Program-made: the position numbers and the translations under genes
In this document: positions 1 to 64,000 of the stretch, piece after piece
How the letters are laid out: every line of letters starts with the position of its first letter
How positions within the stretch are numbered: the first letter of the stretch is position 1
Assembly (NCBI GenBank): GCA_965222155.1
Contig: CBDCTH010000012.1
Coordinates: 1,888,001-1,952,000 of the forward strand
From: Gammaproteobacteria bacterium
GTDB taxonomy: Bacteria > Pseudomonadota > Gammaproteobacteria > Eutrophobiales > Eutrophobiaceae
Length of the DNA stretch: 64,000 nucleotides
Direction: 5' to 3'
Notes under the pieces: generated by a model
Told to the model about the DNA's origin: nothing
What the model saw: the letters and a program-made list of their open reading frames with translations, nothing else
Database searches by the model: none

Positions 1-2223
1 TGCCTTCAATTCCTGTGGCGTATGATAAATTGTAAAATCATCTCGGGCAGTTACAATGCCGACAGAATTTGTCGGAAACAGTTCGGTAAGACGTATGCCT
101 TTGTCATACTCGGCCTGTAACCTATAGTCCTTTGGCACAAAGAAATACTGGGGTGGTTGAGGTTCGAGTTCCCTGAAGTCAATTCGGGGCAGGTCGTGAT
201 CCCACAAAAACTGATATTTCTCCTCCCGGGTCCCATACAGATCGTAATGGGCTACCTGGGCCAACGCACCTTCATTTTTCTTACCGGTCTTGATGAACAG
301 GTTAATAGATACACCTTGCTGTATGTCAAACACATTCTTGTCGGCTGAGCCATCAGGCGCGACCTCCTTCTTCTTGCTGTTGCCGTGCAAATCTATGATG
401 TAAATCTCGTCGAAACTCTGTAACAGACTCCAGCGCATACCGCGAAAGGTCGGGTTGTCCAGAAAGCTGTGGTTAGTTATGTAGGCAAGCACGCCTTCAC
501 CCGTTCGGTCGATATAGTATTGACCGTACCGGATGAATTTGACATAGTCATCATTCAGCCACTTGGGATTTTTTTCCTGTAATCTGCCGCCGCCCGGTTC
601 CCTCTTGTAGGCCTGCAACAAGCGGGTAATCCATTCTCCCTTGTTGGCCGATTCCCCGCTATAGGGCGGGTTGCCAATCACGACCATTACCGGTGTTTTG
701 AGCTTGATAGAGTCAGCTGCCTTGGCTTCGGCAGCAAGCCATTGAGAAAACATGGCGCCTCTATCGTGTTTATGTTCTTCCAGCGAGTTAGTAAGGAAAA
801 TGCGCAGACGTCTATTCTCTGTTTCGCAGCCGGTATCACGCAGTACCATTTCCAGTTTGGTATGCGCCATTGCGTATGAAGCCATTAATATCTCAAATCC
901 GTTGAGGCGCGGTATCAAATCAGAAATCACATAGCCTGGCCAGATTCCTTTCTGGTTGGCAAACCGCGTCTGATAAATGTACTGGACGATGTTAGACAGG
1001 AAGGTGCCGGTCCCGGTGGCAGGGTCAAGGATTTGTACCCGGTGTACTTCCCGTTTACTAATTTTATTCTCTCCTTGTTCGGATGAGCTTGTAGAGGTCG
1101 GAGTATCCACTTCAATGACGGTCTTGCTGGTGTCAGCCAGGCCCTGAGGCAGACCAAATCTGGTCTGCAAAATCTCATCCACCGCACGAACCATGAAGTT
1201 CACCACGGGTTCGGGCGTATAGTAAACTCCTCGGCTCTTACGCAATTTCGGGTTATACTTGGCGAGGAAGGTCTCGTAAAAATGCAGGAACGGGTCATTG
1301 CGTTGGGTGGCTTTCCCGTAATCCTTCATCAGTTCACCCACGTCAACTGCGCAGAAAAGGTCAGCAAGATCATCAACGAGCCAACTGATACGGGAATCGA
1401 GGTCGTAACCCGCTATGTACTGGAAAAACCTGCGCAGAAAGGGATTGGCTGCCGGAATCAATTCTGCGGCTTCATGGCGCGTGAAGGTATCCGGTGTAGT
1501 GTCATGGAGGCGAGCTGAGAACAGGCCATAGGCGATGGTTTGAGCATAAATATCAGCAAACGTAGCCGGATCAAGATCATGTATCAGGCGTTCTTTAAAC
1601 GCATTCAACTGGCTTAATAACTCGTCGTCCATTTCACTGATTTCATCACTCAGGCCAAGACTGTCGTTTTCCTGGTCAAGCGCATTCTTTATCACCCCTG
1701 CCAACATCCGTGTTTTTGCCGCCATATGTTTGGCAAGATTGTTTGCAGATGTGATGGTCTGACCCTGGTAGCCCCAGAAGGCATTAAGGAGAGCGGCTAA
1801 GCCATCAAAGCGTTGAGGCGTCTGTTTGACCTTTCCACCTGCGACTGTACCAATACTGACTGTAGTGATTAGCTCTCCATCACGGACCAGGCGAAACTCC
1901 AGATAGTTGGAAAAAATCAGGTTGCCAAGTGATTCTCGGTAGCGACTGAATTGCTCTTTGAATCCGGCATCATCCAGATTTTTATCAAGGTCTTTGGCTT
2001 CAATGTAACCTCGCGGGATGTTGTTGTGACTCAGAACAAAATCCGGTGCGCCGCACTCTATTTGTCTCGGTTCATTAGTGACGTTCGCTTCAGGCAGTAC
2101 AGCTTGGAGGAGATTTTGAAAGGCAGGCCGATAAGTATGCTCGGTAGCGTTGCCTTTAGCATACGAATCAGATAACGATTTCAAATAACTTTTTATTGCT
2201 GTTTGAAGTGTTTTATCGGCCAT
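1..2223 (-). CDS. Type ISP/IIG single-chain restriction-modification enzyme (N6-adenine MTase-endonuclease); 3' end runs off the window
   Basis: Hand translation from ATG 2223 (or 2235): MADKTLQTAIKSYLKSLS...ATEHTYR...CGAPDF...GYIEAK (PD-ExK), then GVYYTP, ILDPATGTGTF (SAM-binding, ~1000-1030) and VIGNPPY (661-681). The frame stays open to base 1, which is why it is missing from the ORF track. Confidence 0.88.
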   Translation of the reverse strand, partial: MADKTLQTAIKSYLKSLSDSYAKGNATEHTYRPAFQNLLQAVLPEANVTNEPRQIECGAPDFVLSHNNIPRGYIEAKDLDKNLDDAGFKEQFSRYRESLGNLIFSNYLEFRLVRDGELITTVSIGTVAGGKVKQTPQRFDGLAALLNAFWGYQGQTITSANNLAKHMAAKTRMLAGVIKNALDQENDSLGLSDEISEMDDELLSQLNAFKERLIHDLDPATFADIYAQTIAYGLFSARLHDTTPDTFTRHEAAELIPAANPFLRRFFQYIAGYDLDSRISWLVDDLADLFCAVDVGELMKDYGKATQRNDPFLHFYETFLAKYNPKLRKSRGVYYTPEPVVNFMVRAVDEILQTRFGLPQGLADTSKTVIEVDTPTSTSSSEQGENKISKREVHRVQILDPATGTGTFLSNIVQYIYQTRFANQKGIWPGYVISDLIPRLNGFEILMASYAMAHTKLEMVLRDTGCETENRRLRIFLTNSLEEHKHDRGAMFSQWLAAEAKAADSIKLKTPVMVVIGNPPYSGESANKGEWITRLLQAYKREPGGGRLQEKNPKWLNDDYVKFIRYGQYYIDRTGEGVLAYITNHSFLDNPTFRGMRWSLLQSFDEIYIIDLHGNSKKKEVAPDGSADKNVFDIQQGVSINLFIKTGKKNEGALAQVAHYDLYGTREEKYQFLWDHDLPRIDFRELEPQPPQYFFVPKDYRLQAEYDKGIRLTELFPTNSVGIVTARDDFTIYHTPQELKA

Positions 2224-2314
2224 AAAAGCTTTCATCTTCTTCGTTATCTTATTGCTTGCGGCCTGACGAAATAAATGGCCCGGATTATTTTTATCCTTAC
2301 CGATACACAGGTAA

Positions 2315-2468
2315 CAGCAGTTCCCGCTAACGCCCGGGATCGAGGGCATCCTGCCCTCGTGGAGAGCGAGACGCCCTCCCTCCCAGAGAAAAATACCCCC
2401 TTATGGTCAGAGTATGCCCGAATCCGGCAAGAATCACTCTATTGATCTAGATTTAGCGGGAGCACCTG
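2315..2468. mobile_element. MITE family A, copy 1 (16-bp imperfect TIR, 9-bp TSD)
   Basis: Ends are CAGCAGTTCCCGCTAA / TTAGCGGGAGCACCTG, flanked by the direct repeat CACAGGTAA (2306-2314 and 2469-2477). An inverted homolog lies at 39893-40073. Confidence 0.85.
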
Positions 2469-2536
2469 CACAGGTAACAGATTATATCGGAGACATAGGT
2501 TACATAATATAAGGGGAAGGCGGTTACGCTTCGCAA

Positions 2537-3838
2537 TCAACTCGCCGGCCAACTGAATGCTCTCACCGCACCTTCCGACACGGATAGTTCACACTTCACC
2601 ATTTCCCCTTTGCGTATAATGACCGGAAGCGCCGCGCCGTTCTGTTCCATCAAGGAAATATCTTCCAGGGGATTGCCGTTGACTACCAGCAGGTCGGCAA
2701 ACGCGCCTTCCCTGATACATCCCAGCCTGTCGGGTTCCATCAATATCTCGGCATTAACCGCCGTGGCTTGATGCAGTATTTCAAACGGCGCAAATACCTG
2801 CTTCCTGATAGCAAATTCAGTGCATTGCCGCACATGCTGCGCGCCGAGCAGGTCCGTGCCCAGACCCATTTTTACACCGGCATCACGCATAATTTCCAGG
2901 CCATTCATGGCTTGTCCGTAAATCATCCGGATTTTTTCCTGACTCGCAGGCGGCAGACCATATTTGGCGCCTTCTTCATACAGTGCATTCAGCACTGCAA
3001 AAGTAGGCACAACGTAGGCGCCCTGGCCGGCCACATAGTCTGCTGTTTCCCTGTCAATCAGGGTTGCATGTTCAATGCAGCGCACGCCGAACTCAACGCA
3101 ACGCCTGACGGCCTCAGTCGGATGACAATGTGCGGACACGTAGGTTTCCTGCCGCGTGCATTCATCCACTGCAGCACGAATCTCATCTTCGGTAAACTGT
3201 GTATGATGCAAGGGATCATTGGGACTGACCACGCCACCCGATCCCATTATCTTGATGCAATGAGAACCTTTTCTTAATTCTTCCCGCACCGCACGGCGCA
3301 TTTCATACGGATCATCGACTATACGCGTCAGTTTGGTCGAATAGTTACCACAGGTACAAAGTTGTTCCGAGGGGTCCACTTCCCAGCCCGGGCGCATATC
3401 TCCGTGTCCTCCTGTTTGTGACATGATCTTCCCGGCATAATAAAAACGTGGGGCGCGCACAAGTCTGTGATCTATAGCACGTGAGATACCGACATCACCG
3501 CCGCCAATATCGCGTATCGTGGTAAATCCACGTTGCAAGGTCGCATTCAAAAAAACATTGGCATACTGGGCAATATACGTCTCCGGCATCCTGGACAATG
3601 CAGTCGTATCCAGGGTAGGTATGTTTACATGGATGTGATTATCTATCATACCCGGCATAACGGTGCGGCCTTCGGCATCGACCACGTGATGCTTACCATT
3701 GCTGATATCACTCGTAGAAATTTCCTTGATCTCACCATTCGCCAACAGGATATTTGTTCGATCCGACAAATCCGGATTATGTCCGTCAAATATATGCGCG
3801 TTTTTTATAAGTATCGATTCAGTGGTCATATCAGTCAC
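2537..3838 (-). CDS. Metal-dependent amidohydrolase (Xaa-Pro dipeptidase/prolidase-like)
   Basis: Motifs MPGMIDNHIH, GFTTIRD, GGHGD, IKIM, AHCH, IEHA, GTD and GAFADLLVV. Confidence 0.9.
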   Translation of the reverse strand: MTDMTTESILIKNAHIFDGHNPDLSDRTNILLANGEIKEISTSDISNGKHHVVDAEGRTVMPGMIDNHIHVNIPTLDTTALSRMPETYIAQYANVFLNATLQRGFTTIRDIGGGDVGISRAIDHRLVRAPRFYYAGKIMSQTGGHGDMRPGWEVDPSEQLCTCGNYSTKLTRIVDDPYEMRRAVREELRKGSHCIKIMGSGGVVSPNDPLHHTQFTEDEIRAAVDECTRQETYVSAHCHPTEAVRRCVEFGVRCIEHATLIDRETADYVAGQGAYVVPTFAVLNALYEEGAKYGLPPASQEKIRMIYGQAMNGLEIMRDAGVKMGLGTDLLGAQHVRQCTEFAIRKQVFAPFEILHQATAVNAEILMEPDRLGCIREGAFADLLVVNGNPLEDISLMEQNGAALPVIIRKGEMVKCELSVSEGAVRAFSWPAS

Positions 3839-3844
3839 CTGTCT

Positions 3845-4705
3845 TCATTTTCGGGCCAATCTAAAGTCATAAAGATCATCAGCATTGATTGGAATGTCTC
3901 TGCCCTGCTCCGCACTCAGGGTATTTAACGCCGCCTGCAGCGTCTCCGGGTCTGTATATCCGTCCGCTGTGTAACACGGCAAAATCAACTCGTAGGTTTT
4001 TTCGGCAACCTCATCCGAGACGCCCATTACATCTGCCAGGATGGGATAGATTTCAGCGGGTGAATGGTGGATTACAGCCAGGCTGCGCCGGTAGGCGTTT
4101 ACCAATCCTTCCACCAGGGCCGGATCTGCCTGCGCAATCGTTTCGGTGGTGGCTATACCGGTGGTAACAAAGGTAATCTCGTCACCCAGCAAGGTCAGCA
4201 TGTTCAGGCCCAGCCATTGTATCTTCACCGGTGAGATGGCGGAGCTGATCACCGCTGCGTCCACGGCGCCTTCGCGCAGCAGACCCAGGCGGGCTACATC
4301 ATCTCGCGCAGCCAGCATCTCGACGTCATTATCCGGATCAAGTCCGTGATTGCGCAGGGCGATGCGGTTGAACCAGTATGGCGGGGCCGGCGCAGGATAA
4401 GTGGCGATGCGCTTGCCGGCGAGCTGCTCAACGGCAGCTATTCCCGCTCCTGCGTATAACCAGAACATCGGTTTGATCGTGGCAACCAGAAAAATCCTGA
4501 AAGGCACAGTCCGGGACTGAAACGCGGCAGCGCAGGCAACCTGAAAAAAATCCGCATCGGGAAGTTTGTCATCGGGGATAAAGGTTGTATCAACCAGTCG
4601 AACGTCCAGGCCCGCAGCAGCATAAAAACCGCAACGTTTGGCGACAAAATGGCAAAGCAGTTCATGGATATCAAATGCCTTGATGCCGCATTTAACGGTT
4701 TTCAT
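3845..4705 (-). CDS. ABC-type substrate-binding protein, NMT1/THI5/SsuA-like
   Basis: Patterns GFYAAAGLDV, LAGKRIA, GLDPDNDV, GAVDAA and terminal DLYDF. No clear signal peptide and no cognate permease nearby. Confidence 0.75.
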   Translation of the reverse strand: MKTVKCGIKAFDIHELLCHFVAKRCGFYAAAGLDVRLVDTTFIPDDKLPDADFFQVACAAAFQSRTVPFRIFLVATIKPMFWLYAGAGIAAVEQLAGKRIATYPAPAPPYWFNRIALRNHGLDPDNDVEMLAARDDVARLGLLREGAVDAAVISSAISPVKIQWLGLNMLTLLGDEITFVTTGIATTETIAQADPALVEGLVNAYRRSLAVIHHSPAEIYPILADVMGVSDEVAEKTYELILPCYTADGYTDPETLQAALNTLSAEQGRDIPINADDLYDFRLARK

Positions 4706-4828
4706 TTGCCTTTTTTGCCGCAGAGGACACAGAGATCATGGAGTGTTGGCATGGCAAAACCATGACAGGTTTGGAAAGGGTTTTCAAGTTAAGATACTAT
4801 GTTATGTAATACACATGGGGGTCTTCGC

Positions 4829-6097
4829 ATGAAACAACTGCTTTCTCCAATTATCCTCATCATCTCCCTGCAATCGGCGATCGCGGCAGAACCGCCACTT
4901 TACCCCTATCCTGCCCCTCAGGATATTACCCTTGAAGACATCACACCTGCTGCCATGGCTAATCTCAAGCAGCCTGGTTACGTACCAGGCATGCAGGCCG
5001 GGGAAAAGGTGCTGATTGTCACTGATCGTTCCGTTGATCCATTAACTGCAGAAGCCTTCTATGTGGCGGCATGGCGACTTGGCGCCGCTCAGGTGGACAC
5101 GATTATGCTGCAAGGCCATCTGGACGTCACCGACCCTACCGAACTCGTCTTCGAAATCTTCGAGAAAGATCCATGGCCGCAATGGGTCTGGGACGCCGCG
5201 GCCGGTTATGACCGGGTTATACCGCTGTCTTTTATCAATCCGGTTAACCTGATGGCAGCCGTCAACGTTCCTGGCACCGGTTGGAAAAACAAATGGGCCC
5301 ACGATACCGATACCGTGTTTCACATGCTCTGGAACACGCACCAACAGCGGCAACGCCTTGCCGCCAACAAGGATTATCCCGATGAACTTGTCTGGGCGTT
5401 AATCCGCAAAGGGTATGACACCATGCGCAAGGGCAGGGAATTCCACCTGACGGATCCTAATGGCACGGACTTGAGGTGGAGCCTGGATGAGCAGATGTGG
5501 AACCGATATAACGAACTCTGGGGTAATATCGTCAACAACCATTCCCCGCGCCTGCACCTGAGTGACAACCCGGATATGCAGGGCGTATTCGTATCCGACC
5601 ACCTGCATTCAGGCAGGATCCCCACGATTGAACTCACCATCGATAAGGGCAAGGTCGTCAAGGTCACAGGAGGCGGTAGGATGGGCGATTATCTGCGCAC
5701 GGCGTTTGAGGAGTACAAGGACGTCCGCTACCCCCATTTCCCGGGTCCGGGAATAAACTGGGTCGAATATGCCGTATGGGGCTTCTACCCGGCCCCCGGT
5801 TACGAACCGTTACCGGACATCCCGGATATGGCCTGGTCCGGCAAGTGGTGGACCTACAACATCGACCTGAAAGCGGGTTTGTTTCACATTGCCGTCGGTA
5901 CGACGGCAGGCGGATTTACAGCGGAATTTACCAACGAGCACGGCTATCCTGTGCATCACAAGGATTTCGTGATTTATAGGCCGACGTTAACGGTAGATGG
6001 TGAATTAATCATCGACCCCGGCCATCCCACGGCACTGGATGACCCGGAAATCCGTGCCATCGCCGCGAAATACGGCGATCCGGACACACGCTGCTGA
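4829..6097 (+). CDS. Secreted M29 aminopeptidase/NicX-like metalloprotein; C-terminus truncated by a 2-nt insertion
   Basis: Signal peptide MKQLLSPIILIISLQSAIAA; GEKVLIVTD, GTDL, GKVVKVTGG, FHIAVG...HKDFVIYRPTLTVDGE. An extra AC at ~6085 relative to the duplicate at 7485-7736 brings in TGA at 6095. Confidence 0.6.
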   Translation: MKQLLSPIILIISLQSAIAAEPPLYPYPAPQDITLEDITPAAMANLKQPGYVPGMQAGEKVLIVTDRSVDPLTAEAFYVAAWRLGAAQVDTIMLQGHLDVTDPTELVFEIFEKDPWPQWVWDAAAGYDRVIPLSFINPVNLMAAVNVPGTGWKNKWAHDTDTVFHMLWNTHQQRQRLAANKDYPDELVWALIRKGYDTMRKGREFHLTDPNGTDLRWSLDEQMWNRYNELWGNIVNNHSPRLHLSDNPDMQGVFVSDHLHSGRIPTIELTIDKGKVVKVTGGGRMGDYLRTAFEEYKDVRYPHFPGPGINWVEYAVWGFYPAPGYEPLPDIPDMAWSGKWWTYNIDLKAGLFHIAVGTTAGGFTAEFTNEHGYPVHHKDFVIYRPTLTVDGELIIDPGHPTALDDPEIRAIAAKYGDPDTRC

Positions 6098-6273
6098 AAC
6101 AGCCCTGGAGTCCGGATCAAGACCCGCGTTTCAGGTAATAATTGGCGCTTACCCCTCAGACCACGCGCTCGACCTGAGTTGCCGCTAACCCGGATAAAGT
6201 CAATATGAATATCAATTGATCTGGTGGCATATCACTCTATAATACCTGTGGTGACAGCGGGAACAATATCATC

Positions 6274-6609
6274 ATGAATGCCATCGCTCATAAAATTGAA
6301 ATCATCGAACAGAACGGCGGAATGCGCTCCAGAGATATTGCCGACATCCTCGGTTCCAGGCCTGAAACAGTATCCAGGTGAAATCAGGGTAAGGCATTCC
6401 CCCACCCGAAAACGGAGCAACTTCTGTCAGACCTGGAATACATCACAAACCAGTTGTCTGATCTATATAAACCTATGGAAGTCAAGCTCTGGTTATTCTC
6501 CAGGCAAAAACTACTACACGGTAAAAGACCGGTCGACTTGATAAGGCAAAGACAAACCGAATCCGTGATGAATGTACTCGACCAACTGCTTGATGGAACC
6601 TACGTATGA
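6274..6609 (+). pseudogene. Xre/MbcA/ParS-type antitoxin, internal nonsense codon
   Basis: Hand translation MNAIAHKIE...RDIADILGSRPETVSR*NQG...KLWLFSRQKLLHGKRPVDLI...LLDGTYV. TGA at 6379-6381 sits at the usual Trp of the HTH. Confidence 0.8.
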
Positions 6610-6624
6610 CAGGAATGCCCCATC

Positions 6625-7161
6625 TTGTCGCATGACCGTGAACTACTTGACCACCTCGCCAGTTTGGTTCCAGTCTCTTTCTCCGGCATGGTATAAAGAG
6701 CAGTACGGAAAAACCTGAAACCAATAATACCATCAAACGCAGGCGGGCGCTGGGGACCTCGGGGAGAAAACTCCATCCTGTATACCAGCCTCACGCGTGA
6801 AGGCGCGCTTGCGGAAATTATCCACCACTGGAGAATGTTGGACCCTCTGCCTTCAAAACCGATAACCTTGAGTACAATACAGGTAACAACAAACTCCACC
6901 CCCAAGTTGATTGAGGCTGATCTCACAAGTTCAGGCATAAACCTGGACAGGTACAGTCAATCTGATTACACCAGAACACAGGAAATTGGAGCAATAATCA
7001 ATTTCCTTAGCCATGATGGTCTGATAGCGCCCTCGGCACGTTGGGACTGTCTCAACCTGATGTTATTTTTCGACAATTTATCTGCCGATATGAGAGTTGA
7101 ATTGGTAACTACGGAACAAGTGGACTGGCAAACCTGGGGTAAGGAAAACGGCTTGCTGTAA
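6625..7161 (+). pseudogene. RES-domain toxin, internal nonsense codon
   Basis: LSHDRELLDHL...FSGMV*RAVR...GGRWG...LYTSLTREGALAE...GLIAPSARW. TAA at 6694-6696 lies just before the first conserved Arg. Confidence 0.8.
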
Positions 7162-7350
7162 AAACTACCCGCTATCCTGCACCAAGTAAACAAGATATGG
7201 GAATGGATTAATTTTTACTCTACCATTCTATCCATATCCCTTTGTCTTGGAAAAATAAAGTTATTCCCTTTCCTTCACAATCATTTCACGCCGATTTCCA
7301 TTTTCGATTACATCTCCCCCAAGAGTCCTAATCTATACCGAATATTTGCC

Positions 7351-7480
7351 ATTAATTTATGGGTGTCCTGAATTTCACCGAATTTTATGGGTGTCCTAAA
7401 TTTCACTCATCCTAAATTTCACTCATTAATTTATGGGTGTCCTGAATTTCATCCTTAATTTATGGGTGTCCTGAATTTCA
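7351..7480 (+). repeat. Cluster of four ~22-25 bp tandem repeats (TTATGGGTGTCCTRAATTTC)
   Basis: Copies at ~7352, 7381, 7425 and 7455, plus a partial TCCTAAATTTCACTCAT. Spacers are only a few bases long. Confidence 0.85.
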
Positions 7481-7484
7481 TGTA

Positions 7485-7774
7485 CACATTGCCGTCGGTA
7501 CGACGGCAGGCGGATTTACTACGGAATTTACCAACGGGCACGGCTATCCCGTACATCACAAGGATTTCGTGATCTATCGGCCGACGCTAACGGTCGATGG
7601 AGAATTGATCATCGATCGCGGCCATCTCACCGCACTGGATGACCCGGAGATACGCGCCGTCGCTGCCAGATACGGCGATCCGGACACCCTGCTGAAACAG
7701 CACTGGAGTCCGGATCAAGACCCGCGTTTCAGATAGTTACCGGCGTCTTCCGCTCAGGCTACGCGCTCGACCTG
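7485..7774 (+). repeat. Diverged direct duplicate of 5885-6176 (3' end of the M29-like gene plus the stop region of the convergent Mo-oxidoreductase)
   Basis: CACATTGCCGTCGGTACGACGGCAGGCGGATTTAC...CAAGACCCGCGTTTCAG...ACGCGCTCGACCTG is present in both copies. Confidence 0.92.
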
Positions 7775-9889
7775 TACCAGGCTGTCAAACACCCTCGGGG
7801 CATGCCCCATGTCGGCAAAGTCCGCGGACGAAACGACGTTGGCGGTACCATTGTTCAACTGCCGCCAGTAGCCCAGGGATGACACCACCAGACCGGCATT
7901 GACATCGTCAGTGACCTTGGCCGCGACCTCGAAGGCGCCCCGATCATTAAAGACGCGCACGTGGTCTCCTTCACTGATACCCCGCGCCTCGGCATCCGTT
8001 TCGCTGATCATCACGAACTGCTCGCCCTGTCTCTTGATCTTGTTATCCATGTTTGCATAGCAGGAGTTCAGGAAGCCATGACTCTTCGGAGCTATGATAT
8101 TCAGAGGGTATTTCTCTGCCAGTTCCGGGTTGGTCTCGGGCGCTTCCTTTGACGGCACATAATCAGGCAGACTGTCCAGCGGTTCGCTGTTGCCCGGTTG
8201 CATATCCTCGTACATCTGCCGGAATGGCGCGATGACAAAATTGCCGTTGGCGGCAGTTTCCGAGAAAAATTCACACTTGCCTGATGGGGTGGGGAAATTG
8301 CCCTCCTTATGCGGCGCCCGCTCATGCGGTTCGCCAATCTTGATGCGTGCAAAACCGTGATCGCGCAGGTAATCCACATTAATGCCCTCACAGGCCGGCG
8401 CATCCCAGTCAACAAAACGCTCCAGGCATTCACTGTCAGACCACTTGAAGCGGTCTTCATCAAAGCCCATGCGCGCGGCCAGGTGGTTGAAGATATCGTT
8501 ATTGGACAAAACCTCGCCGGGTAGTTCTGCACACTTGGTATTGTAGGTAAGATAGTTGTGCCCCCAAGACAGGATGATATCTTCCATTTCCGCCCCCATG
8601 GCAGCAGGCAGGACGATATCCGCATAGGCCGCCGTATCGGAGATAAAATGCTCGGCTGAGACCGTGAACAGGTCTTCACGCTCCAGTCCCTTGATTATCT
8701 TGTCACTCTCAGGGGCCTGGGTAACCGGGTTCGAGTTCCAGCACATCAGGGACATGACAGGCGGATCCAGGTCCATTTCGCCGGTCAGCGCCCGGCCTAT
8801 CTGCAGGTTGTTGATAACCCGCGTGCCTTCCGGAATAAGTTGAGGTTGCGATATCACGTCCAGCTTGTAGGGATGTTCCCAGAACGTCATCTGGTAAATA
8901 CCACCTCCTACCTCGCGCCAGGCGCCGGTCAGGGACGGCAGACAACTGATGGCCCGTATCGCCTGGCCGCCGCCCCAGTTTCTCTCCACCGCAACGCCGA
9001 TACGAATGGCGGCAGGGTTGTTGGCGGCATATTCACGCGCCAGGGTGCGGATATCATCGGCACTGATGCCCGTGATCTCAGCAGCCCATTCCGGCGTGCG
9101 CGTCTTGGCCCTCTCTGCCAGTTCCTTATAGCCCACGGTGTAGTTATCCACGTAATCCTGATCAAGCAGGTTCTCATCGATAATGGTATGGATCATCGCC
9201 ATGGCCAGGGCGCCGTCGGTACCGGGACGTATTGTTATATGCCAGTCGGCCTGCCTGGCGGTACGTGAACGATAGGGGTCAATCACGATCAGTTTGGCCC
9301 CTTTGTCTTTGGCCTCCTTGACAAAATGCCAGGCGTGCAGGTTGGTGCTTACACTGTTGCAACCCCATAGAATAATGTATTTGGAATAGGTAAAACTTTC
9401 CGGGTCAACGCCGCTGGTGGGCCCGTTGGTCAGTACCCAGGCCGTTGCCGACCCCTCGCCGCAGAATGTGCGCTCACAAACCGTCGCGCCCAGCTTGTTG
9501 AAAAAGGCATCCCCGCCATTCAAACCATGTATCAGTCCCTGGTGTCCGAGGTAACTGTACGGGACGATCGCCTGGGTGCCATATTCATCGATGATGTCTT
9601 TCCAGCGGCTGATCACTTCATCCAGCGCCTCATCCCAGGAAACGCGCTCGAATTGTTTACTGCCCTTCGGGCCGGTCCTGCGCAAGGGGTGGAGAACGCG
9701 ATCAGGATGGTAATGGCGTTTCTCATAATCATCGAGCTTTACGCACAAACCACCCCGCGTCATGGGATGCTCCTTATTCCCGTGCACACCGGTAAGTTTG
9801 CCGTCCTCTACTTCGAATACCATGGAACAGGTATCGGGACAATCATGCGGGCAACCGCCGTAATAAGTTTCTTTCAGTTGTGCAGCCAT
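7754..9889 (-). CDS. Molybdopterin-dependent oxidoreductase (MopB/DMSO reductase superfamily) with N-terminal 4Fe-4S motif
   Basis: CPHDCPDTC...GGLCVK, RVSWDEALD, IRPGTDGALA, TAAYADIVLPAA and a C-terminal MopB_CT domain. GGAGG lies before ATG 9889. Confidence 0.9.
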   Translation of the reverse strand: MAAQLKETYYGGCPHDCPDTCSMVFEVEDGKLTGVHGNKEHPMTRGGLCVKLDDYEKRHYHPDRVLHPLRRTGPKGSKQFERVSWDEALDEVISRWKDIIDEYGTQAIVPYSYLGHQGLIHGLNGGDAFFNKLGATVCERTFCGEGSATAWVLTNGPTSGVDPESFTYSKYIILWGCNSVSTNLHAWHFVKEAKDKGAKLIVIDPYRSRTARQADWHITIRPGTDGALAMAMIHTIIDENLLDQDYVDNYTVGYKELAERAKTRTPEWAAEITGISADDIRTLAREYAANNPAAIRIGVAVERNWGGGQAIRAISCLPSLTGAWREVGGGIYQMTFWEHPYKLDVISQPQLIPEGTRVINNLQIGRALTGEMDLDPPVMSLMCWNSNPVTQAPESDKIIKGLEREDLFTVSAEHFISDTAAYADIVLPAAMGAEMEDIILSWGHNYLTYNTKCAELPGEVLSNNDIFNHLAARMGFDEDRFKWSDSECLERFVDWDAPACEGINVDYLRDHGFARIKIGEPHERAPHKEGNFPTPSGKCEFFSETAANGNFVIAPFRQMYEDMQPGNSEPLDSLPDYVPSKEAPETNPELAEKYPLNIIAPKSHGFLNSCYANMDNKIKRQGEQFVMISETDAEARGISEGDHVRVFNDRGAFEVAAKVTDDVNAGLVVSSLGYWRQLNNGTANVVSSADFADMGHAPRVFDSLVQVERVA

Positions 9890-10063
9890 GGAACACCTCC
9901 CCTCTGGACTAATTAATTTAAATTTCCGGAATATTCCTGAAACAGATATTAGTATCACCGTATTATAGTATATAAATTAAAGTGTTTGGAAAATTTTGCA
10001 TTTGATTTTATCCGGTTTTTGTGAGTACTCTAAGCAGTCCTGAAAAAGGGAACATAATTCTCT

Positions 10064-10633
10064 ATGAAACGAATTATTATCGGTATGTCCGGGGCCAGCG
10101 GCCTGCCTTACGGTATCCGGCTGGTAGAAGTGCTGGCTGATTTGCCGGATATCGAAACCCACCTGATCATGACCAATGCGGCCAAGCTTAATATCGGTAT
10201 TGAAACGGAACACAGCGTCACCGACATAGAGGCGTTGGCGGACGTGGTCCATAGCGTAAAAGACGTTGCCGCCACCATCTCCAGCGGTTCTTTCAGGACC
10301 GACGGCATGATCGTCGCTCCCTGTTCCATGCGGACACTGTCAGCGATTGCCCACTCCTACGCCGACAACCTGCTGGTGCGAGCTGCCGACGTAGTCCTCA
10401 AGGAACGCCGGCGCCTGGTAATCATGCCCCGTGAAACGCCGTTGCATACGGGACACTGTAAATTATTCTACGATGCATCAGTCCTGGGAGCAATCATCGC
10501 CCCGCCCATCCCGGCGTTTTATAATCGACCCCAAACCATCGATGATATTGTCAACGCCAGTATAGGACGGGTGCTGGACTTGTTTGATATCGAACCCGGC
10601 ATCGTAAAACGCTGGGCGGGCGTGAAAAACTGA
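10064..10633 (+). CDS. ubiX: Flavin prenyltransferase UbiX (BsdB/VdcB-like)
   Basis: IIGMSGASG, ISSGSF, APCSMRTL, RAADVVLKERRRL, PRETP and PAFY. Confidence 0.95.
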   Translation: MKRIIIGMSGASGLPYGIRLVEVLADLPDIETHLIMTNAAKLNIGIETEHSVTDIEALADVVHSVKDVAATISSGSFRTDGMIVAPCSMRTLSAIAHSYADNLLVRAADVVLKERRRLVIMPRETPLHTGHCKLFYDASVLGAIIAPPIPAFYNRPQTIDDIVNASIGRVLDLFDIEPGIVKRWAGVKN

Positions 10634-10709
10634 CACATCGAACGATCTCCTCATACGATTATTCAGGAAAAGCAGGCAGATTTTATGTCCGGAAGAACCA
10701 TCGTATAGC

Positions 10710-12386
10710 ATGTCTGGATGCACAAATTATTTATCAATATCTTCCTTATTGCTATCACTTCTGCTGCTGGCGGGATGTGACAGCGACGGTCAACCTGACC
10801 CACTGAGCCGAAAAGACCCTCGCCCGAACATTTTACTCATTGTCGCGGATGATCTCGGTTATACCGACCTGGGGGTATATGGCGGTGAAATTGATACGCC
10901 ATACCTGGATCAATTAGCCCGCTCCGGGGTGATGTTCACTAATTTTCATGTCGCCGCCGTGTGTTCGCCGACCCGTTCGATGCTGCTGTCCGGCACGGAT
11001 AACCACCTCGCCGGTCTGGGCAATATGTATGAGGCCATGGCGCCAAATCAATCGGGCAAGCCGGGATATGAGGGCTACCTGAACTTCCGGGTTGTATCCC
11101 TGGCAACCCTGCTGCGTGACGCGGGCTATCACACCTATATGACCGGCAAGTGGCACCTGGGCAGGGAGAAGCAGCAGAGTCCGACAGCCCGCGGGTTTGA
11201 AAAGTCCTTTGTGTTGACCCATGGTGGCGGCGGCCACTTTGATGACCTGGGCATAAGCATGGACGACCAGGTCGCAGAGTATCGCAAAAACGGTGAACCG
11301 GTTGAATTACCGAAGGGGTTTTATTCGACGGAGTTCTATACCAGTGAACTTATCCGCTACATCGACGCGGATAAAAATGATGATAAACCGTTCTTTGCCT
11401 ACCTTGCCTACACTGCGCCCCATTGGCCATTACAGGCGCCGGATGCGTCCATTGCCAGACAAAAAGGCGCCTACGACGAAGGATACGACGTGATTCATGA
11501 ACGGCGGATAAAGCAATTAACAGCCAAAGGATTACTCAAGGAAGGGGTACAAATTGCCCCCCGTCTTCCCGGCGAACCGGCCTGGGATGAACTTGATGAA
11601 GATGAGAAGAAGATTGAGGCGCGCAAAATGGAGATTTATGCCGCCATGGTGAAGGATATGGATAGCCATATCGGGCGTTTATTGAAGCGCCTGGAGCAAT
11701 CCGGAGAACTGGATAATACATTCATCTATTTCATGTCGGATAACGGCGCAGAGGGAGCGCCCCTTGATGACTGGCCCGTGTTCGGCGACTGGATGGAGCA
11801 ATGCTGTGATAACAGTTACGAGAACATGGGCAGACCGGATTCTTATGTGTTTTACGGACAAAACTGGGGGCGGGTGAGTACCGGCCCTTTCCGGGCGTAT
11901 AAGGGCTTCACCTCCCAGGGAGGTATCCTGGTCCCCGCAATTGCCAGCTACCCCGGATATGTTGAACAAGGAAAAGTCAATCATGATTTTGTTTCCGTCC
12001 TGGACGTCATACCGACACTGCTGGAACTGGCTGAGACAGATCATCCCGGCACAAACTATCAGGGCAGGCAAATCTATCCGCTGGAAGGGAAGTCAATGAC
12101 GGCCATGTTGAAAGGGAATAGTGACAGGGTGCATGCACAGGATGATTGGATGGCATGGGAAATATTTGAGCGCCGGGCAGTATTACAGAACGAGTGGAAA
12201 ATGCTGATGATGGAGCATCCATGGGGAAACGGTCATTGGCAACTCTACGACTTGAAGGCAGACCCTGCAGAGCAGTTTGATTTAGCCGCGGAATACCCCG
12301 AACTGGTTGAGAGGATGGGCAGTTATTGGGAACAATACCAGTCAGAGGTGGGAATTATTCCAATGCAGGGTGGAACAAGGTTTTAA
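10710..12386 (+). CDS. Arylsulfatase (Cys-type formylglycine sulfatase, AtsA-like), probable lipoprotein
   Basis: Lipobox LLLAGC; PNILLIVADDLG, CSPTRSMLLSG, GKWHLG, APHWPLQ and SDNG. Confidence 0.92.
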   Translation: MSGCTNYLSISSLLLSLLLLAGCDSDGQPDPLSRKDPRPNILLIVADDLGYTDLGVYGGEIDTPYLDQLARSGVMFTNFHVAAVCSPTRSMLLSGTDNHLAGLGNMYEAMAPNQSGKPGYEGYLNFRVVSLATLLRDAGYHTYMTGKWHLGREKQQSPTARGFEKSFVLTHGGGGHFDDLGISMDDQVAEYRKNGEPVELPKGFYSTEFYTSELIRYIDADKNDDKPFFAYLAYTAPHWPLQAPDASIARQKGAYDEGYDVIHERRIKQLTAKGLLKEGVQIAPRLPGEPAWDELDEDEKKIEARKMEIYAAMVKDMDSHIGRLLKRLEQSGELDNTFIYFMSDNGAEGAPLDDWPVFGDWMEQCCDNSYENMGRPDSYVFYGQNWGRVSTGPFRAYKGFTSQGGILVPAIASYPGYVEQGKVNHDFVSVLDVIPTLLELAETDHPGTNYQGRQIYPLEGKSMTAMLKGNSDRVHAQDDWMAWEIFERRAVLQNEWKMLMMEHPWGNGHWQLYDLKADPAEQFDLAAEYPELVERMGSYWEQYQSEVGIIPMQGGTRF

Positions 12387-12407
12387 GTCGAGACAGGCAA
12401 CGATTAT

Positions 12408-12700
12408 TCAGGATGAACGAGCAGGTTTCATGGTTAAAAGCGCTGGTATCATTATTGCGTAACAGGCCAGGATGCAGACGATCGCGTACAGATTCACGCC
12501 GTTCAGTGTGTTCTCTGTAACGAATAATCCGGCAGTAGTCGGTGCGAGAGAACTGCCAATCACCAAAACAACTGCTGCAATGGGCATTATCGTTCGTGTT
12601 GCATCAAGTGCAGCAATGGATGCGTACAGGTAAGGAAGACCCAGCATCCAGGAAATGAAAAACAATGATGCGCCGATTGGATATAACCATATATAGCTGG
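12408..12700 (-). pseudogene. C-terminal fragment of an MFS-type membrane transporter
   Basis: Four hydrophobic helices (WLYPIGASLFFISW...IGSSLAPTTAG...). The N-terminal part is missing. Confidence 0.5.
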
Positions 12701-12856
12701 CCCCTGATAGATCTGCGCGTTGACTGGACAGACAATAATCCATTGGTCGAACTTCGGGACCTGTGGGACCGATATGCCCCGCAGGTGGATGATTATATAT
12801 CACGAGCAAACAACCCCTCGTCAGCGCCAGGTTATGGTGTCCCAGGTGAAGGATAA
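12692..12856 (+). pseudogene. C-terminal fragment of a DUF1028-family protein
   Basis: WPLIDLRVDWTDNNPLVELRDLWDRYAPQVDDYISRANNPSSAPGYGVPGE matches the DUF1028 C-terminus as recalled. It abuts the MFS fragment head-to-head. Confidence 0.6.
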
Positions 12857-12892
12857 CGGCGCCGAGGGAGCGCCCCTTCTGTTGAAGCCAGC

Positions 12893-13327
12893 TCAGCTAC
12901 ACCGCGCGTCGCCGCCCTCATTACAACAAGTCCACCAGCGAAAGTAAGCGCTAGACTCTCCGTCGCCCATACCATGCCTCCACTTTTGATAAGCCGTTGC
13001 ATTATATGTGCCCCCAGGGTCGAGTGTAAAGAGCTCGTCCGAACCTTTATTGACAACGACTCTCACCTTTACGGGGTAACTGCATTGGTTCCTGGCATGA
13101 AGTTCCTTGGGGTACAGGCAGAGATTCGTGCTCGGGTGAGCACAACGTTTGGAGTCAATACGTCCACTGTCATAATTAATAAGTTTAAGCTTATAACAAG
13201 CGGGGGGCGCCCGGAACGAGGACCTGGAACACTCTGCGATACTCGCTGAGGTAAACAGGCACGACACCACAAACGCGCCAGCCAATGTAACCCACCGGAA
13301 GGGGGAGAGTTGAGTTATGTGCATCAT
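12893..13327 (-). CDS. Secreted Cys-rich small protein, possibly tendamistat-like beta-sandwich
   Basis: Signal peptide ending ...FTSASIA; GGAGG RBS upstream; APPAC and NQCSYPVKVRVVVNKGSD...TLDPGG. Confidence 0.6.
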   Translation of the reverse strand: MMHITQLSPFRWVTLAGAFVVSCLFTSASIAECSRSSFRAPPACYKLKLINYDSGRIDSKRCAHPSTNLCLYPKELHARNQCSYPVKVRVVVNKGSDELFTLDPGGTYNATAYQKWRHGMGDGESSAYFRWWTCCNEGGDARCS

Positions 13328-13528
13328 GATTGCCTCCGGTAATGATCTTAGTCATCTTGGATTGTTACAACAGTACCTTTTTGTCAAAACATGGTACTGT
13401 TCTCCTTCGATGCATCCTCTTCAGGAGTCAGTAACTGTGTAAAATGACACTGTTTTTATTATACCTTTTCCTAAGAGGTTTGTAAAGCCCAATGACAACA
13501 GCCCAATGACAACACCCAATGACAACAT

Positions 13529-13734
13529 CAGGGCAAACGCATACTTTTGAATTCAGATGTTTTTGCCCGATTCCGTCATTCTGGCGCAGGCCAGAATCCA
13601 GTGAATAACCCTTCATTACCCTGAGCATGCGCTGTTGTTTGACTGGATGCTGGCATTCGCCAGCATGACGGGCGGCGTTGTCCGGTTGGTTTCCTGTCTT
13701 CTGCAACAGAATCCAAAAGTATGCGGTTGCCCTG
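13529..13734. mobile_element. ISAs1-like MITE (26-bp TIR, 10-bp TSD) carrying a CGTC-type palindrome pair
   Basis: TIRs are CAGGGCAAACGCATACTTTTGAATTC / GAATCCAAAAGTATGCGGTTGCCCTG. TSD ATGACAACAT at 13519-13528 and 13735-13744. Confidence 0.88.
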
Positions 13735-13995
13735 ATGACAACATTGGTGTGTTGACAACATAACTTTGATCTTATATATTTCTGACTGTTTGGAGCCTTT
13801 GGCTGTACGTTTCTCCCGACACTTTCTGGAGGAGAAGCCGAACCCAAAGGCTATTTTATTAATATAGTTGATAACGGACTATTCGGAATGACTGGCCGGG
13901 CGAGCAAACCGTCCCAGCGGAAGAGCGACAGTGGGTTTTCGCTGTACCCAGGAAACCAAACAGGGTACTGATGAACCCTCAGTGCGTTGTGTCAA

Positions 13996-15441
13996 TCAGG
14001 CAAACAGGTTACCGGGGTCAAGCGCCTGTTTGAGCCTGCCGCGCAGTTCGGACATGCCGGCGTTGTCGTAGCCGGCCACCGCCCGATCCAGGTAACCGGT
14101 ACTGATATGGCTCACGCCGAAACCTCGTTTTGCCATGGTGTTTATAAGTGCATCAAGAGCAGCTACCGTCCTGGATTCAGCGGAAGTTTGATACGGTAAA
14201 TAAACCCGCTGGATGATGGAGCGCCAACCGACCGCGTACTCCGTCATATAATCAAATTCACTGCTGCGCACCGCGTTACTGACCAGCTTGTTCATCTTCA
14301 ACACCTGGCGGCCGTCAATTGGGGAGACAAACCCGGCATACAGGTACGCCTGGCCGGACCAGTTCTCCAGATGATTGAACTCCACCGAGGGCCGGCCGCG
14401 CATCATCTTCTCCCTGCCTGCCAATACCGGATTAGCCGCCTGGGTTTTCAAGTCGTGTACCGTGGCGCCTTGAATGCCGGCAAAAGCGCCTCTTACCATG
14501 GGCCATAACACATCGATGTTGGGCGGGGTGTTATACAAGGCGCCATACAAAGTCCACAGGCCCACACCATAATCTGCCGCCAACCGCTCCATATCGATTG
14601 TTTTGCCGTGGGCATAATCTTTCCGTGATGCGTATGGGCTCACGTCCAGTACCGGATTACTGATTACGACCGTATTCGGAATAATCATGTTGACCTTGAA
14701 TGAACGCAATATCTCCACCGCCTGGGCAAGATCACTGTCGCTTTTGAGAGTCACTGCAAACGGCTGGTATGCAGGTGGCGCCGGCATCAGCCATACGCCC
14801 ATTTTGGTCACGATGCCCAGGTTGGATTGCGTAAACAGGCCATCAAGGTAGGGGCCGTAGGCATATTTTGCCAGTTGCCAGGTGTTGCTCTTCGGCATGG
14901 CCCCCATACCCAGCCTCACCAGTTCGCCGTCAGCCAGCATGATCTCCATACCACATTGCATCATTGTGTGGTCTCCGTAGGCGGTATAGCCGAACTCCCG
15001 GGCGCTGATGCTGCCGGCGACCGAGTTCAAGCCGTTCCTGTCGCAATCCACCCACAGGCCGGTCCTGTTTTCCTGCAGGTAGTCATTTAACTGTATATAA
15101 CTCACGCCCGGTTCCACCAGGGCGTAAGCGGCCTTGTTATTTACCTCCACGATTTTATCCATCCGGGATTGATCGATAACCAGGACATCCTTATCCGTTA
15201 CCGTACTGACTATCCCCCCGTTAGCAGCGCTGTTGGGCAGCACCCATAGTGAGACATTGCTTCCGGCAGCAATTGTCAATACCGCCCGCAACTGTTCAAC
15301 GTCCTCAGGCAGGACCACGCCGACAGGTGTCTTGCCCAGCCGTGCATATCCCTCCTTGACGACAGTGGCGGCACCGGACAACACGGCGTCCTTACCCAGT
15401 TCGTTTTTCAGTTCCTTAATTAACTGCCTGGACATATTCAC
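13996..15441 (-). CDS. VAO/PCMH-family FAD-binding oxidoreductase (PchF-like), divergent active site
   Basis: YALVEPGVSY, GYTAYGDH, CGMEIMLADG, GPYLDGLFTQSNLGIVTKMG and KQALDPGNL. Confidence 0.85.
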   Translation of the reverse strand: MNMSRQLIKELKNELGKDAVLSGAATVVKEGYARLGKTPVGVVLPEDVEQLRAVLTIAAGSNVSLWVLPNSAANGGIVSTVTDKDVLVIDQSRMDKIVEVNNKAAYALVEPGVSYIQLNDYLQENRTGLWVDCDRNGLNSVAGSISAREFGYTAYGDHTMMQCGMEIMLADGELVRLGMGAMPKSNTWQLAKYAYGPYLDGLFTQSNLGIVTKMGVWLMPAPPAYQPFAVTLKSDSDLAQAVEILRSFKVNMIIPNTVVISNPVLDVSPYASRKDYAHGKTIDMERLAADYGVGLWTLYGALYNTPPNIDVLWPMVRGAFAGIQGATVHDLKTQAANPVLAGREKMMRGRPSVEFNHLENWSGQAYLYAGFVSPIDGRQVLKMNKLVSNAVRSSEFDYMTEYAVGWRSIIQRVYLPYQTSAESRTVAALDALINTMAKRGFGVSHISTGYLDRAVAGYDNAGMSELRGRLKQALDPGNLFA

Positions 15442-15474
15442 ATCCTGTCTGGATACGGGGTTTGTCTGCCATTG

Positions 15475-15723
15475 TTATAATTCTGATGTTTCATCCACTT
15501 GCGCCGGCGGGATATTGTGTTTGTATTTTTCAGGGTGATCCGGGTCTGCTCGAAACCAGGCTTCCCGCTGCGTATAGTCTATGGATTCATCCGGTTCGCT
15601 ATCGCGCCAGGTGAACGAACAGCGCCGGCAGTGCAAAACGGCCCATACGATTTCATCCCCTTCCCTGCCCTGGTATTCGGTGCGCAGGTGTTCTTCGGCT
15701 GATCGGCAACGGGGGCAGTTCAT
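15475..15723 (-). CDS. Hydroxyarylic acid decarboxylase subunit D (BsdD/VdcD-like Zn ribbon)
   Basis: MNCPRC...WAVLHCRRCSFTWRDSEP...IPP; overlaps the UbiD stop codon. Confidence 0.85.
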   Translation of the reverse strand: MNCPRCRSAEEHLRTEYQGREGDEIVWAVLHCRRCSFTWRDSEPDESIDYTQREAWFRADPDHPEKYKHNIPPAQVDETSEL

Positions 15724-17198
15724 CGGCTTTCCACCTCTTTTTGCAACTGCTGAATATATCTTGCAAGTTCATCAATTTCGGGTCCCCTGGGCGGCGATAC
15801 GATTTTTGCGTCACCACCGATGGGATCCGGCGGCATGAAACTGGTTGCGTCAATGATCAGACGATGTCCCTTGCCTGGGATTTCCGCAGCCGGGTCAATG
15901 TGCACCATTGGCATGTTAGGTATGACGATGATATCGGCGGCGCGGGTGCGCGTGGATAAGGCCCACATCACCTGGTTGAGATCAAAGGGATCGACGTCGT
16001 CGTCCACCATGATAAGATTTTTCAGGTACATCAGGCCGTGGGGTGTCCCCAGGGCGCGCATGGCAACCGATTTGGCAAAACCGGCAAATCGGTTCTTCAC
16101 TGAAATAATCCCAGTCAAACCGTGCTGGTACAAGGCGTTAACCGCAACGACTTCAGGAAAGTTTTCCTTTAACTGAGAGTAAATCGGTGCAGAGGTATTC
16201 AGCCCGATCAAAGTATCATGCTCGGTCCAGCCCTTGCCGATATAAATACTTTCAAAGATGGGATCGGTACGGTGGGATACGGCAGTCACCTGGAACAGGG
16301 GGACTCGACCAATACCACTGTAACTGCCCGGAAATTCTCCGAACGGCCCCTCCAGGCAGCGCTGGTTATTCAATAATTGCGCCTCTATCACCATTTCAGA
16401 GCCGGCGAGGATATCCAGACCATTGCCGGACCGGGTCAGGTCAATGGGGCTGCCCATCATCTGCGAGGCATAGGCAAACTCCGATTCATCGTAATTGACC
16501 GGGGTGGCCGCAAACATGGCCATGGCCGGGTGGTTGCCGATCATCACTGCGATCTTCAGCGGGACATCATCCTGTTCCGCCATGCGTATCTGTTGCGCCA
16601 TGTCATGGGACGGGACAGACAACAAGGTAAACATATCAGGACCCTGCACCTGGATACGGTATATCCCCACGTTCTGTTTGGCAAAATTATCCGGGTCGCG
16701 GGGATCGCGGCTGACGATATTGGCCTTGGCGATATAAAAACCACCATCCAGGGCGTTGATACGATACAACGGCAACAGGTCATACAGGTTGATATCAGCC
16801 TCAAGCCTGTTCTCATGCACCGCTGCATCTTCCGGTTTCACCCTGTTGATCAGCGGTCTGTCGGAGCCCCAACGGCCTGTGAGTTCGTAGAATAGTTCCT
16901 TGATACTGGTCCCTTTCGGCTTGCCCAGCAGGAGGGCTGTATTGGAAAAACTGCCATGTACACCTACCACGAGTCGTTTTCCGGGGTAACCGCGGATCTT
17001 ATCGAACAGGATGGCCGGACCGGACATCGCGTCGCGCCCTGCCGCAACAACAACCTTACGGATATCAGGCTCGGGCATGACCGCTTCCGGCCAGGTAATA
17101 CACTGGCCATGCTCGGATAATAGCTCAAGATAATCCCGTATATTCCGGACCCGTTCCGCTACGGCCCGGGCTTCGGCTGATAAAGTATTAGCCCGCAT
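15720..17198 (-). CDS. UbiD-family prFMN decarboxylase, BsdC/VdcC/ShdC (4-hydroxybenzoate/vanillate) clade
   Basis: DINLYDLLPLYRIN, DGGFY, QNVGIYR, EGPFGEFPGSY, ALGTPHG and VDDDVDPF...VMWALSTR. Confidence 0.92.
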   Translation of the reverse strand: MRANTLSAEARAVAERVRNIRDYLELLSEHGQCITWPEAVMPEPDIRKVVVAAGRDAMSGPAILFDKIRGYPGKRLVVGVHGSFSNTALLLGKPKGTSIKELFYELTGRWGSDRPLINRVKPEDAAVHENRLEADINLYDLLPLYRINALDGGFYIAKANIVSRDPRDPDNFAKQNVGIYRIQVQGPDMFTLLSVPSHDMAQQIRMAEQDDVPLKIAVMIGNHPAMAMFAATPVNYDESEFAYASQMMGSPIDLTRSGNGLDILAGSEMVIEAQLLNNQRCLEGPFGEFPGSYSGIGRVPLFQVTAVSHRTDPIFESIYIGKGWTEHDTLIGLNTSAPIYSQLKENFPEVVAVNALYQHGLTGIISVKNRFAGFAKSVAMRALGTPHGLMYLKNLIMVDDDVDPFDLNQVMWALSTRTRAADIIVIPNMPMVHIDPAAEIPGKGHRLIIDATSFMPPDPIGGDAKIVSPPRGPEIDELARYIQQLQKEVESR

Positions 17199-17351
17199 AT
17201 CTCACCTATGGACGCGAAGATCGCGCCGGATTTGTGCGGCTGGCGGGTGCCTGCGACCGAGAGCATAGTGGTGACTATGGTTGAGGGAGCACGTGCCCGC
17301 CAGCCGCACAAAGACAAGCGAGGGAGCATCCATAGGTGAGATATGCGGGCT
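17190..17351. mobile_element. ERIC-like MITE family B, copy 1 (perfect 23-bp TIR)
   Basis: AGCCCGCATATCTCACCTATGGA / TCCATAGGTGAGATATGCGGGCT. Core GCGGGTGCCTGCGACCGARAGCATAG..CTATGGTTGAGG..CACGTGCCCGC is shared with the copies at 25790 and 27484. Confidence 0.9.
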
Positions 17352-17365
17352 GGTTTCCATATCCA

Positions 17366-17728
17366 TCAGTTTTCTTCTCCAGTAATATAGCCTGCCAGCA
17401 GGTCCAACTGCCTGTCGGTGATTTCAGTGGGACGAAACGGCGGCATCAGTTTGAAACCTTCCCGTACCACCAGCTTTACATACTCGGGATCCAGGTTATC
17501 CCGGTTGAGCAGGGGCGCCTGATCTTCACTCAGCCTTTCCTGCAGGCGCATGGTCCCCGGGTGGCCCGGTCCTTCACCATGACAGGCAATACAATACAGT
17601 TCGAACAATGCCTTGCCATCAGTAATTGCTTCGATTTGCACGACTGCGGGCTCACCTGCTCCTGTAGTTTCACCCTCACCGCAACCTGTCGCTAACAACA
17701 ACATAACTACCACAGATATTTTAGCCAC
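17366..17728 (-). CDS. Monoheme cytochrome c subunit (PchC-like), lipoprotein
   Basis: CIACH heme motif, GHPGT and MPPFRPTEI; lipobox LLATGC. The probable start is GTG 17728. Confidence 0.88.
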   Translation of the reverse strand: MAKISVVVMLLLATGCGEGETTGAGEPAVVQIEAITDGKALFELYCIACHGEGPGHPGTMRLQERLSEDQAPLLNRDNLDPEYVKLVVREGFKLMPPFRPTEITDRQLDLLAGYITGEEN

Positions 17729-17947
17729 AGAGAACACAGAGTGGATCGAGACTCTTGTTAATACACAGGTAGCTTGCATATTTATCATTTTATCTTATTC
17801 GCTCGACCCGTCATTCCGGCGAATGCCGGAATCCAGTGAACCAATCATCCTTATAATATAAGGATTTAATTTTTCGACTGGATTCCTGCTTGCGCAGGAA
17901 TGACGAGTACGCTGATAACTTTATACTTTCTCTGTATCCTCTGTGGC
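17724..17947. repeat. GCCACAGAG-ended palindromic element (family C) with a nested CGTCATTCC palindrome pair (~17809-17905)
   Basis: Ends are GCCACAGAGAACACAGAG / CTCTGTATCCTCTGTGGC. Internal homology to 36467-36579. Confidence 0.8.
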
Positions 17948-17952
17948 TTTAA

Positions 17953-19605
17953 TCAACCCTGAGAGACCGGCCAGATGCCGCTTTTGCCCGGTGATAAAAT
18001 GCCATCCGGGTCAAGGGCCTGTTTCAGTCTATGGTGTAATTTCCATAGCGCCCCGTCGTTCCAGTTGTAGGTGCCGGCAATCTCGTCCATGAAATTAAGA
18101 TGGGTACGGTACTCACCATAACCCTGTTCGGCAAAATCATTAACCAGCAGGCCGAAACACTCATGGGCGCGGCGCCGTTCATCGTCATTCAGGCGATCAA
18201 AAACCAGTTGAAAGATATTCAGGAGTTCCCGCCATCCCACCAGGAACTCACCGATGTAATCGAACCCGTACTCATTCGCCCGATCTCTTATCAGTGTGAA
18301 CTGTTTCATGGAATCTTCGCCGGTGACAGGTGAACGCGGCGAGAAATCGATATGCGCGCCACTGCCTACCCAGTTCATTAAACTGAATTCGGTCATATTC
18401 GGTACGCCGCGCATAAGCTTGACCCGATAGCGCCAGGCCGGATCATTCGGCCGCTCCCCCTCAAAGAAAAATTTAGCGCCGGGGATGCTGCGAAAGGCCT
18501 CTTCCAGGACTTTCCAGTTGTTATCCATGATCGGTTCCGGTCCATACAGGGCGCCGTAAAAATTCCACATGCCGATGTCAAGATCTTCCGCCATCTTCTG
18601 ACGCTGGCGCATGGGCATGGGACCTTTACCGCTGTAATATTGCTTCCTGGTCGCCCTGGGGGCAGCTTCCCAGATCAGGCCCACGGTCGTCGCCGCATTG
18701 GGTATCAACATATTAAGGCGCAAGGGACCGACAACCTCAGTAATCCGGTAAAGATCTTCTTCGCGCGGGAAAGTCACCAGGTACGGCCGGTAACCGGGTG
18801 GCTCGGGCATCAACCAGATACCCACTTTGGTGATAATGCCGAAATTTGACTGGGTAAACATACCTTCCACCCAGGGCCCGCAGCCATACTTGTACAGGCC
18901 GGACGTAGCGGCGCCGGACAAGGCCCCCATACCGGTATCGACGACGGTGCCGTCGGCCAGTACCACCTGCATGCCGCAGTTCATCAGCAGGTGATCGCCA
19001 TAGGGCGTATAACCAGCGCCGTGCTCCGACAGGTTGCCCAGTACGCTGCCCCAGCCCGGGGCCGCAGGGTCTATCCATAATTTGCTGCCGCGCTGCTGCA
19101 GGTAATTATACAGTTCAAAATAGCTGACCCCCGGTTCAACCACGGCGTAACCGTGTTCCTCATTGACTTCGATAATGCGCTTCATGCGGTTCAAATCGAG
19201 AACGAAAAAACCGGGCTTGCGCGGCGCCGGACCGCCGTAGGCATAATTCTTGCCGGTGGAAACAGTCCAAAGGGGAATTTGATAATTGCGGGCAATGCCC
19301 AGGATGGCCTGAATTTCTTCAACGGTCCTGGGCGCAACCGCTGCGGACGGCATATTTGCCTCGTCCGGTAGCGTGGAATAGACATCCCGATACGTTCTCA
19401 GTTCCTGTTGTTCATCGGTAATCACCCACTCAGCACCGACGACCTGACGCAATTCCTCAACGGCCTGGTTGTACCCGGCAGGCGTCAGGGTCTCCGGCAG
19501 GGGTTTTCCTTGTGCTTCATCTGCTGCGGCTATCCCGCTACCGGCGGCCAGGGGCGCGCCGGCAGCCGCGAACGATGATTTCAGGAAAATTCGTCTGGAT
19601 AGCAT
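17953..19605 (-). CDS. Tat-exported VAO/eugenol-oxidase/PchF-family flavoprotein
   Basis: Tat motif SRRIFLK; GKNYAYGG, VEPGVSYF, GYTPYGDH, GAHIDFSP and GYGEYRTH. Confidence 0.92.
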   Translation of the reverse strand: MLSRRIFLKSSFAAAGAPLAAGSGIAAADEAQGKPLPETLTPAGYNQAVEELRQVVGAEWVITDEQQELRTYRDVYSTLPDEANMPSAAVAPRTVEEIQAILGIARNYQIPLWTVSTGKNYAYGGPAPRKPGFFVLDLNRMKRIIEVNEEHGYAVVEPGVSYFELYNYLQQRGSKLWIDPAAPGWGSVLGNLSEHGAGYTPYGDHLLMNCGMQVVLADGTVVDTGMGALSGAATSGLYKYGCGPWVEGMFTQSNFGIITKVGIWLMPEPPGYRPYLVTFPREEDLYRITEVVGPLRLNMLIPNAATTVGLIWEAAPRATRKQYYSGKGPMPMRQRQKMAEDLDIGMWNFYGALYGPEPIMDNNWKVLEEAFRSIPGAKFFFEGERPNDPAWRYRVKLMRGVPNMTEFSLMNWVGSGAHIDFSPRSPVTGEDSMKQFTLIRDRANEYGFDYIGEFLVGWRELLNIFQLVFDRLNDDERRRAHECFGLLVNDFAEQGYGEYRTHLNFMDEIAGTYNWNDGALWKLHHRLKQALDPDGILSPGKSGIWPVSQG

Positions 19606-19608
19606 GGG

Positions 19609-20361
19609 TCAGGAACTCTGGTCCAGGTTGAGTTTTAAATGTGAGCCGTCACACCAGGGCTTGGTTTTCGAGTACTTGCAACCGCACAGTGCAACGTGCT
19701 GGAAACCATCCAGTTTAAATTGCAGCGGCACGCGTCTTGTTTCCTTGTGGGAACCATCGCAGAACGGCTGATTTTGAGAACGACCGCAGGCGCACCAGTA
19801 ATACTCACCCTTGTCCAGGTTCATCAGGTAGGGTGAATTACGACTGCCATCAAGGAATTTGGCCTTTACCCAACCCTCGTTGTACGGACTCACCATGTTC
19901 AGCTTCAATTCCATGGATTGGAACAGCCAGCGTCCGTCCTGCTTGACGCACTGACAGTCGTAGGTACCGCCAATCCAGTGGGATTCAGCCTCGTCGGTGT
20001 GGGGGTTGGGTACGGTTGCCGATTCCCACAGGTACCAGAATACCGTGGCGCTGAGACCATCAGGGGCGATGTCGATAAGCGGAGAAATCATATAGTGTAA
20101 CGACCACCAGATTTTCTCACCGGCAATCCCGCGCAATCCCCTTGCCAGTTTATCCCGGCCATGGTATTTGCCGAACCCTTTGCATTCCCAGGTACCGTCT
20201 TCTGCAAAACAGGGGCCGATGATTTCCGGGTCATTGCCGCGATCACAACCCCTGGCATACGTTACTATCAGGCGTTGTAGCGCATCTACGTCTTCGAGAC
20301 GGCTCAGTTTGGCATCCAGTTTTTCCAGTAATCCCTTTATTTCCAGAAGATCATTGCTCAT
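19609..20361 (-). CDS. SnoaL/NTF2-like domain fused to two CDGSH [2Fe-2S] motifs
   Basis: N-terminal LSRLED...YARGCD...FAEDGTW...SLHY...GGTY...DGRWLF; C-terminal WCACGRSQNQPFCDGSH and LCGCKYSKTKPWCDGSH. Confidence 0.88.
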   Translation of the reverse strand: MSNDLLEIKGLLEKLDAKLSRLEDVDALQRLIVTYARGCDRGNDPEIIGPCFAEDGTWECKGFGKYHGRDKLARGLRGIAGEKIWWSLHYMISPLIDIAPDGLSATVFWYLWESATVPNPHTDEAESHWIGGTYDCQCVKQDGRWLFQSMELKLNMVSPYNEGWVKAKFLDGSRNSPYLMNLDKGEYYWCACGRSQNQPFCDGSHKETRRVPLQFKLDGFQHVALCGCKYSKTKPWCDGSHLKLNLDQSS

Positions 20362-20382
20362 ACCTGTCACCCAGGAGTCTGT

Positions 20383-20436
20383 TTAGACAACCGTCATTCC
20401 GGTTAGACAACCGTCATTCCGGCGGATGCCGGAATG
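20383..20436. repeat. 20-bp tandem duplication plus CGTC-type hairpin
   Basis: TTAGACAACCGTCATTCCGG occurs twice; the second copy runs into the hairpin CATTCCGGC-GGAT-GCCGGAATG. Confidence 0.8.
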
Positions 20437-20454
20437 AGGCGTAGTAATGAATTG

Positions 20455-21699
20455 TCAGGCTACCCGTTTCGTTTTTTGTTTGCGTCCCTCAAGCTCTGCC
20501 GCGTAAGCCTTGTAGCGGGTTATCAACCAGCGGTTGAATTGCGGCAAGGTTGCCTCTTTAGGGGCGTAACGCCCGCGCGGCGCAAAACGTGAACGCAGGC
20601 CCTTGTGAACGTTGGTGTTAGCGCCGGTATCCTGGTCATTCAACGTTTCCAGACCCATGACAACAGCCTTGAATATGATATCGAAATTATCCATCCGCAA
20701 TGTGGATTTAGGATAGACGAAACCGACCCGGATGGTCATGGCGTTGGCGCCCTGTGGCAGGATACAGTAATAAAAACAACCGTCAGGCACGCAGCCGAAA
20801 AACAGGTTGGGCAGGATACAGGCGAACATCACCCGCTTGCGTTCATTCTCGGTCAACCCCTCGATCACGGGAAACAGGCAACTGAAAGCAGAGGTAAAAT
20901 TACCGTCCAGCTCCAGGAACCCGGTAGGATGAAATATGGCGCCGTCATCGAAATCGTCCCATTCGGCGAACGTGGCCAGCTTGGAAGGAGCAAAATCGTG
21001 CGGTCCTTTGTGCAGATACCAGGTGTGATGAGGCTCAATGGCATTCTCGTGCATAAACTTCCAGTTCCACGGACTTGGTCCCCAGTCAACCGTAGGCACG
21101 CCTCCCATCTCTGCAAGGTGATGGTTTTCAATTTCCTTGCCGAGCCGTTTCAGACGGGGGGCAAGGGGTTTTGCGTTGCCGTCCATGTTGATGAAGATGA
21201 AACCGTTCCACACTTCGGTACGGAGTACGGGCAGGCAATATTTCTTCTGTAATTCACTCAGGCCGGCATGGGCGTCCATTTCCGGGGCGCTTACCAGCTT
21301 GCCCGTTTCATCATAGGACCAGCCATGGAATGGACAGGTAAAAACCCGGGTATTGCCTTTTTCCTCGCCCAGCAGGTGACCGCGGTGCCGGCACACGGCA
21401 GACATGACCCGCACGCCGCCGTCATCCCGCCGCTGCACCAGGAGAGGGTCTTCGTTGATCGTAATGGACACGTAATCGCCCGCCTGTGGTATCGTACCCA
21501 CGTGCCCCACACAGATCCATTCCCTGTCCCAGACTGCCCGCTTCTCGAATTCAAACCACTCTTCGGAGGTGTAGACTGCCGGCGGCATGCTAAGGCAATC
21601 CTTTAATTCAACATTGGATTCGTCAAGCTGTCCTAATATCTCACGCAGGTGATCGGTCAACCTGATATCAGGTAAGGTATGTGTGACATAATCGGTCAT
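20455..21699 (-). CDS. Rieske non-heme iron oxygenase alpha subunit
   Basis: Rieske motifs CRHRG and CPFHGW; mononuclear Fe motifs NWK...ENAIEPHHTWYLH and DQD. Confidence 0.93.
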   Translation of the reverse strand: MTDYVTHTLPDIRLTDHLREILGQLDESNVELKDCLSMPPAVYTSEEWFEFEKRAVWDREWICVGHVGTIPQAGDYVSITINEDPLLVQRRDDGGVRVMSAVCRHRGHLLGEEKGNTRVFTCPFHGWSYDETGKLVSAPEMDAHAGLSELQKKYCLPVLRTEVWNGFIFINMDGNAKPLAPRLKRLGKEIENHHLAEMGGVPTVDWGPSPWNWKFMHENAIEPHHTWYLHKGPHDFAPSKLATFAEWDDFDDGAIFHPTGFLELDGNFTSAFSCLFPVIEGLTENERKRVMFACILPNLFFGCVPDGCFYYCILPQGANAMTIRVGFVYPKSTLRMDNFDIIFKAVVMGLETLNDQDTGANTNVHKGLRSRFAPRGRYAPKEATLPQFNRWLITRYKAYAAELEGRKQKTKRVA

Positions 21700-21833
21700 G
21701 GCAATCCCCAGGCAGAAATGAGCCTATATCTGATTTATTATACAGTTGGTTTTATCCCTAATAATATACATTAAATCCATGTATATTGAAAAGATTGGCG
21801 ATATTTCTTTCAGTAATCAGGCAGGAGAAAATT

Positions 21834-22061
21834 ATGACCAGCATTACGGAAAAGAAAAAAATAATCAGTGATTTTATCAGGCAATGTAATGACTATGCCG
21901 ACGGTCAAATCAGGAAATACCAGGCCCGATTGGATAGCGTCGAAGATATGGAAGCCCTGGATATCGAGACAAAAATTTATCATTGGAAGGTCTACAGAGC
22001 GTTCAACGCCTATTCCATTGAAGAACTGAAAACCGACGAACTGGACCCCTGGTTTGATTAG
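21834..22061 (+). CDS. Hypothetical protein (75 aa)
   Basis: AGGAGA RBS before ATG 21834; natural helical composition. Confidence 0.7.
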   Translation: MTSITEKKKIISDFIRQCNDYADGQIRKYQARLDSVEDMEALDIETKIYHWKVYRAFNAYSIEELKTDELDPWFD

Positions 22062-22092
22062 TCACAGAGGGTGAAATACCCCCTCTGTGACT
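22060..22092. terminator. Hairpin between convergent genes
   Basis: Perfect 12-bp stem AGTCACAGAGGG / CCCTCTGTGACT. There is no poly-T tail, and it resembles the family C repeat ends. Confidence 0.5.
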
Positions 22093-22105
22093 GGATATAC
22101 TTGAC

Positions 22106-23530
22106 TCAGAGAGGTTCTGACAGGAAATCCCAGAAGACCAGGAAAAAGATTGTCGACAGTACCAGGGTCAGCAACATGGCCGGCGAGCCTTTCCTGAACC
22201 AGAGTCCGGGAGTGATACGCAGGCTGGGATCGTTCTCGATTCTTGCCAGGCGTTCCGAAATCGTCACAATGTACACGTTTGCGGTCGAACCGATATGGGT
22301 CCCGTTGCCGCCCATGCCCACGCCTATGGCCAGTCCCCACCATAGCGGTGTCACGTTAATGCCCACCGTCTCCATACTTAAAATAATCGGGATCATGGCT
22401 GCCGTGAAAGGAATGTTATCAATGGCTGCAGACAGAACCGCGCCAACCCACATCAGGATAATGGTCGCCATCAGCAGGTCCTGTTGTACAAAGGGTGTAA
22501 TAAACTGGCCAACGTACATGAGGAACTGGCTGTGCTCCACACCTCCCACCAGCATGAACAGTGAAATAAAGAACACCAGCAGGGTAATTTCGACGTGTTC
22601 AAACGTATGGTCCATGGTGATCTTGCGGGAGACGTACATCAGCGCCACCATGCCTACTGCCGCGACAAACCATGGGTCCCAGTGCAGTGCAGTGTGGAGC
22701 ATGAAGAGAATGACCATGAGCCCGAGGATGACGATAGAAGCGTTCCATACCCTCTTGTTTTTCACCTCTACCAAATAATCGGACACGTCTTCAGGTATCT
22801 GGGCAAGTTCCTCTTTGAACAGGTATTTCAGCAGGATCAGCACGCCTATCCAGGCAATGAGAACCGGTGGAAACATGTGGATAGCAAAATCGTTGAATGA
22901 GATATTTGCCGCGGAACCAATCATCAGGTTCGGGGGGTCGCCTACCAGGGTAGCGACACCACCTGTATCAGATAACAAGGCTGCCGCCAGCAGGAAGGGG
23001 ATCGGGGTAACCTTTTGCGCCCGGGCAATCAGGATGATAAGCGGACCAAATATAACCACCGTGGTCACGTTATCCAGCAACAGGGATAAAACGGTAACAC
23101 AGGTACCGGTCAATGCCAGTAATAGATACAAACGACCCTTACTGAAATTTGCGATCCGGTAGGCCAGCATATTGAAGCCGCCGGTGGGTATCATGATGGC
23201 AACTACCGTCATCATGGCGCCCAGCAGGAAGACAACGTTCCAGTCCACGGATTCGACTGCCAGCCCAGGCGAGTAAAATCCATAGAGTTGCCCTACAATC
23301 ACCATAACGACGGCGCCGCCTGCCGCCACTTTCATGCGTTCCAGACCATGTATCATTTCGGTGAATATGCCGACAAAAGTCAGCGCCAGCACGAGTGCCG
23401 ACACCAGCATCGCCTCACTGAACACTAATGGGGCATCGATACTTACAGACTGCCCGTGACCGGACTCGGCAAATGCCAGAATTGGAAACAATGCAACCGC
23501 CAAGACACTGAAAATGGTTCTTTTTATCAT
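22106..23530 (-). CDS. ArsB/NhaD/CitMHS (IT superfamily) transporter
   Basis: VDWNVVFLLGAMM, LLDNVTTV, GGVATLVGDPPN, SAAIDNIPF and GGNGTHIGSTAN. Confidence 0.9.
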   Translation of the reverse strand: MIKRTIFSVLAVALFPILAFAESGHGQSVSIDAPLVFSEAMLVSALVLALTFVGIFTEMIHGLERMKVAAGGAVVMVIVGQLYGFYSPGLAVESVDWNVVFLLGAMMTVVAIMIPTGGFNMLAYRIANFSKGRLYLLLALTGTCVTVLSLLLDNVTTVVIFGPLIILIARAQKVTPIPFLLAAALLSDTGGVATLVGDPPNLMIGSAANISFNDFAIHMFPPVLIAWIGVLILLKYLFKEELAQIPEDVSDYLVEVKNKRVWNASIVILGLMVILFMLHTALHWDPWFVAAVGMVALMYVSRKITMDHTFEHVEITLLVFFISLFMLVGGVEHSQFLMYVGQFITPFVQQDLLMATIILMWVGAVLSAAIDNIPFTAAMIPIILSMETVGINVTPLWWGLAIGVGMGGNGTHIGSTANVYIVTISERLARIENDPSLRITPGLWFRKGSPAMLLTLVLSTIFFLVFWDFLSEPL

Positions 23531-23676
23531 TATAACTTCCTGATTATTAATATAATTAAGCCAACTCTTACAGTTGCGACTGAGCAGATCACGGCATGGA
23601 CGGAGAGATTATAGTACCTGAAATTTATATAATCAATGTTACGCAATTATTACGTCGTTCTCGCTAATGAATATTT

Positions 23677-23893
23677 GGGGTCAGAGTAAAAATACCCTGG
23701 AATAAACCAGCAACGCCTGTCAGTGATTGTATTTTTACTCTGAACCCACAAATCCGCCAGGAGCGGATTTGCAAAGTACGTCCTGTACTTTGCCCTTGCA
23801 GGGCCAGTCTCGCTACGCTCGACTGTCCAAATCTGTTCCATACAGATTTGTGGACGTCCGAAGGACGCCCTATGTGCCAGGGAAGGCGCACAT
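23677..23893. repeat. Three-level nested palindromic repeats
   Basis: GGGGTCAGAGTAAAAATAC...GTATTTTTACTCTGAACCC is followed by an ACAAATC-type element (23748-23893), which contains a second, inverted ACAAATC-type element (23772-23851). Confidence 0.75.
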
Positions 23894-23935
23894 CAACTAT
23901 ACCGCAATATCCCGGTTAAGATATAATAGGTTCCC

Positions 23936-24562
23936 ATGATGACTGGGCAATCACTGAAAACAGGTCTCATGGTAACAGGCCTGGTTGTACTGGCAACCAT
24001 CTTCGGCGTGCTGACCGCAAAATACCAGCAGCAGGCGCAACCCGATATCCAGGGGTTGCTTTGGCCTGAACCGAAGACCCTGGCTCCGTTTACAGCCGTT
24101 GATCATGAAAGCAACCCGTTTACCCTGACTAATCTGCTGGGAAAGTGGTCGTTCCTGTTCTTCGGTTTCACGCACTGCCCCGATATATGCCCGGTCACGC
24201 TGGCAGCCATGGACAAAGTGCACAAGCAACTGGAGCAGACACAGAACGTACAAACCGTATTCGTTTCGGTTGACCCGGAACGGGATACGCCGGTGCGCCT
24301 GGATAAATACGTCACCTCTTTCAATCCGGAATTTATCGGCCTTGGGGGTTCGGTTGAACAGATTGCAAGTCTGACGGGCCAGATCGGCCTCCCCTATTTT
24401 CTGGATAAAGCGGAGAGGCAGGAAAACTATCTCGTGGACCACGGCACATCATTATTCCTGATTGATCCTCAGGGTCGGCTGGTGGCGATATTTTCCACTC
24501 CTCATGACAGCCGGAGCATCACTGACAGGTTTAACCGGATCCGTCATTTCATTGATGGTTAG
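23936..24562 (+). CDS. SCO/SenC family copper chaperone
   Basis: FFGFTHCPDICP, VSVDPERD and VDH. Confidence 0.93.
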   Translation: MMTGQSLKTGLMVTGLVVLATIFGVLTAKYQQQAQPDIQGLLWPEPKTLAPFTAVDHESNPFTLTNLLGKWSFLFFGFTHCPDICPVTLAAMDKVHKQLEQTQNVQTVFVSVDPERDTPVRLDKYVTSFNPEFIGLGGSVEQIASLTGQIGLPYFLDKAERQENYLVDHGTSLFLIDPQGRLVAIFSTPHDSRSITDRFNRIRHFIDG

Positions 24563-24619
24563 CCATCGTCCTGTTATTTTGGTCTTTCTGTTTCCCGTTA
24601 CTCCCAGGCAGGTGCGGAC

Positions 24620-25465
24620 ATGTGGAAGCTGATCAATATCTTCCTCCAATACGTCGTACCGCACCACCTGCTCTCCAGGTTGATGTACGGAGCAACCCGT
24701 TGTTCGTGGCGTCCCTGGAAAAATGCCCTGATTCGGCTATTCATCCATAAATATAACGTTGATATGAGCCTGGCAGAGAAATCTTCTGCGCATGAGTTTG
24801 AGACTTTCAACGATTTTTTCACTCGCAGCCTGAAACCTGGACTGCGACCCATATCCATGACAGACAACGGCCTGATCTCGCCCGTAGACGCCGGTATCAG
24901 CGCAGCAGGAACCCTTGAAGACAAGCAGATTTTCCAGGCTAAAGGCAAGGATTACTCACTTGCAGAACTGGTCAACGGAGACGAGGAACACGTCAGATAT
25001 TATCAAAATGGCAACTTCATTACACTTTACCTGTCCCCTCGGGATTACCATCGGGTACATATCCCCAGCGACGGAAAATTGCGCTATATGGCTTACATCC
25101 CCGGCCGGCTGTTTTCCGTCAACCCGACGAGTACGAATTACATTGATAAATTGTTTGCCCGGAATGAGCGTGTAATTACCACCTTTCAGTCAGCGACCGG
25201 CATGTTTTCCATTATTTTTATAGGTGCAATTTTCGTAGGTTCCGTGGAGACGGTATGGCATGGGCAAGTCACCCCTGCTGAAAAACGGGAATACTCCTGT
25301 TGGCATTATGATCCAGGCATGGTTTTCACACAGGGAGATGAAATCGGGCGCTTTAATATGGGCTCAACGGTGATCCTGCTGACGGAACCGAATAAAATCA
25401 ACTGGGCCGTGCCCGGCAAATGGGTGGCCATGGGTCAGCAAATAGCGGTGAGAAATGCGGGTTAG
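24620..25465 (+). CDS. psd: Phosphatidylserine decarboxylase
   Basis: FNDFFTR, SPVD, YLSPRDYHRVH, LFARNER and the GRFNMGST cleavage motif. Confidence 0.95.
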   Translation: MWKLINIFLQYVVPHHLLSRLMYGATRCSWRPWKNALIRLFIHKYNVDMSLAEKSSAHEFETFNDFFTRSLKPGLRPISMTDNGLISPVDAGISAAGTLEDKQIFQAKGKDYSLAELVNGDEEHVRYYQNGNFITLYLSPRDYHRVHIPSDGKLRYMAYIPGRLFSVNPTSTNYIDKLFARNERVITTFQSATGMFSIIFIGAIFVGSVETVWHGQVTPAEKREYSCWHYDPGMVFTQGDEIGRFNMGSTVILLTEPNKINWAVPGKWVAMGQQIAVRNAG

Positions 25466-25467
25466 TT

Positions 25468-25779
25468 CTAATTCGGTCTGTTGCTTCCCGATTTCTGCCC
25501 CTTGTAGATAAAGCCGGGGAAAGCAAAGACCACGAATAAAAAGAACGTGACTGCGTAGAACTCCCAATCCTGCGCATGGGTTTCTCCCTGCATTTTTTTC
25601 TCAACTCCCAGAGCCAGCAACCCCGCAAGAAAATACAGTATCAACCACTCAAGCAGACACATCCAGACCTTTTTTCTCTCCGGTCTGATAAACAGCAGGA
25701 AACGTCCATAAAACCAAGGGACGTTAGCCAGAAAAACAGTAACGATAATCAGCAGCCAGGTAAGATTACCCGCGGACAT
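25468..25779 (-). CDS. DUF2818 family membrane protein
   Basis: ANVPW, LLEWLILYF and QDWEFYAVTFFLFVVFAFPGF; usual position after nuoN. Confidence 0.85.
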   Translation of the reverse strand: MSAGNLTWLLIIVTVFLANVPWFYGRFLLFIRPERKKVWMCLLEWLILYFLAGLLALGVEKKMQGETHAQDWEFYAVTFFLFVVFAFPGFIYKGQKSGSNRPN

Positions 25780-25789
25780 CGGCAGGAGA

Positions 25790-26034
25790 TAACCCGGATT
25801 TCTCACCAGTTGATGCGATGATCGCGCTGGATTTTTGCCGCCAGCGGGTGCCTGCGACCGAAAGCATAGCCGTAGCTATGGTTGAGGAAGCACGTGCCCG
25901 CTGGCGGCAAAAAGACAAGCGAGGGCGCATCAAGCGCAGTCTGTTATGTCGATATAGTGAGCAGATTTTCATACCGTATTGACAGCAAACAAATATCCGA
26001 TGGCAACAAGCGGACTGGTGAGAAAACCGGGTTA
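25790..26034. mobile_element. ERIC-like MITE family B, copy 2
   Basis: TAACCCGGATTTCTCACCAGT / ACTGGTGAGAAAACCGGGTTA, TA-flanked. The right end forms the nuoN stop codon. Confidence 0.9.
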
Positions 26035-27483
26035 AAGGCCTAGAACCGTTGTGCAGATCCGTATGAGTTCTCCCGGGACAAAACCCAGTACCAGCACAGC
26101 CAGGCCGTTGAGGCTCACCATCACTCTCACTTGCCTGCTCGCTCCGATCTCCGGCCTGGTCTCCTGTTTATCAAAAAACATCAGCTTAACTATTCGTAAA
26201 TAATAATAGGCGCCTACCACTGAAAAGATAACCGCCAGAACCGCCAGCCAGATATAACCGATTGCGATGACTTCCTTGATGACGAACCACTTGGCCCAGA
26301 ACCCAAGGAACGGGGGAACGCCGGCCAGGGAGAACATGAACAACAACATGATGAAGGCAAACCAGGGACTGGACTCGGCAAGACCCTTGTAATCGTCCAG
26401 CTGATCGGCTTCATGCCCTTGGCGGCCTGATAATATGATGAAGCCGAAGGCGCCCATGCTCATGATGACGTAGGCAATAACGTAGAACAATGCACCGGCA
26501 TAACCGGCGCCCAGGCTTACCTGCAATCCCGGCAGAATACCCAGAATCAAGAACCCGGCATGAGCGATGGCGGAATATGCCAGCATACGTTTTATATTGG
26601 TCTGGGAGATAGCGATAATGTTCCCGACTGCCATGGACAGCAGGGACAGAATGATCAGCATTCCCTGCCAGTCGACGTGCAGGGGCAGCATTCCGTCAAT
26701 CAGCAGGCGTATCGCCATGGCGAATGCGGCTACTTTCGGCGCGCCGGCCAGGAACAGGGTGACTGCCGTCGGCGAGCCCTCATATACATCCGGCAGCCAG
26801 CTGTGAAAAGGTACTGCGCCCAGTTTGAAAGCGATTCCGACAACGACAAATACCAGTCCGAAGATGAATGCAATCCTGTTATCAGCCTGAGAGCTGATAT
26901 ACGTGGCAAGCTCCGGCAACACCAGCGTACCCGAGGCGCCATATAAAATCGAAATGCCGTATAACAGCAGGCCGGACGCCAGAGCCCCGAGGACAAAATA
27001 CTTCATGGCGGCCTCGGAGGCTGTCCCTGATTCCTTATTCATGGCAACCATGGCATATAAGGATAGGGACATGAGTTCCAGACCCAGGTAGACGGTCAAC
27101 ATGCTGTACGCTGATATCATGACCAGCATCCCCAACACGGCAAATAGCCCCAGTACGAAATATTCGCCCTGCAACAGCCCGCGCTCTTTGAAGTAATGGT
27201 ATGAGTACAGGAACACAACGATGGTTGCGGCACAAACAGTTACTTTGAGCAAAGCGCTCAACGGATCGAGAATGAAGTGATGGTGAAATACTGAGACGCT
27301 ATCACCCGGGCTCAGGTAAATCACAAGAAATATCACCACTGCCAGGGAAACCTGAGCCAGCCAGTAGGTCAGTAGCTTGTTTGGACTTGTTGAAAACGCA
27401 TCACATACCAGGACCAGGCAAGCAAGGCCCAACAACGCAAGTTCCGGGATAACAAACATGATTTCAGCAGTAATCGGCATCAT
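26032..27483 (-). CDS. nuoN: NADH-quinone oxidoreductase subunit N
   Basis: EAAMKYFVLGA, FKLGAVPFHSWLPDVYEG and KRMLAYS. Confidence 0.97.
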   Translation of the reverse strand: MMPITAEIMFVIPELALLGLACLVLVCDAFSTSPNKLLTYWLAQVSLAVVIFLVIYLSPGDSVSVFHHHFILDPLSALLKVTVCAATIVVFLYSYHYFKERGLLQGEYFVLGLFAVLGMLVMISAYSMLTVYLGLELMSLSLYAMVAMNKESGTASEAAMKYFVLGALASGLLLYGISILYGASGTLVLPELATYISSQADNRIAFIFGLVFVVVGIAFKLGAVPFHSWLPDVYEGSPTAVTLFLAGAPKVAAFAMAIRLLIDGMLPLHVDWQGMLIILSLLSMAVGNIIAISQTNIKRMLAYSAIAHAGFLILGILPGLQVSLGAGYAGALFYVIAYVIMSMGAFGFIILSGRQGHEADQLDDYKGLAESSPWFAFIMLLFMFSLAGVPPFLGFWAKWFVIKEVIAIGYIWLAVLAVIFSVVGAYYYLRIVKLMFFDKQETRPEIGASRQVRVMVSLNGLAVLVLGFVPGELIRICTTVLGL

Positions 27484-27903
27484 TAACCCGGATTTCTCAC
27501 CAGTTGATGCGATGATCGCACAGGATTTTTGATGTGCGCCTTCCCTGGCGCACCCCCTAGGGGCGCCCTACGGGCGTCCAAATCTGCTCCAGGCAGATTT
27601 GTGACCGCCAGCGGGTGCCTGCGACCGAAAGCATAGTGGTTCTTATGGTTGAGGGACAAATTGTCAGGACAGACAATTTGCACGGCGACAGCCGCCCGCA
27701 GGGTTGCGCCCCAGAGCCTGCCCCTGTATGGAGTTGAGCAGGGGGATGGGCGCAATGAACACGTGCCCGCTGGCGGGAAAAAGACAAGCGAGGGCACATC
27801 AAGCGCAATCTGTGATGGCGTCATAATGAGTAAACTAACATAGTGTATTGACTACAAACAACTATCCGATGGCAATAAGCGGACTGGTGAGAAATCCGGG
27901 TTA
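27484..27903. mobile_element. ERIC-like MITE family B, copy 3, with nested insertions
   Basis: TAACCCGGATTTCTCACCAGT / ACTGGTGAGAAATCCGGGTTA. Extra blocks at ~27532-27604 and ~27656-27757 relative to copy 2. Confidence 0.9.
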
Positions 27904-29418
27904 GCCGATCTTGGATTGTGAGATATGCTCCACCAGGTGGTTGAGGGTGGCATCCATAAGTTCAAATAACGGCGCCGGCCACAGTCCCAGGAACAGCACG
28001 GCGACTGCAAGCAGGAGCAGGAACAGGGTCTCGCGCCTGGAAATATCCTGCAATTCGGCCACCCGCTCATTGGCCACGTCACCGAATATCACGCGTTTAT
28101 ACATCCATAACGTGTAAGCGGCGCCCAGGATCAGTACGGACGCAGCAATAACAGCAATCCAGGCATTGGCCCGGAAACTGCTCAGGATGACCAGGAATTC
28201 GCCGACAAACCCGGAGGTGCCGGGCAAACCGGCATTCGCCATGGCAAACAACATCATAAATGCGGCAAACACCGGCATGGTATTCGCCACGCCGCCATAA
28301 TCGGAAATCTGTCGGCTGTGCACCCGGTCATACATAACACCGACACACAGGAACAAGGCAGCGGAGATAAGTCCGTGCGATATCATTTGCATCATAGCGC
28401 CGGCCAATCCCATTACCGCGCCAGTGTTTGGCTGGGCCTGGTTAATGATGGAAAACACGATAAATAATCCCAGGGTCACAAACCCCATGTGGGAAACGGA
28501 TGAATAGGCAATCAGTTTTTTCATGTCCTGCTGTACCAGGGCGACAAACCCGATATAGACAATGGCAATCAGTGACAAAATGATCATAAGGTCCGCCAGC
28601 GCCGCGCTGGCATCCGGAACGATGGGCAGACTGAAACGAATAAAACCGTATCCACCCATTTTCAACATGATCGCCGCCAGGATCACGGATCCGCCTGTAG
28701 GCGCCTCAACGTGTGCGTCCGGTAACCAGGTATGCACCGGCCACATGGGTATTTTCACGGCAAAGGCGAGCAGAAACGCAATAAATATCCATTTCTGTGC
28801 AGCCAGTGACAACGGCAACTTGTACAAGTCAGGGATATAGAAACTTCCCATCTTCGAATACAGGTAGAGCAAGGCTACCAGCATGAATACCGAGCCCAGA
28901 AAGGTATACAGAAAAAACTTGATGGTGGCATAGACGCGCCTCGGGCCGCCCCACACGCCGATGATTAAAAACATGGGAATCAACATGGCTTCCCAGAAAA
29001 AATAAAACAAAATTGCATCCTGAGACACAAACACCCCATTCATCAGCCCTTCCAGGATAAGAAAGGACGCCATGTATTGGGATAGCCTGGTATTGATAAC
29101 CTCCCAGCCGGCGATAACCACCAGTACTGTCGTAAACGTCGTCAACAGGATCAAGGGTACGGAAATACCGTCAACCCCAAGGTGATAATTTATGTTGAAC
29201 GTATCTATCCACTCGGAGTATTCAACAAACTGCATCAGGGCGGTTGATGTATCAAAGCGCAGGTATAGCAAGGCCGACAACGAAAATACGATTATGGATA
29301 CAAGTAATGAAAATAATTTTACCGACTCCCGCTGCCGGTCTCCGGCAAACAGGAGCAATGAGCCACCCAGTATGGGCACCCAAATCAATAAACTCAGAAG
29401 AGGCAGGGCTGGAACCAT
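27901..29418 (-). CDS. nuoM: NADH-quinone oxidoreductase subunit M
   Basis: LGVDGIS, WLPDAHVEAPTGGS and GLPGTSGFVGEF. Confidence 0.97.
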   Translation of the reverse strand: MVPALPLLSLLIWVPILGGSLLLFAGDRQRESVKLFSLLVSIIVFSLSALLYLRFDTSTALMQFVEYSEWIDTFNINYHLGVDGISVPLILLTTFTTVLVVIAGWEVINTRLSQYMASFLILEGLMNGVFVSQDAILFYFFWEAMLIPMFLIIGVWGGPRRVYATIKFFLYTFLGSVFMLVALLYLYSKMGSFYIPDLYKLPLSLAAQKWIFIAFLLAFAVKIPMWPVHTWLPDAHVEAPTGGSVILAAIMLKMGGYGFIRFSLPIVPDASAALADLMIILSLIAIVYIGFVALVQQDMKKLIAYSSVSHMGFVTLGLFIVFSIINQAQPNTGAVMGLAGAMMQMISHGLISAALFLCVGVMYDRVHSRQISDYGGVANTMPVFAAFMMLFAMANAGLPGTSGFVGEFLVILSSFRANAWIAVIAASVLILGAAYTLWMYKRVIFGDVANERVAELQDISRRETLFLLLLAVAVLFLGLWPAPLFELMDATLNHLVEHISQSKIG

Positions 29419-29424
29419 GGGGGC

Positions 29425-31395
29425 TTATATAATTTGATGAACAAAAACAGCCAGCAGCAATAACAGGCCGATAATCATGGCAAAGGCATAGTGGTACAGG
29501 TAACCGGTTTGCACCTTTCTGATTAAAGCCGAAAACCTGCGTACCATACGAGCTGTTCCATTAACCAGGAAGCCGTCAATAATGCGTACGTCGCCCCATT
29601 GCCAGAGCGTATTGCCGGTGTTGCGGGCGCCGCCGGCAAAAACAGCCTGGTATATTTCATCGAAATAATATTTCCTGACAAACAGCCGGTACGGTATGGC
29701 GAACAGGCCGGCAATCTTACCCGGCCAGTGCGGAAACCTGACATAAAACAACCAGGCAACAAATATCCCTGCCAGAGCCAGCCAGACGGGAGCGTGCTTA
29801 TACGAGTTCGCGACAAAATCGAAGACGCCGGAATAATGCAAAGCCATTTCATGGAGCCCGGCGGCATGGTCGGCAGACACGTGGATTGCATCCATGTAAT
29901 AATCGCCCAACACCATGGGTCCAACCAGAAAAGCACCGATGACAAGGGAAGGAATTGCCAGGATGAACAGCGGTACGGTAACGACTCCCGGTGATTCTTT
30001 CAGATGTTCCCAGGTATGCCGATCCATCCGTTCCTCACCGTGGAACGTCAGAAAAAATAACCGGAATGTATACAGCGCCGTTATAAAAACGCCGGACAAC
30101 ACGGCCAGGTAGGCGATATCAGCACCCGGAAGTTGTGAATAATGCACCGCTTCGATAATGGCATCCTTCGAGAAGAACCCGGAAGTCAGCGGGAAACCGA
30201 CCAGTGCGAGAGAACCGATCAGCGCGCTAAACCACGTTATCGGCATGTAACGATACAAGCCTCCCATCTTGCGCATGTCCTGCTCATGGTGTAGCGCAAT
30301 AATTACGGAACCCGCGGCCAGGAACAGCAATGCCTTGAAAAAGGCGTGTGTCACCAGGTGAAAGATCGCGACGGAGTAGGCGGACGCACCAAGCGCAACT
30401 GTCATGTACCCTAACTGGGACAAGGTCGAATAAGCAACTACCCGTTTGATGTCATGCTGAACCAGACCCAGGAGACCCATAAAGAATGCCGTTATCGCGC
30501 CAACCAGTAAAATTAAACTGAGCGCAACCTCAGACAACTCGTACAGGGGTGACATACGCGCCACCATGAAAATGCCCGCCGTTACCATCGTGGCCGCGTG
30601 AATTAACGCCGAAATAGGCGTAGGTCCCTCCATGGAATCAGGCAACCAGACGTGCAGGGGAACCTGGGCGGATTTTCCCATGGCGCCGATAAACAGGCAG
30701 ATGCAGATAAAGGTCAGTGCCGACCATTCTTGACCGGGGATGAGGGAAATTGTCGAATCCGCGTGCGCCCCAGCCTGGTTGAACACCTGCACATAATCCA
30801 GTGAATTAAAATACAACAGGACCGCAGCAATACCGATCAGGAAGCCGAAATCGCCTACCCGATTAACGATAAAAGCTTTCAGACCGGCAAAAATGGCTGA
30901 TTCGCGTTTAAACCAGAAGCCGATCAACAAGTAGGATACCAATCCAACCGCTTCCCACCCGAAAAACAATTGGACGAAGTTATTTGACATCACCAACACC
31001 AGCATGGCGAAAGTAAACAACGAGATGTAACTGAAAAATCGCTGGTAACCCGGGTCATCATGCATATAGCCGATGGTATAAATATGGATCATCCAGGAAA
31101 CGAAACTGACGACCACCATCATGGTCACGGATAACTGGTCCACCAGGAAACCCACCGTAAATTTCAGTTCCCCGAGCGTAAGCCAGGTGTAAATCTCGGC
31201 GTTATAGACTGCACCACCGTCAAACATGAGATGTTTGTATGCAAGCAGGGATAACACCGTAGAAATGCCTACCCCGATTATGGTCACCCAGTGTGCGCCG
31301 CTCCTGCCGATGAGGTGACCTGCCAGGCCGGCGATGATCGCTCCGACTAATGGTGCGAGCACGATCGCAAGATAGATATGTTCCATATTATCCAT
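29425..31395 (-). CDS. nuoL: NADH-quinone oxidoreductase subunit L
   Basis: NRVGD, GKSAQVPLHVWLPDSMEGPTPISALIHAATMV and HAFFKALLFL. Confidence 0.97.
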   Translation of the reverse strand: MDNMEHIYLAIVLAPLVGAIIAGLAGHLIGRSGAHWVTIIGVGISTVLSLLAYKHLMFDGGAVYNAEIYTWLTLGELKFTVGFLVDQLSVTMMVVVSFVSWMIHIYTIGYMHDDPGYQRFFSYISLFTFAMLVLVMSNNFVQLFFGWEAVGLVSYLLIGFWFKRESAIFAGLKAFIVNRVGDFGFLIGIAAVLLYFNSLDYVQVFNQAGAHADSTISLIPGQEWSALTFICICLFIGAMGKSAQVPLHVWLPDSMEGPTPISALIHAATMVTAGIFMVARMSPLYELSEVALSLILLVGAITAFFMGLLGLVQHDIKRVVAYSTLSQLGYMTVALGASAYSVAIFHLVTHAFFKALLFLAAGSVIIALHHEQDMRKMGGLYRYMPITWFSALIGSLALVGFPLTSGFFSKDAIIEAVHYSQLPGADIAYLAVLSGVFITALYTFRLFFLTFHGEERMDRHTWEHLKESPGVVTVPLFILAIPSLVIGAFLVGPMVLGDYYMDAIHVSADHAAGLHEMALHYSGVFDFVANSYKHAPVWLALAGIFVAWLFYVRFPHWPGKIAGLFAIPYRLFVRKYYFDEIYQAVFAGGARNTGNTLWQWGDVRIIDGFLVNGTARMVRRFSALIRKVQTGYLYHYAFAMIIGLLLLLAVFVHQII

Positions 31396-31400
31396 CGGTT

Positions 31401-31706
31401 TTATCCTTTAAGACTATCCAGGTCTACCACGTTTATGGTATTTCGATTGCGAAACAGAACTACCAGGATCGCCAGGCCGATCGCAGCTTCAGCCGCGGCA
31501 ACAGTCAGAATGAAGAAGACAAAAACCTGGCCGTGAATATCACCGAGGAAATAGGAAAACGCGATGAAGTTCAAATTCACGGACAGCAGCATCAATTCGA
31601 TACACATCAATAAAATAATGACATTTTTCCTGTTGATAAAAACGCCCGCCACACTGATGCAGAACAGTAATGCGGCTAATATCAGGACTTCGGTCAGTTC
31701 AATCAT
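31401..31706 (-). CDS. nuoK: NADH-quinone oxidoreductase subunit K
   Basis: MCIELML and [12 protein letters not shown]. Confidence 0.97.
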
Positions 31707-32304
31707 CTGCTTTCTCTGACTCCATGTTGACTAACCGCACGCGCGTCCCGGATTTGACATTGACCTGCTCCCAGGGTTTGGGAGTGCGTCGCGCCCGTGG
31801 TTTACGCATGGTCAGACTGATCGCTGCGATAATCGCGGTCAACAGGATGGCGCCGGCGATCTCAAAAGGGTAAATATATTCGGTAAACAGTGCTTTGCCG
31901 AGCAACCGGGTATTATCGATGCCGGTTGCAAGCTGATCGCTTGTTGGTCCCGAATCAGGCAAAATATGGTCGGCGCCTACAATCAATCCCATGGCAATCA
32001 GCATCAGTATGGCAACTGATAAACCGACAGGTAAAAACCGGGAAAAACCTTCCCGCAGTGTTGAGATGTTAATATCCAGCATCATCACCACAAACAGGAA
32101 TAACACCATCACCGCCCCGACGTAGACCAGCACCAACGCAATAGCCAGGAATTCTGCTTCCAATAGCAACCAGATGGCCGCGCTGCAAAAAAATGACAGG
32201 ATCAGAAAAAGCGCGGCATGTACCGGGTTACGCACGGTAATTACCATGCAGGCCGACATCACCAGCAACACCGCAAAAATATAAAATATGGATTGTTCAA
32301 ACAT
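31699..32304 (-). CDS. nuoJ: NADH-quinone oxidoreductase subunit J
   Basis: [29 protein letters not shown] and YPFE. Confidence 0.97.
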
Positions 32305-32322
32305 GGATATATATTTATTTTT

Positions 32323-32391
32323 GCCACAGAGGGCACAGAGATTACACAGTGGCTTTGTTTTTTCCCCTGCGTCCTCTGTGCCCTCTGTGGC
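32323..32391. repeat. Family C palindromic element
   Basis: Perfect 18-bp inverted repeat GCCACAGAGGGCACAGAG / CTCTGTGCCCTCTGTGGC. Confidence 0.85.
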
Positions 32392-32403
32392 TGTATATTT
32401 ATT

Positions 32404-32892
32404 TCACCTGTACAAAGCTTCCGTTGCGCGATCCTCGGCAATCTGCTGTTCCGCCAGGTCTCCGACTTCCAGTAACCTGTGCTTCGTCATCAGCAGGTCT
32501 GAACGCTGCTCACCGTGGTATTCGTAGATGCGCGTCTCCACAATGGCGTCCACCGGACATGATTCTTCACAGAAACCGCAAAAAATGCACTTCGCCAAAT
32601 CTATATCGTATTGGGTCGTCCTGCGGGTACCATCATCCCGCTGTTCAGATTCGATAGTGATGGCTACCGCGGGACAAACCGCTTCACACAACTTGCAGGC
32701 AATACAGCGCTCTTCACCATTCGGATATCGGCGTAACGCATGAAGCCCCCTGAATCGAGGTGACTGGGGAGTCTTCTCCTCCGGATATTGCACCGTGATT
32801 TTACGCCTGAACAGGTAACGCCCCGTCAAACGCAGGCCTTTAAGCAACTCCCATAATAAAAAGCTTCGCAAATAATTTGTTACTTTAGACAT
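32404..32892 (-). CDS. nuoI: NADH-quinone oxidoreductase subunit I
   Basis: [12 protein letters not shown] and [12 protein letters not shown]. Confidence 0.98.
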
Positions 32893-32938
32893 CTGCTTTT
32901 CCAGTCAGGTAGAAACCGTTTTTTCTCCATGGTTTAAA

Positions 32939-34075
32939 TTATGGAGTATCGAACCAGGGCGGTGCTTCCGCAACGACCATGCCGGAAACAACAACAATCC
33001 AGATGATGGTAATAGGCAGGAGTACTTTCCAGCCAAGACGCATGATCTGGTCGTAACGATAACGGGGAAAAGTTGCCCTGAACCACAGAAACAGGAACAA
33101 GAACACCGATGTTTTTAACAATAGCCATATTATATTCGGCTCACTGATATAAGGCATATCTCCGAGCAGCGGCAAACCCTGGAAGGGGGACAGCCAACCG
33201 CCACAGAACAGGACAGCCGTCAGTACGGCAATAAGTATCATATTGGCATATTCCGCCATGAAGAAAATGGAAAACGCCATGCCACCGTATTCAACGTGGA
33301 AACCGGCCACAAGTTCGGATTCACCCTCGGCCACGTCAAACGGCGCCCTGTTGGTCTCGGCTACACCGGAAATAAAATAAACCAGAAAAATCGGCAACAG
33401 CGGCAGCCAGTACCAATGCAGGATACTGCCGTTTTGTGCGGCTGTAATCTGGCCCAGGTTTAAACTGCCGGCCGCAATAAGCACACATACCAGCGCAAAA
33501 CCCATTGCAATCTCGTAAGAAACGATCTGGGCGGCGGAACGCATGGCGCCCAGGAACGCGTACTTGGAATTTGACGCCCAGCCGGCAATAATGATGCCGT
33601 AAACGGCTAAGGACGTCAGGGCCAGGATGTATAATAACCCTGCATTGATATCAGCCAGCACCAGCGTATCGGCGAAGGGTATCACGGCCCAGGCGGCCAG
33701 GGACGGGGCAAGGGCCAGTACCGGCGCCATCACGAACAAGCGCTTGTTGGCCCCCGTCGGAATAATAATTTCCTTGAAGAGAAGCTTGACGGCATCAGCG
33801 ATGGGTTGTCCCAGTCCCCACAGGCGGAAACCGAAAAAACCCACTCTATTCGGCCCCAGCCTGCATTGGATAAAGCCGATGATCTTACGTTCCGCGTAAG
33901 TCATATAAGCGACACAGAACAGTAAGGGCAGCACTATGGCGAGGATTTTCACCAACACTTCCAGGGTGTAAAGCGTATAATCGGCATAGTTGTCAGGGAT
34001 AAGCCAGGCAACCACGGGGGCGAGGATATAATCGCTGATGATTTTGAATATGTTTTCAAGCATGAGCGTCAGCAA
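32939..34075 (-). CDS. nuoH: NADH-quinone oxidoreductase subunit H
   Basis: [17 protein letters not shown] and [19 protein letters not shown]. Confidence 0.97.
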
Positions 34076-34082
34076 CCGCGGA

Positions 34083-36455
34083 TTAAACCGTGGACACCGA
34101 AACCGGGCCTGATAACGAGCCCAAATTGCCGCTATTGACGTGCCCGCCGTGAATTAACACACAGTTATCCGCCACGGAGTCATCAAGTTGCAGGGGCAGT
34201 TGCAACTCGGCGTCATGACTAATCACCCTGATGCTTTCCTCACCGGCCACCCCCAGCCTGCCTGCCGTGCGCTTGTTAATATGGGCAAACCCGTCTGCAA
34301 CGTCCGCGGTCTGCTGCAGTGCCGGGGCATGGCGCGCCAGCGCATCAACGGAATTCATGGGTATATATCCGATACGTTGCAAGCCATCACTACTTGCCGG
34401 AATTGTTTCAGGTGTGTTCCAGGCGTCCATATTATCCGGTTGGCTGTTCCCCATCAATTCAGCCGCTTCCGTCCGGACTTCCTCTAACCCGTTATAACTG
34501 AAGTCGGAAAGTCGCAATTTACTTGCCAGGGAGCAGAATATTTTCCAGGCCGGGAGCGCGTCCCCGGGAGGTGATACCGCTGCGTTAAAACTTTGGCGTC
34601 GACCCTCCATATTCAGGTATGAACCTGCATTTTCCGCGTACAATGCCATCGGCAACAACACGTCGGCATACTCCGGTGCAGTTTTGTACCCGGTTACGGT
34701 AACCACACAACTTGCCTCAGCCAGCGCTTCTCGCGCCAGCTTTCCATCAAAAAAATCGAACTCCGGTTCCACATCCAGCAGCAGGTAGGCCGCCATTTGT
34801 TCAGTCAGCATGGCGCCGGCATCCAGGCCGCCGGCAGGGGCATTGACCATACCCGGCATCCTGTGGGGTAGCGCTCCGGCCAACCAGGCCCCGGCACTGT
34901 TCGCCCCATTATCCAGGTAACCGAATGTGCCCGAAACCCGTTGTGCCAGAGTTCCGGACAGGTATCGCAGCAACGACAGTTGCGGATGGGAAACATCCAG
35001 GCTGCCCATGAATACGGCTGCCCTGTCTGCCTTGACCAGCGCTTCAGCAATGTTTTTATGCTGAGGTTTCGGCCTTATTGCCCGCAGCAACTGACCGAGT
35101 GCGGAATCTCTGTTCGTCATACTGACCGCAGCCTTCAGTACGGCCGCCAATTCACTCACAAGTTTTGCCGGTGATTCAATACATTTATAGGCAAGCTCAT
35201 AATTAAAACTGAAATCTACCGGGTTTATCACCATCACTTTGGCGCCGGCCTGGACAGCTTTACGCAAGCGGTGATTGAAAATTGGCTGGTCCTTACGCGG
35301 AAAGCCGCCGATGATCAGGACCGCATCAAGTCGTTCGACGTCAGCGAGGGACAACCCCAGACCCGGGTACGCCGGCGCCGCCGCCTGATCGCTGAAGTCC
35401 GTTTGCCGCAATCGATGATCAATATTGTTGGAGCCTAATCCCCGCATGAATTTCTGTGCCAGGTATAATTCCTCAGAAGTAGCCGATGAGGAAACCAACG
35501 CGCCAACCTTATCCGCCCCATGCTGGTCAATCACGCCTTTCAGCTTGCGCGCTATATGGTTGATTGCCGTATCCCAGTCGACTTCCTGCCAGCCTTGCCC
35601 ATCCCTGACCATGGGAGCGGTAAGGCGCTCAACACTATTCAGCCCTTCATAACTGAAACGATCCCGGTCTGACAGCCAGACCTCATTGATGTCTTCGTTT
35701 TCTGCAGGAACCACACGTTGCACCCGATCATTTTTTACATGAAAGTGGAGGTTTGAGCCTACCGGGTCGTGAGCTGCGATACCGCTATGCTGGGTCATCT
35801 CCCAGGTACGCGCAGTAAACCGGAACGGTTTGGAGGTAAGGGCGCCGACCGGACACAGGTCAATCACGTTGCCGGACAATTCGGAGGCCATACTCTTCTC
35901 AATGTAGGTGCCGATCTCCATGAACTCACTGCGGCCGGTTGCGCCCAACTCGCGCAGTCCCGCAATTTCCTCACCGAAACGGACGCAACGAGTGCAATGA
36001 ATACAACGGGTCATGTCAGTCTGTACCAGGGGGCCTATGTTTTTGTCCTGCACGACCCGTTTCTTTTCCTGGTAACGGGACACGTCACTGCCGTAACCCA
36101 TTGCCAGATCCTGCAATTCACATTCCCCGCCCTGGTCGCAGATAGGGCAATCCAGGGGATGGTTGATCAGCAAAAATTCCATGACTGATTTTTGCGCTTC
36201 CAGAGCCAACTCTGATTTGGTATGAACTTTCATCCCGTTCAAAACCGGCGTAGCGCAGGCAGGCAAAGGCTTGGGCGCCTTTTCCACTTCCACCAGGCAC
36301 ATTCTGCAATTTGCCGCAACGGTCAGCTTATCGTGGTAACAGAAACGCGGCACATAATTCCCTGTCCGGTCAGTGACTTCAATCAGCATCTGACCCGGCC
36401 TGGCCTCGACTTCCCTGCCGTCAATTTCAATGGTAATGCGGTTATTATCAGACAT
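34083..36455 (-). CDS. nuoG: NADH-quinone oxidoreductase subunit G
   Basis: [27 protein letters not shown] and [10 protein letters not shown]. Confidence 0.97.
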
Positions 36456-36466
36456 ATATTTGTTTT

Positions 36467-36579
36467 GCCACAGAGGACACAGAGTGGATCGAGTATCTTT
36501 TTAAGACATGGATAACCTGCATAGCTATCAATTCGTCTTGCCTGTTATTCATTTTGTTTTTCTCTGTGTCCTCTGTGGC
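36467..36579. repeat. Family C palindromic element
   Basis: Perfect 18-bp inverted repeat GCCACAGAGGACACAGAG / CTCTGTGTCCTCTGTGGC. Confidence 0.85.
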
Positions 36580-36592
36580 TTTAATCAATAGT

Positions 36593-37900
36593 TCAAGCTG
36601 CTTTGCTTTCAATTCCATCAACAATACTGCGGCCCTGGTTTTCTATCATGTACTCGAATTCGTGGCGGTAGTGTTTCATGAAACTCTGTACCGGCCACGC
36701 CGCGGCATCGCCCAGGGCGCAGATAGTCCGGCCTTCTATTTTATTGGCCACGTCAACCAGTTTGTCCAGGTCTTCCAGCCGGCCCTGACCATCGATAATG
36801 CGGGTCAGCATGCGGTACAGCCAGCCGGTCCCCTCGCGGCACGGGGTGCACTGGCCGCATGACTCGACGAAATAAAACCGTGAGATACGCCGCAGCATCC
36901 TGACCATGCAAGTGGTATCGTCCATGACCACCACCGCGCCGGAACCGATGGATGAACCCGCAGCGCGCAGGGAATCATAATCCATATTGGTTTCCAGCAT
37001 GATCTCGCCCGGGACCACCTGCACCGATGAACCGCCGGGAATTACCGCTTTCAATTGCCGCTCTTGCCATACACCGCCGGCCATTTCCAGTAACTCTCTG
37101 AACGGCATACCCAGGGGCACCTCAAAATTGCCCGGCTTTGCCACGTGACCGCTCACGGACAAACACTTGGTGCCGCCGCTGTTCTCGACCCCCAGATCGG
37201 CAAACCAGCGCGCCCCTTTCAATATGATTGTCGGCGCTGAGCAAAAGCTTTCCGTATTGTTGATTGTTGTAGGTTTGCCGTATAAACCGTATTGCGCAGG
37301 AAACGGCGGTTTGAACCTGGGCTTGCCGGGCTTACCCTCCAGGGATTCCAGCAGTGCTGTTTCCTCTCCACATATATAGGCGCCGGCGCCCAGTACCGAA
37401 TAAATATCGATGTCTACGCCCGTACCAAGGATATCCTTGCCCAGAAAACCCGCGTCGTAGGCTTTCTTCAAGGCATCCTCAAAGCGCTCGTACGGTTCAT
37501 CCATGAACTCACCCCGGATATAATTATAAGCAACTGAAGCGCCCATGGCATAACAGGCAATAGCGAGGCCTTCGACCAGGGAATGGGGATTGAACCGGAG
37601 TATATCCCGATCCTTGCAAGTGCCCGGTTCACTTTCATCGGAATTGCAGACGACATATTTCGGGTTCGGTGCGTCAGGATTCATGAAACTCCACTTCAGG
37701 CCCGTGGGGAACCCTGCGCCCCCACGACCGCGCAGGCCCGAGCCCTTAATTTCTTCCGTCACGTCCCAGGGGGAAATTTTATCGTTAAGAATTTTTTTCC
37801 AGGCCTTATAACCATCTGCCCGGTAGTAATTCTCCAGGGTCCAGGGCTGGTCGTATTTGAGGGTAGCGTAACAAACCGAGTTGATTGCGTTCCTGTCCAT
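36593..37900 (-). CDS. nuoF: NADH-quinone oxidoreductase subunit F
   Basis: [26 protein letters not shown] and [12 protein letters not shown]. Confidence 0.98.
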
Positions 37901-38385
37901 TAATCCAGCCCGTCCAGCACTTCATCCACGCTATCAGGAGTCAGGTTTTCATAGTATTTATGATCGACCATCATCATGGGCGCCCCGCAACAGGCGGCCA
38001 GACATTCCTCTTCCTGCTTCAGGTAAATGCGATTGTCGCCGGTGGTCTCGCCGACTTTCACCCCCAGTTTATTTTCAATGTGAGCCACGATATCATCCGC
38101 GCCACGCAGCATGCATGAAATATTAGTGCATACGGACACACTGTGGCGCCCGCAGGGCCTGGTTTCCAGCATGGAATAAAAACTGGCCACTTCGTAAACT
38201 GCGATACGCGGCATCTCCAGATAACCGGCAACCGCGTCCATCAGTTCCACAGTCAGGTAACCCCCGTTCTCATGCTGCGCCTCACGCAAAGCCGCCAGCA
38301 CCGCAGACTGCTTCTGATCCGCCGGGAATATCGCTGTCCAGCGATCAATTTCCGCACGTATATGGCTGGACAATCTGTTATTCAT
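37900..38385 (-). CDS. nuoE: NADH-quinone oxidoreductase subunit E
   Basis: [16 protein letters not shown] and [10 protein letters not shown]. The start is ATG 38385; the longer ORF call runs through a repeat. Confidence 0.95.
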
Positions 38386-38429
38386 TCTCCACCATCCTGA
38401 AAAACATGAAAACGAGCAGCAGATCCAGC

Positions 38430-38535
38430 TAACTGAGGTTTTGGGGACTGTTTTGGAGTGACTAGCGCCAGGGACGAGCGCGGGACGGGCCAGGGATGGC
38501 CCTCGGAACGGAAAAACAGTCCCCAAAACCGCCTT
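38430..38535. repeat. Large hairpin element between nuoD and nuoE
   Basis: Inverted pair GGTTTTGGGGACTGTTTT / AAAACAGTCCCCAAAACC around GCGCCAGGGACGAGCGC and GGGCCAGGGATGGCCC mini-hairpins. Confidence 0.75.
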
Positions 38536-38575
38536 ACTGTGAAACCGGTCATTTGTACGAATATGAGGCTCATTT

Positions 38576-39829
38576 TCATCTATCGACCTCGCCGAAGACA
38601 ATATCCTGGGTACCTATCACCGCGACTACGTCTGCGAGCATGTGCCCCTGTACCATTTCATTCAAGGATGACAGGTGGATAAAACCGGGGGGCCGTATCT
38701 TCAGCCGATAAGGTTTATTGGCGCCGTCCGATACCAGGTAAATCCCAAACTCCCCTTTCGGGTGTTCTATGGCCGCATACACCTCACCTTCCGGCACACA
38801 ATAGCCTTCGGTAAACAACTTGAAGTGGTGAATTAACGACTCCATGTCATCTTTCATCGTTTCTCTACTGGGCGGCACCAGTTTATGATCGTCGATAACC
38901 ACCGACCCGGGATTATTTCGCAGCCAGTCCACACACTGTTTAATAATGGCATTTGACTGACGCATCTCCTCAACGCGCACCAGGTAACGATCATAACAGT
39001 CCCCATTGACGCCGACGGGAATGGCAAATTCCATTTGATCATATACTTCATAAGGCTGTTTTCTGCGCAAGTCCCACTCTACGCCCGAACCGCGCAGCAT
39101 GGGGCCGGTAAAGCCGAGTTGTATCGCCCTCTCCGCTGAGACAACGCCTATTCCTACCGTGCGCTGCTTCCAGATTCGATTATCAGTCAACAGGGTTTCA
39201 TACTCGTCGATACAGCCTGGGAAACGTTCCGTAAACGCCGCGATAAAATCGAGCAGGGAACCCTGGCGCGTCTCGTTTAACTTGTTTACCTCTGCTTTTG
39301 AACGGTTCACAGTCACCTGGTAGCGCGGCATTTCCGCCGGCAGATCCCGATACACGCCACCCGGCCGGTAATAGGTTGCATGCATTCTCGTGCCTGATAC
39401 CGCTTCGTAACAATCCATCAGATCTTCCCGTTCCCGGAAGCAATACAGGAATATGCTCATGGCGCCGATGTCCAGGGCATGGGCGCCCAGCCACATAAGG
39501 TGATTAAGTACGCGGGTGATCTCATCGAACATCACCCGGATATAACGGGCCCGTATGGGTGGCGTCACGCCCAGTAGTTTTTCAATGGCCAGTACGTAAG
39601 CATGTTCATTGCACATCATGGACACGTAATCGAGGCGGTCCATGTAACCGATACTCTGGTTATAGGGCTTGCTCTCGGCCAGCTTTTCGGTGGCGCGATG
39701 CAGTAGCCCGATATGCGGGTCGGCGCGCTCAATCACCTCCCCGTCCATCTCCAGAACCAGGCGCAACACCCCGTGAGCCGCCGGGTGCTGCGGGCCGAAG
39801 TTCATCGTCATGTTCCTGATTTCAGGCAT
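38576..39829 (-). CDS. nuoD: NADH-quinone oxidoreductase subunit D
   Basis: [20 protein letters not shown] and DIVFGEVDR. Confidence 0.98.
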
Positions 39830-39892
39830 AAATGAAAAACCTGTTCAGGGAAGTCACAGAGGACACAGAGTGGGTCCAGGACAGTTCCTCTG

Positions 39893-40073
39893 CAGGTGCT
39901 CCGGCTAAATCGAGGTCAATACAGTGATGTTTGCCGAAAACAGGGGGGACAGATTTAAATCTGTCCCCCAACTTCCCCTGACCATAAAGGGGCATATTTT
40001 CCTGGGAGGGAGGGCGTCTCGCCCTCCACGAGGGCAGGATGCCTCCGAGCCCGGGAGTTAGCGGGAACGGCTG
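39893..40073. mobile_element. MITE family A, copy 2 (inverted), inserted within a family C repeat
   Basis: CAGGTGCTCCGGCTAA ... TTAGCGGGAACGGCTG. TSD GTTCCTCTG at 39884-39892 and 40074-40082. Carries an internal GGGGACAGATTTAAATCTGTCCCC palindrome. Confidence 0.87.
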
Positions 40074-40092
40074 GTTCCTCTGTAGCTTATGT

Positions 40093-40755
40093 TTATTTCT
40101 CAGGTGAGACATAGCGGTTGTCATGCCTGATTGTTTTTGGCACCAGTACGCGGTTCTTGATCGTGACCGGCTGGTACACGACCCTGCCCTGCTCCGGGTC
40201 ATAGCGCACTTCCACGTTGCCCTCCAGCGGAAAGTCCTTGCGGAAAGGATGTCCGATAAAACCATAGTCGGTCAGGATACGTCTCAGGTCGGGATGTCCG
40301 TCGAAAATGATGCCGAACAGGTCAAAGGCCTCCCGTTCCAGCCAGTTGGCGCTGGCCCAGATGGGGGTTACCGAAGCGATCCTGGCCGGTTGGCCGGAGA
40401 TAAAACTACGCAGCCTCAGGCGCCGGTTATGTTTTAACGACAACAGGTGATAGACCACAGCGAAGCGATCTTCGATATCCTGGGTATCGATATAGACACC
40501 CTGGCTGACCCCGCGGCTGAAACCGGTCCGGGTCGTATCCTCGGTTTCCCAGTCCGCCTTGCCGTAAGACAGGTAATCGACCCCGCACAGGTCGGATAAC
40601 TGGTTGAATGCCAGGACATCATCGTCCCTCAGGATAAGACATACTTCTGTCAGGTCAGCGGCGCTGACCTCTATGGTCACCTGGCCCGTTTCGAGCTTGT
40701 CATTGATAATTCCGGCGCCCAGACGCTCGCGCAGGTCGTTGATAAGCGTATCCAT
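40093..40755 (-). CDS. nuoC: NADH-quinone oxidoreductase subunit C
   Basis: [17 protein letters not shown] and [22 protein letters not shown]. Confidence 0.97.
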
Positions 40756-40783
40756 AGCCGGTTAAAGGTGAAATAAAGCTATC

Positions 40784-41269
40784 CTATCTTCTGATCGTAT
40801 TGGTGCCGGTACGCTTGATCTTTTTCTGCAATTGCAACACGCCGAACAACAGGGCTTCCGCGGTGGGGGGGCAACCCGGCACATAGATATCCACCGGGAC
40901 GATTCGGTCGCAACCACGTACAACGGAGTAGGAATAATGGTAATACCCCCCTCCGTTGGCACAGGACCCCATGGAGATCACCCACTTGGGATCAGGCATC
41001 TGATCATAGACCCTGCGCAGTGCCGGCGCCATCTTGTTAACCAGCGTTCCCGCAACAATCATGACATCTGACTGCCTGGGGCTGGGACGAAAAATCACGC
41101 CGAACCGATCAAGATCATAGCGCGAAGCGCCGGCATGCATCATCTCCACTGCACAACAGGCAAGGCCGAACGTCATCGGCCACAAGGAGCCGGTCCGCGC
41201 CCAGTTCACCAGATTATCCACCGTGGTGGTAACGATACCCTCGTGGTGAATTTTTTCTTCAGGATTCAA
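40784..41269 (-). CDS. nuoB: NADH-quinone oxidoreductase subunit B
   Basis: [26 protein letters not shown] and PGCPP. Confidence 0.97.
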
Positions 41270-41275
41270 GTCAGC

Positions 41276-41632
41276 TTACTCCCATTCCAATGCGCCCTTA
41301 CGCCACTCATAGATGAAGCCGACGACCAGGACCGCCAGGAACAGCATCATGGCCCAGAAACCCACCATCCCTATCTCGCGCAGGGCAACCGCCCAGGGAA
41401 AGAAAAAGGCGATTTCCAGGTCAAAAATGATAAACAGGATGGCAATGAGATAATAGCGCACGTCGAATTGAATCCTGGCATCTTCGAAAACATCAAACCC
41501 GCATTCGTAAGGGGACTGTTTCGCTTCGTCGGGACTGTTTGGCCCGAGAAAATAACCGAGGATAAACAATATGCCGCCGAATCCGATTCCGACAACCAGA
41601 AAGATCAGTATTGGCAGATAATTTTCTAACAT
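41276..41632 (-). CDS. nuoA: NADH-quinone oxidoreductase subunit A
   Basis: PYECGF, FDLE and [10 protein letters not shown]. Confidence 0.97.
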
Positions 41633-41721
41633 GGGGGAATTATACCCGTATCACGGTATAAAAAAAATGTAAGATTTGACTAAATTTGTTTTCAGGCGAT
41701 TGTCATTAGTACTTGGTTCCA

Positions 41722-42327
41722 TCAATCTTGTAGTTGCTGTTTTACCCAGCAAAGAAGACGGTTATTCGCCGGCATGGCATAGTCGTGTTGGATATACAGG
41801 TCTGCCGCATTCGCCAGTTGCTCAACGTCCTCAAAGTTCCTGATGCCGCTTTCCGGATCCCGTTGTTTCAGCCATATATCAAACCTCGCATTGCTCTTGC
41901 TGGTATAGGCATTGTTGTAATTAAACGGGCCGTATAGTACCAATAACCCATTGTTTGGCAACAGCTTCCCTGCTCCGGCTATCATGGCTTTGACTGAGTC
42001 CCACCCTATGATATGTATTGTATTAGCACAAAACACGGCATCTATATTCAACTCTGGCCAGTGCGCCCGGGTCACGTCCAGCATCAGTGGCGGAGGCGTA
42101 TTGGGCAACTTTGCCTCATTCAACCATAATTCGATTCCGGCATGATTCTCCTGCAGGTCGCTGCTGCGCCAGATCAAGTGCGGCAGTTTCTCTGCGAAAT
42201 AGACAGCGTGCTGCCCGGTACCGCTGCCAATCTCCAGAATTTCCTTACTGTCAGCGAACAATACCTCAATAATCTCAAAAATTGGTTGCCGATTGTTATC
42301 ACAGGCAGCTGAATATGGTTTTATCAT
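41722..42327 (-). CDS. DUF938 family SAM-dependent methyltransferase
   Basis: LEIGSGTGQH, ANTIHI, YGPF, SNARFD and MPANN. Confidence 0.9.
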   Translation of the reverse strand: MIKPYSAACDNNRQPIFEIIEVLFADSKEILEIGSGTGQHAVYFAEKLPHLIWRSSDLQENHAGIELWLNEAKLPNTPPPLMLDVTRAHWPELNIDAVFCANTIHIIGWDSVKAMIAGAGKLLPNNGLLVLYGPFNYNNAYTSKSNARFDIWLKQRDPESGIRNFEDVEQLANAADLYIQHDYAMPANNRLLCWVKQQLQD

Positions 42328-42588
42328 TAAATTGCCTCAATATATCCAAACGCAGCATAACTGAGTCAGGAGGTGTTCTTTAAGTTGGTTCAGAAAATAC
42401 CAAAATAAACAACTTGTTGCACTTATGATTTGAAACTTCCCATTGAAAAATAATGCGATCGTTGGTATATTTCAAAGCCATATATATATCCTTAAGACTT
42501 CCTATACCCCTTAAATTCCGGACAATCATGGCATAGTTTCTGAACCAGTCAACGTAGTTAACTTCCTGTTGTTTGAAAAATTACCCGC

Positions 42589-44166
42589 ATAGACGAATCT
42601 GTTTCCAAAAATAAATCACTCGAATCCTGGATATGGGATGCCGCCTGTTCCATACGCGGGGCCAAGGATGCGCCAAAATACAAGGACTATATCCTCCCCC
42701 TCATCTTCACCAAGCGCCTGTGCGATGTCTTCGATGACGAAGTGAATCGTATTGCCGCGGAGATTGGCTCGCGGAAGAAGGCCTTCCAACTCGTTAGGGC
42801 AGACCAAAAACTTGTCCGCTTCTATCTCCCCCTTGAACCGGATGATCCCGAACAGCCAGTCTGGTCGGTCATTCGTAAGCTTTCGGATAAGATTGGTGAA
42901 GGCGTCACTACCCATATGCGGGCTATCGCTCGTGAAAATCCGCTGCTGCAAGGCATCATTAATCGCGTAGATTTCAATGCCACCACTCACGGCCAGCGCG
43001 ATCTTGACGACGACCGTCTCTCCAACCTCATTGAGGCCATCAGCACCAAACGCCTTGGGCTTGAGGACGTTGAAGCAGACATCATCGGCAAGAGTTACGA
43101 ATACCTCATCCGCAAATTCGCTGAGAACAGTGGCAAGAGCGCCGGCGAGATTTACACCCCCGGCGAAGTCAGTGAGATTATGGCCCGCGTCCTGGTGCCT
43201 GACCCAGGCACGGAAATATACGACCCGACCTGCGGTTCCGGGAGCCTTCTTATCAGGTGCGAACTTGCCATGGAAGCGAAAATGCGTGCCGCCAAACAGA
43301 CAAATATCGCTCCCGTCAAACTGTTCGGACAGGAGTATGTCCCTGAAACCTGGGCAATGGCCAACATGAACATGATCATCCATGACATGGAGGGCAAGAT
43401 TGAGATCGGCGATACCTTCAAGAACCCCAGGTTCCGCTATGAGAAAAACGGAAAGCTCCGCACATTTGATCGTGTGGTTGCCAACCCCATGTGGAACCAG
43501 AACTGGTTCGCGGAGGCCGACTACGAGAATGATGAATTAGACCGCTTCCCTGCCGGCTTCCCGGGCAAATCATCCGCCGACTGGGGCTGGTTACAGCACA
43601 TACACGCCAGCCTTAAATCCAAATCCGGAACCCAACAAGGAGGGCGCGCCGCCGTCGTCCTGGACACCGGCGCCGCTTCACGCGGCTCAGGCAATGCCGG
43701 CACAAATAAGGAGAAAGACGCCCGCCAGTGGTTTGTTGACCAGTACCTTATCGAAAGCGTCCTCTACCTGCCCGAAAACATCTTCTACAACACCACTGCC
43801 CCAGGGATCGTAATTTTTCTAAACAAGGACAAGCCTGCCTCCCGGCAAAGCAAGGTGCTGCTTGTCAACGCCAGCGAGGTTTTTGAGAAGGGCGATCCCA
43901 AGAACTTTATTCCACGCGAGGGCATAGTCCGTATCGTAGAGACGCTGACTGGGTGGAAAGAAGAAGAAAAATTCAGCCGCATCGTCGATCATGCCGAATT
44001 GAAGAAGAATGACTACAACATATCACCCAGCCGCTACATCCACACCGGCGATGCGGAGACCTACCGTCCGCTGGCAGAGATCGTTGAGGAACTGGACGTG
44101 ATTGAGGCTGAGGCAAAGGAGGCGGACAGGGCTTTGCGGGAGATTTTGGAGAGCATTGGAGTATGA
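42589..44166 (+). CDS. hsdM: Type I RM methyltransferase HsdM; canonical start codon appears lost
   Basis: The conserved SLESWIWDAACSIRGAKDAPKYKDYILPLIF lies in frame upstream of the called GTG 42742. The only start-like codons after in-frame TGA 42574 are ATT/ATA. Motifs GEIYTP, YDPTCGSG and VANPMW. Confidence 0.85.
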   Translation: MDESVSKNKSLESWIWDAACSIRGAKDAPKYKDYILPLIFTKRLCDVFDDEVNRIAAEIGSRKKAFQLVRADQKLVRFYLPLEPDDPEQPVWSVIRKLSDKIGEGVTTHMRAIARENPLLQGIINRVDFNATTHGQRDLDDDRLSNLIEAISTKRLGLEDVEADIIGKSYEYLIRKFAENSGKSAGEIYTPGEVSEIMARVLVPDPGTEIYDPTCGSGSLLIRCELAMEAKMRAAKQTNIAPVKLFGQEYVPETWAMANMNMIIHDMEGKIEIGDTFKNPRFRYEKNGKLRTFDRVVANPMWNQNWFAEADYENDELDRFPAGFPGKSSADWGWLQHIHASLKSKSGTQQGGRAAVVLDTGAASRGSGNAGTNKEKDARQWFVDQYLIESVLYLPENIFYNTTAPGIVIFLNKDKPASRQSKVLLVNASEVFEKGDPKNFIPREGIVRIVETLTGWKEEEKFSRIVDHAELKKNDYNISPSRYIHTGDAETYRPLAEIVEELDVIEAEAKEADRALREILESIGV

Positions 44167-45218
44167 GTGAAGCGAACGACATCATCAAACCAACCGACGC
44201 TCTCCTTGCGGAGTTACGTGGAATGATTGCAGAGGCCCGAGGTCAGGTCGCCCAAGTCACCAACGCCGCGCTCACCATGCTTTTCTGGAAAATCGGACAG
44301 CGCATTCACCGCGATATTCTCGGGAAGAAACGTGCGGATTACGGTAAACGGATTGTCGCCTCGCTGGGGCGACATTTAACGGCAGAGTTCGGGGCTGGTT
44401 TTGGCGAAAAAAACCTTAGGCGGATGATCCAGTTTGCCGAAGCGTTTCCCGATGAAGAGATTGTCGCTGCGCTGCGGCGACAATTAGGTTGGACTCACTT
44501 CAAGACGCTGATTCCAATCCAGGATCCATTAAAACGAAATTTCTACGCCGAGATGTGCCGTATTGAACGGTGGAGTACCCGCACACTCGCCAGTAAACTA
44601 GATTCCATGCTCTACGAGCGCACCGCCATTTCCAAAAAGCCGAAAGAAGTCGCCAAAGCCGAGCTCGCTACCCTCGGTACCGAAGACCGATTAACGCCTG
44701 ATCTCGTCTTTCGTGATCCCTACATCCTCGACTTCCTTGGCCTCAACGACCGCTACCTCGAAAAGGACCTTGAAGACGCTATCCTCCGCGAGATCGAAAC
44801 CTTCCTGCTCGAACTTGGCAATGGCTTCGCCTTCCTCGGACGCCAAACCCGCATCCAGATCGACTCCGAAGACTTCTACCTAGACCTCCTCTTCTACCAC
44901 CGCAATCTGAAACGCCTCATTGCCATTGATCTCAAACTTGGCAATTTCAAGGCCGAGTACAAAGGCCAGATGGAACTCTACCTTCGCTGGCTTGCACGCC
45001 ACGAGCAACAACCCGGCGAAGAGATGCCTTTAGGTATCATCCTCTGTGCCGGAAAGAAGGAAGAACAAATCGAACTCCTCGAACTTGGCCGCTCCGGCAT
45101 CCATGTTGCCGAATACCTGACCGCGCTGCCGTCGCGAGAACTCCTGCAACAAAAACTCCACGATGCCATCGAGATTTCACAAGCAAGACTGGAAGCGAAG
45201 AAGAGAGAAACCGAATGA
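44163..45218 (+). CDS. YhcG/DUF1016 PD-(D/E)xK nuclease-domain protein
   Basis: FWKIG, LGWTH, FRDPYILDFL, ELGNGFAF, DLLFYH and GQMELYL. Confidence 0.92.
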   Translation: MSEANDIIKPTDALLAELRGMIAEARGQVAQVTNAALTMLFWKIGQRIHRDILGKKRADYGKRIVASLGRHLTAEFGAGFGEKNLRRMIQFAEAFPDEEIVAALRRQLGWTHFKTLIPIQDPLKRNFYAEMCRIERWSTRTLASKLDSMLYERTAISKKPKEVAKAELATLGTEDRLTPDLVFRDPYILDFLGLNDRYLEKDLEDAILREIETFLLELGNGFAFLGRQTRIQIDSEDFYLDLLFYHRNLKRLIAIDLKLGNFKAEYKGQMELYLRWLARHEQQPGEEMPLGIILCAGKKEEQIELLELGRSGIHVAEYLTALPSRELLQQKLHDAIEISQARLEAKKRETE

Positions 45219-45283
45219 TTTTACTCACCAACCCTGGTCGGGCTTTCGCAAAAAGCGACTTCGGGGGCTAAATCCCGCACGTA

Positions 45284-45523
45284 GGTATGGACCGCATCAC
45301 CAAAAATCTGATCGAGTGGAAGGAAAAACTCAGCCGCATCGCCGATCACGTTGAATTGAAGAAGGGTGTTTATAACATTTCACCCAACCGCCGCATCCTT
45401 ACCGGCGTCATGGAAACGTACCGGCCGCTAGCAGAGATTATAGATGAACTAGATGTGATTGAGGCAGAGGCCAGTGAGACGGATAAAGCCTTGCGGGATA
45501 TACTGGAGGGAATTAGAGTGTGA
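45284..45523 (+). pseudogene. Diverged duplicate of the hsdM 3' end
   Basis: SRIADHVELKKGVYNISPNR...ETYRPLAEIIDELDVIEAEA aligns with HsdM SRIVDHAELKKNDYNISPSR...ETYRPLAEIVEELDVIEAEA. Confidence 0.9.
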
Positions 45524-46674
45524 GTACTTGGCAAACAAAACGACTCGGAGACGTCCTCCAACTCAATTATGGTAAGGGTCTTCCAGTAAAGAGACGCATA
45601 GAAGGGCCAATTCCTGTATATGGCTCAAACGGGGTCGTTGGGACTCACAAAGAACCGATTGTCGGTAGGCCAGGTCTCATAGTTGGAAGAAAAGGCTCAG
45701 CAGGCCAAGTCCACTATTCCAGCGGTCCGTTTTACCCCATTGATACGACTTTCTTTGTAACCCAAGACGACGTACCGGATATCGACCTTGAGTTCTTGTA
45801 TTATCTTCTTAAACACGCTGACCTGACGCGAATTGTCGGCGATGTCGGCGTTCCAGGCTTAAATCGAGAAATGGCATACATGGAGCAGGTCCATTTTCCG
45901 GCAGTGCGCTCCGAGCAGAAGAAAATCGCACACATCCTTTCGACAGTACAACGGGCTATAGAGGCACAGGAACGGTTAATTCAGACAACCACCGAACTGA
46001 AAAAAGCCCTAATGCACAAACTCTTCACCGAAGGCCTCCACAACGAACCCCACAAACAAACCGAAATCGGCACCATCCCCGAAAGCTGGGAAGTGGTGGC
46101 AGTCGGGGATATCTGCCGGAGCATCGTTCCAGGCCGCAATAAACCTAAAGTATTTAATGGCGATATTCTATGGCTCACAATACCTAACATTAAGGGTCTT
46201 GATTACATCAATGCAGATGTGGGTGGTCTCAAGATAAGTTTGGTGGAACTTGAATCCTGCGGTGGCCGCTTAATTCCAGAAGATAGTGTGATCATGTTAT
46301 GTGTTGGCGAGTTTGGAGTGTGTGCAGTTAACAACACCGAGATCGTCATCAACCAACAACTTCATGCCTTTGTCTGTTCCGAGGATATCAATCCTATCTT
46401 CTTGTGCAATCAGCTACGTTACCGGAAGCCATATATGCAGAGGATTGCCGCTATTACAACAATTCCATACCTGAATAAAAACAAATGTGAGTCTGTCCCA
46501 ATTGCACTTCCAAGTCGTGAGGAACAAAATGAGATTACTGCCAGTTTCACGATGCTAGATTCAAAGAGAGAGAACCACGTCGCTCATAGAAAGGCCCTTG
46601 CGGAACTCTTTCACAATCTCCTTCACGAGCTGATGACTGCAAAAACGCGTATCCACAGTTTGGACCTAACATGA
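45520..46674 (+). CDS. hsdS: Type I RM specificity subunit HsdS
   Basis: Two TRDs separated by EQKKIAHIL...LKKALMHKLFT...TEIGTIPESWEV; C-terminal LPSREEQNEI...LLHELMT. Confidence 0.92.
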   Translation: MSTWQTKRLGDVLQLNYGKGLPVKRRIEGPIPVYGSNGVVGTHKEPIVGRPGLIVGRKGSAGQVHYSSGPFYPIDTTFFVTQDDVPDIDLEFLYYLLKHADLTRIVGDVGVPGLNREMAYMEQVHFPAVRSEQKKIAHILSTVQRAIEAQERLIQTTTELKKALMHKLFTEGLHNEPHKQTEIGTIPESWEVVAVGDICRSIVPGRNKPKVFNGDILWLTIPNIKGLDYINADVGGLKISLVELESCGGRLIPEDSVIMLCVGEFGVCAVNNTEIVINQQLHAFVCSEDINPIFLCNQLRYRKPYMQRIAAITTIPYLNKNKCESVPIALPSREEQNEITASFTMLDSKRENHVAHRKALAELFHNLLHELMTAKTRIHSLDLT

Positions 46675-48704
46675 GAATTAAAGATATTACAGTACAGAAC
46701 TTTCGGCTCTTGGAAAACGTAGAGCTTTGTCTCGAAGATGATGTTACGTTAATCGTAGGAAGGAATAATAGTGGCAAAACATCCCTGACAGAACTATTTC
46801 GACGCTTGCTGGATGATAAATCTCCCAAATTTCGCATTGAAGACTTCTCATTAAGGAGTCATGAACATTTTTGGAAAGCGTTCAAATTATTTCAATCAAA
46901 TATGGGCGAAGATGCAGTTCGTGAAGCCTTACCCACAATCTCAATTAGCCTGACCGTCAAATTTGATGAAGATGACGAGCTTGGTACTCTTTCTGACTTT
47001 GTTATAGATCTTGATGACACCTGTAATACAACGAAAATTGTTGTCACCTACACTCTTGCTTCGGGGAAAATTGCAACTCTGTTCGACGGCCTTGATGACG
47101 ACCGCAAAGCATTTTTTCGAGCTATTCGTGAACGCGTTCCCAAGCTGTTTGTCGCGAGGATTGAAGCAGAGGACCCAACCGACACAACGAACAAGAAAGA
47201 CCTAGATAGCACAAACTTAAGTGCAGTACTTCAGTTTGGCTTTATTAACGCTCAACGTGCACTCGACAGCGCATCAAATAAAGAAAAAGCGGTCTTGGGT
47301 AAAGTTTTTGAACGTTTGTTTGCATCCGCATCTTCGGCAGAAGCTGGGGTTGAAGACCAAACTAGTGCAGATAAATTAAAGAGCGCTGTCGAAGATATGC
47401 AGGAGCAAATCGATACCGACTTTAATAGCCAATTAAACGATTTAGCACCTACGTTCGAACTATTTGGTTATCCTGGACTAGTAGATCCCCAACTTCAAAC
47501 TGAGACACTGCTTGATATCCAACAACTTCTTTCGAATTATACAACGGTAAGCTACAAAGGTCCCGTTCCAGGTGGTGTCAATCTACCAGAATCCTACAAT
47601 GGTCTAGGCGTACGGAATCTTATATATATCCTGCTGAAGCTTTATGAATTCTTTCGTGAATTTACTACCCGCCAACCAGAATCCAAAGTCCATCTCATCT
47701 TTATCGAAGAGCCCGAGGCCCATCTTCACCCACAAATGCAGGAGGTATTCATTCGGAAACTCAACGAGATCAAGACGATATTTGAAAACACCTACAAAGA
47801 CACTAGTCCGTGGCCAGTGCAGTTTGTAGTAACCACACATTCATCACATATCGCGAACGAAGCATCCTTTGATTCAATGAGATATTTTCTTACCACTCCA
47901 GTCTTGGTAGGGTCAACTATCCAGAGGACCCAAACTAGAGACCTGCGAGCGGGGCTGAGTGGTGAGGATAGCATCAATCGTGACTTCCTCCACAAATACA
48001 TGACATTGACCCGCTGTGACCTGCTATTCGCTGATGGCGCGATCTTGATTGAAGGTACTACTGAACGACTCCTGCTGCCTAAAATAATTGAGAAATTCGA
48101 TATTGAGCATGGCGTTAATCTTGGCAGCCGCTACCTGTCGATCATGGAGGTAGGAGGCGCTTATGCATATCTCTTCTACAACCTTGTGGACTTTTTGGGA
48201 TTGCGAACTCTGATCATAACGGATCTGGACTCTGTTGATGGGAACAACAACGGAGCAAAATGCAAGGTTTCAGAAGGAACTAATTCAAGTAATGTAACTA
48301 TCAATAGATGGTTTAAATCAGACGATGGTGGCAATCCGACAATTGCTGATATTCAAGCAAAGACCGACCGTGAGAAATCTACTAATACAAGACGACTTGC
48401 TTACCAAGTCCCGCACACCCCTGGTGATGCATGCGGTCGAAGTTTCGAAGATGCATTCATTTTGGCAAATCCAAACAAGTTTGAAATTACAGGGCAAATG
48501 GCTGAAGAACGGGAGACCCAAGCATGGGATAAAGCTCAGTCAATCAAAAAAACAGAATTTGCATTAACCTATGCTATTAGTGAGACCGACTGGTTTATCC
48601 CGCGCTATATACGTGAAAGCTTGTTGTGGTTAGCAAATATCGGAACCTCTGAGTCTGCGGCCAAGTCACCTGAAAAAACCGTTGAGGAACCAGACGATGG
48701 CTGA
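46671..48704 (+). CDS. OLD-family ATP-dependent endonuclease (ABC ATPase + TOPRIM), GajA-like
   Basis: IVGRNNSGKTS, FIEEPEAHLHPQMQ, VTTHSSH, ILIEGTTE and IITDLD. Confidence 0.9.
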   Translation: MRIKDITVQNFRLLENVELCLEDDVTLIVGRNNSGKTSLTELFRRLLDDKSPKFRIEDFSLRSHEHFWKAFKLFQSNMGEDAVREALPTISISLTVKFDEDDELGTLSDFVIDLDDTCNTTKIVVTYTLASGKIATLFDGLDDDRKAFFRAIRERVPKLFVARIEAEDPTDTTNKKDLDSTNLSAVLQFGFINAQRALDSASNKEKAVLGKVFERLFASASSAEAGVEDQTSADKLKSAVEDMQEQIDTDFNSQLNDLAPTFELFGYPGLVDPQLQTETLLDIQQLLSNYTTVSYKGPVPGGVNLPESYNGLGVRNLIYILLKLYEFFREFTTRQPESKVHLIFIEEPEAHLHPQMQEVFIRKLNEIKTIFENTYKDTSPWPVQFVVTTHSSHIANEASFDSMRYFLTTPVLVGSTIQRTQTRDLRAGLSGEDSINRDFLHKYMTLTRCDLLFADGAILIEGTTERLLLPKIIEKFDIEHGVNLGSRYLSIMEVGGAYAYLFYNLVDFLGLRTLIITDLDSVDGNNNGAKCKVSEGTNSSNVTINRWFKSDDGGNPTIADIQAKTDREKSTNTRRLAYQVPHTPGDACGRSFEDAFILANPNKFEITGQMAEERETQAWDKAQSIKKTEFALTYAISETDWFIPRYIRESLLWLANIGTSESAAKSPEKTVEEPDDG

Positions 48705-50433
48705 ATCAGCAGCAATGAATCCTGCAGAAGCTGCTGCACAAAATGCTCTCGATGAGATGTACCAGTGTATTCTTGAACGGCGAAACTTTCGATTGGAAGC
48801 TGGAGCTGGGGCAGGTAAGACCTATTCCCTAGTGAAAGCCCTACACCGAATTATTGACGAGGAAGGTGCTCAGTTCGTCCGGCGACGACAGAAGGTTGCC
48901 TGCATCACCTATACAAATGTCGCAACCGACGAAATAACCAGTCGCACTGATGGACATCCTGCTGTGCAAGCATCAACTATCCACTCATTTTGCTGGGGGC
49001 TATGCAAAAATTTCCAGTCAATTCTCAGACAAGAGGTCGTGAAAATCAACGGATTGAACGAAAAGATTGAAGAGTCGGGTGGAATTAGTGATCAGCGTGT
49101 TGATTACGACTTGGGACATCGGCATGTGACCGATACGGATATCCTATTACATCATGATGACGTTCTGAAGCTGATGGTCGCGTTAATGGAATACCCTAAA
49201 TTTCGACGAATACTTGCTGCGCGCTTTCCCGTCCTCTTTATCGACGAATATCAGGATACGGATAAGGCATTTGCTGAAAGTCTGATACAGAACTTTGTAG
49301 ATACGTCTACTGGTCCACTTATTGGCCTATTCGGTGACAGTTGGCAAAAGATATATCGAACGGGCGCGGGAACTATCGAGCATGATAACCTGCAATCTAT
49401 TGGTAAGGAGGCGAACTTTCGTTCAGTTCCTGATGTGGTAAACGTATTAAATAGGATTCGCCCTGAATTGCCTCAACAGGTGAATGACCCCAACGCTACC
49501 GGCACGGCCAGAGTCTATCATTCCAACAATTTCGGGGGAAATCGAAGAACTGGAGGACACTGGGCAGCAGATCTGCCAGCTGAGGACACGCACGAATACT
49601 TCAGCGCGCTTCGACAACAACTTACGACCTCCGGCTGGGATTTTTCTCCTCAGATTACGAAGATTCTGATGTTAACGCATAATGTCCTCGCAGAGGAGCA
49701 ACGCTACAGTCAGATACTTGAAGCATATGAATACAACGACTCGCTATTTAAGAAGGAAGATCCTCACATTGCATTTCTTGTGGATACCATTGAACCTGCA
49801 TGTACAGCATTTTCTGCCGGAAAGTTTGGAGAAATGTTTTCAGTAATCGGGAAAAAGTTCGGTCATCTTTCAAATGTGGCCGAGAAGCGAGCCTGGGCAA
49901 GAGATATGGAGCATTTAGTTGAACTTCGCTTATCAGGGACAATCGGGGATGTGGTCGACCTTCTAAAGGAAACCCGCAGACCACGTCTTCCCGATGCGGT
50001 TCTACGCACCGAAAACAGACCCGCAAATGCTACACAAGAAGAGATAGATGAATCATTAACTTTGAAGCAAATTGGGAGGCTTCGGCCGACTCCTTATACC
50101 GAACTGATATCAGTAGCTAAATTCATTAATGATCATACACCGTTCTCAACTAAGCACGGTGTCAAAGGTGCGGAGTTTGAAAATATATTAGTCGTCTTTG
50201 GGAGGGGCTGGAACCAGTATAACTGGAACCAATTTCTCGAGTGGTTTCCTAATAGATATCCTAACAACAAGAAAGATAGTTATATCCGGAACCGAAATCT
50301 CTTTTATGTAGTGTGTTCTCGGCCAAAGAAGAACCTTGCATTGCTATTCACGCAAGAGCTTACAGCAGATGCCCTAGAGACGCTTGAGGAGTGGTTTGGC
50401 GCAGAGAATGTTTCCCCTTTCAAACCAACCTAG
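48697..50433 (+). CDS. UvrD-like SF1 helicase, GajB-like
   Basis: AGAGAGKT, ITYTN, STIHSF, IDEYQD, GDSWQKIY, NFRS, KHGVKGAEF and LFYVVCSR; overlaps the nuclease stop codon. Confidence 0.9.
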   Translation: MAESAAMNPAEAAAQNALDEMYQCILERRNFRLEAGAGAGKTYSLVKALHRIIDEEGAQFVRRRQKVACITYTNVATDEITSRTDGHPAVQASTIHSFCWGLCKNFQSILRQEVVKINGLNEKIEESGGISDQRVDYDLGHRHVTDTDILLHHDDVLKLMVALMEYPKFRRILAARFPVLFIDEYQDTDKAFAESLIQNFVDTSTGPLIGLFGDSWQKIYRTGAGTIEHDNLQSIGKEANFRSVPDVVNVLNRIRPELPQQVNDPNATGTARVYHSNNFGGNRRTGGHWAADLPAEDTHEYFSALRQQLTTSGWDFSPQITKILMLTHNVLAEEQRYSQILEAYEYNDSLFKKEDPHIAFLVDTIEPACTAFSAGKFGEMFSVIGKKFGHLSNVAEKRAWARDMEHLVELRLSGTIGDVVDLLKETRRPRLPDAVLRTENRPANATQEEIDESLTLKQIGRLRPTPYTELISVAKFINDHTPFSTKHGVKGAEFENILVVFGRGWNQYNWNQFLEWFPNRYPNNKKDSYIRNRNLFYVVCSRPKKNLALLFTQELTADALETLEEWFGAENVSPFKPT

Positions 50434-50491
50434 TTTTTTTCAGGCCCACACCGAGAGAACACCATCGCAACTTAAACTTCTGTGAAAGATT

Positions 50492-50950
50492 ATGCTTGGC
50501 AAAACGACGCCATTCTTTGATTACGCCGCTTCGTTAGGCGAACTAAAATCGCGCATTCAATCGCCGTGTATCTCAGCAGCGCGTTCAGTGAACCACGAAC
50601 TGATCCTGCTCTACTGGTACATCGGACGCTGGACCATGGAGAAACAGGAAGAACTGGGCTGTGGCGAATCGGAAATTGGGCTACTTACGGGAGAGTTCAG
50701 ACGAGCTTTCCCTGAATCCAAGAGGTTTTCACCACGAAATTTTAGGGATATGAAACGCTTGTTCATCGCTTACTCCAACACCGAATTTAGGCAACAAGCT
50801 GTTGCCGAACTTCCTGCCATGGAAGGGCCTGCTTCAAATCGGCGACAGATTGTCGCCAAATTACCTGGCACCTTTCTTGAACAGCTTGTTCAAGCATATC
50901 TGTCTTCAGTGCCCTGTGGTCATCTTAAAACATTGGGCGCTGCCATTTGA
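50492..50950 (+). pseudogene. Truncated YhcG/DUF1016 N-terminal domain
   Basis: ELKSRIQ...AARSVNHELILLYWYIG...FSPRNFRDMKRL; the nuclease domain is absent. Confidence 0.75.
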
Positions 50951-51239
50951 TTACCCATGAGGCATCCTACTGGTGCAAAGAAAGAGATATCTTCCAGAAT
51001 GGCGCAACGGCACCTCGGCCTTATAGTCAACCTCGGACTGCTACGCTATTTGGGGAGTGGGCAAGCCACCGGATATCAGGTGATTCAACCATGAACGCGA
51101 CACAGACCACGACTAAATGTCGCGATTTGGCGACTCCAGCGGCACTAGAGATGCTGTCGCGACATGAATCGCGATATCATGTCGCAATCCCGAAGTGCTG
51201 CTGCTCCATGGAGTCGAATCGAGCCTGGACCTGAATCTC

Positions 51240-54119
51240 ATGCCCACCCCCTCCGAACATAAAACCGTCCAGGCTCGTATCCTCGAATACGCCAGGGACA
51301 TCGGCTGGACCTTTGCGTCTCGCGCTGAAGCGGAACAACGACGCGGTTTTGATCCGGATGCGTCATCCACAGATTGCGCAAGAGGTGCATCGCTCTTTTT
51401 CGACGCGTTACTCGACACCAAGATACGGGAATTCAATCCCCTTTACGCTGAGCAGCAGGGCGCGCTACTCAACCAATTTCGCCACCTGCACACCAACATT
51501 TATGGCAACCGCGAATTCGTCGATTACCTGCGCAACAGAGGCAAGTTTTTTGATCAGGAGAATAACCGCGAACGCGACCTGATCCTGATCGACTACGACG
51601 ACCCGACGCGCAATATTTTTGAGGTCACCGAGGAGTGGGCCTTTCACAACGGCCATCACGGCACGCGGGAAGACGTGGCCTTTCTCATCAACGGAATCCC
51701 GGTGCTGGTAATAGAATGTAAAAACGCTGACAAAGACGAAGCGATCGCTCTCGGTGTAGATCAGATCCGCCGTTATCACCGCGAGACGCCCGAACTGTTC
51801 GTCCCCGAACAACTCTTCACTGCCACCGACGCTATTGGTTTCTCCTACGGCGTAACATGGAATACAGCGCGGCGTAATATTTTCAACTGGAAAGATGAAG
51901 AAATCGGTCAGTTGGAGACCAAGGTGAAAAGCTTCTGCGCCATTCCGCAGGTGCTCTCCTGCCTGAAGGACTACATCATCTTTGCCGAGAAAGACGAGGA
52001 ACTGAACAAATACGTTTTAAGCCAGCACCAGACCGGCGCGGTGGGCGCAATCCTCGAGCGTGCGCTCAATCCCGATCGTACCCGCGGGCTCATCTGGCAT
52101 ACCCAGGGCAGCGGCAAGACCTTCACCATGATTAAGGCGGCGGAACTGCTTTTCCGCGCGCCTGCGGCAGACAAACCAACCATCCTCCTGATGATCGACC
52201 GTAACGAACTGGAAGATCAAATGCTTAAGAACCTTGAAGCTGTCGGTCTCAGCAACCTGAAGCACGCCAACAGCATCGCCAGGCTTAACCGTCTGCTGAA
52301 AGACGACTACAGGGGCATCATCGTCACAATGATCCACAAGTTCCATGGTATGCCGGCAAATCTCAATACCCGCTCGAACCTATACGTCCTTATCGACGAA
52401 GCCCACCGGACCACTGGCGGCGATCTCGGCAACTATCTTATGGCTGGCCTGCCGAATGCAACCTACGTCGGTTTCACCGGCACCCCGGTGGACAAGACTG
52501 TATATGGAAAGGGCACGTTCAAAACCTTCGGCTGCGAGGACGACCGGGGCTACCTGCACAAATATTCCATCTCCGAAAGTATAGAGGATGGCACGACCCT
52601 GCCGCTATATTACCAACTCGCCCCCAACGAAATGCTCGTTCCGCATGAAACATTGGATGCAGAGTTTCTTTCCCTTGCTGAAGCTGAGGGTGTTGCCGAC
52701 ATCGAGGAATTGAATAAAGTCCTTGAGCGCGCAGTAAATCTGAAAAACTTCCTTAAAGGCAAGGAGCGTATCAAACGGGTAGCACGGTTCGTCGCCAGGC
52801 ATTACCGCGAGCACGTCGAGCCGCTCGGTTACAAAGCCTTCCTCGTCGGCGTTGACCGCGAAGCCTGCGCCCACTACAAGCACGCTCTCGATGCTGAATT
52901 TGATAAACTTGGTATCCCGCCCGATTATTCCGAAGTTGTTTACACCGGGAACAACAATGATTCAGCGCTACTGAAGAAATTCCACCTTGATAAAAAAAAG
53001 GAGCGGCAGATTCGCAAGCGTTTCGTCAAGCTCGACCAGCAACCGAAGATTCTGATTGTCACAGAAAAACTGCTGACCGGCTTTGACGCACCATTACTCT
53101 ACGCGATGTATCTCGACAAGCCGATGCGCGACCATACACTGCTCCAGGCCATCGCGCGAGTGAACCGTCCTTATGAGAACGAGGCACAGAAGATGGTTAA
53201 GCCCCACGGCTTCGTCCTTGATTTCGTTGGAATCTTTGAGAAACTTGAAAAGGCCCTCGCCTTCGACAGCGATGAAATCAACGCCATCGTAAAAGACATA
53301 AAGCTGCTCAAAATCCTGTTCCGGAACAAGATGGAGCAAAAAGTTCCCGAATATCTCTCACTTATCGAAAGCGGATTCAACGACAAAGACGTTGATACGC
53401 TTATTGAGCACTTCCGCGATCCTGAGCGTAGGAAAGCGTTCTTTAAGGAATACAAGGAGATTGAGATGCTGTATGAGATCATCTCGCCTGATGTCTTCTT
53501 ACGGCCCTTCATCGAGACTTATGGAACATTAACAGCAATCTATCAGGTGGTGCGTAAAGCCTACACCAAACGGGTTCAGGTCGACCGGGAATTTCAAAGG
53601 AAAACGGAAGAGTTGGTCCGGGCTTATGTGGATTCGTACGGCGTGAAACCGTTAGAAGGACTCATTGAAATCAATTCAGATACTATTGAACTCATCAAGA
53701 AACAAAATAGTGGCGATGCAATCAAGGTCATTAACCTGATCAAAGCCATTGAGAAGTCGGCGGAAGAAAGTAGCGATGACCCGTATCTTATCGCAATGGC
53801 CAAGCGCGCCCAGGCCGTGCAGGAAAGTTTTGAAAACCGCCAGTCCAGCACTGCAGAGGCCCTGGAAGATCTGATCAAGGAAGTAGAAAAGAACGAAGAA
53901 CGCAAGAGGGAACAGGCGGAGAAGTCCTTTGACGGACTGACGTATTTTGTTTATCGAAGTCTGCTGGATGCCAGGATTGATAACGCTGAGGTAGTAAGTC
54001 GAAAAATCCGTCGAGCTTTCTCTGACTTTCCAAATTGGAGAGTAAGCGAGGATGCTCTACGCGAACTGCGCAAGAAAGTGACATTTTCAATCTACGAGGA
54101 AACGGAGGATCTCAATTAA
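51240..54119 (+). CDS. hsdR: Type I RM restriction subunit HsdR, apparent nonsense codon near the C-terminus
   Basis: LINGIPVLVIECK, WHTQGSGKT, DEAHR, FTGTP, LLTGFDAP and QAIARVNR. The frame continues VASLVDDLFTLLEKAYRI to TGA 54176. Confidence 0.92.
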   Translation: MPTPSEHKTVQARILEYARDIGWTFASRAEAEQRRGFDPDASSTDCARGASLFFDALLDTKIREFNPLYAEQQGALLNQFRHLHTNIYGNREFVDYLRNRGKFFDQENNRERDLILIDYDDPTRNIFEVTEEWAFHNGHHGTREDVAFLINGIPVLVIECKNADKDEAIALGVDQIRRYHRETPELFVPEQLFTATDAIGFSYGVTWNTARRNIFNWKDEEIGQLETKVKSFCAIPQVLSCLKDYIIFAEKDEELNKYVLSQHQTGAVGAILERALNPDRTRGLIWHTQGSGKTFTMIKAAELLFRAPAADKPTILLMIDRNELEDQMLKNLEAVGLSNLKHANSIARLNRLLKDDYRGIIVTMIHKFHGMPANLNTRSNLYVLIDEAHRTTGGDLGNYLMAGLPNATYVGFTGTPVDKTVYGKGTFKTFGCEDDRGYLHKYSISESIEDGTTLPLYYQLAPNEMLVPHETLDAEFLSLAEAEGVADIEELNKVLERAVNLKNFLKGKERIKRVARFVARHYREHVEPLGYKAFLVGVDREACAHYKHALDAEFDKLGIPPDYSEVVYTGNNNDSALLKKFHLDKKKERQIRKRFVKLDQQPKILIVTEKLLTGFDAPLLYAMYLDKPMRDHTLLQAIARVNRPYENEAQKMVKPHGFVLDFVGIFEKLEKALAFDSDEINAIVKDIKLLKILFRNKMEQKVPEYLSLIESGFNDKDVDTLIEHFRDPERRKAFFKEYKEIEMLYEIISPDVFLRPFIETYGTLTAIYQVVRKAYTKRVQVDREFQRKTEELVRAYVDSYGVKPLEGLIEINSDTIELIKKQNSGDAIKVINLIKAIEKSAEESSDDPYLIAMAKRAQAVQESFENRQSSTAEALEDLIKEVEKNEERKREQAEKSFDGLTYFVYRSLLDARIDNAEVVSRKIRRAFSDFPNWRVSEDALRELRKKVTFSIYEETEDLN

Positions 54120-54179
54120 GTAGCATCGCTAGTCGATGATTTATTCACGTTGTTGGAGAAAGCGTACAGGATTTGATTT

Positions 54180-54596
54180 ATGACGACGACCGATCAAAAA
54201 CAAGTGTTCAAGCGACGCGTCCGTCACTGGGCTGAAAAGTTGGATGTCAAGATTGTGTGGCTTGGTATTCGACCAATGAATAACAAGTGGGCGTCCTGCT
54301 CATCAAATGGCCATCTGAACTTTAACGACGAGTTGCTCGACCTTAATGATGAACTCTGGGATTATGTCATTGTCCACGAACTGCTTCATTATTTCGTTCC
54401 TAACCATGGCAAACTCTGGAAAAGTCTGATGCGGGCTCACCTCGGTGATTACGAAAAGCTGGAAAATTCTTTAAGGAAAATCAGCAATCAGAAAAAACGC
54501 TCATTGGCCGACGCGTTGATGGATATCCCCAGGCTGGATACGGATACGGACGAACTGTTTAAACGACCCGTCGGTTACCCACGTAACGTGGATTAG
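54180..54596 (+). CDS. YgjP/DUF45 (M48-like) metallopeptidase associated with Type I RM
   Basis: KWASCS and DYVIVHELLH...NHGKLW. Confidence 0.88.
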   Translation: MTTTDQKQVFKRRVRHWAEKLDVKIVWLGIRPMNNKWASCSSNGHLNFNDELLDLNDELWDYVIVHELLHYFVPNHGKLWKSLMRAHLGDYEKLENSLRKISNQKKRSLADALMDIPRLDTDTDELFKRPVGYPRNVD

Positions 54597-54608
54597 TCAT
54601 AACGAGTC

Positions 54609-55274
54609 ATGCGCCACGCCTCTGTTTTCTCCAGCAAACCAGCCGGCTGTTCGCCGGCATGGCATAGTCGTGCCGGACCAGGTGCGATTGAAAATCCTGC
54701 TGTTTGCGCGCTGCTTATCAGCGTTGCCCTGTTCACATCTGAAGACTTGCATGCCAGTAGTACCAAACTCAGCGAGACTCAAGCCCAGGCTGTCGAGAAA
54801 TCGGCGATTGACTCGGATGAAGAGGAAAAGCAACGCCAGGCCATCGCGGTGATGCTGGCTGAATACGAGATCGAGGGAAGGAAATTGCTGGACGGACTCG
54901 ACGAAAATACTGACAGGGACGTAGTCGACCATAGGGCACGCACCCTGCTCTCATCTGGTGAAAAGATTATGGGCTGGGCCCGTTTCCGTTTAAAGCAGTG
55001 TGATGAATACCTGGAGAAATCACTGGAACTCAAGGAAAAGATAACTGACATCACAAGGGAAGTTTTGGAGCGGGACTATCACCACGATGGCGCCCTGCCG
55101 AAAGCGCCGGCAGAGTGTTACCACATAAAAGACACATTCGTACATCCTGCCACGGTCCTGGTTCTTACCCGTGATGATCCCGCACTTGGAGAGGAAACCA
55201 TTACCGGTATCAGGGCGGAGATCATGGAAGTGCTCGGACATACGGAGGTTGTCCGGCAGCTGGTCATTTATTGA
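54609..55274 (+). CDS. Hypothetical secreted helical protein
   Basis: Hydrophobic leader followed by CDEYL, LERDYHHDGALP and CYHIKDTFVHPATV. The start codon is uncertain. Confidence 0.6.
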   Translation: MRHASVFSSKPAGCSPAWHSRAGPGAIENPAVCALLISVALFTSEDLHASSTKLSETQAQAVEKSAIDSDEEEKQRQAIAVMLAEYEIEGRKLLDGLDENTDRDVVDHRARTLLSSGEKIMGWARFRLKQCDEYLEKSLELKEKITDITREVLERDYHHDGALPKAPAECYHIKDTFVHPATVLVLTRDDPALGEETITGIRAEIMEVLGHTEVVRQLVIY

Positions 55275-55330
55275 TAGAAGATACAGTTAATGTTTCGTTC
55301 ATTATTCTGCAGAATGGATAACTCCAAGCT

Positions 55331-55747
55331 TCAACTGAATACCTTTGCCCCGGCAGCCAAAGCCGACTTCATCAATAATTTGTCCTGTGTGGCCAGGGGG
55401 ATATTTCTGCGTAAAGCAAGTTCCAGGTATAGCGCATCATAAGCAGTCAACCCATGCGCCCTGCAAAGATGCAAGACCTGGGTCATACTACTGATGGGCA
55501 GGAGATCAGTCTCCACCGGCAGGCGGGCTAACACGTTGAGCGCCTGACTTGCTTTTTCGGCTTTAATACGCTCTCTGCGTTCGGCTTGAAACAACACATT
55601 CGTGACCTCTACAGGCCAAATCCCGGGGATAACGGCGAGTGCACCCTCAAGCGATAACGCTTTACGCACGCGTTCGCTGTAGCTGCTGAATTCATCTTCA
55701 AAGAACCAGGCCATCGTGACGGAACAATCCAGCACCAGTGAGCTCAC
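55331..55747 (-). CDS. vapC: VapC/PIN-domain toxin
   Basis: LVLDCS, WPVEVTN, LTAYDALYLELA and LATQD. Confidence 0.92.
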   Translation of the reverse strand: MSSLVLDCSVTMAWFFEDEFSSYSERVRKALSLEGALAVIPGIWPVEVTNVLFQAERRERIKAEKASQALNVLARLPVETDLLPISSMTQVLHLCRAHGLTAYDALYLELALRRNIPLATQDKLLMKSALAAGAKVFS

Positions 55748-55989
55748 TAACGCTGTCCCTCATTACGTAAATCTGCGATGGACAGGTCGGCGCCAAGCCG
55801 GGTACCTTCCCTGATTCGGTCCATTTCATCGAACAACGTCTGTAATGCATCCTGTGAAACACGGTCGGCAGGAACCAGTTTTACCAGGGGCTTGTCGTGA
55901 CGAGTCACAAGAATTTCTTCTCCTTTAGCCGCTTTTGCGGCCAACTCGGAAAAATGGGCTTTGGCGTAGGTAAGAGGGACACTGGTCAC
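55747..55989 (-). CDS. Phd/YefM family antitoxin
   Basis: AKAHFSEL...GEEILVTRHDKPLVKLVP; coupled to vapC. Confidence 0.92.
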   Translation of the reverse strand: MTSVPLTYAKAHFSELAAKAAKGEEILVTRHDKPLVKLVPADRVSQDALQTLFDEMDRIREGTRLGADLSIADLRNEGQR

Positions 55990-55999
55990 TGAACATCTC

Positions 56000-56034
56000 C
56001 GCTTAAAATGACTATTTAATGGTCATTTTAAGCG
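56000..56034. promoter_or_regulatory. Probable TA autoregulatory operator
   Basis: Perfect 13-bp inverted repeat CGCTTAAAATGAC / GTCATTTTAAGCG immediately upstream of the antitoxin. Confidence 0.7.
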
Positions 56035-56049
56035 TTTCCAAGAAGTAAA

Positions 56050-56225
56050 TCAACATGCGCGATCGCGCAGCGCATTGTGCTGGGGCACGCCGTCGATCAT
56101 ATACAGGGTGTTTCTGCCGCGAAAACTTTCGCCCCGCCCGACTAATTTCCCCAGACTCGGACCAAATCCCGGCACGGTGTTTTCCAGCACACTGGCCAGA
56201 GCATCACTGATAGAGATTTGTTGCA
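56050..56225 (-). pseudogene. TonB-dependent receptor plug-domain remnant
   Basis: LASVLENTVPGFG...GESFRGRNTLYMIDGVPQHNALRD. Confidence 0.65.
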
Positions 56226-56293
56226 CTATCCGGTCGGGATGACGATATGGGTGGCTGGCGTAACCCTGATGTCTTCTGTTTACATGTTCAATA

Positions 56294-57016
56294 TCAATTC
56301 GGCAGCTTTGCCAGCCTGACCAGTTCACTGCGCATGTCCGACATCGTTAAAACAGGCTCGGCAAATCCGAAACGATAAATACGTTTGCCCAGCAGCAGGT
56401 TGAAGCCCTCACCGTCGATCCCCACCATCACGGGAGGCTCATCACCTGTTACCGGAATATTTCCCAAGCTGCAATAATGTCTTATAGCATCGGTATGGTC
56501 CCGGTTCATATGATCAATCGCCCTGGTTTCTTCATCCGGACTGAACGGGCTTTCTTTCAGAAAGGCATTACGTTCGACCCAGTAAATTTTCCCGAAACCG
56601 CCGATGAACCGGACCCGGTAAAACTCCAGGCGATAAAAATCAAAATCATGGGTCTTGTGATAATCCCGCGCATCGGGAAAAAAACGGTAGTAACGTTCCA
56701 TCGAATCGGTATCATCCGGTGATATCCGCTCTGCCTCCCCCAGGTAGGTCACCCGGCCATTTGCCTGGATATCATCCACGTCCCGTTCCATGACAATCAG
56801 CGACACCTTCGGGTCGGCCAGGATATTTTTTGTATGCTGTGCGATACGGCTGATCAGGATGACCGGCCTGCCCTTTCTGTCAAAACAATAAGGTGTCACG
56901 GAACCGAACGGATAACCCTGGGCTTCAACCGAATGGGTGGACAGGATTCCCTGATATTCGCTCATCATCAGGCTGCGCGCAGCTTTTCCGGATCGTTCTT
57001 TATTTTTCATCATCAT
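56294..57016 (-). CDS. HugZ/HutZ family heme utilization protein (PNPOx-like + DUF2470)
   Basis: LSTHS, GYPFGS, ISRIAQHTKN, HDFDFY, FIGGFG and IDHMNRDH. Confidence 0.88.
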   Translation of the reverse strand: MMMKNKERSGKAARSLMMSEYQGILSTHSVEAQGYPFGSVTPYCFDRKGRPVILISRIAQHTKNILADPKVSLIVMERDVDDIQANGRVTYLGEAERISPDDTDSMERYYRFFPDARDYHKTHDFDFYRLEFYRVRFIGGFGKIYWVERNAFLKESPFSPDEETRAIDHMNRDHTDAIRHYCSLGNIPVTGDEPPVMVGIDGEGFNLLLGKRIYRFGFAEPVLTMSDMRSELVRLAKLPN

Positions 57017-57823
57017 TCACCTGTTAATGGATATGCGGGCTGAGGGTGAAGGTATCACCACGCTGCAACCCCAGGTAGGATGTGGCTGCAGCATGACGTC
57101 CAGGCCGAATACCTCTTTTATCAGCGCTTCCGTCAATACCTGTTCCGGTTTCCCGTATTGATACAAATTCCCGCCATAAAATACCGCTATCCTGTCTGCG
57201 TACATGGCAGCCAGGTTGATGTCATGCAACACTACCAGGACGCCGACCTGACGCCGGCTGAAATCACGGGCAATCTTCAGCGCCTCATGCTGGTGCGCAG
57301 GGTCCATGCCGGCCACGGGTTCGTCCAGGAACAGATAACGGGTCAGAATACGCTCATCGTCCCAGATCTGGGTCAATACACGGGCAAATTGTACCCGCTG
57401 TTTTTCACCTCCCGAGAGTGTATCGTAGTAGCGCGTGGCCAACTCCCTGATCTCGGTCATTTGCATGGCGGCCAGTGCAATGGCCTGGTCACGCTCGTCC
57501 TCAATGCCGCGGATATGCGGACTGCGTCCCAACAGCACCACTTCAAACACAGTGAATGGAAAGGCGATGATGGTACTCTGCGGCATCACTGCGCGTTTGC
57601 GGGCATAGTCCAGTTTACTCCATTTTTGTAACTCTTCCCCCTCCAGTGAGATACTGCCCGCGGACGGCTTGAGTTCACCGCTCAGCAGTTTCAGGAACGT
57701 GGATTTGCCTGCGCCGTTCGGCCCGATAATCGCCAGGACTTCACCCGGATTGACCGCCAGGGAGATGCCCCTGATCAACTGATTACCGGCAATGGTGTAA
57801 CTGATCTTTTCTGCCGTCAGCAT
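57017..57823 (-). CDS. hmuV: Heme ABC transporter ATPase
   Basis: GPNGAGKST, LSGGEKQRVQFARVLTQ, LDEP and HDINLAAMYAD. Confidence 0.92.
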   Translation of the reverse strand: MLTAEKISYTIAGNQLIRGISLAVNPGEVLAIIGPNGAGKSTFLKLLSGELKPSAGSISLEGEELQKWSKLDYARKRAVMPQSTIIAFPFTVFEVVLLGRSPHIRGIEDERDQAIALAAMQMTEIRELATRYYDTLSGGEKQRVQFARVLTQIWDDERILTRYLFLDEPVAGMDPAHQHEALKIARDFSRRQVGVLVVLHDINLAAMYADRIAVFYGGNLYQYGKPEQVLTEALIKEVFGLDVMLQPHPTWGCSVVIPSPSARISINR

Positions 57824-57827
57824 CTGT

Positions 57828-58919
57828 TTAAAATGCGCGAATCATGCGCTTGTTCATCAACAGCCAGAGGAAGAACGGACCGCCTATACAGCTTGTTACA
57901 ACACCGATAGGCAGTTCCGCTGGTGCAACGATAGTCCTGGAAACGATATCGGCTGCGAGTATCAGAGTTGCGCCCAGCAGAATTGAACCCGGGAACAGGT
58001 AACGATGATCCGCTCCTATCAATAAGCGCACCAGGTGGGGCACGACCAGTCCGACAAAAGCGATAATGCCAGTCAAGGCCACCGCCGCTCCGATGGCCAG
58101 GGTTATCAGGAGGATCGCGACTTTTTTCATGCGCTCGATGTCGTAACCAAGATGGCCCGCCTCACTTTCGCCAAGTACGTAAGCATTCATGGCCCTGGCC
58201 AGAAACGGCAGGCCGATTAACGGGATCATCAGGAAAGGCAACAGCGGCAGCACCAGTCTCCAGGTGTTACGCGACAAGCTGCCCATGGTCCAGAAAGTCA
58301 GATCCCGTAACTGCTGGTCGTCGCTGACAAATATCAACAAACCCATCAGGGCATTGCATATCGCATTGATAGCAATGCCTGCCAGTAACATCGTCAGCAC
58401 CATGGAGCGTCCGTTAACGGTGCCGATGCGGTATACCAGCAGGACCGCTGTCAACCCTCCGAAAAATGCAAAAACAGGCAACAGGTAAGTGCGTAACGGC
58501 ACGGGAATTGCCGTCGCCAACTCCTGACCCAGCACGATAAAGCCAACGGCAGCCAGCGCAGCGCCGCTCGAGACTCCGATCAGGGCGGGGTCTGCCAGGG
58601 GGTTACGGAACAGTCCCTGTAACGTGGCGCCGGCAACTGCAAGCGCTGCCCCGATAAAGATACCCAGGACAATCCTTGGCAAGCGTAAGCCTATAACGAC
58701 CGTCTGTTGTTGTGCCTCGAACTCCCAGGGCACATGGACTCCCAGGTATTGCAGCAATATGGCCGTAACCTGTGCCGGAGCAATCGGGACCGCGCCGGAA
58801 CAGACTGCCAAGACGGTAACAATGAGCAACAGGGCCGTTAATCCGGACAAGGTGATTTTGGCGCGCCTTTTCCGGCCGGCAAGAAACGGTATAGCTGAAT
58901 GTTGTGCCACTGCGGTCAT
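57828..58919 (-). CDS. hmuU: Heme ABC transporter permease
   Basis: LRLPR, QGLFRNPLADP, WTMGSL and AELPIG. Confidence 0.9.
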   Translation of the reverse strand: MTAVAQHSAIPFLAGRKRRAKITLSGLTALLLIVTVLAVCSGAVPIAPAQVTAILLQYLGVHVPWEFEAQQQTVVIGLRLPRIVLGIFIGAALAVAGATLQGLFRNPLADPALIGVSSGAALAAVGFIVLGQELATAIPVPLRTYLLPVFAFFGGLTAVLLVYRIGTVNGRSMVLTMLLAGIAINAICNALMGLLIFVSDDQQLRDLTFWTMGSLSRNTWRLVLPLLPFLMIPLIGLPFLARAMNAYVLGESEAGHLGYDIERMKKVAILLITLAIGAAVALTGIIAFVGLVVPHLVRLLIGADHRYLFPGSILLGATLILAADIVSRTIVAPAELPIGVVTSCIGGPFFLWLLMNKRMIRAF

Positions 58920-58928
58920 GAAAACCCG

Positions 58929-59837
58929 TTACCGTGCCGACGTGAAATTCCTTAAGCCGAATAAGTCCGGATGAAACTCGGCCGCCAGATCACGAACAGC
59001 GCTTACCGTGCGCGGGCCGAAGCCGATTAAATACAGACCGTCGAAGATTGACAGCCTGCCTTCCCTTGCCGCAGGTGTCGTGGCCAGTTCCGGCAGGGCA
59101 AAGAGTTTCTCCTTGTCGCCGTAGAGAGCAAAAGTACGCTGCAATACCACGACGATCTCCGGGTCTGCGGCAATGATTGCCTCGGGGGTAATCGCCTTGT
59201 AACCACTTACCTGAGCCATTACGTTATTGCCGCCGGCCAGTGAAATCATGCTGTGGGCAGACGTATCCCTGCCTGCCGCCAGAGGGGCGCCGCGTCCGAA
59301 CGATAGCAGAAACAGCACCTCAGGCCTGGTTTCAGCCTCGCTTAATACAATTGCCACGTCCCGGTATTCCCGCTCCATGTCGCTGATTAGCTGTTCTCCT
59401 CTCTGTTCCCGTCCAAGGATCCCGGCAATGCGGCGAATCTTCCGGTATACGCCTTCAATCGACGGTTCATCGGGGATGGTCAGGATCTTGACGCCGACAG
59501 CCTGTAATTGTTCCAGGACCTCCGGCGGTCCGGCATCGTCTATGGCCAGAATGACATCCGGATCGACGGATAAAACCGGCTCCGCAGAGAGTGCACGCAT
59601 ATAACCGACGTCAGGGTGACGTTCCAGTGCTGAGACCGGGTACATACTGGTGCTGTCCACTGCAACCAGCTTGTCTTCAGCTCCAAGTGCATAGATTATC
59701 TCGGTAATCGACCCGCCGATGGCAATGATCCTGGTCACTTCGTCCGGGGTCGATTCTCCAGCGGTTTCCTTTGCCGACACGAAGTGAGGGAACGTCGCGC
59801 AGCATACAACCAGCAAAATCCTGTAAAAACCAGCCAT
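58929..59837 (-). CDS. hmuT: Heme ABC transporter periplasmic binding protein
   Basis: GGSITEIIYALG, VDSTS, VGYMRALSAE (Tyr heme ligand) and GFGPR. The start is ATG 59837. Confidence 0.9.
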   Translation of the reverse strand: MAGFYRILLVVCCATFPHFVSAKETAGESTPDEVTRIIAIGGSITEIIYALGAEDKLVAVDSTSMYPVSALERHPDVGYMRALSAEPVLSVDPDVILAIDDAGPPEVLEQLQAVGVKILTIPDEPSIEGVYRKIRRIAGILGREQRGEQLISDMEREYRDVAIVLSEAETRPEVLFLLSFGRGAPLAAGRDTSAHSMISLAGGNNVMAQVSGYKAITPEAIIAADPEIVVVLQRTFALYGDKEKLFALPELATTPAAREGRLSIFDGLYLIGFGPRTVSAVRDLAAEFHPDLFGLRNFTSAR

Positions 59838-59847
59838 TGGTTCAATA

Positions 59848-62124
59848 TCAGAATACGTACCTGAACGAGGTGGAAATGTTAATACCGGGACGGCTGAAGC
59901 GGTCGATATTGTCCCTGGGTATGCTCCCGGGGGGACCTTCCTGGCCGATGCCGCCAATGGCAAATACATCGCTCCATTGCCAGTACTTCTTGTCGGTGAG
60001 ATTGAATATGCCCACGTTGATATAGGCGTGTCTGTTGAAGCGGTATTCGCCAAGCAGGTCGAGCGTAACAAAGCCCGGCGTGGCAAAATACAGAAAGTCT
60101 TCTCCTTCGCTGCCGCTGCCATCAATACGGGTTTTACGTTTTACCGCGGTAAGCACCAGTTCCGCGTCCCATTTCTCGTTTGGCTGCCAGGACAAACCGA
60201 ATACCCCTTTCATGGGATCGATGCTGTTCAGCGGCTGATCCCTGTCCTTATCGTTACCCCGTGCATAAGCCACGCTGGCATAAGCCTGAAACCCGTTCAA
60301 TCCGGGGAAAGTGGCTCCGATATTCCAGTTGCCGGCAAATTCAATTCCTTTTATCTCGGCCTCCTCCAGGTTGGTAGGTTGAAACTCGAGCAACCGGGTC
60401 TGGCGATTGAACCCCCTGACAAAACTCGTTTCAATGAAATTTTCATATTCATTCAGGAAACCTGTCAGGCTGAATCTGCCGTATGGTCCCTGCCCACGGA
60501 TACCGAATTCGTAACTGTTGCTGCTTTCCGACTTAAGGTCTGCGTTGGGCAGCGTGGTATAACCACCGATGAAATTGGTGAAGGCACGATTTATATCGTC
60601 ATAAGGCGGCGCCCGGAACCCTTCGGCAAACTGCCCGTACAACGAATACACGTCATTGAGACGGATCACCGCACCAAGTTTGAACGATACCTGCTCGTCC
60701 TGGTAATTCTCCGGAATCGGCGTGCCGCGGTTACCGCTCAGGAACAAGTCGCCCGGTTTTGGCTCCATTTTATAGTGGTCATAACGCAATCCGGGAGTCA
60801 GCAATAACCTCTCACCGAACAGGGCTATTTCATCCTGCAGGAAAAAGGCATATTCCGTCGTCTCGGAGACCGGGAATCCCCGGGTCGGGAAGGTAAGGAA
60901 GAAGTTCGGGATGGCTGCGCCGGTCTGTGTATTGACCGTTCCCCCGTCACGCAGGGTCTTGCTGTCGGTTTCCTCGTACTCGAAACCATAAACAACATGG
61001 TGCTCCATCCCACCGGTATTGATTGTCCTGTCGAGTTGTAACTCCGCGCCGAAGACGTCCTGGTTGAAAGATGAATAGCGCTCGCGATTTTCCCGGCTCC
61101 TGAAACGCAGGTTGAAGCGTTCCTGATCGGTTCGCTGTACCGATTTCGAATCCTGGAAATAGAGATGCCATTTGGCGCGGGTAAACAGCCAGGTATCCCC
61201 GCTGTACTCATGGCCTATCATCAAACGATAACGTTCACGACCATCATCACCCCTGCTGGACAGGTTTTCATGGCTGCATCCTCGCGAAGTGCAGGTGAAG
61301 GTATTGTAGTCAGACAGGATATCGGTGTTGGTATCACTTTTATAATATTCCGCGGTAATGCGAAAACGGTTTGATTCATTCAAATCGTAAACCAGTTTGG
61401 CCAACACGTTATGGCTGTCAAAATCTTGCGGGTCCGCCTTGGAGCGACCCGGTCCGAGCGTGTCACCGCCGCCGTTGCTTTCCGTCTCTTCACCATCACG
61501 CCAGGTATACACCAATAACCCTTTGAGGACTTCCCCTCCTCCTGTCACGGTGGCAGTAGTCAGAAAGCTGTTATCTTCTGATGAATAACCGCCTTTGGCT
61601 GACAAGTACCAGGGGCGTTCAACGGCAGCCAGGTAATCCTCCGGGTCCTTGGTCAGGAAGGACACGACGCCGCCCAAGGCATCGCTGCCATACAGGGACG
61701 AGGCCGGGCCGCGCACGATTTCAACAGTTTTCAATGCATCGACATCGACAAAATCGCGCCGCGCCGTCATAAACGCGCCGAAATTATATTCATCGATCGT
61801 CGGTACGCCGTCCACCTGGGTCAGCACCCGATCATCACCGATACCGCGAATAGTAAAACCGTTCAGGCCGAAACGGTTTGAACCGCCGACGGATACGCCG
61901 GGTTCATAACGGATCAAATCGCGTATGTCCCGACTCAGGTTTTTCTCCACTTCATCGGCGCTGATGATGGAAACCGTGGCGGGAACATCTTCGAGCGAAC
62001 GCTCCACCCGGGTAGCCGTTACAGTAATATATTCAATCTCTGCAGCGTGACTCACCACATTGGCGGCAGTCAGGCCAACTAAAACAACCGCAGCAAATAA
62101 TCCAGACTCTGTGCCAAATCTCAT
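59848..62124 (-). CDS. TonB-dependent heme/hemoglobin receptor
   Basis: ITVTATR TonB box, RYEPGVSV, RGPASSLYGSDALGG, FRAP...NADL and C-terminal Phe. Confidence 0.92.
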   Translation of the reverse strand: MRFGTESGLFAAVVLVGLTAANVVSHAAEIEYITVTATRVERSLEDVPATVSIISADEVEKNLSRDIRDLIRYEPGVSVGGSNRFGLNGFTIRGIGDDRVLTQVDGVPTIDEYNFGAFMTARRDFVDVDALKTVEIVRGPASSLYGSDALGGVVSFLTKDPEDYLAAVERPWYLSAKGGYSSEDNSFLTTATVTGGGEVLKGLLVYTWRDGEETESNGGGDTLGPGRSKADPQDFDSHNVLAKLVYDLNESNRFRITAEYYKSDTNTDILSDYNTFTCTSRGCSHENLSSRGDDGRERYRLMIGHEYSGDTWLFTRAKWHLYFQDSKSVQRTDQERFNLRFRSRENRERYSSFNQDVFGAELQLDRTINTGGMEHHVVYGFEYEETDSKTLRDGGTVNTQTGAAIPNFFLTFPTRGFPVSETTEYAFFLQDEIALFGERLLLTPGLRYDHYKMEPKPGDLFLSGNRGTPIPENYQDEQVSFKLGAVIRLNDVYSLYGQFAEGFRAPPYDDINRAFTNFIGGYTTLPNADLKSESSNSYEFGIRGQGPYGRFSLTGFLNEYENFIETSFVRGFNRQTRLLEFQPTNLEEAEIKGIEFAGNWNIGATFPGLNGFQAYASVAYARGNDKDRDQPLNSIDPMKGVFGLSWQPNEKWDAELVLTAVKRKTRIDGSGSEGEDFLYFATPGFVTLDLLGEYRFNRHAYINVGIFNLTDKKYWQWSDVFAIGGIGQEGPPGSIPRDNIDRFSRPGINISTSFRYVF

Positions 62125-62149
62125 CTCATCACCTCGTTATCTTAGAGAG

Positions 62150-62215
62150 TCTGGCTTGCTAACTAGTTCCGCAATTCCGGTCCGGCTGGCGGTATGGGTG
62201 GCTGGCGTGACCCTG
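62150..62215 (-). promoter_or_regulatory. Putative HmuP/HemP-responsive leader with repeated GCCAGC motifs
   Basis: The minus strand reads CGCCAGCCA...CGCCAGCCG...AGCAAGCCAG between hemP and the receptor. Confidence 0.6.
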
Positions 62216-62227
62216 ATGGGTTTTTGT

Positions 62228-62383
62228 TTACTTGGTTAAAATCAACTTGTTATTTGCGGTAATGCGCAGAACATAACGTTCATTGTTATGCAGGATATAT
62301 ATCTCCCTGTCCCGGCCGAGCAGTTGACGACTATCCATCTGTTTCGGCGCAGGCAGTTTTTGTTTGTCACCTGCATTCGGCAT
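62228..62383 (-). CDS. hemP: Hemin uptake protein HemP/HmuP (51 aa; missing from the ORF track)
   Basis: MPNAGDKQKLPAPKQMDSRQLLGRDREIYILHNNERYVLRITANNKLILTK, with the KLILTK signature. Confidence 0.95.
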   Translation of the reverse strand: MPNAGDKQKLPAPKQMDSRQLLGRDREIYILHNNERYVLRITANNKLILTK

Positions 62384-62608
62384 TTAGTGACTATGCACAC
62401 TCATCTTGGCGTGCTCCTTGTGTCCGTAGTGTTCCCTGTAAATAGAGCTTAACGCCCCGCAGATATTCTCGAACACCTCTTCCCGCAGACGCAAACTCAG
62501 CGGACCGATATGCAGGTGATACATCCGGCAATCAGGGCATTGGGTTATCGAGCAGTATTCGGACTGGCCTACTGTCAATGTTTGACACGTGGTATGTTGG
62601 CTCATCAT
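62384..62608 (-). CDS. Small Cys/His-rich hypothetical protein, first gene of the heme operon
   Basis: CSITQCPDCRMYHLHIG and a His-rich tail; its stop abuts the hemP start. Confidence 0.7.
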   Translation of the reverse strand: MMSQHTTCQTLTVGQSEYCSITQCPDCRMYHLHIGPLSLRLREEVFENICGALSSIYREHYGHKEHAKMSVHSH

Positions 62609-62640
62609 CTCATCTCAAGGACTAACAACCTTATTATTGT

Positions 62641-62661
62641 AAATACGAATTATTCTCATTT
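62641..62661. promoter_or_regulatory. Fur box
   Basis: Minus-strand AAATGAGAATAATTCGTATTT resembles the 7-1-7 Fur inverted repeat and lies upstream of the iron/heme uptake genes. Confidence 0.8.
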
Positions 62662-62902
62662 AGTTTATTGCTACTATACGCAAATGTCAAATAAATTTTT
62701 GACATTAACGCATTGTCTTTGGCTGGTGACCGAAAATAGGTGATAATCTATTGATTATATTGAAGAAACAGGTGAAGCAGGAAGCTGTATTTGTTTCAGG
62801 AGATGATAGACTCCATCCCGATAGTCAGCTTATCATCTGAAAGCATGTCGGCTCTTAACCCTCCCTTATGTATAATTGCCCTGACCACCCTGCCAGTACC
62901 CA

Positions 62903-64000
62903 TCACGCATTCAGGGCATAATTCCAGGTAATCATCCACGAGGGCTCGTCAGCGGCGGCAACAAAGTCCGTATCGGTCCAGAACCCTGCCACTATGGCAA
63001 GCCTGTCACCGACGTAGATGAGCGGCACGCGTTCACGCAGCCAGGGCGGCGTCCCGGTTTCCTGAAACAGCTTTTTTAACTTATGCCGGCAGTGCCTGCC
63101 AGGCAGGTGGATTTCCTCACCACCGGTACGGTAACGCACTTCCACCAGTGCATCGACGCATAATTCTTTTTTTATTCCGTTGCCGTATCCTTCAACCGCG
63201 CTCAATTCACCATATTGCAAGCGACAGGGTCCGGTAAAATCCCATACCCGTGTCACGGACTTGTCAAACTCTTCCAGCGGAGCGGCAAGGTACATGTAAT
63301 TCCCGTGCCGTTGCAGTTCCGCTCCTTTCCACCTGACCCGGGCGCTGGAGTCATGTCTCGCCTCTATCATGTCTGAAACAATGTGGGATACATGCCGGCT
63401 GTCCGGAGACGGCAAATTCAGGGCGCGGCTCCAGTAACGCATCATGTTTTTCTGCCTGGGGATGGACAACCGCTTAACGCAGTCCACAGCTACCACGTCC
63501 GGTTTTTCCGTGGAGCAGTTGAGCAAATCCTGCCGTGCCACTTCGTCCAGCAACTCCTGTGTATCGGAAAAAGCCTGAATAGCCCGGCTAACCGGCTGGT
63601 CTACCGAGGGCCACCTGTTTTTTATTACCGGGATCACTTCATGCCGGACAAAATTTCTGTCAAACCGTTTATCCGCGTTCGAGGGGTCGTCAATCCAGTC
63701 CAGGTTGTTACGTCCGGCATAATCGAACAACTGTGCGCGGGAATGGTGCAGCAACGGTCGCGCATGCAAACCTCTGCCGAACTCTCGAACGGCGCGCATT
63801 GATGCCAGTCCCATCACCCCTGAGCCGCGAAATAAACGCAACAGCAAGGTCTCAAGCTGATCATCCTGATGGTGCGCGGTCAACAGGATTTCTCCCTCAG
63901 TCAGAATATTCTCGATAGCTGCGTAACGTTTGTGCCTGGCCCAGCTTTCCGGGCTTTCCTTTCCAGGGTCATTTGCATCGATGTCAATCACTTCAAGTTC
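62903..64000 (-). CDS. tilS: tRNA(Ile)-lysidine synthetase (5' end outside the window)
   Basis: TAHHQDDQLETLLLRLFRGSG, RPLL, DPSN, RNFVR and LKKLFQE..PPWLR. Confidence 0.95.
   Translation of the reverse strand, partial: ELEVIDIDANDPGKESPESWARHKRYAAIENILTEGEILLTAHHQDDQLETLLLRLFRGSGVMGLASMRAVREFGRGLHARPLLHHSRAQLFDYAGRNNLDWIDDPSNADKRFDRNFVRHEVIPVIKNRWPSVDQPVSRAIQAFSDTQELLDEVARQDLLNCSTEKPDVVAVDCVKRLSIPRQKNMMRYWSRALNLPSPDSRHVSHIVSDMIEARHDSSARVRWKGAELQRHGNYMYLAAPLEEFDKSVTRVWDFTGPCRLQYGELSAVEGYGNGIKKELCVDALVEVRYRTGGEEIHLPGRHCRHKLKKLFQETGTPPWLRERVPLIYVGDRLAIVAGFWTDTDFVAAADEPSWMITWNYALNA

Follow-up and report, generated by a model that had tools for sequence, protein, structure and literature searches.

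The gene for a Rieske non-heme-iron oxygenase alpha subunit is followed, within a 64,000-nucleotide stretch of a gammaproteobacterial genome (C12:1888001-1952000, hereafter the window), by a gene for one protein that joins an NTF2-like domain to two CDGSH [2Fe-2S] motifs. The same pairing recurs in many distantly related bacteria. The fusion protein is probably a new way of wiring electrons to Rieske oxygenases, and perhaps of adding a follow-up reaction too. Rieske oxygenases are classed by their electron-transfer partners, a reductase with or without a ferredoxin. To our knowledge, no class uses a CDGSH (NEET) cluster or an NTF2-Fe-S fusion, and we know of no established function for bacterial CDGSH proteins, which are widespread. 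The preliminary description of this DNA held that the fusion had not been characterised as a Rieske partner, and no paper on the pairing was found (bioRxiv supplements and subscription journals lay outside the scope of the search). Our preferred reading, held with a little less than even confidence, is that the fusion is a dedicated partner: its NEET-type clusters would supply the oxygenase with electrons, and its NTF2 domain would bind a ligand or be catalytic.

The alpha gene (positions 20455..21699 of the window, minus strand) encodes 414 amino acids from an ATG start. It is separated by an 84-nt spacer (20371..20454) from the fusion gene on the same strand (19609..20370; 253 amino acids, GTG start). 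The open reading frames, the Pfam matches and the length of the gap all agree with the earlier description of an alpha gene directly followed by one reading frame with an NTF2 domain and two CDGSH motifs. A CitMHS-family transporter (22106..23530, minus strand) is the first gene of this same-strand cluster; among the nearest gammaproteobacterial loci (L001–L012), the majority, though not every one, likewise have it upstream of alpha. Past the fusion-gene stop, the start of a VAO/PCMH-type flavoprotein with a twin-arginine-like leader (17953..19605) follows after 4 nt, and the c-type cytochrome encoded next (17366..17788) is likely its partner. The minus strand then carries the hydroxyarylic acid decarboxylase subunits VdcC (UbiD family; 658.3 bits against a cut-off of 650 in a family-model scan) and VdcD (together 15475..17198) and a second VAO-type FAD oxidase without a leader (13996..15441). 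A UbiX/VdcB flavin prenyltransferase lies on the plus strand (10064..10633). The genomic context of the pair is phenolic and aromatic catabolism.

The alpha subunit has the two domains of canonical dioxygenase alphas, with Pfam matches to Rieske (PF00355; 73.1 bits, cut-off 20.3; residues 60–143, nt 21271-21522, minus strand) and Ring_hydroxyl_A (PF00848; 88.9 bits, cut-off 24.9). When 27 orthologues were aligned, the Rieske cluster ligands C103, H105, C122 and H125 fell in invariant columns, as did E222, H225, H230 and D357. Judged by motif spacing, E222 is the putative bridging carboxylate, and H225, H230 and D357 are the putative iron ligands. E222 stands three residues before H225, the same spacing as D205/H208 of naphthalene dioxygenase. 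A glutamate as bridging residue is common to alpha and the group V enzymes (CntA, GbcA and Stc2); in CntA it is E205 (PMC7948474). An AlphaFold2 model of alpha (pLDDT 84.6) was compared with known structures using Foldseek, and ranks 1–18 among the matches listed were taken by Stc2, CntA and 3N0Q. The best were Stc2 (4QUP, E 1.6e-25, TM 0.77) and CntA (6Y9C, TM 0.83 on target), at a sequence identity of 18–21%; canonical dioxygenase alphas (naphthalene, biphenyl, toluene) came next, from rank 19. Group V therefore has the closest fold, at a similar length (about 370–415 amino acids), and the model places alpha closest to this beta-less CntA/Stc2 (alpha3) group. The best NCBIfam match was GbcA (NF058607), but with coverage limited to residues 24–253 and 107.1 bits where the cut-off is 670, alpha is not a GbcA equivalog. 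Unlike the group V genes, the alpha gene has an NTF2-CDGSH protein as its neighbor, with no adjacent FMN/[2Fe-2S] reductase gene of the CntB type, and its context is phenolic or aromatic catabolism rather than quaternary amines.

The C-terminal part of the fusion matches zf-CDGSH (PF09360) in two stretches, with 74 bits against a cut-off of 29.5. We defined a tandem CDGSH protein by two complete C-x-C-x2-(S/T)-x3-P-x-C-D-G-(S/A/T)-H motifs per chain, and the fusion has both: C193-x-C195...C204-D-G-S-H208 (19744..19815, C12:1907744-1907815, minus strand) and C229-x-C231...C240-D-G-S-H244 (19639..19701, C12:1907639-1907701, minus strand). The second motif is invariant in an alignment of 24 sequences. 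Profile searches matched this region (residues about 174–244) to the Magnetospirillum protein 3TBN (1.3e-23) and human MiNT (6AVJ, 1.1e-17). By these matches, the C-terminus is a MiNT-like module with two predicted 3Cys-1His [2Fe-2S] clusters. MiNT/CISD3 and 3TBN likewise have two CDGSH motifs per chain at the same spacing, but they are stand-alone proteins of about 90 amino acids, whereas the module described here shares its chain with an NTF2 domain and has a genetic link to a single enzyme. The joining is not a chance event, since 118 of the 120 relatives among the matches listed carry both SnoaL_4 and zf-CDGSH, as do most members of an ESM Atlas cluster of 169 (100% SnoaL_4, 99% zf-CDGSH).

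In other proteins the same module is joined to Glu_synthase/FMN domains, or to a TPP enzyme that also has a Rieske domain. These architectures and the matches to 3TBN and MiNT favor a redox module, in line with the dedicated-partner reading. A further relative (P0121–P0124) combines tandem CDGSH with a guanylate-cyclase-type domain and with Fer2 and Rieske domains, a signaling-like architecture. This last architecture, together with the redox and pH sensitivity of NEET clusters (PMC9737848), would fit a sensor of redox state, O2 or NO, whose clusters gate oxygenase activity or substrate access via the NTF2 domain. We regard such a role as extremely unlikely: Pfam detected no DNA-binding or signaling domain in the fusion, and MarR-type regulators are separate genes in several loci.

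The dedicated-partner reading is supported by the pairing of the two genes, and this is strongly conserved. Of 49 full-length fusion loci taken from species genomes, 45 have a Rieske alpha gene immediately upstream in the same orientation, and 43 of these 45 alphas are of the orthologous type (286–974 bits). The fusion homologues, whose neighbors the preliminary description had singled out for tabulation, are thus far from being mostly unlinked to Rieske genes. In five loci (L036, L037, L040, L041 and L042), the stop and start codons of the alpha and fusion genes overlap. The genome studied here has a second, divergently arranged pair, 41% (alpha) and 57% (fusion) identical to that of the window; both of its members cluster with their counterparts from L030 and L034. 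Pairwise identities of alphas and fusions are correlated (r = 0.81 over 45 pairs), and the two subfamilies co-diverge. The linkage is confirmed by these data, and the two genes form a conserved module. The earlier idea of an oxygenase partner is upheld in that, by linkage, co-divergence and overlapping codons, the fusion is specific to this alpha lineage and conserved with it.

The reverse comparison used 59 metagenomic relatives of alpha, 42 of which had at least 900 nt of downstream sequence. NTF2 and CDGSH domains were encoded there in 29 of the 42, and on a FastTree phylogeny the fusion-linked alphas span the whole alpha clade. The 13 alphas with no fusion downstream fall in three separate clades, and so the lineage can apparently do without a fusion in cis. 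A Pfam scan of the neighbors of these fusion-less alphas found no reductase. A search of longer proteins for alpha fused to NTF2 or to CDGSH found no such protein and returned only other CDGSH architectures and multi-NTF2 proteins; a blank of this kind is weak evidence. Prediction of a complex between alpha and the fusion gave a score of 0.00, which weighs neither for nor against binding.

The N-terminal part of the fusion is a SnoaL_4/NTF2 domain (PF13577; 78.6 bits, cut-off 24), which covers residues 24–153 (19912..20301, minus strand) according to Pfam and the secondary structure of the model and is preceded by a long N-terminal helix. Its neighbors, by sequence and by Foldseek, are the enzymes LdpA, BaiE and LinA (profile matches of 1.6e-12, 1.4e-10 and 2.1e-10, respectively), with 15–26% identity. 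These are trimeric SnoaL_4/NTF2 enzymes, and the N-terminal helix and a Tyr/Asp/His/Tyr set are common to them and the fusion, a likeness of sequence and model. They lack the Fe-S domains of the fusion, and we know of none that acts as an oxygenase partner. Profile alignment pairs Y38, D43, H92 and Y137 of the fusion with LdpA Tyr35, Asp40, His97 and Tyr147, whose roles are given in PMC9942872. D43 and H92 also align with the dyad positions of BaiE and LinA, and an H97Q mutant chain of LdpA has its Q in the column of H92. The resemblance of this Asp/His pair to the LinA/BaiE dyad, noted earlier, is therefore real at the level of the profile alignment (Y38/D43/H92). The motif II acid of LdpA, Glu143, is absent; the aligned position in the fusion, in the region of Ile133, is hydrophobic. 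Y38, D43, H92 and Y137 show no change in a site table of 80 loci wherever a fusion row extends over them, except in the degenerate L045. NTF2-only rows keep them almost without exception (a second copy in L064 carries F in place of Y38), and the pocket-type residues persist down to about 38% identity.

The gene order invites comparison with canonical alpha3-beta3 dioxygenases, in which alpha is likewise followed by an NTF2-fold protein; the genome studied here has six such alpha/beta pairs with the beta gene after alpha. The NTF2 domain might then be a structural, divergent beta subunit within an alpha3-beta3 assembly, with Asp, His and Tyr as relics and the CDGSH module as the only functional part, a scaffold with a built-in relay. 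The position and fold of the fusion fit this idea, and SnoaL_4 and Ring_hydroxyl_B overlap to some extent (L032:3099-3587 matches both, and PF00866 makes up 15% of one Atlas cluster). As judged by eye, an Asp and a His with comparable flanking sequence are also present in four of the six canonical betas, and for this reason the dyad alone is no proof of catalysis. The second protein is, however, no detectable member of PF00866 and bears two extra predicted [2Fe-2S] sites. Pfam gave no Ring_hydroxyl_B match in the fusion at E ≤ 0.01, and hhalign of the NTF2 family profile against the six betas of this genome returned a probability of 4.7%. The nearest sequence and Foldseek neighbors of the domain are enzymes, its pocket-type residues are retained in distant relatives, members of the same NTF2 clade have HpaB-type flavin monooxygenases, and no Rieske gene, as neighbors, and alpha itself is closest to beta-less alpha3 enzymes. 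A beta-like subunit, as first suggested, is thus unsupported, and we consider the scaffold explanation unlikely, if still worth keeping in view. VIA-align of the fusion model left many NTF2-fold chains tied at Z 14–16.5 and did not discriminate among them; no Rieske beta subunit was among the 50 matches listed, which excludes nothing.

The CDGSH-less relatives of the NTF2 domain, represented by 31 loci, nearly all have the same pocket residues. In 13 of the 31, the fetched locus has no Rieske gene, and the Rieske-less loci that were scanned (L069, L074 and L075) adjoin HpaB-type flavin monooxygenases. Some of these relatives lie beside IifC/IifD/IifB-like genes and were considered as the cofactor-independent oxygenase IifA. 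This identity was rejected because IifA is a 416-residue protein of the dienelactone-hydrolase family, as stated in PMC4577076.

An FNR-type reductase gene is present in 10 of the 31 CDGSH-less loci, and in 8 of the 31 a Rieske ferredoxin gene directly follows the NTF2 gene, the position of the CDGSH module in the fusion. By tblastn, no FNR-type reductase was detected in any of the 49 fusion loci, in the window or in L081. The CDGSH module is found only in the lineage whose loci lack a reductase gene. Ferredoxin genes, counted by phmmer and tblastn, gave a different picture: 12 of the 49 fusion loci (L029, L035–L038, L040–L043, L046, L048 and L049), an alpha/actinobacterial clade that includes Novosphingobium strains (L040, L041 and L043), carry a gene for a Rieske-type ferredoxin upstream of alpha and in divergent orientation. 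Since these loci keep a ferredoxin gene, the CDGSH module is not a simple ferredoxin replacement. Profile scans of the studied genome (PF00355, PF00866, PF00175, PF00111 and PF07992) placed only the Rieske domain of alpha and the Fer2 domain of the complex I subunit NuoG in the window, with no PF00175 or PF00111 match apart from NuoG. Among the other reading frames of the window, Pfam and NCBIfam scans limited Fe-S proteins to complex I subunits. The early statement that ferredoxin, reductase and ordinary beta subunit are all missing thus stands for the window and its clade, where it sets the pair apart from canonical alpha3-beta3 loci, but fails for the 12 ferredoxin-bearing loci. Three FNR-type reductases and several small Rieske reading frames occur elsewhere in the genome, and it is possible that a standard ferredoxin/reductase system of this kind supports alpha activity.

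These observations also bear on whether the fusion serves the oxygenase at all. The NTF2 domain could catalyze a reaction that precedes or follows that of the oxygenase, as a dehydratase, lyase or isomerase, in a protein that neither feeds nor binds the oxygenase; the CDGSH clusters would then serve the NTF2 reaction, its stability or another redox partner. Conserved residues of the LdpA/LinA/BaiE catalytic type, NTF2-only relatives that accompany hydroxylases of two unrelated classes, the 13 of 42 alphas with no fusion nearby and the reductases elsewhere in the genome are all in keeping with a separate enzyme. We nonetheless judge it quite improbable. The existence of CDGSH-less relatives indicates that the NTF2 chemistry needs no cluster, the module is confined to loci devoid of a reductase gene, and most pathway neighbors are less tightly linked than this, with stop and start codons that overlap and paralogous pairs that diverge together.

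Under the dedicated-partner reading, alpha would be a CntA/Stc2-like, alpha3-type Rieske monooxygenase with a bridging glutamate and with a phenol or another aromatic compound as its substrate. The fusion would trimerize via its LdpA/LinA-like NTF2 domain and associate with the oxygenase, and the two 3Cys-1His [2Fe-2S] clusters of the MiNT-like module may pass electrons one at a time to the Rieske centre of alpha. The electrons would come from a shared reductase or reduced flavin in the clade of the window pair and from the neighboring Rieske ferredoxin in the alpha/actinobacterial clade. The NTF2 pocket, with its putative two-tyrosine oxyanion hole and His-Asp dyad kept, could bind the phenolic substrate or product or carry out an acid-base conversion, such as elimination of water or formaldehyde. 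Rieske centres of oxygenases have potentials of about −150 mV. The clusters of mitoNEET are near 0 mV at pH 7.5 (PMC9737848), and because this value is the higher, transfer from CDGSH to Rieske could be uphill if the bacterial module has not been tuned to a lower potential. A literature search for midpoint potentials of bacterial CDGSH proteins returned no usable value. We also count against a CDGSH donor that CntA takes its electrons directly from an FMN/[2Fe-2S] reductase (PMC7948474).

A bolder version, which we consider quite unlikely but not fanciful, is that NEET-type clusters borne by an enzyme-like NTF2 trimer take the place of the dedicated NAD(P)H reductase and wire the oxygenase to pathway dehydrogenases, such that substrate oxidation would prime hydroxylation with no dedicated reductase. 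This would amount to a new class of electron supply for Rieske oxygenases. Candidate donors would be the VAO-type flavoproteins at this locus and, in relatives, xanthine-dehydrogenase-type molybdoenzymes (L028, L033 and L047) and GltB/GltD-like proteins (L031).

Rieske oxygenases uncouple and release reactive oxygen, which lends support to another role, in which the fusion, like eukaryotic NEET proteins, gives up its labile [2Fe-2S] clusters to the partner oxygenase, whose Rieske domain lacks a cluster or has been damaged by oxidation. The 2Cys-2His Rieske centre is, however, normally served by the general ISC/SUF machinery. The specific pairing of alpha and fusion favors this role, as does the description of mitoNEET in PMC9737848 as a protein that transfers clusters while oxidized. 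It is rare for a maturation factor to be paired gene for gene with one client, and fusion to an enzyme-like NTF2 domain would be left unexplained; we regard cluster donation as very unlikely.

Oxygenases of this large uncharacterised group occur in sponge-associated Gammaproteobacteria, Binatia, sphingomonads and others. With one CDGSH protein tied genetically to a single enzyme, the question of function can be put directly to a pair of recombinant proteins. Should the fusion be an electron source or act on the product, expression of these aromatic- and phenol-degrading oxygenases in other hosts would require it, and replacement of the reductase, if true, would be the first defined job for bacterial CDGSH proteins. 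Contigs from RNA libraries labeled as sponge metagenome partially cover the alpha and fusion genes, a weak hint, given possible DNA carry-over, that both are expressed. One of these contigs crosses the junction between the fusion and flavoprotein genes.

The arrangement proposed in the preliminary description, in which a Rieske alpha subunit gene is followed by a single ORF joining a SnoaL/NTF2 domain to two CDGSH motifs, was borne out by ORF calls and Pfam. The alpha gene (20455–21699, minus strand, 414 aa) scores 73.1 bits for Rieske and 88.9 bits for Ring_hydroxyl_A. An 84-nt spacer separates it from the fusion gene (19609–20370, minus strand, 253 aa), whose product matches SnoaL_4 (78.6 bits, residues 24–153) and, in two stretches, zf-CDGSH (74 bits), with both CDGSH motifs complete. 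The pair is part of a same-strand cluster that encodes a CitMHS transporter (22106–23530), a VAO/PCMH-type flavoprotein with a twin-arginine-like leader (17953–19605), a c-type cytochrome (17366–17788), VdcC (15720–17198; 658.3 bits against a cut-off of 650), VdcD (15475–15723) and a second VAO-type oxidase (13996–15441), all on the minus strand. UbiX/VdcB is encoded on the plus strand (10064–10633), between genes for a DMSO-reductase-family molybdoenzyme (7754–9958, minus strand) and a sulfatase (10710–12386, plus strand); three ORFs at 12408–13847 have no family match. Contigs from RNA libraries labeled as sponge metagenome cover the alpha, fusion and neighboring genes in part (90–99% identity), and one spans the fusion/flavoprotein junction. 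This is a weak hint of transcription, because DNA can occur in such libraries. The interval between the genes for the cytochrome c and the flavoprotein contains two REP-like palindromic units, inverted with respect to each other (17800–17910). Their bin has a summed depth of 200–435x in four sets of RNA-library contigs and shows many loose ends, which suggests a very abundant short repeat.

The link to an oxygenase extends to the homologs of the fusion. A scan with one genome per species gave 138 relatives, and the best 80 of these were taken; L001–L049 are loci with full-length fusions and L050–L080 match the NTF2 domain only. Among these 80, a Rieske alpha gene lies directly upstream on the same strand in 45 of the 49 fusion loci, as judged by phmmer with the window proteins and a scripted count (40 loci), plus L026, L029, L043, L044 and L049, where the called fusion ORF was over-extended upstream. 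In 43 of the 45, the adjacent alpha is of the orthologous type (286–974 bits, phmmer); in L017 and L027 a different alpha adjoins the fusion (95 and 80 bits) and the orthologous type is less than 3 kb away. Of the four exceptions, L013 has just 570 nt upstream of the fusion, L016 has no alpha within 8 kb, the L030 alpha is on the opposite strand at a distance of 3.6 kb, and the L045 fusion is degenerate. Stop and start codons of the two genes overlap in L036, L037, L040, L041 and L042. By their labels, the carriers are Gammaproteobacteria, Binatia, Planctomycetota, deltaproteobacteria, alphaproteobacteria (including Novosphingobium and Sphingomonas) and Actinobacteria.

A second pair (L081) is present in this genome, with a fusion gene (6745–7482) 57% identical and an alpha gene (5454–6611) 41% identical to those of the window; the two are divergently transcribed amid housekeeping and toxin-antitoxin genes. 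Pairwise identities of alphas and fusions correlate (r = 0.81, 45 pairs), a value inflated by shared ancestry; the comparison omits L013 and L016, for which there is no alpha, and four loci with truncated or degenerate sequences (L044, L045, L047 and L048). The informative part is the concordant grouping of paralogs: the L081 alpha and the L081 fusion each group with L030 and L034. L027 is discordant, its fusion grouping with the window type and its orthologous-type alpha with subfamily 2. A reverse scan of metagenomes with the alpha alignment found 59 relatives (45–96% identity), 42 of them with at least 900 nt downstream; NTF2+CDGSH follows in 29 of the 42 and is absent there in 13. In a FastTree topology, taken alone, rooted on three distant alphas and built without partial sequences, these 13 form three distinct clusters embedded among the fusion-linked ones. 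This suggests that the partner is ancestral to the alpha clade and dispensable or relocated in some lineages. Neighbors of the fusion-less alphas include LigB-type dioxygenases, hydantoinases, MarR regulators and a second alpha; no reductase was found among them. Taken together, these comparisons establish that alpha and fusion are specific functional partners.

Both domains occur in 118 of the 120 fusion relatives listed (150 of 435 candidates had E ≤ 1e-3), and a 169-member ESM Atlas cluster shares the architecture. In an alignment of 24 fusions (45–95% identity), the second CDGSH motif does not vary and the first is almost unchanged; the NTF2 part also has many invariant residues. Database names, where present, are "CDGSH-type Zn-finger protein" or "nuclear transport factor 2 family protein"; one NCBI record is labeled "glutamate synthase". 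A literature search found no paper on the pairing; the co-occurring domains listed in a CDGSH phylogeny include Rieske and Glu_synthase, and the NTF2-CDGSH architecture is not among the entries (PMC5859297). The Rieske system with an NTF2-CDGSH partner is a real, conserved and undescribed variant.

In the fusion model (pLDDT 82.1, pTM 0.75), a long helix at the N-terminus precedes an NTF2 cone, which is followed by a small β-rich module at the C-terminus. For this module, matches were found to the tandem CDGSH protein of Magnetospirillum (3TBN, 1.3e-23) and to human MiNT (6AVJ, 1.1e-17). The N-terminal domain matches LdpA (1.6e-12; also the top Foldseek rank), BaiE (1.4e-10) and LinA (2.1e-10). 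The Asp/His pair, previously likened to the LinA/BaiE dyad, is indeed so placed: Y38, D43, H92 and Y137 align with LdpA Tyr35, Asp40, His97 and Tyr147, but LdpA Glu143 is not retained. LdpA is described as a homotrimeric, formaldehyde-releasing lyase in which His-Asp forms the acid-base dyad and two tyrosines hold the substrate phenolate (PMC9942872). No sequence relation to the six canonical betas of this genome was detectable (hhalign probability 4.7%); by eye, Asp and His occur in similar contexts in four of the six. "LdpA/LinA-like" fits the NTF2 domain better than "beta subunit".

A PDB search with the alpha (phmmer) gave matches confined to the N-terminal half of many alphas. Its AlphaFold2 model (pLDDT 84.6, pTM 0.88) is closest to stachydrine demethylase Stc2 (4QUP, 3VCA), carnitine monooxygenase CntA (6Y9C, 6ZGP) and 3N0Q; alpha3-beta3-type alphas, whose scores are only marginally lower, begin at rank 19. 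E222, H225, H230 and D357 are invariant, with the spacing of a bridging carboxylate plus a 2-His-1-carboxylate site. A bridging glutamate, the role that this spacing assigns to E222, is the hallmark described for CntA (E205), an alpha3 enzyme that receives its electrons straight from the FMN/[2Fe-2S] reductase CntB (PMC7948474). The GbcA equivalog model scores far below its cut-off (107 against 670 bits).

The window had been said to lack a ferredoxin, reductase or canonical beta gene, and this holds: genome-wide scans (PF00355, PF00866, PF00175, PF00111, PF07992) and Pfam scans of the remaining window ORFs revealed only complex I Fe-S subunits in the window. Across the whole genome, about 30 Rieske matches are alpha-sized and three are small ORFs (113–126 aa), alongside six canonical betas and three FNR-type reductases. 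By tblastn, an FNR-type reductase is absent from all 49 fusion loci, the window and L081. A Rieske-type ferredoxin was found in 12 of the 49 (L029, L035–L038, L040–L043, L046, L048 and L049), each time divergently upstream of alpha and always in the alpha/actinobacterial clade; none lies beside the fusion in the window's clade. Other neighbors are cytochrome b561 and a xanthine-dehydrogenase-type molybdoenzyme (L028, L033, L047), a Glu_synthase/GltD-like pair (L031), catechol dioxygenases, MarR regulators and GFA formaldehyde-activating enzymes (L017, L030). Small EthD-domain-like ORFs recur in several fusion loci (L017:6437–6775 and L033:4872–5234; 21.5 and 23.9 bits, cut-off 22).

The 31 NTF2-only loci retain the signature residues. 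A distant Rieske alpha (65–102 bits) lies near 18 of these genes, a Rieske-type ferredoxin gene occurs in 14 loci (directly after the NTF2 gene in eight) and an FNR-type (Fer2-FAD-NAD) reductase in 10. The fetched loci of 13 contain no Rieske gene (L052 and L071 have less than 1 kb of upstream DNA); in the three of these scanned (L069, L074, L075), tandem NTF2 genes stand beside an HpaB-type flavin monooxygenase, with an HpcH aldolase gene in L069 and L075. The pocket residues and the occurrence beside flavin monooxygenases suggest that the NTF2 domain may bind or convert a phenolic intermediate. The distant-alpha loci carry a conserved ORF (about 115 aa, no Pfam match) that may encode a third subunit; 24 such ORFs occur in 23 loci, usually between the distant alpha and the NTF2-only gene (e.g., L060:6130–6486, L062:7630–7971, L064:7624–7995, L066:7648–7989, L027:6436–6783 and L017:6071–6415). 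Clusters in L051, L054, L060, L064, L066 and L078 combine formamidase, distant alpha and NTF2-only protein, and L051 and L066 add a styrene-monooxygenase-like (IifC-like) oxygenase and an SDR (L066 also a flavin reductase). The layout is reminiscent of the iif indole pathway, except that the dienelactone-hydrolase-type IifA is replaced.

The most economical mechanism that we infer for the alpha/fusion system would place the NEET-type module in the route by which electrons reach the Rieske center of alpha, because CDGSH is found only in the lineage whose loci lost the reductase gene, because the module sits where CDGSH-less relatives have a ferredoxin gene, and because tandem CDGSH is joined to other redox domains elsewhere. 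Such proteins (P0121–P0148) include Fer2 + CDGSH + guanylate-cyclase-type + Rieske (587 aa), Glu_synthase/FMN_dh + CDGSH (∼500 aa) and TPP enzyme + CDGSH + Rieske (∼745 aa). That the module simply replaces the ferredoxin is argued against by the clade that retains one, by the potential of mitoNEET, given as near 0 mV (PMC9737848), and by the direct transfer of electrons to CntA-type alphas from their reductase. A stand-alone tandem-CDGSH ORF (91 aa) lies elsewhere on the window's contig (1594100–1594282). A more speculative possibility is that the pair demethylates a methoxyphenol, for example guaiacol, which the VdcBCD decarboxylase would form from vanillate. This would fit the demethylase activity of group V enzymes, the release of formaldehyde by LdpA, and the presence of GFA and catechol dioxygenase genes in related loci.

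Elsewhere in the window is a type I restriction-modification locus (42742–54119) of low GC content (0.44–0.46), with hsdM (42742–44166), hsdS (45520–46674) and hsdR (51195–54119). It is interrupted by genes for an AAA_15/OLD-TOPRIM ATPase (46671–48704) and a UvrD-type helicase (48682–50433), a putative Gabija-like (GajA/GajB) pair.
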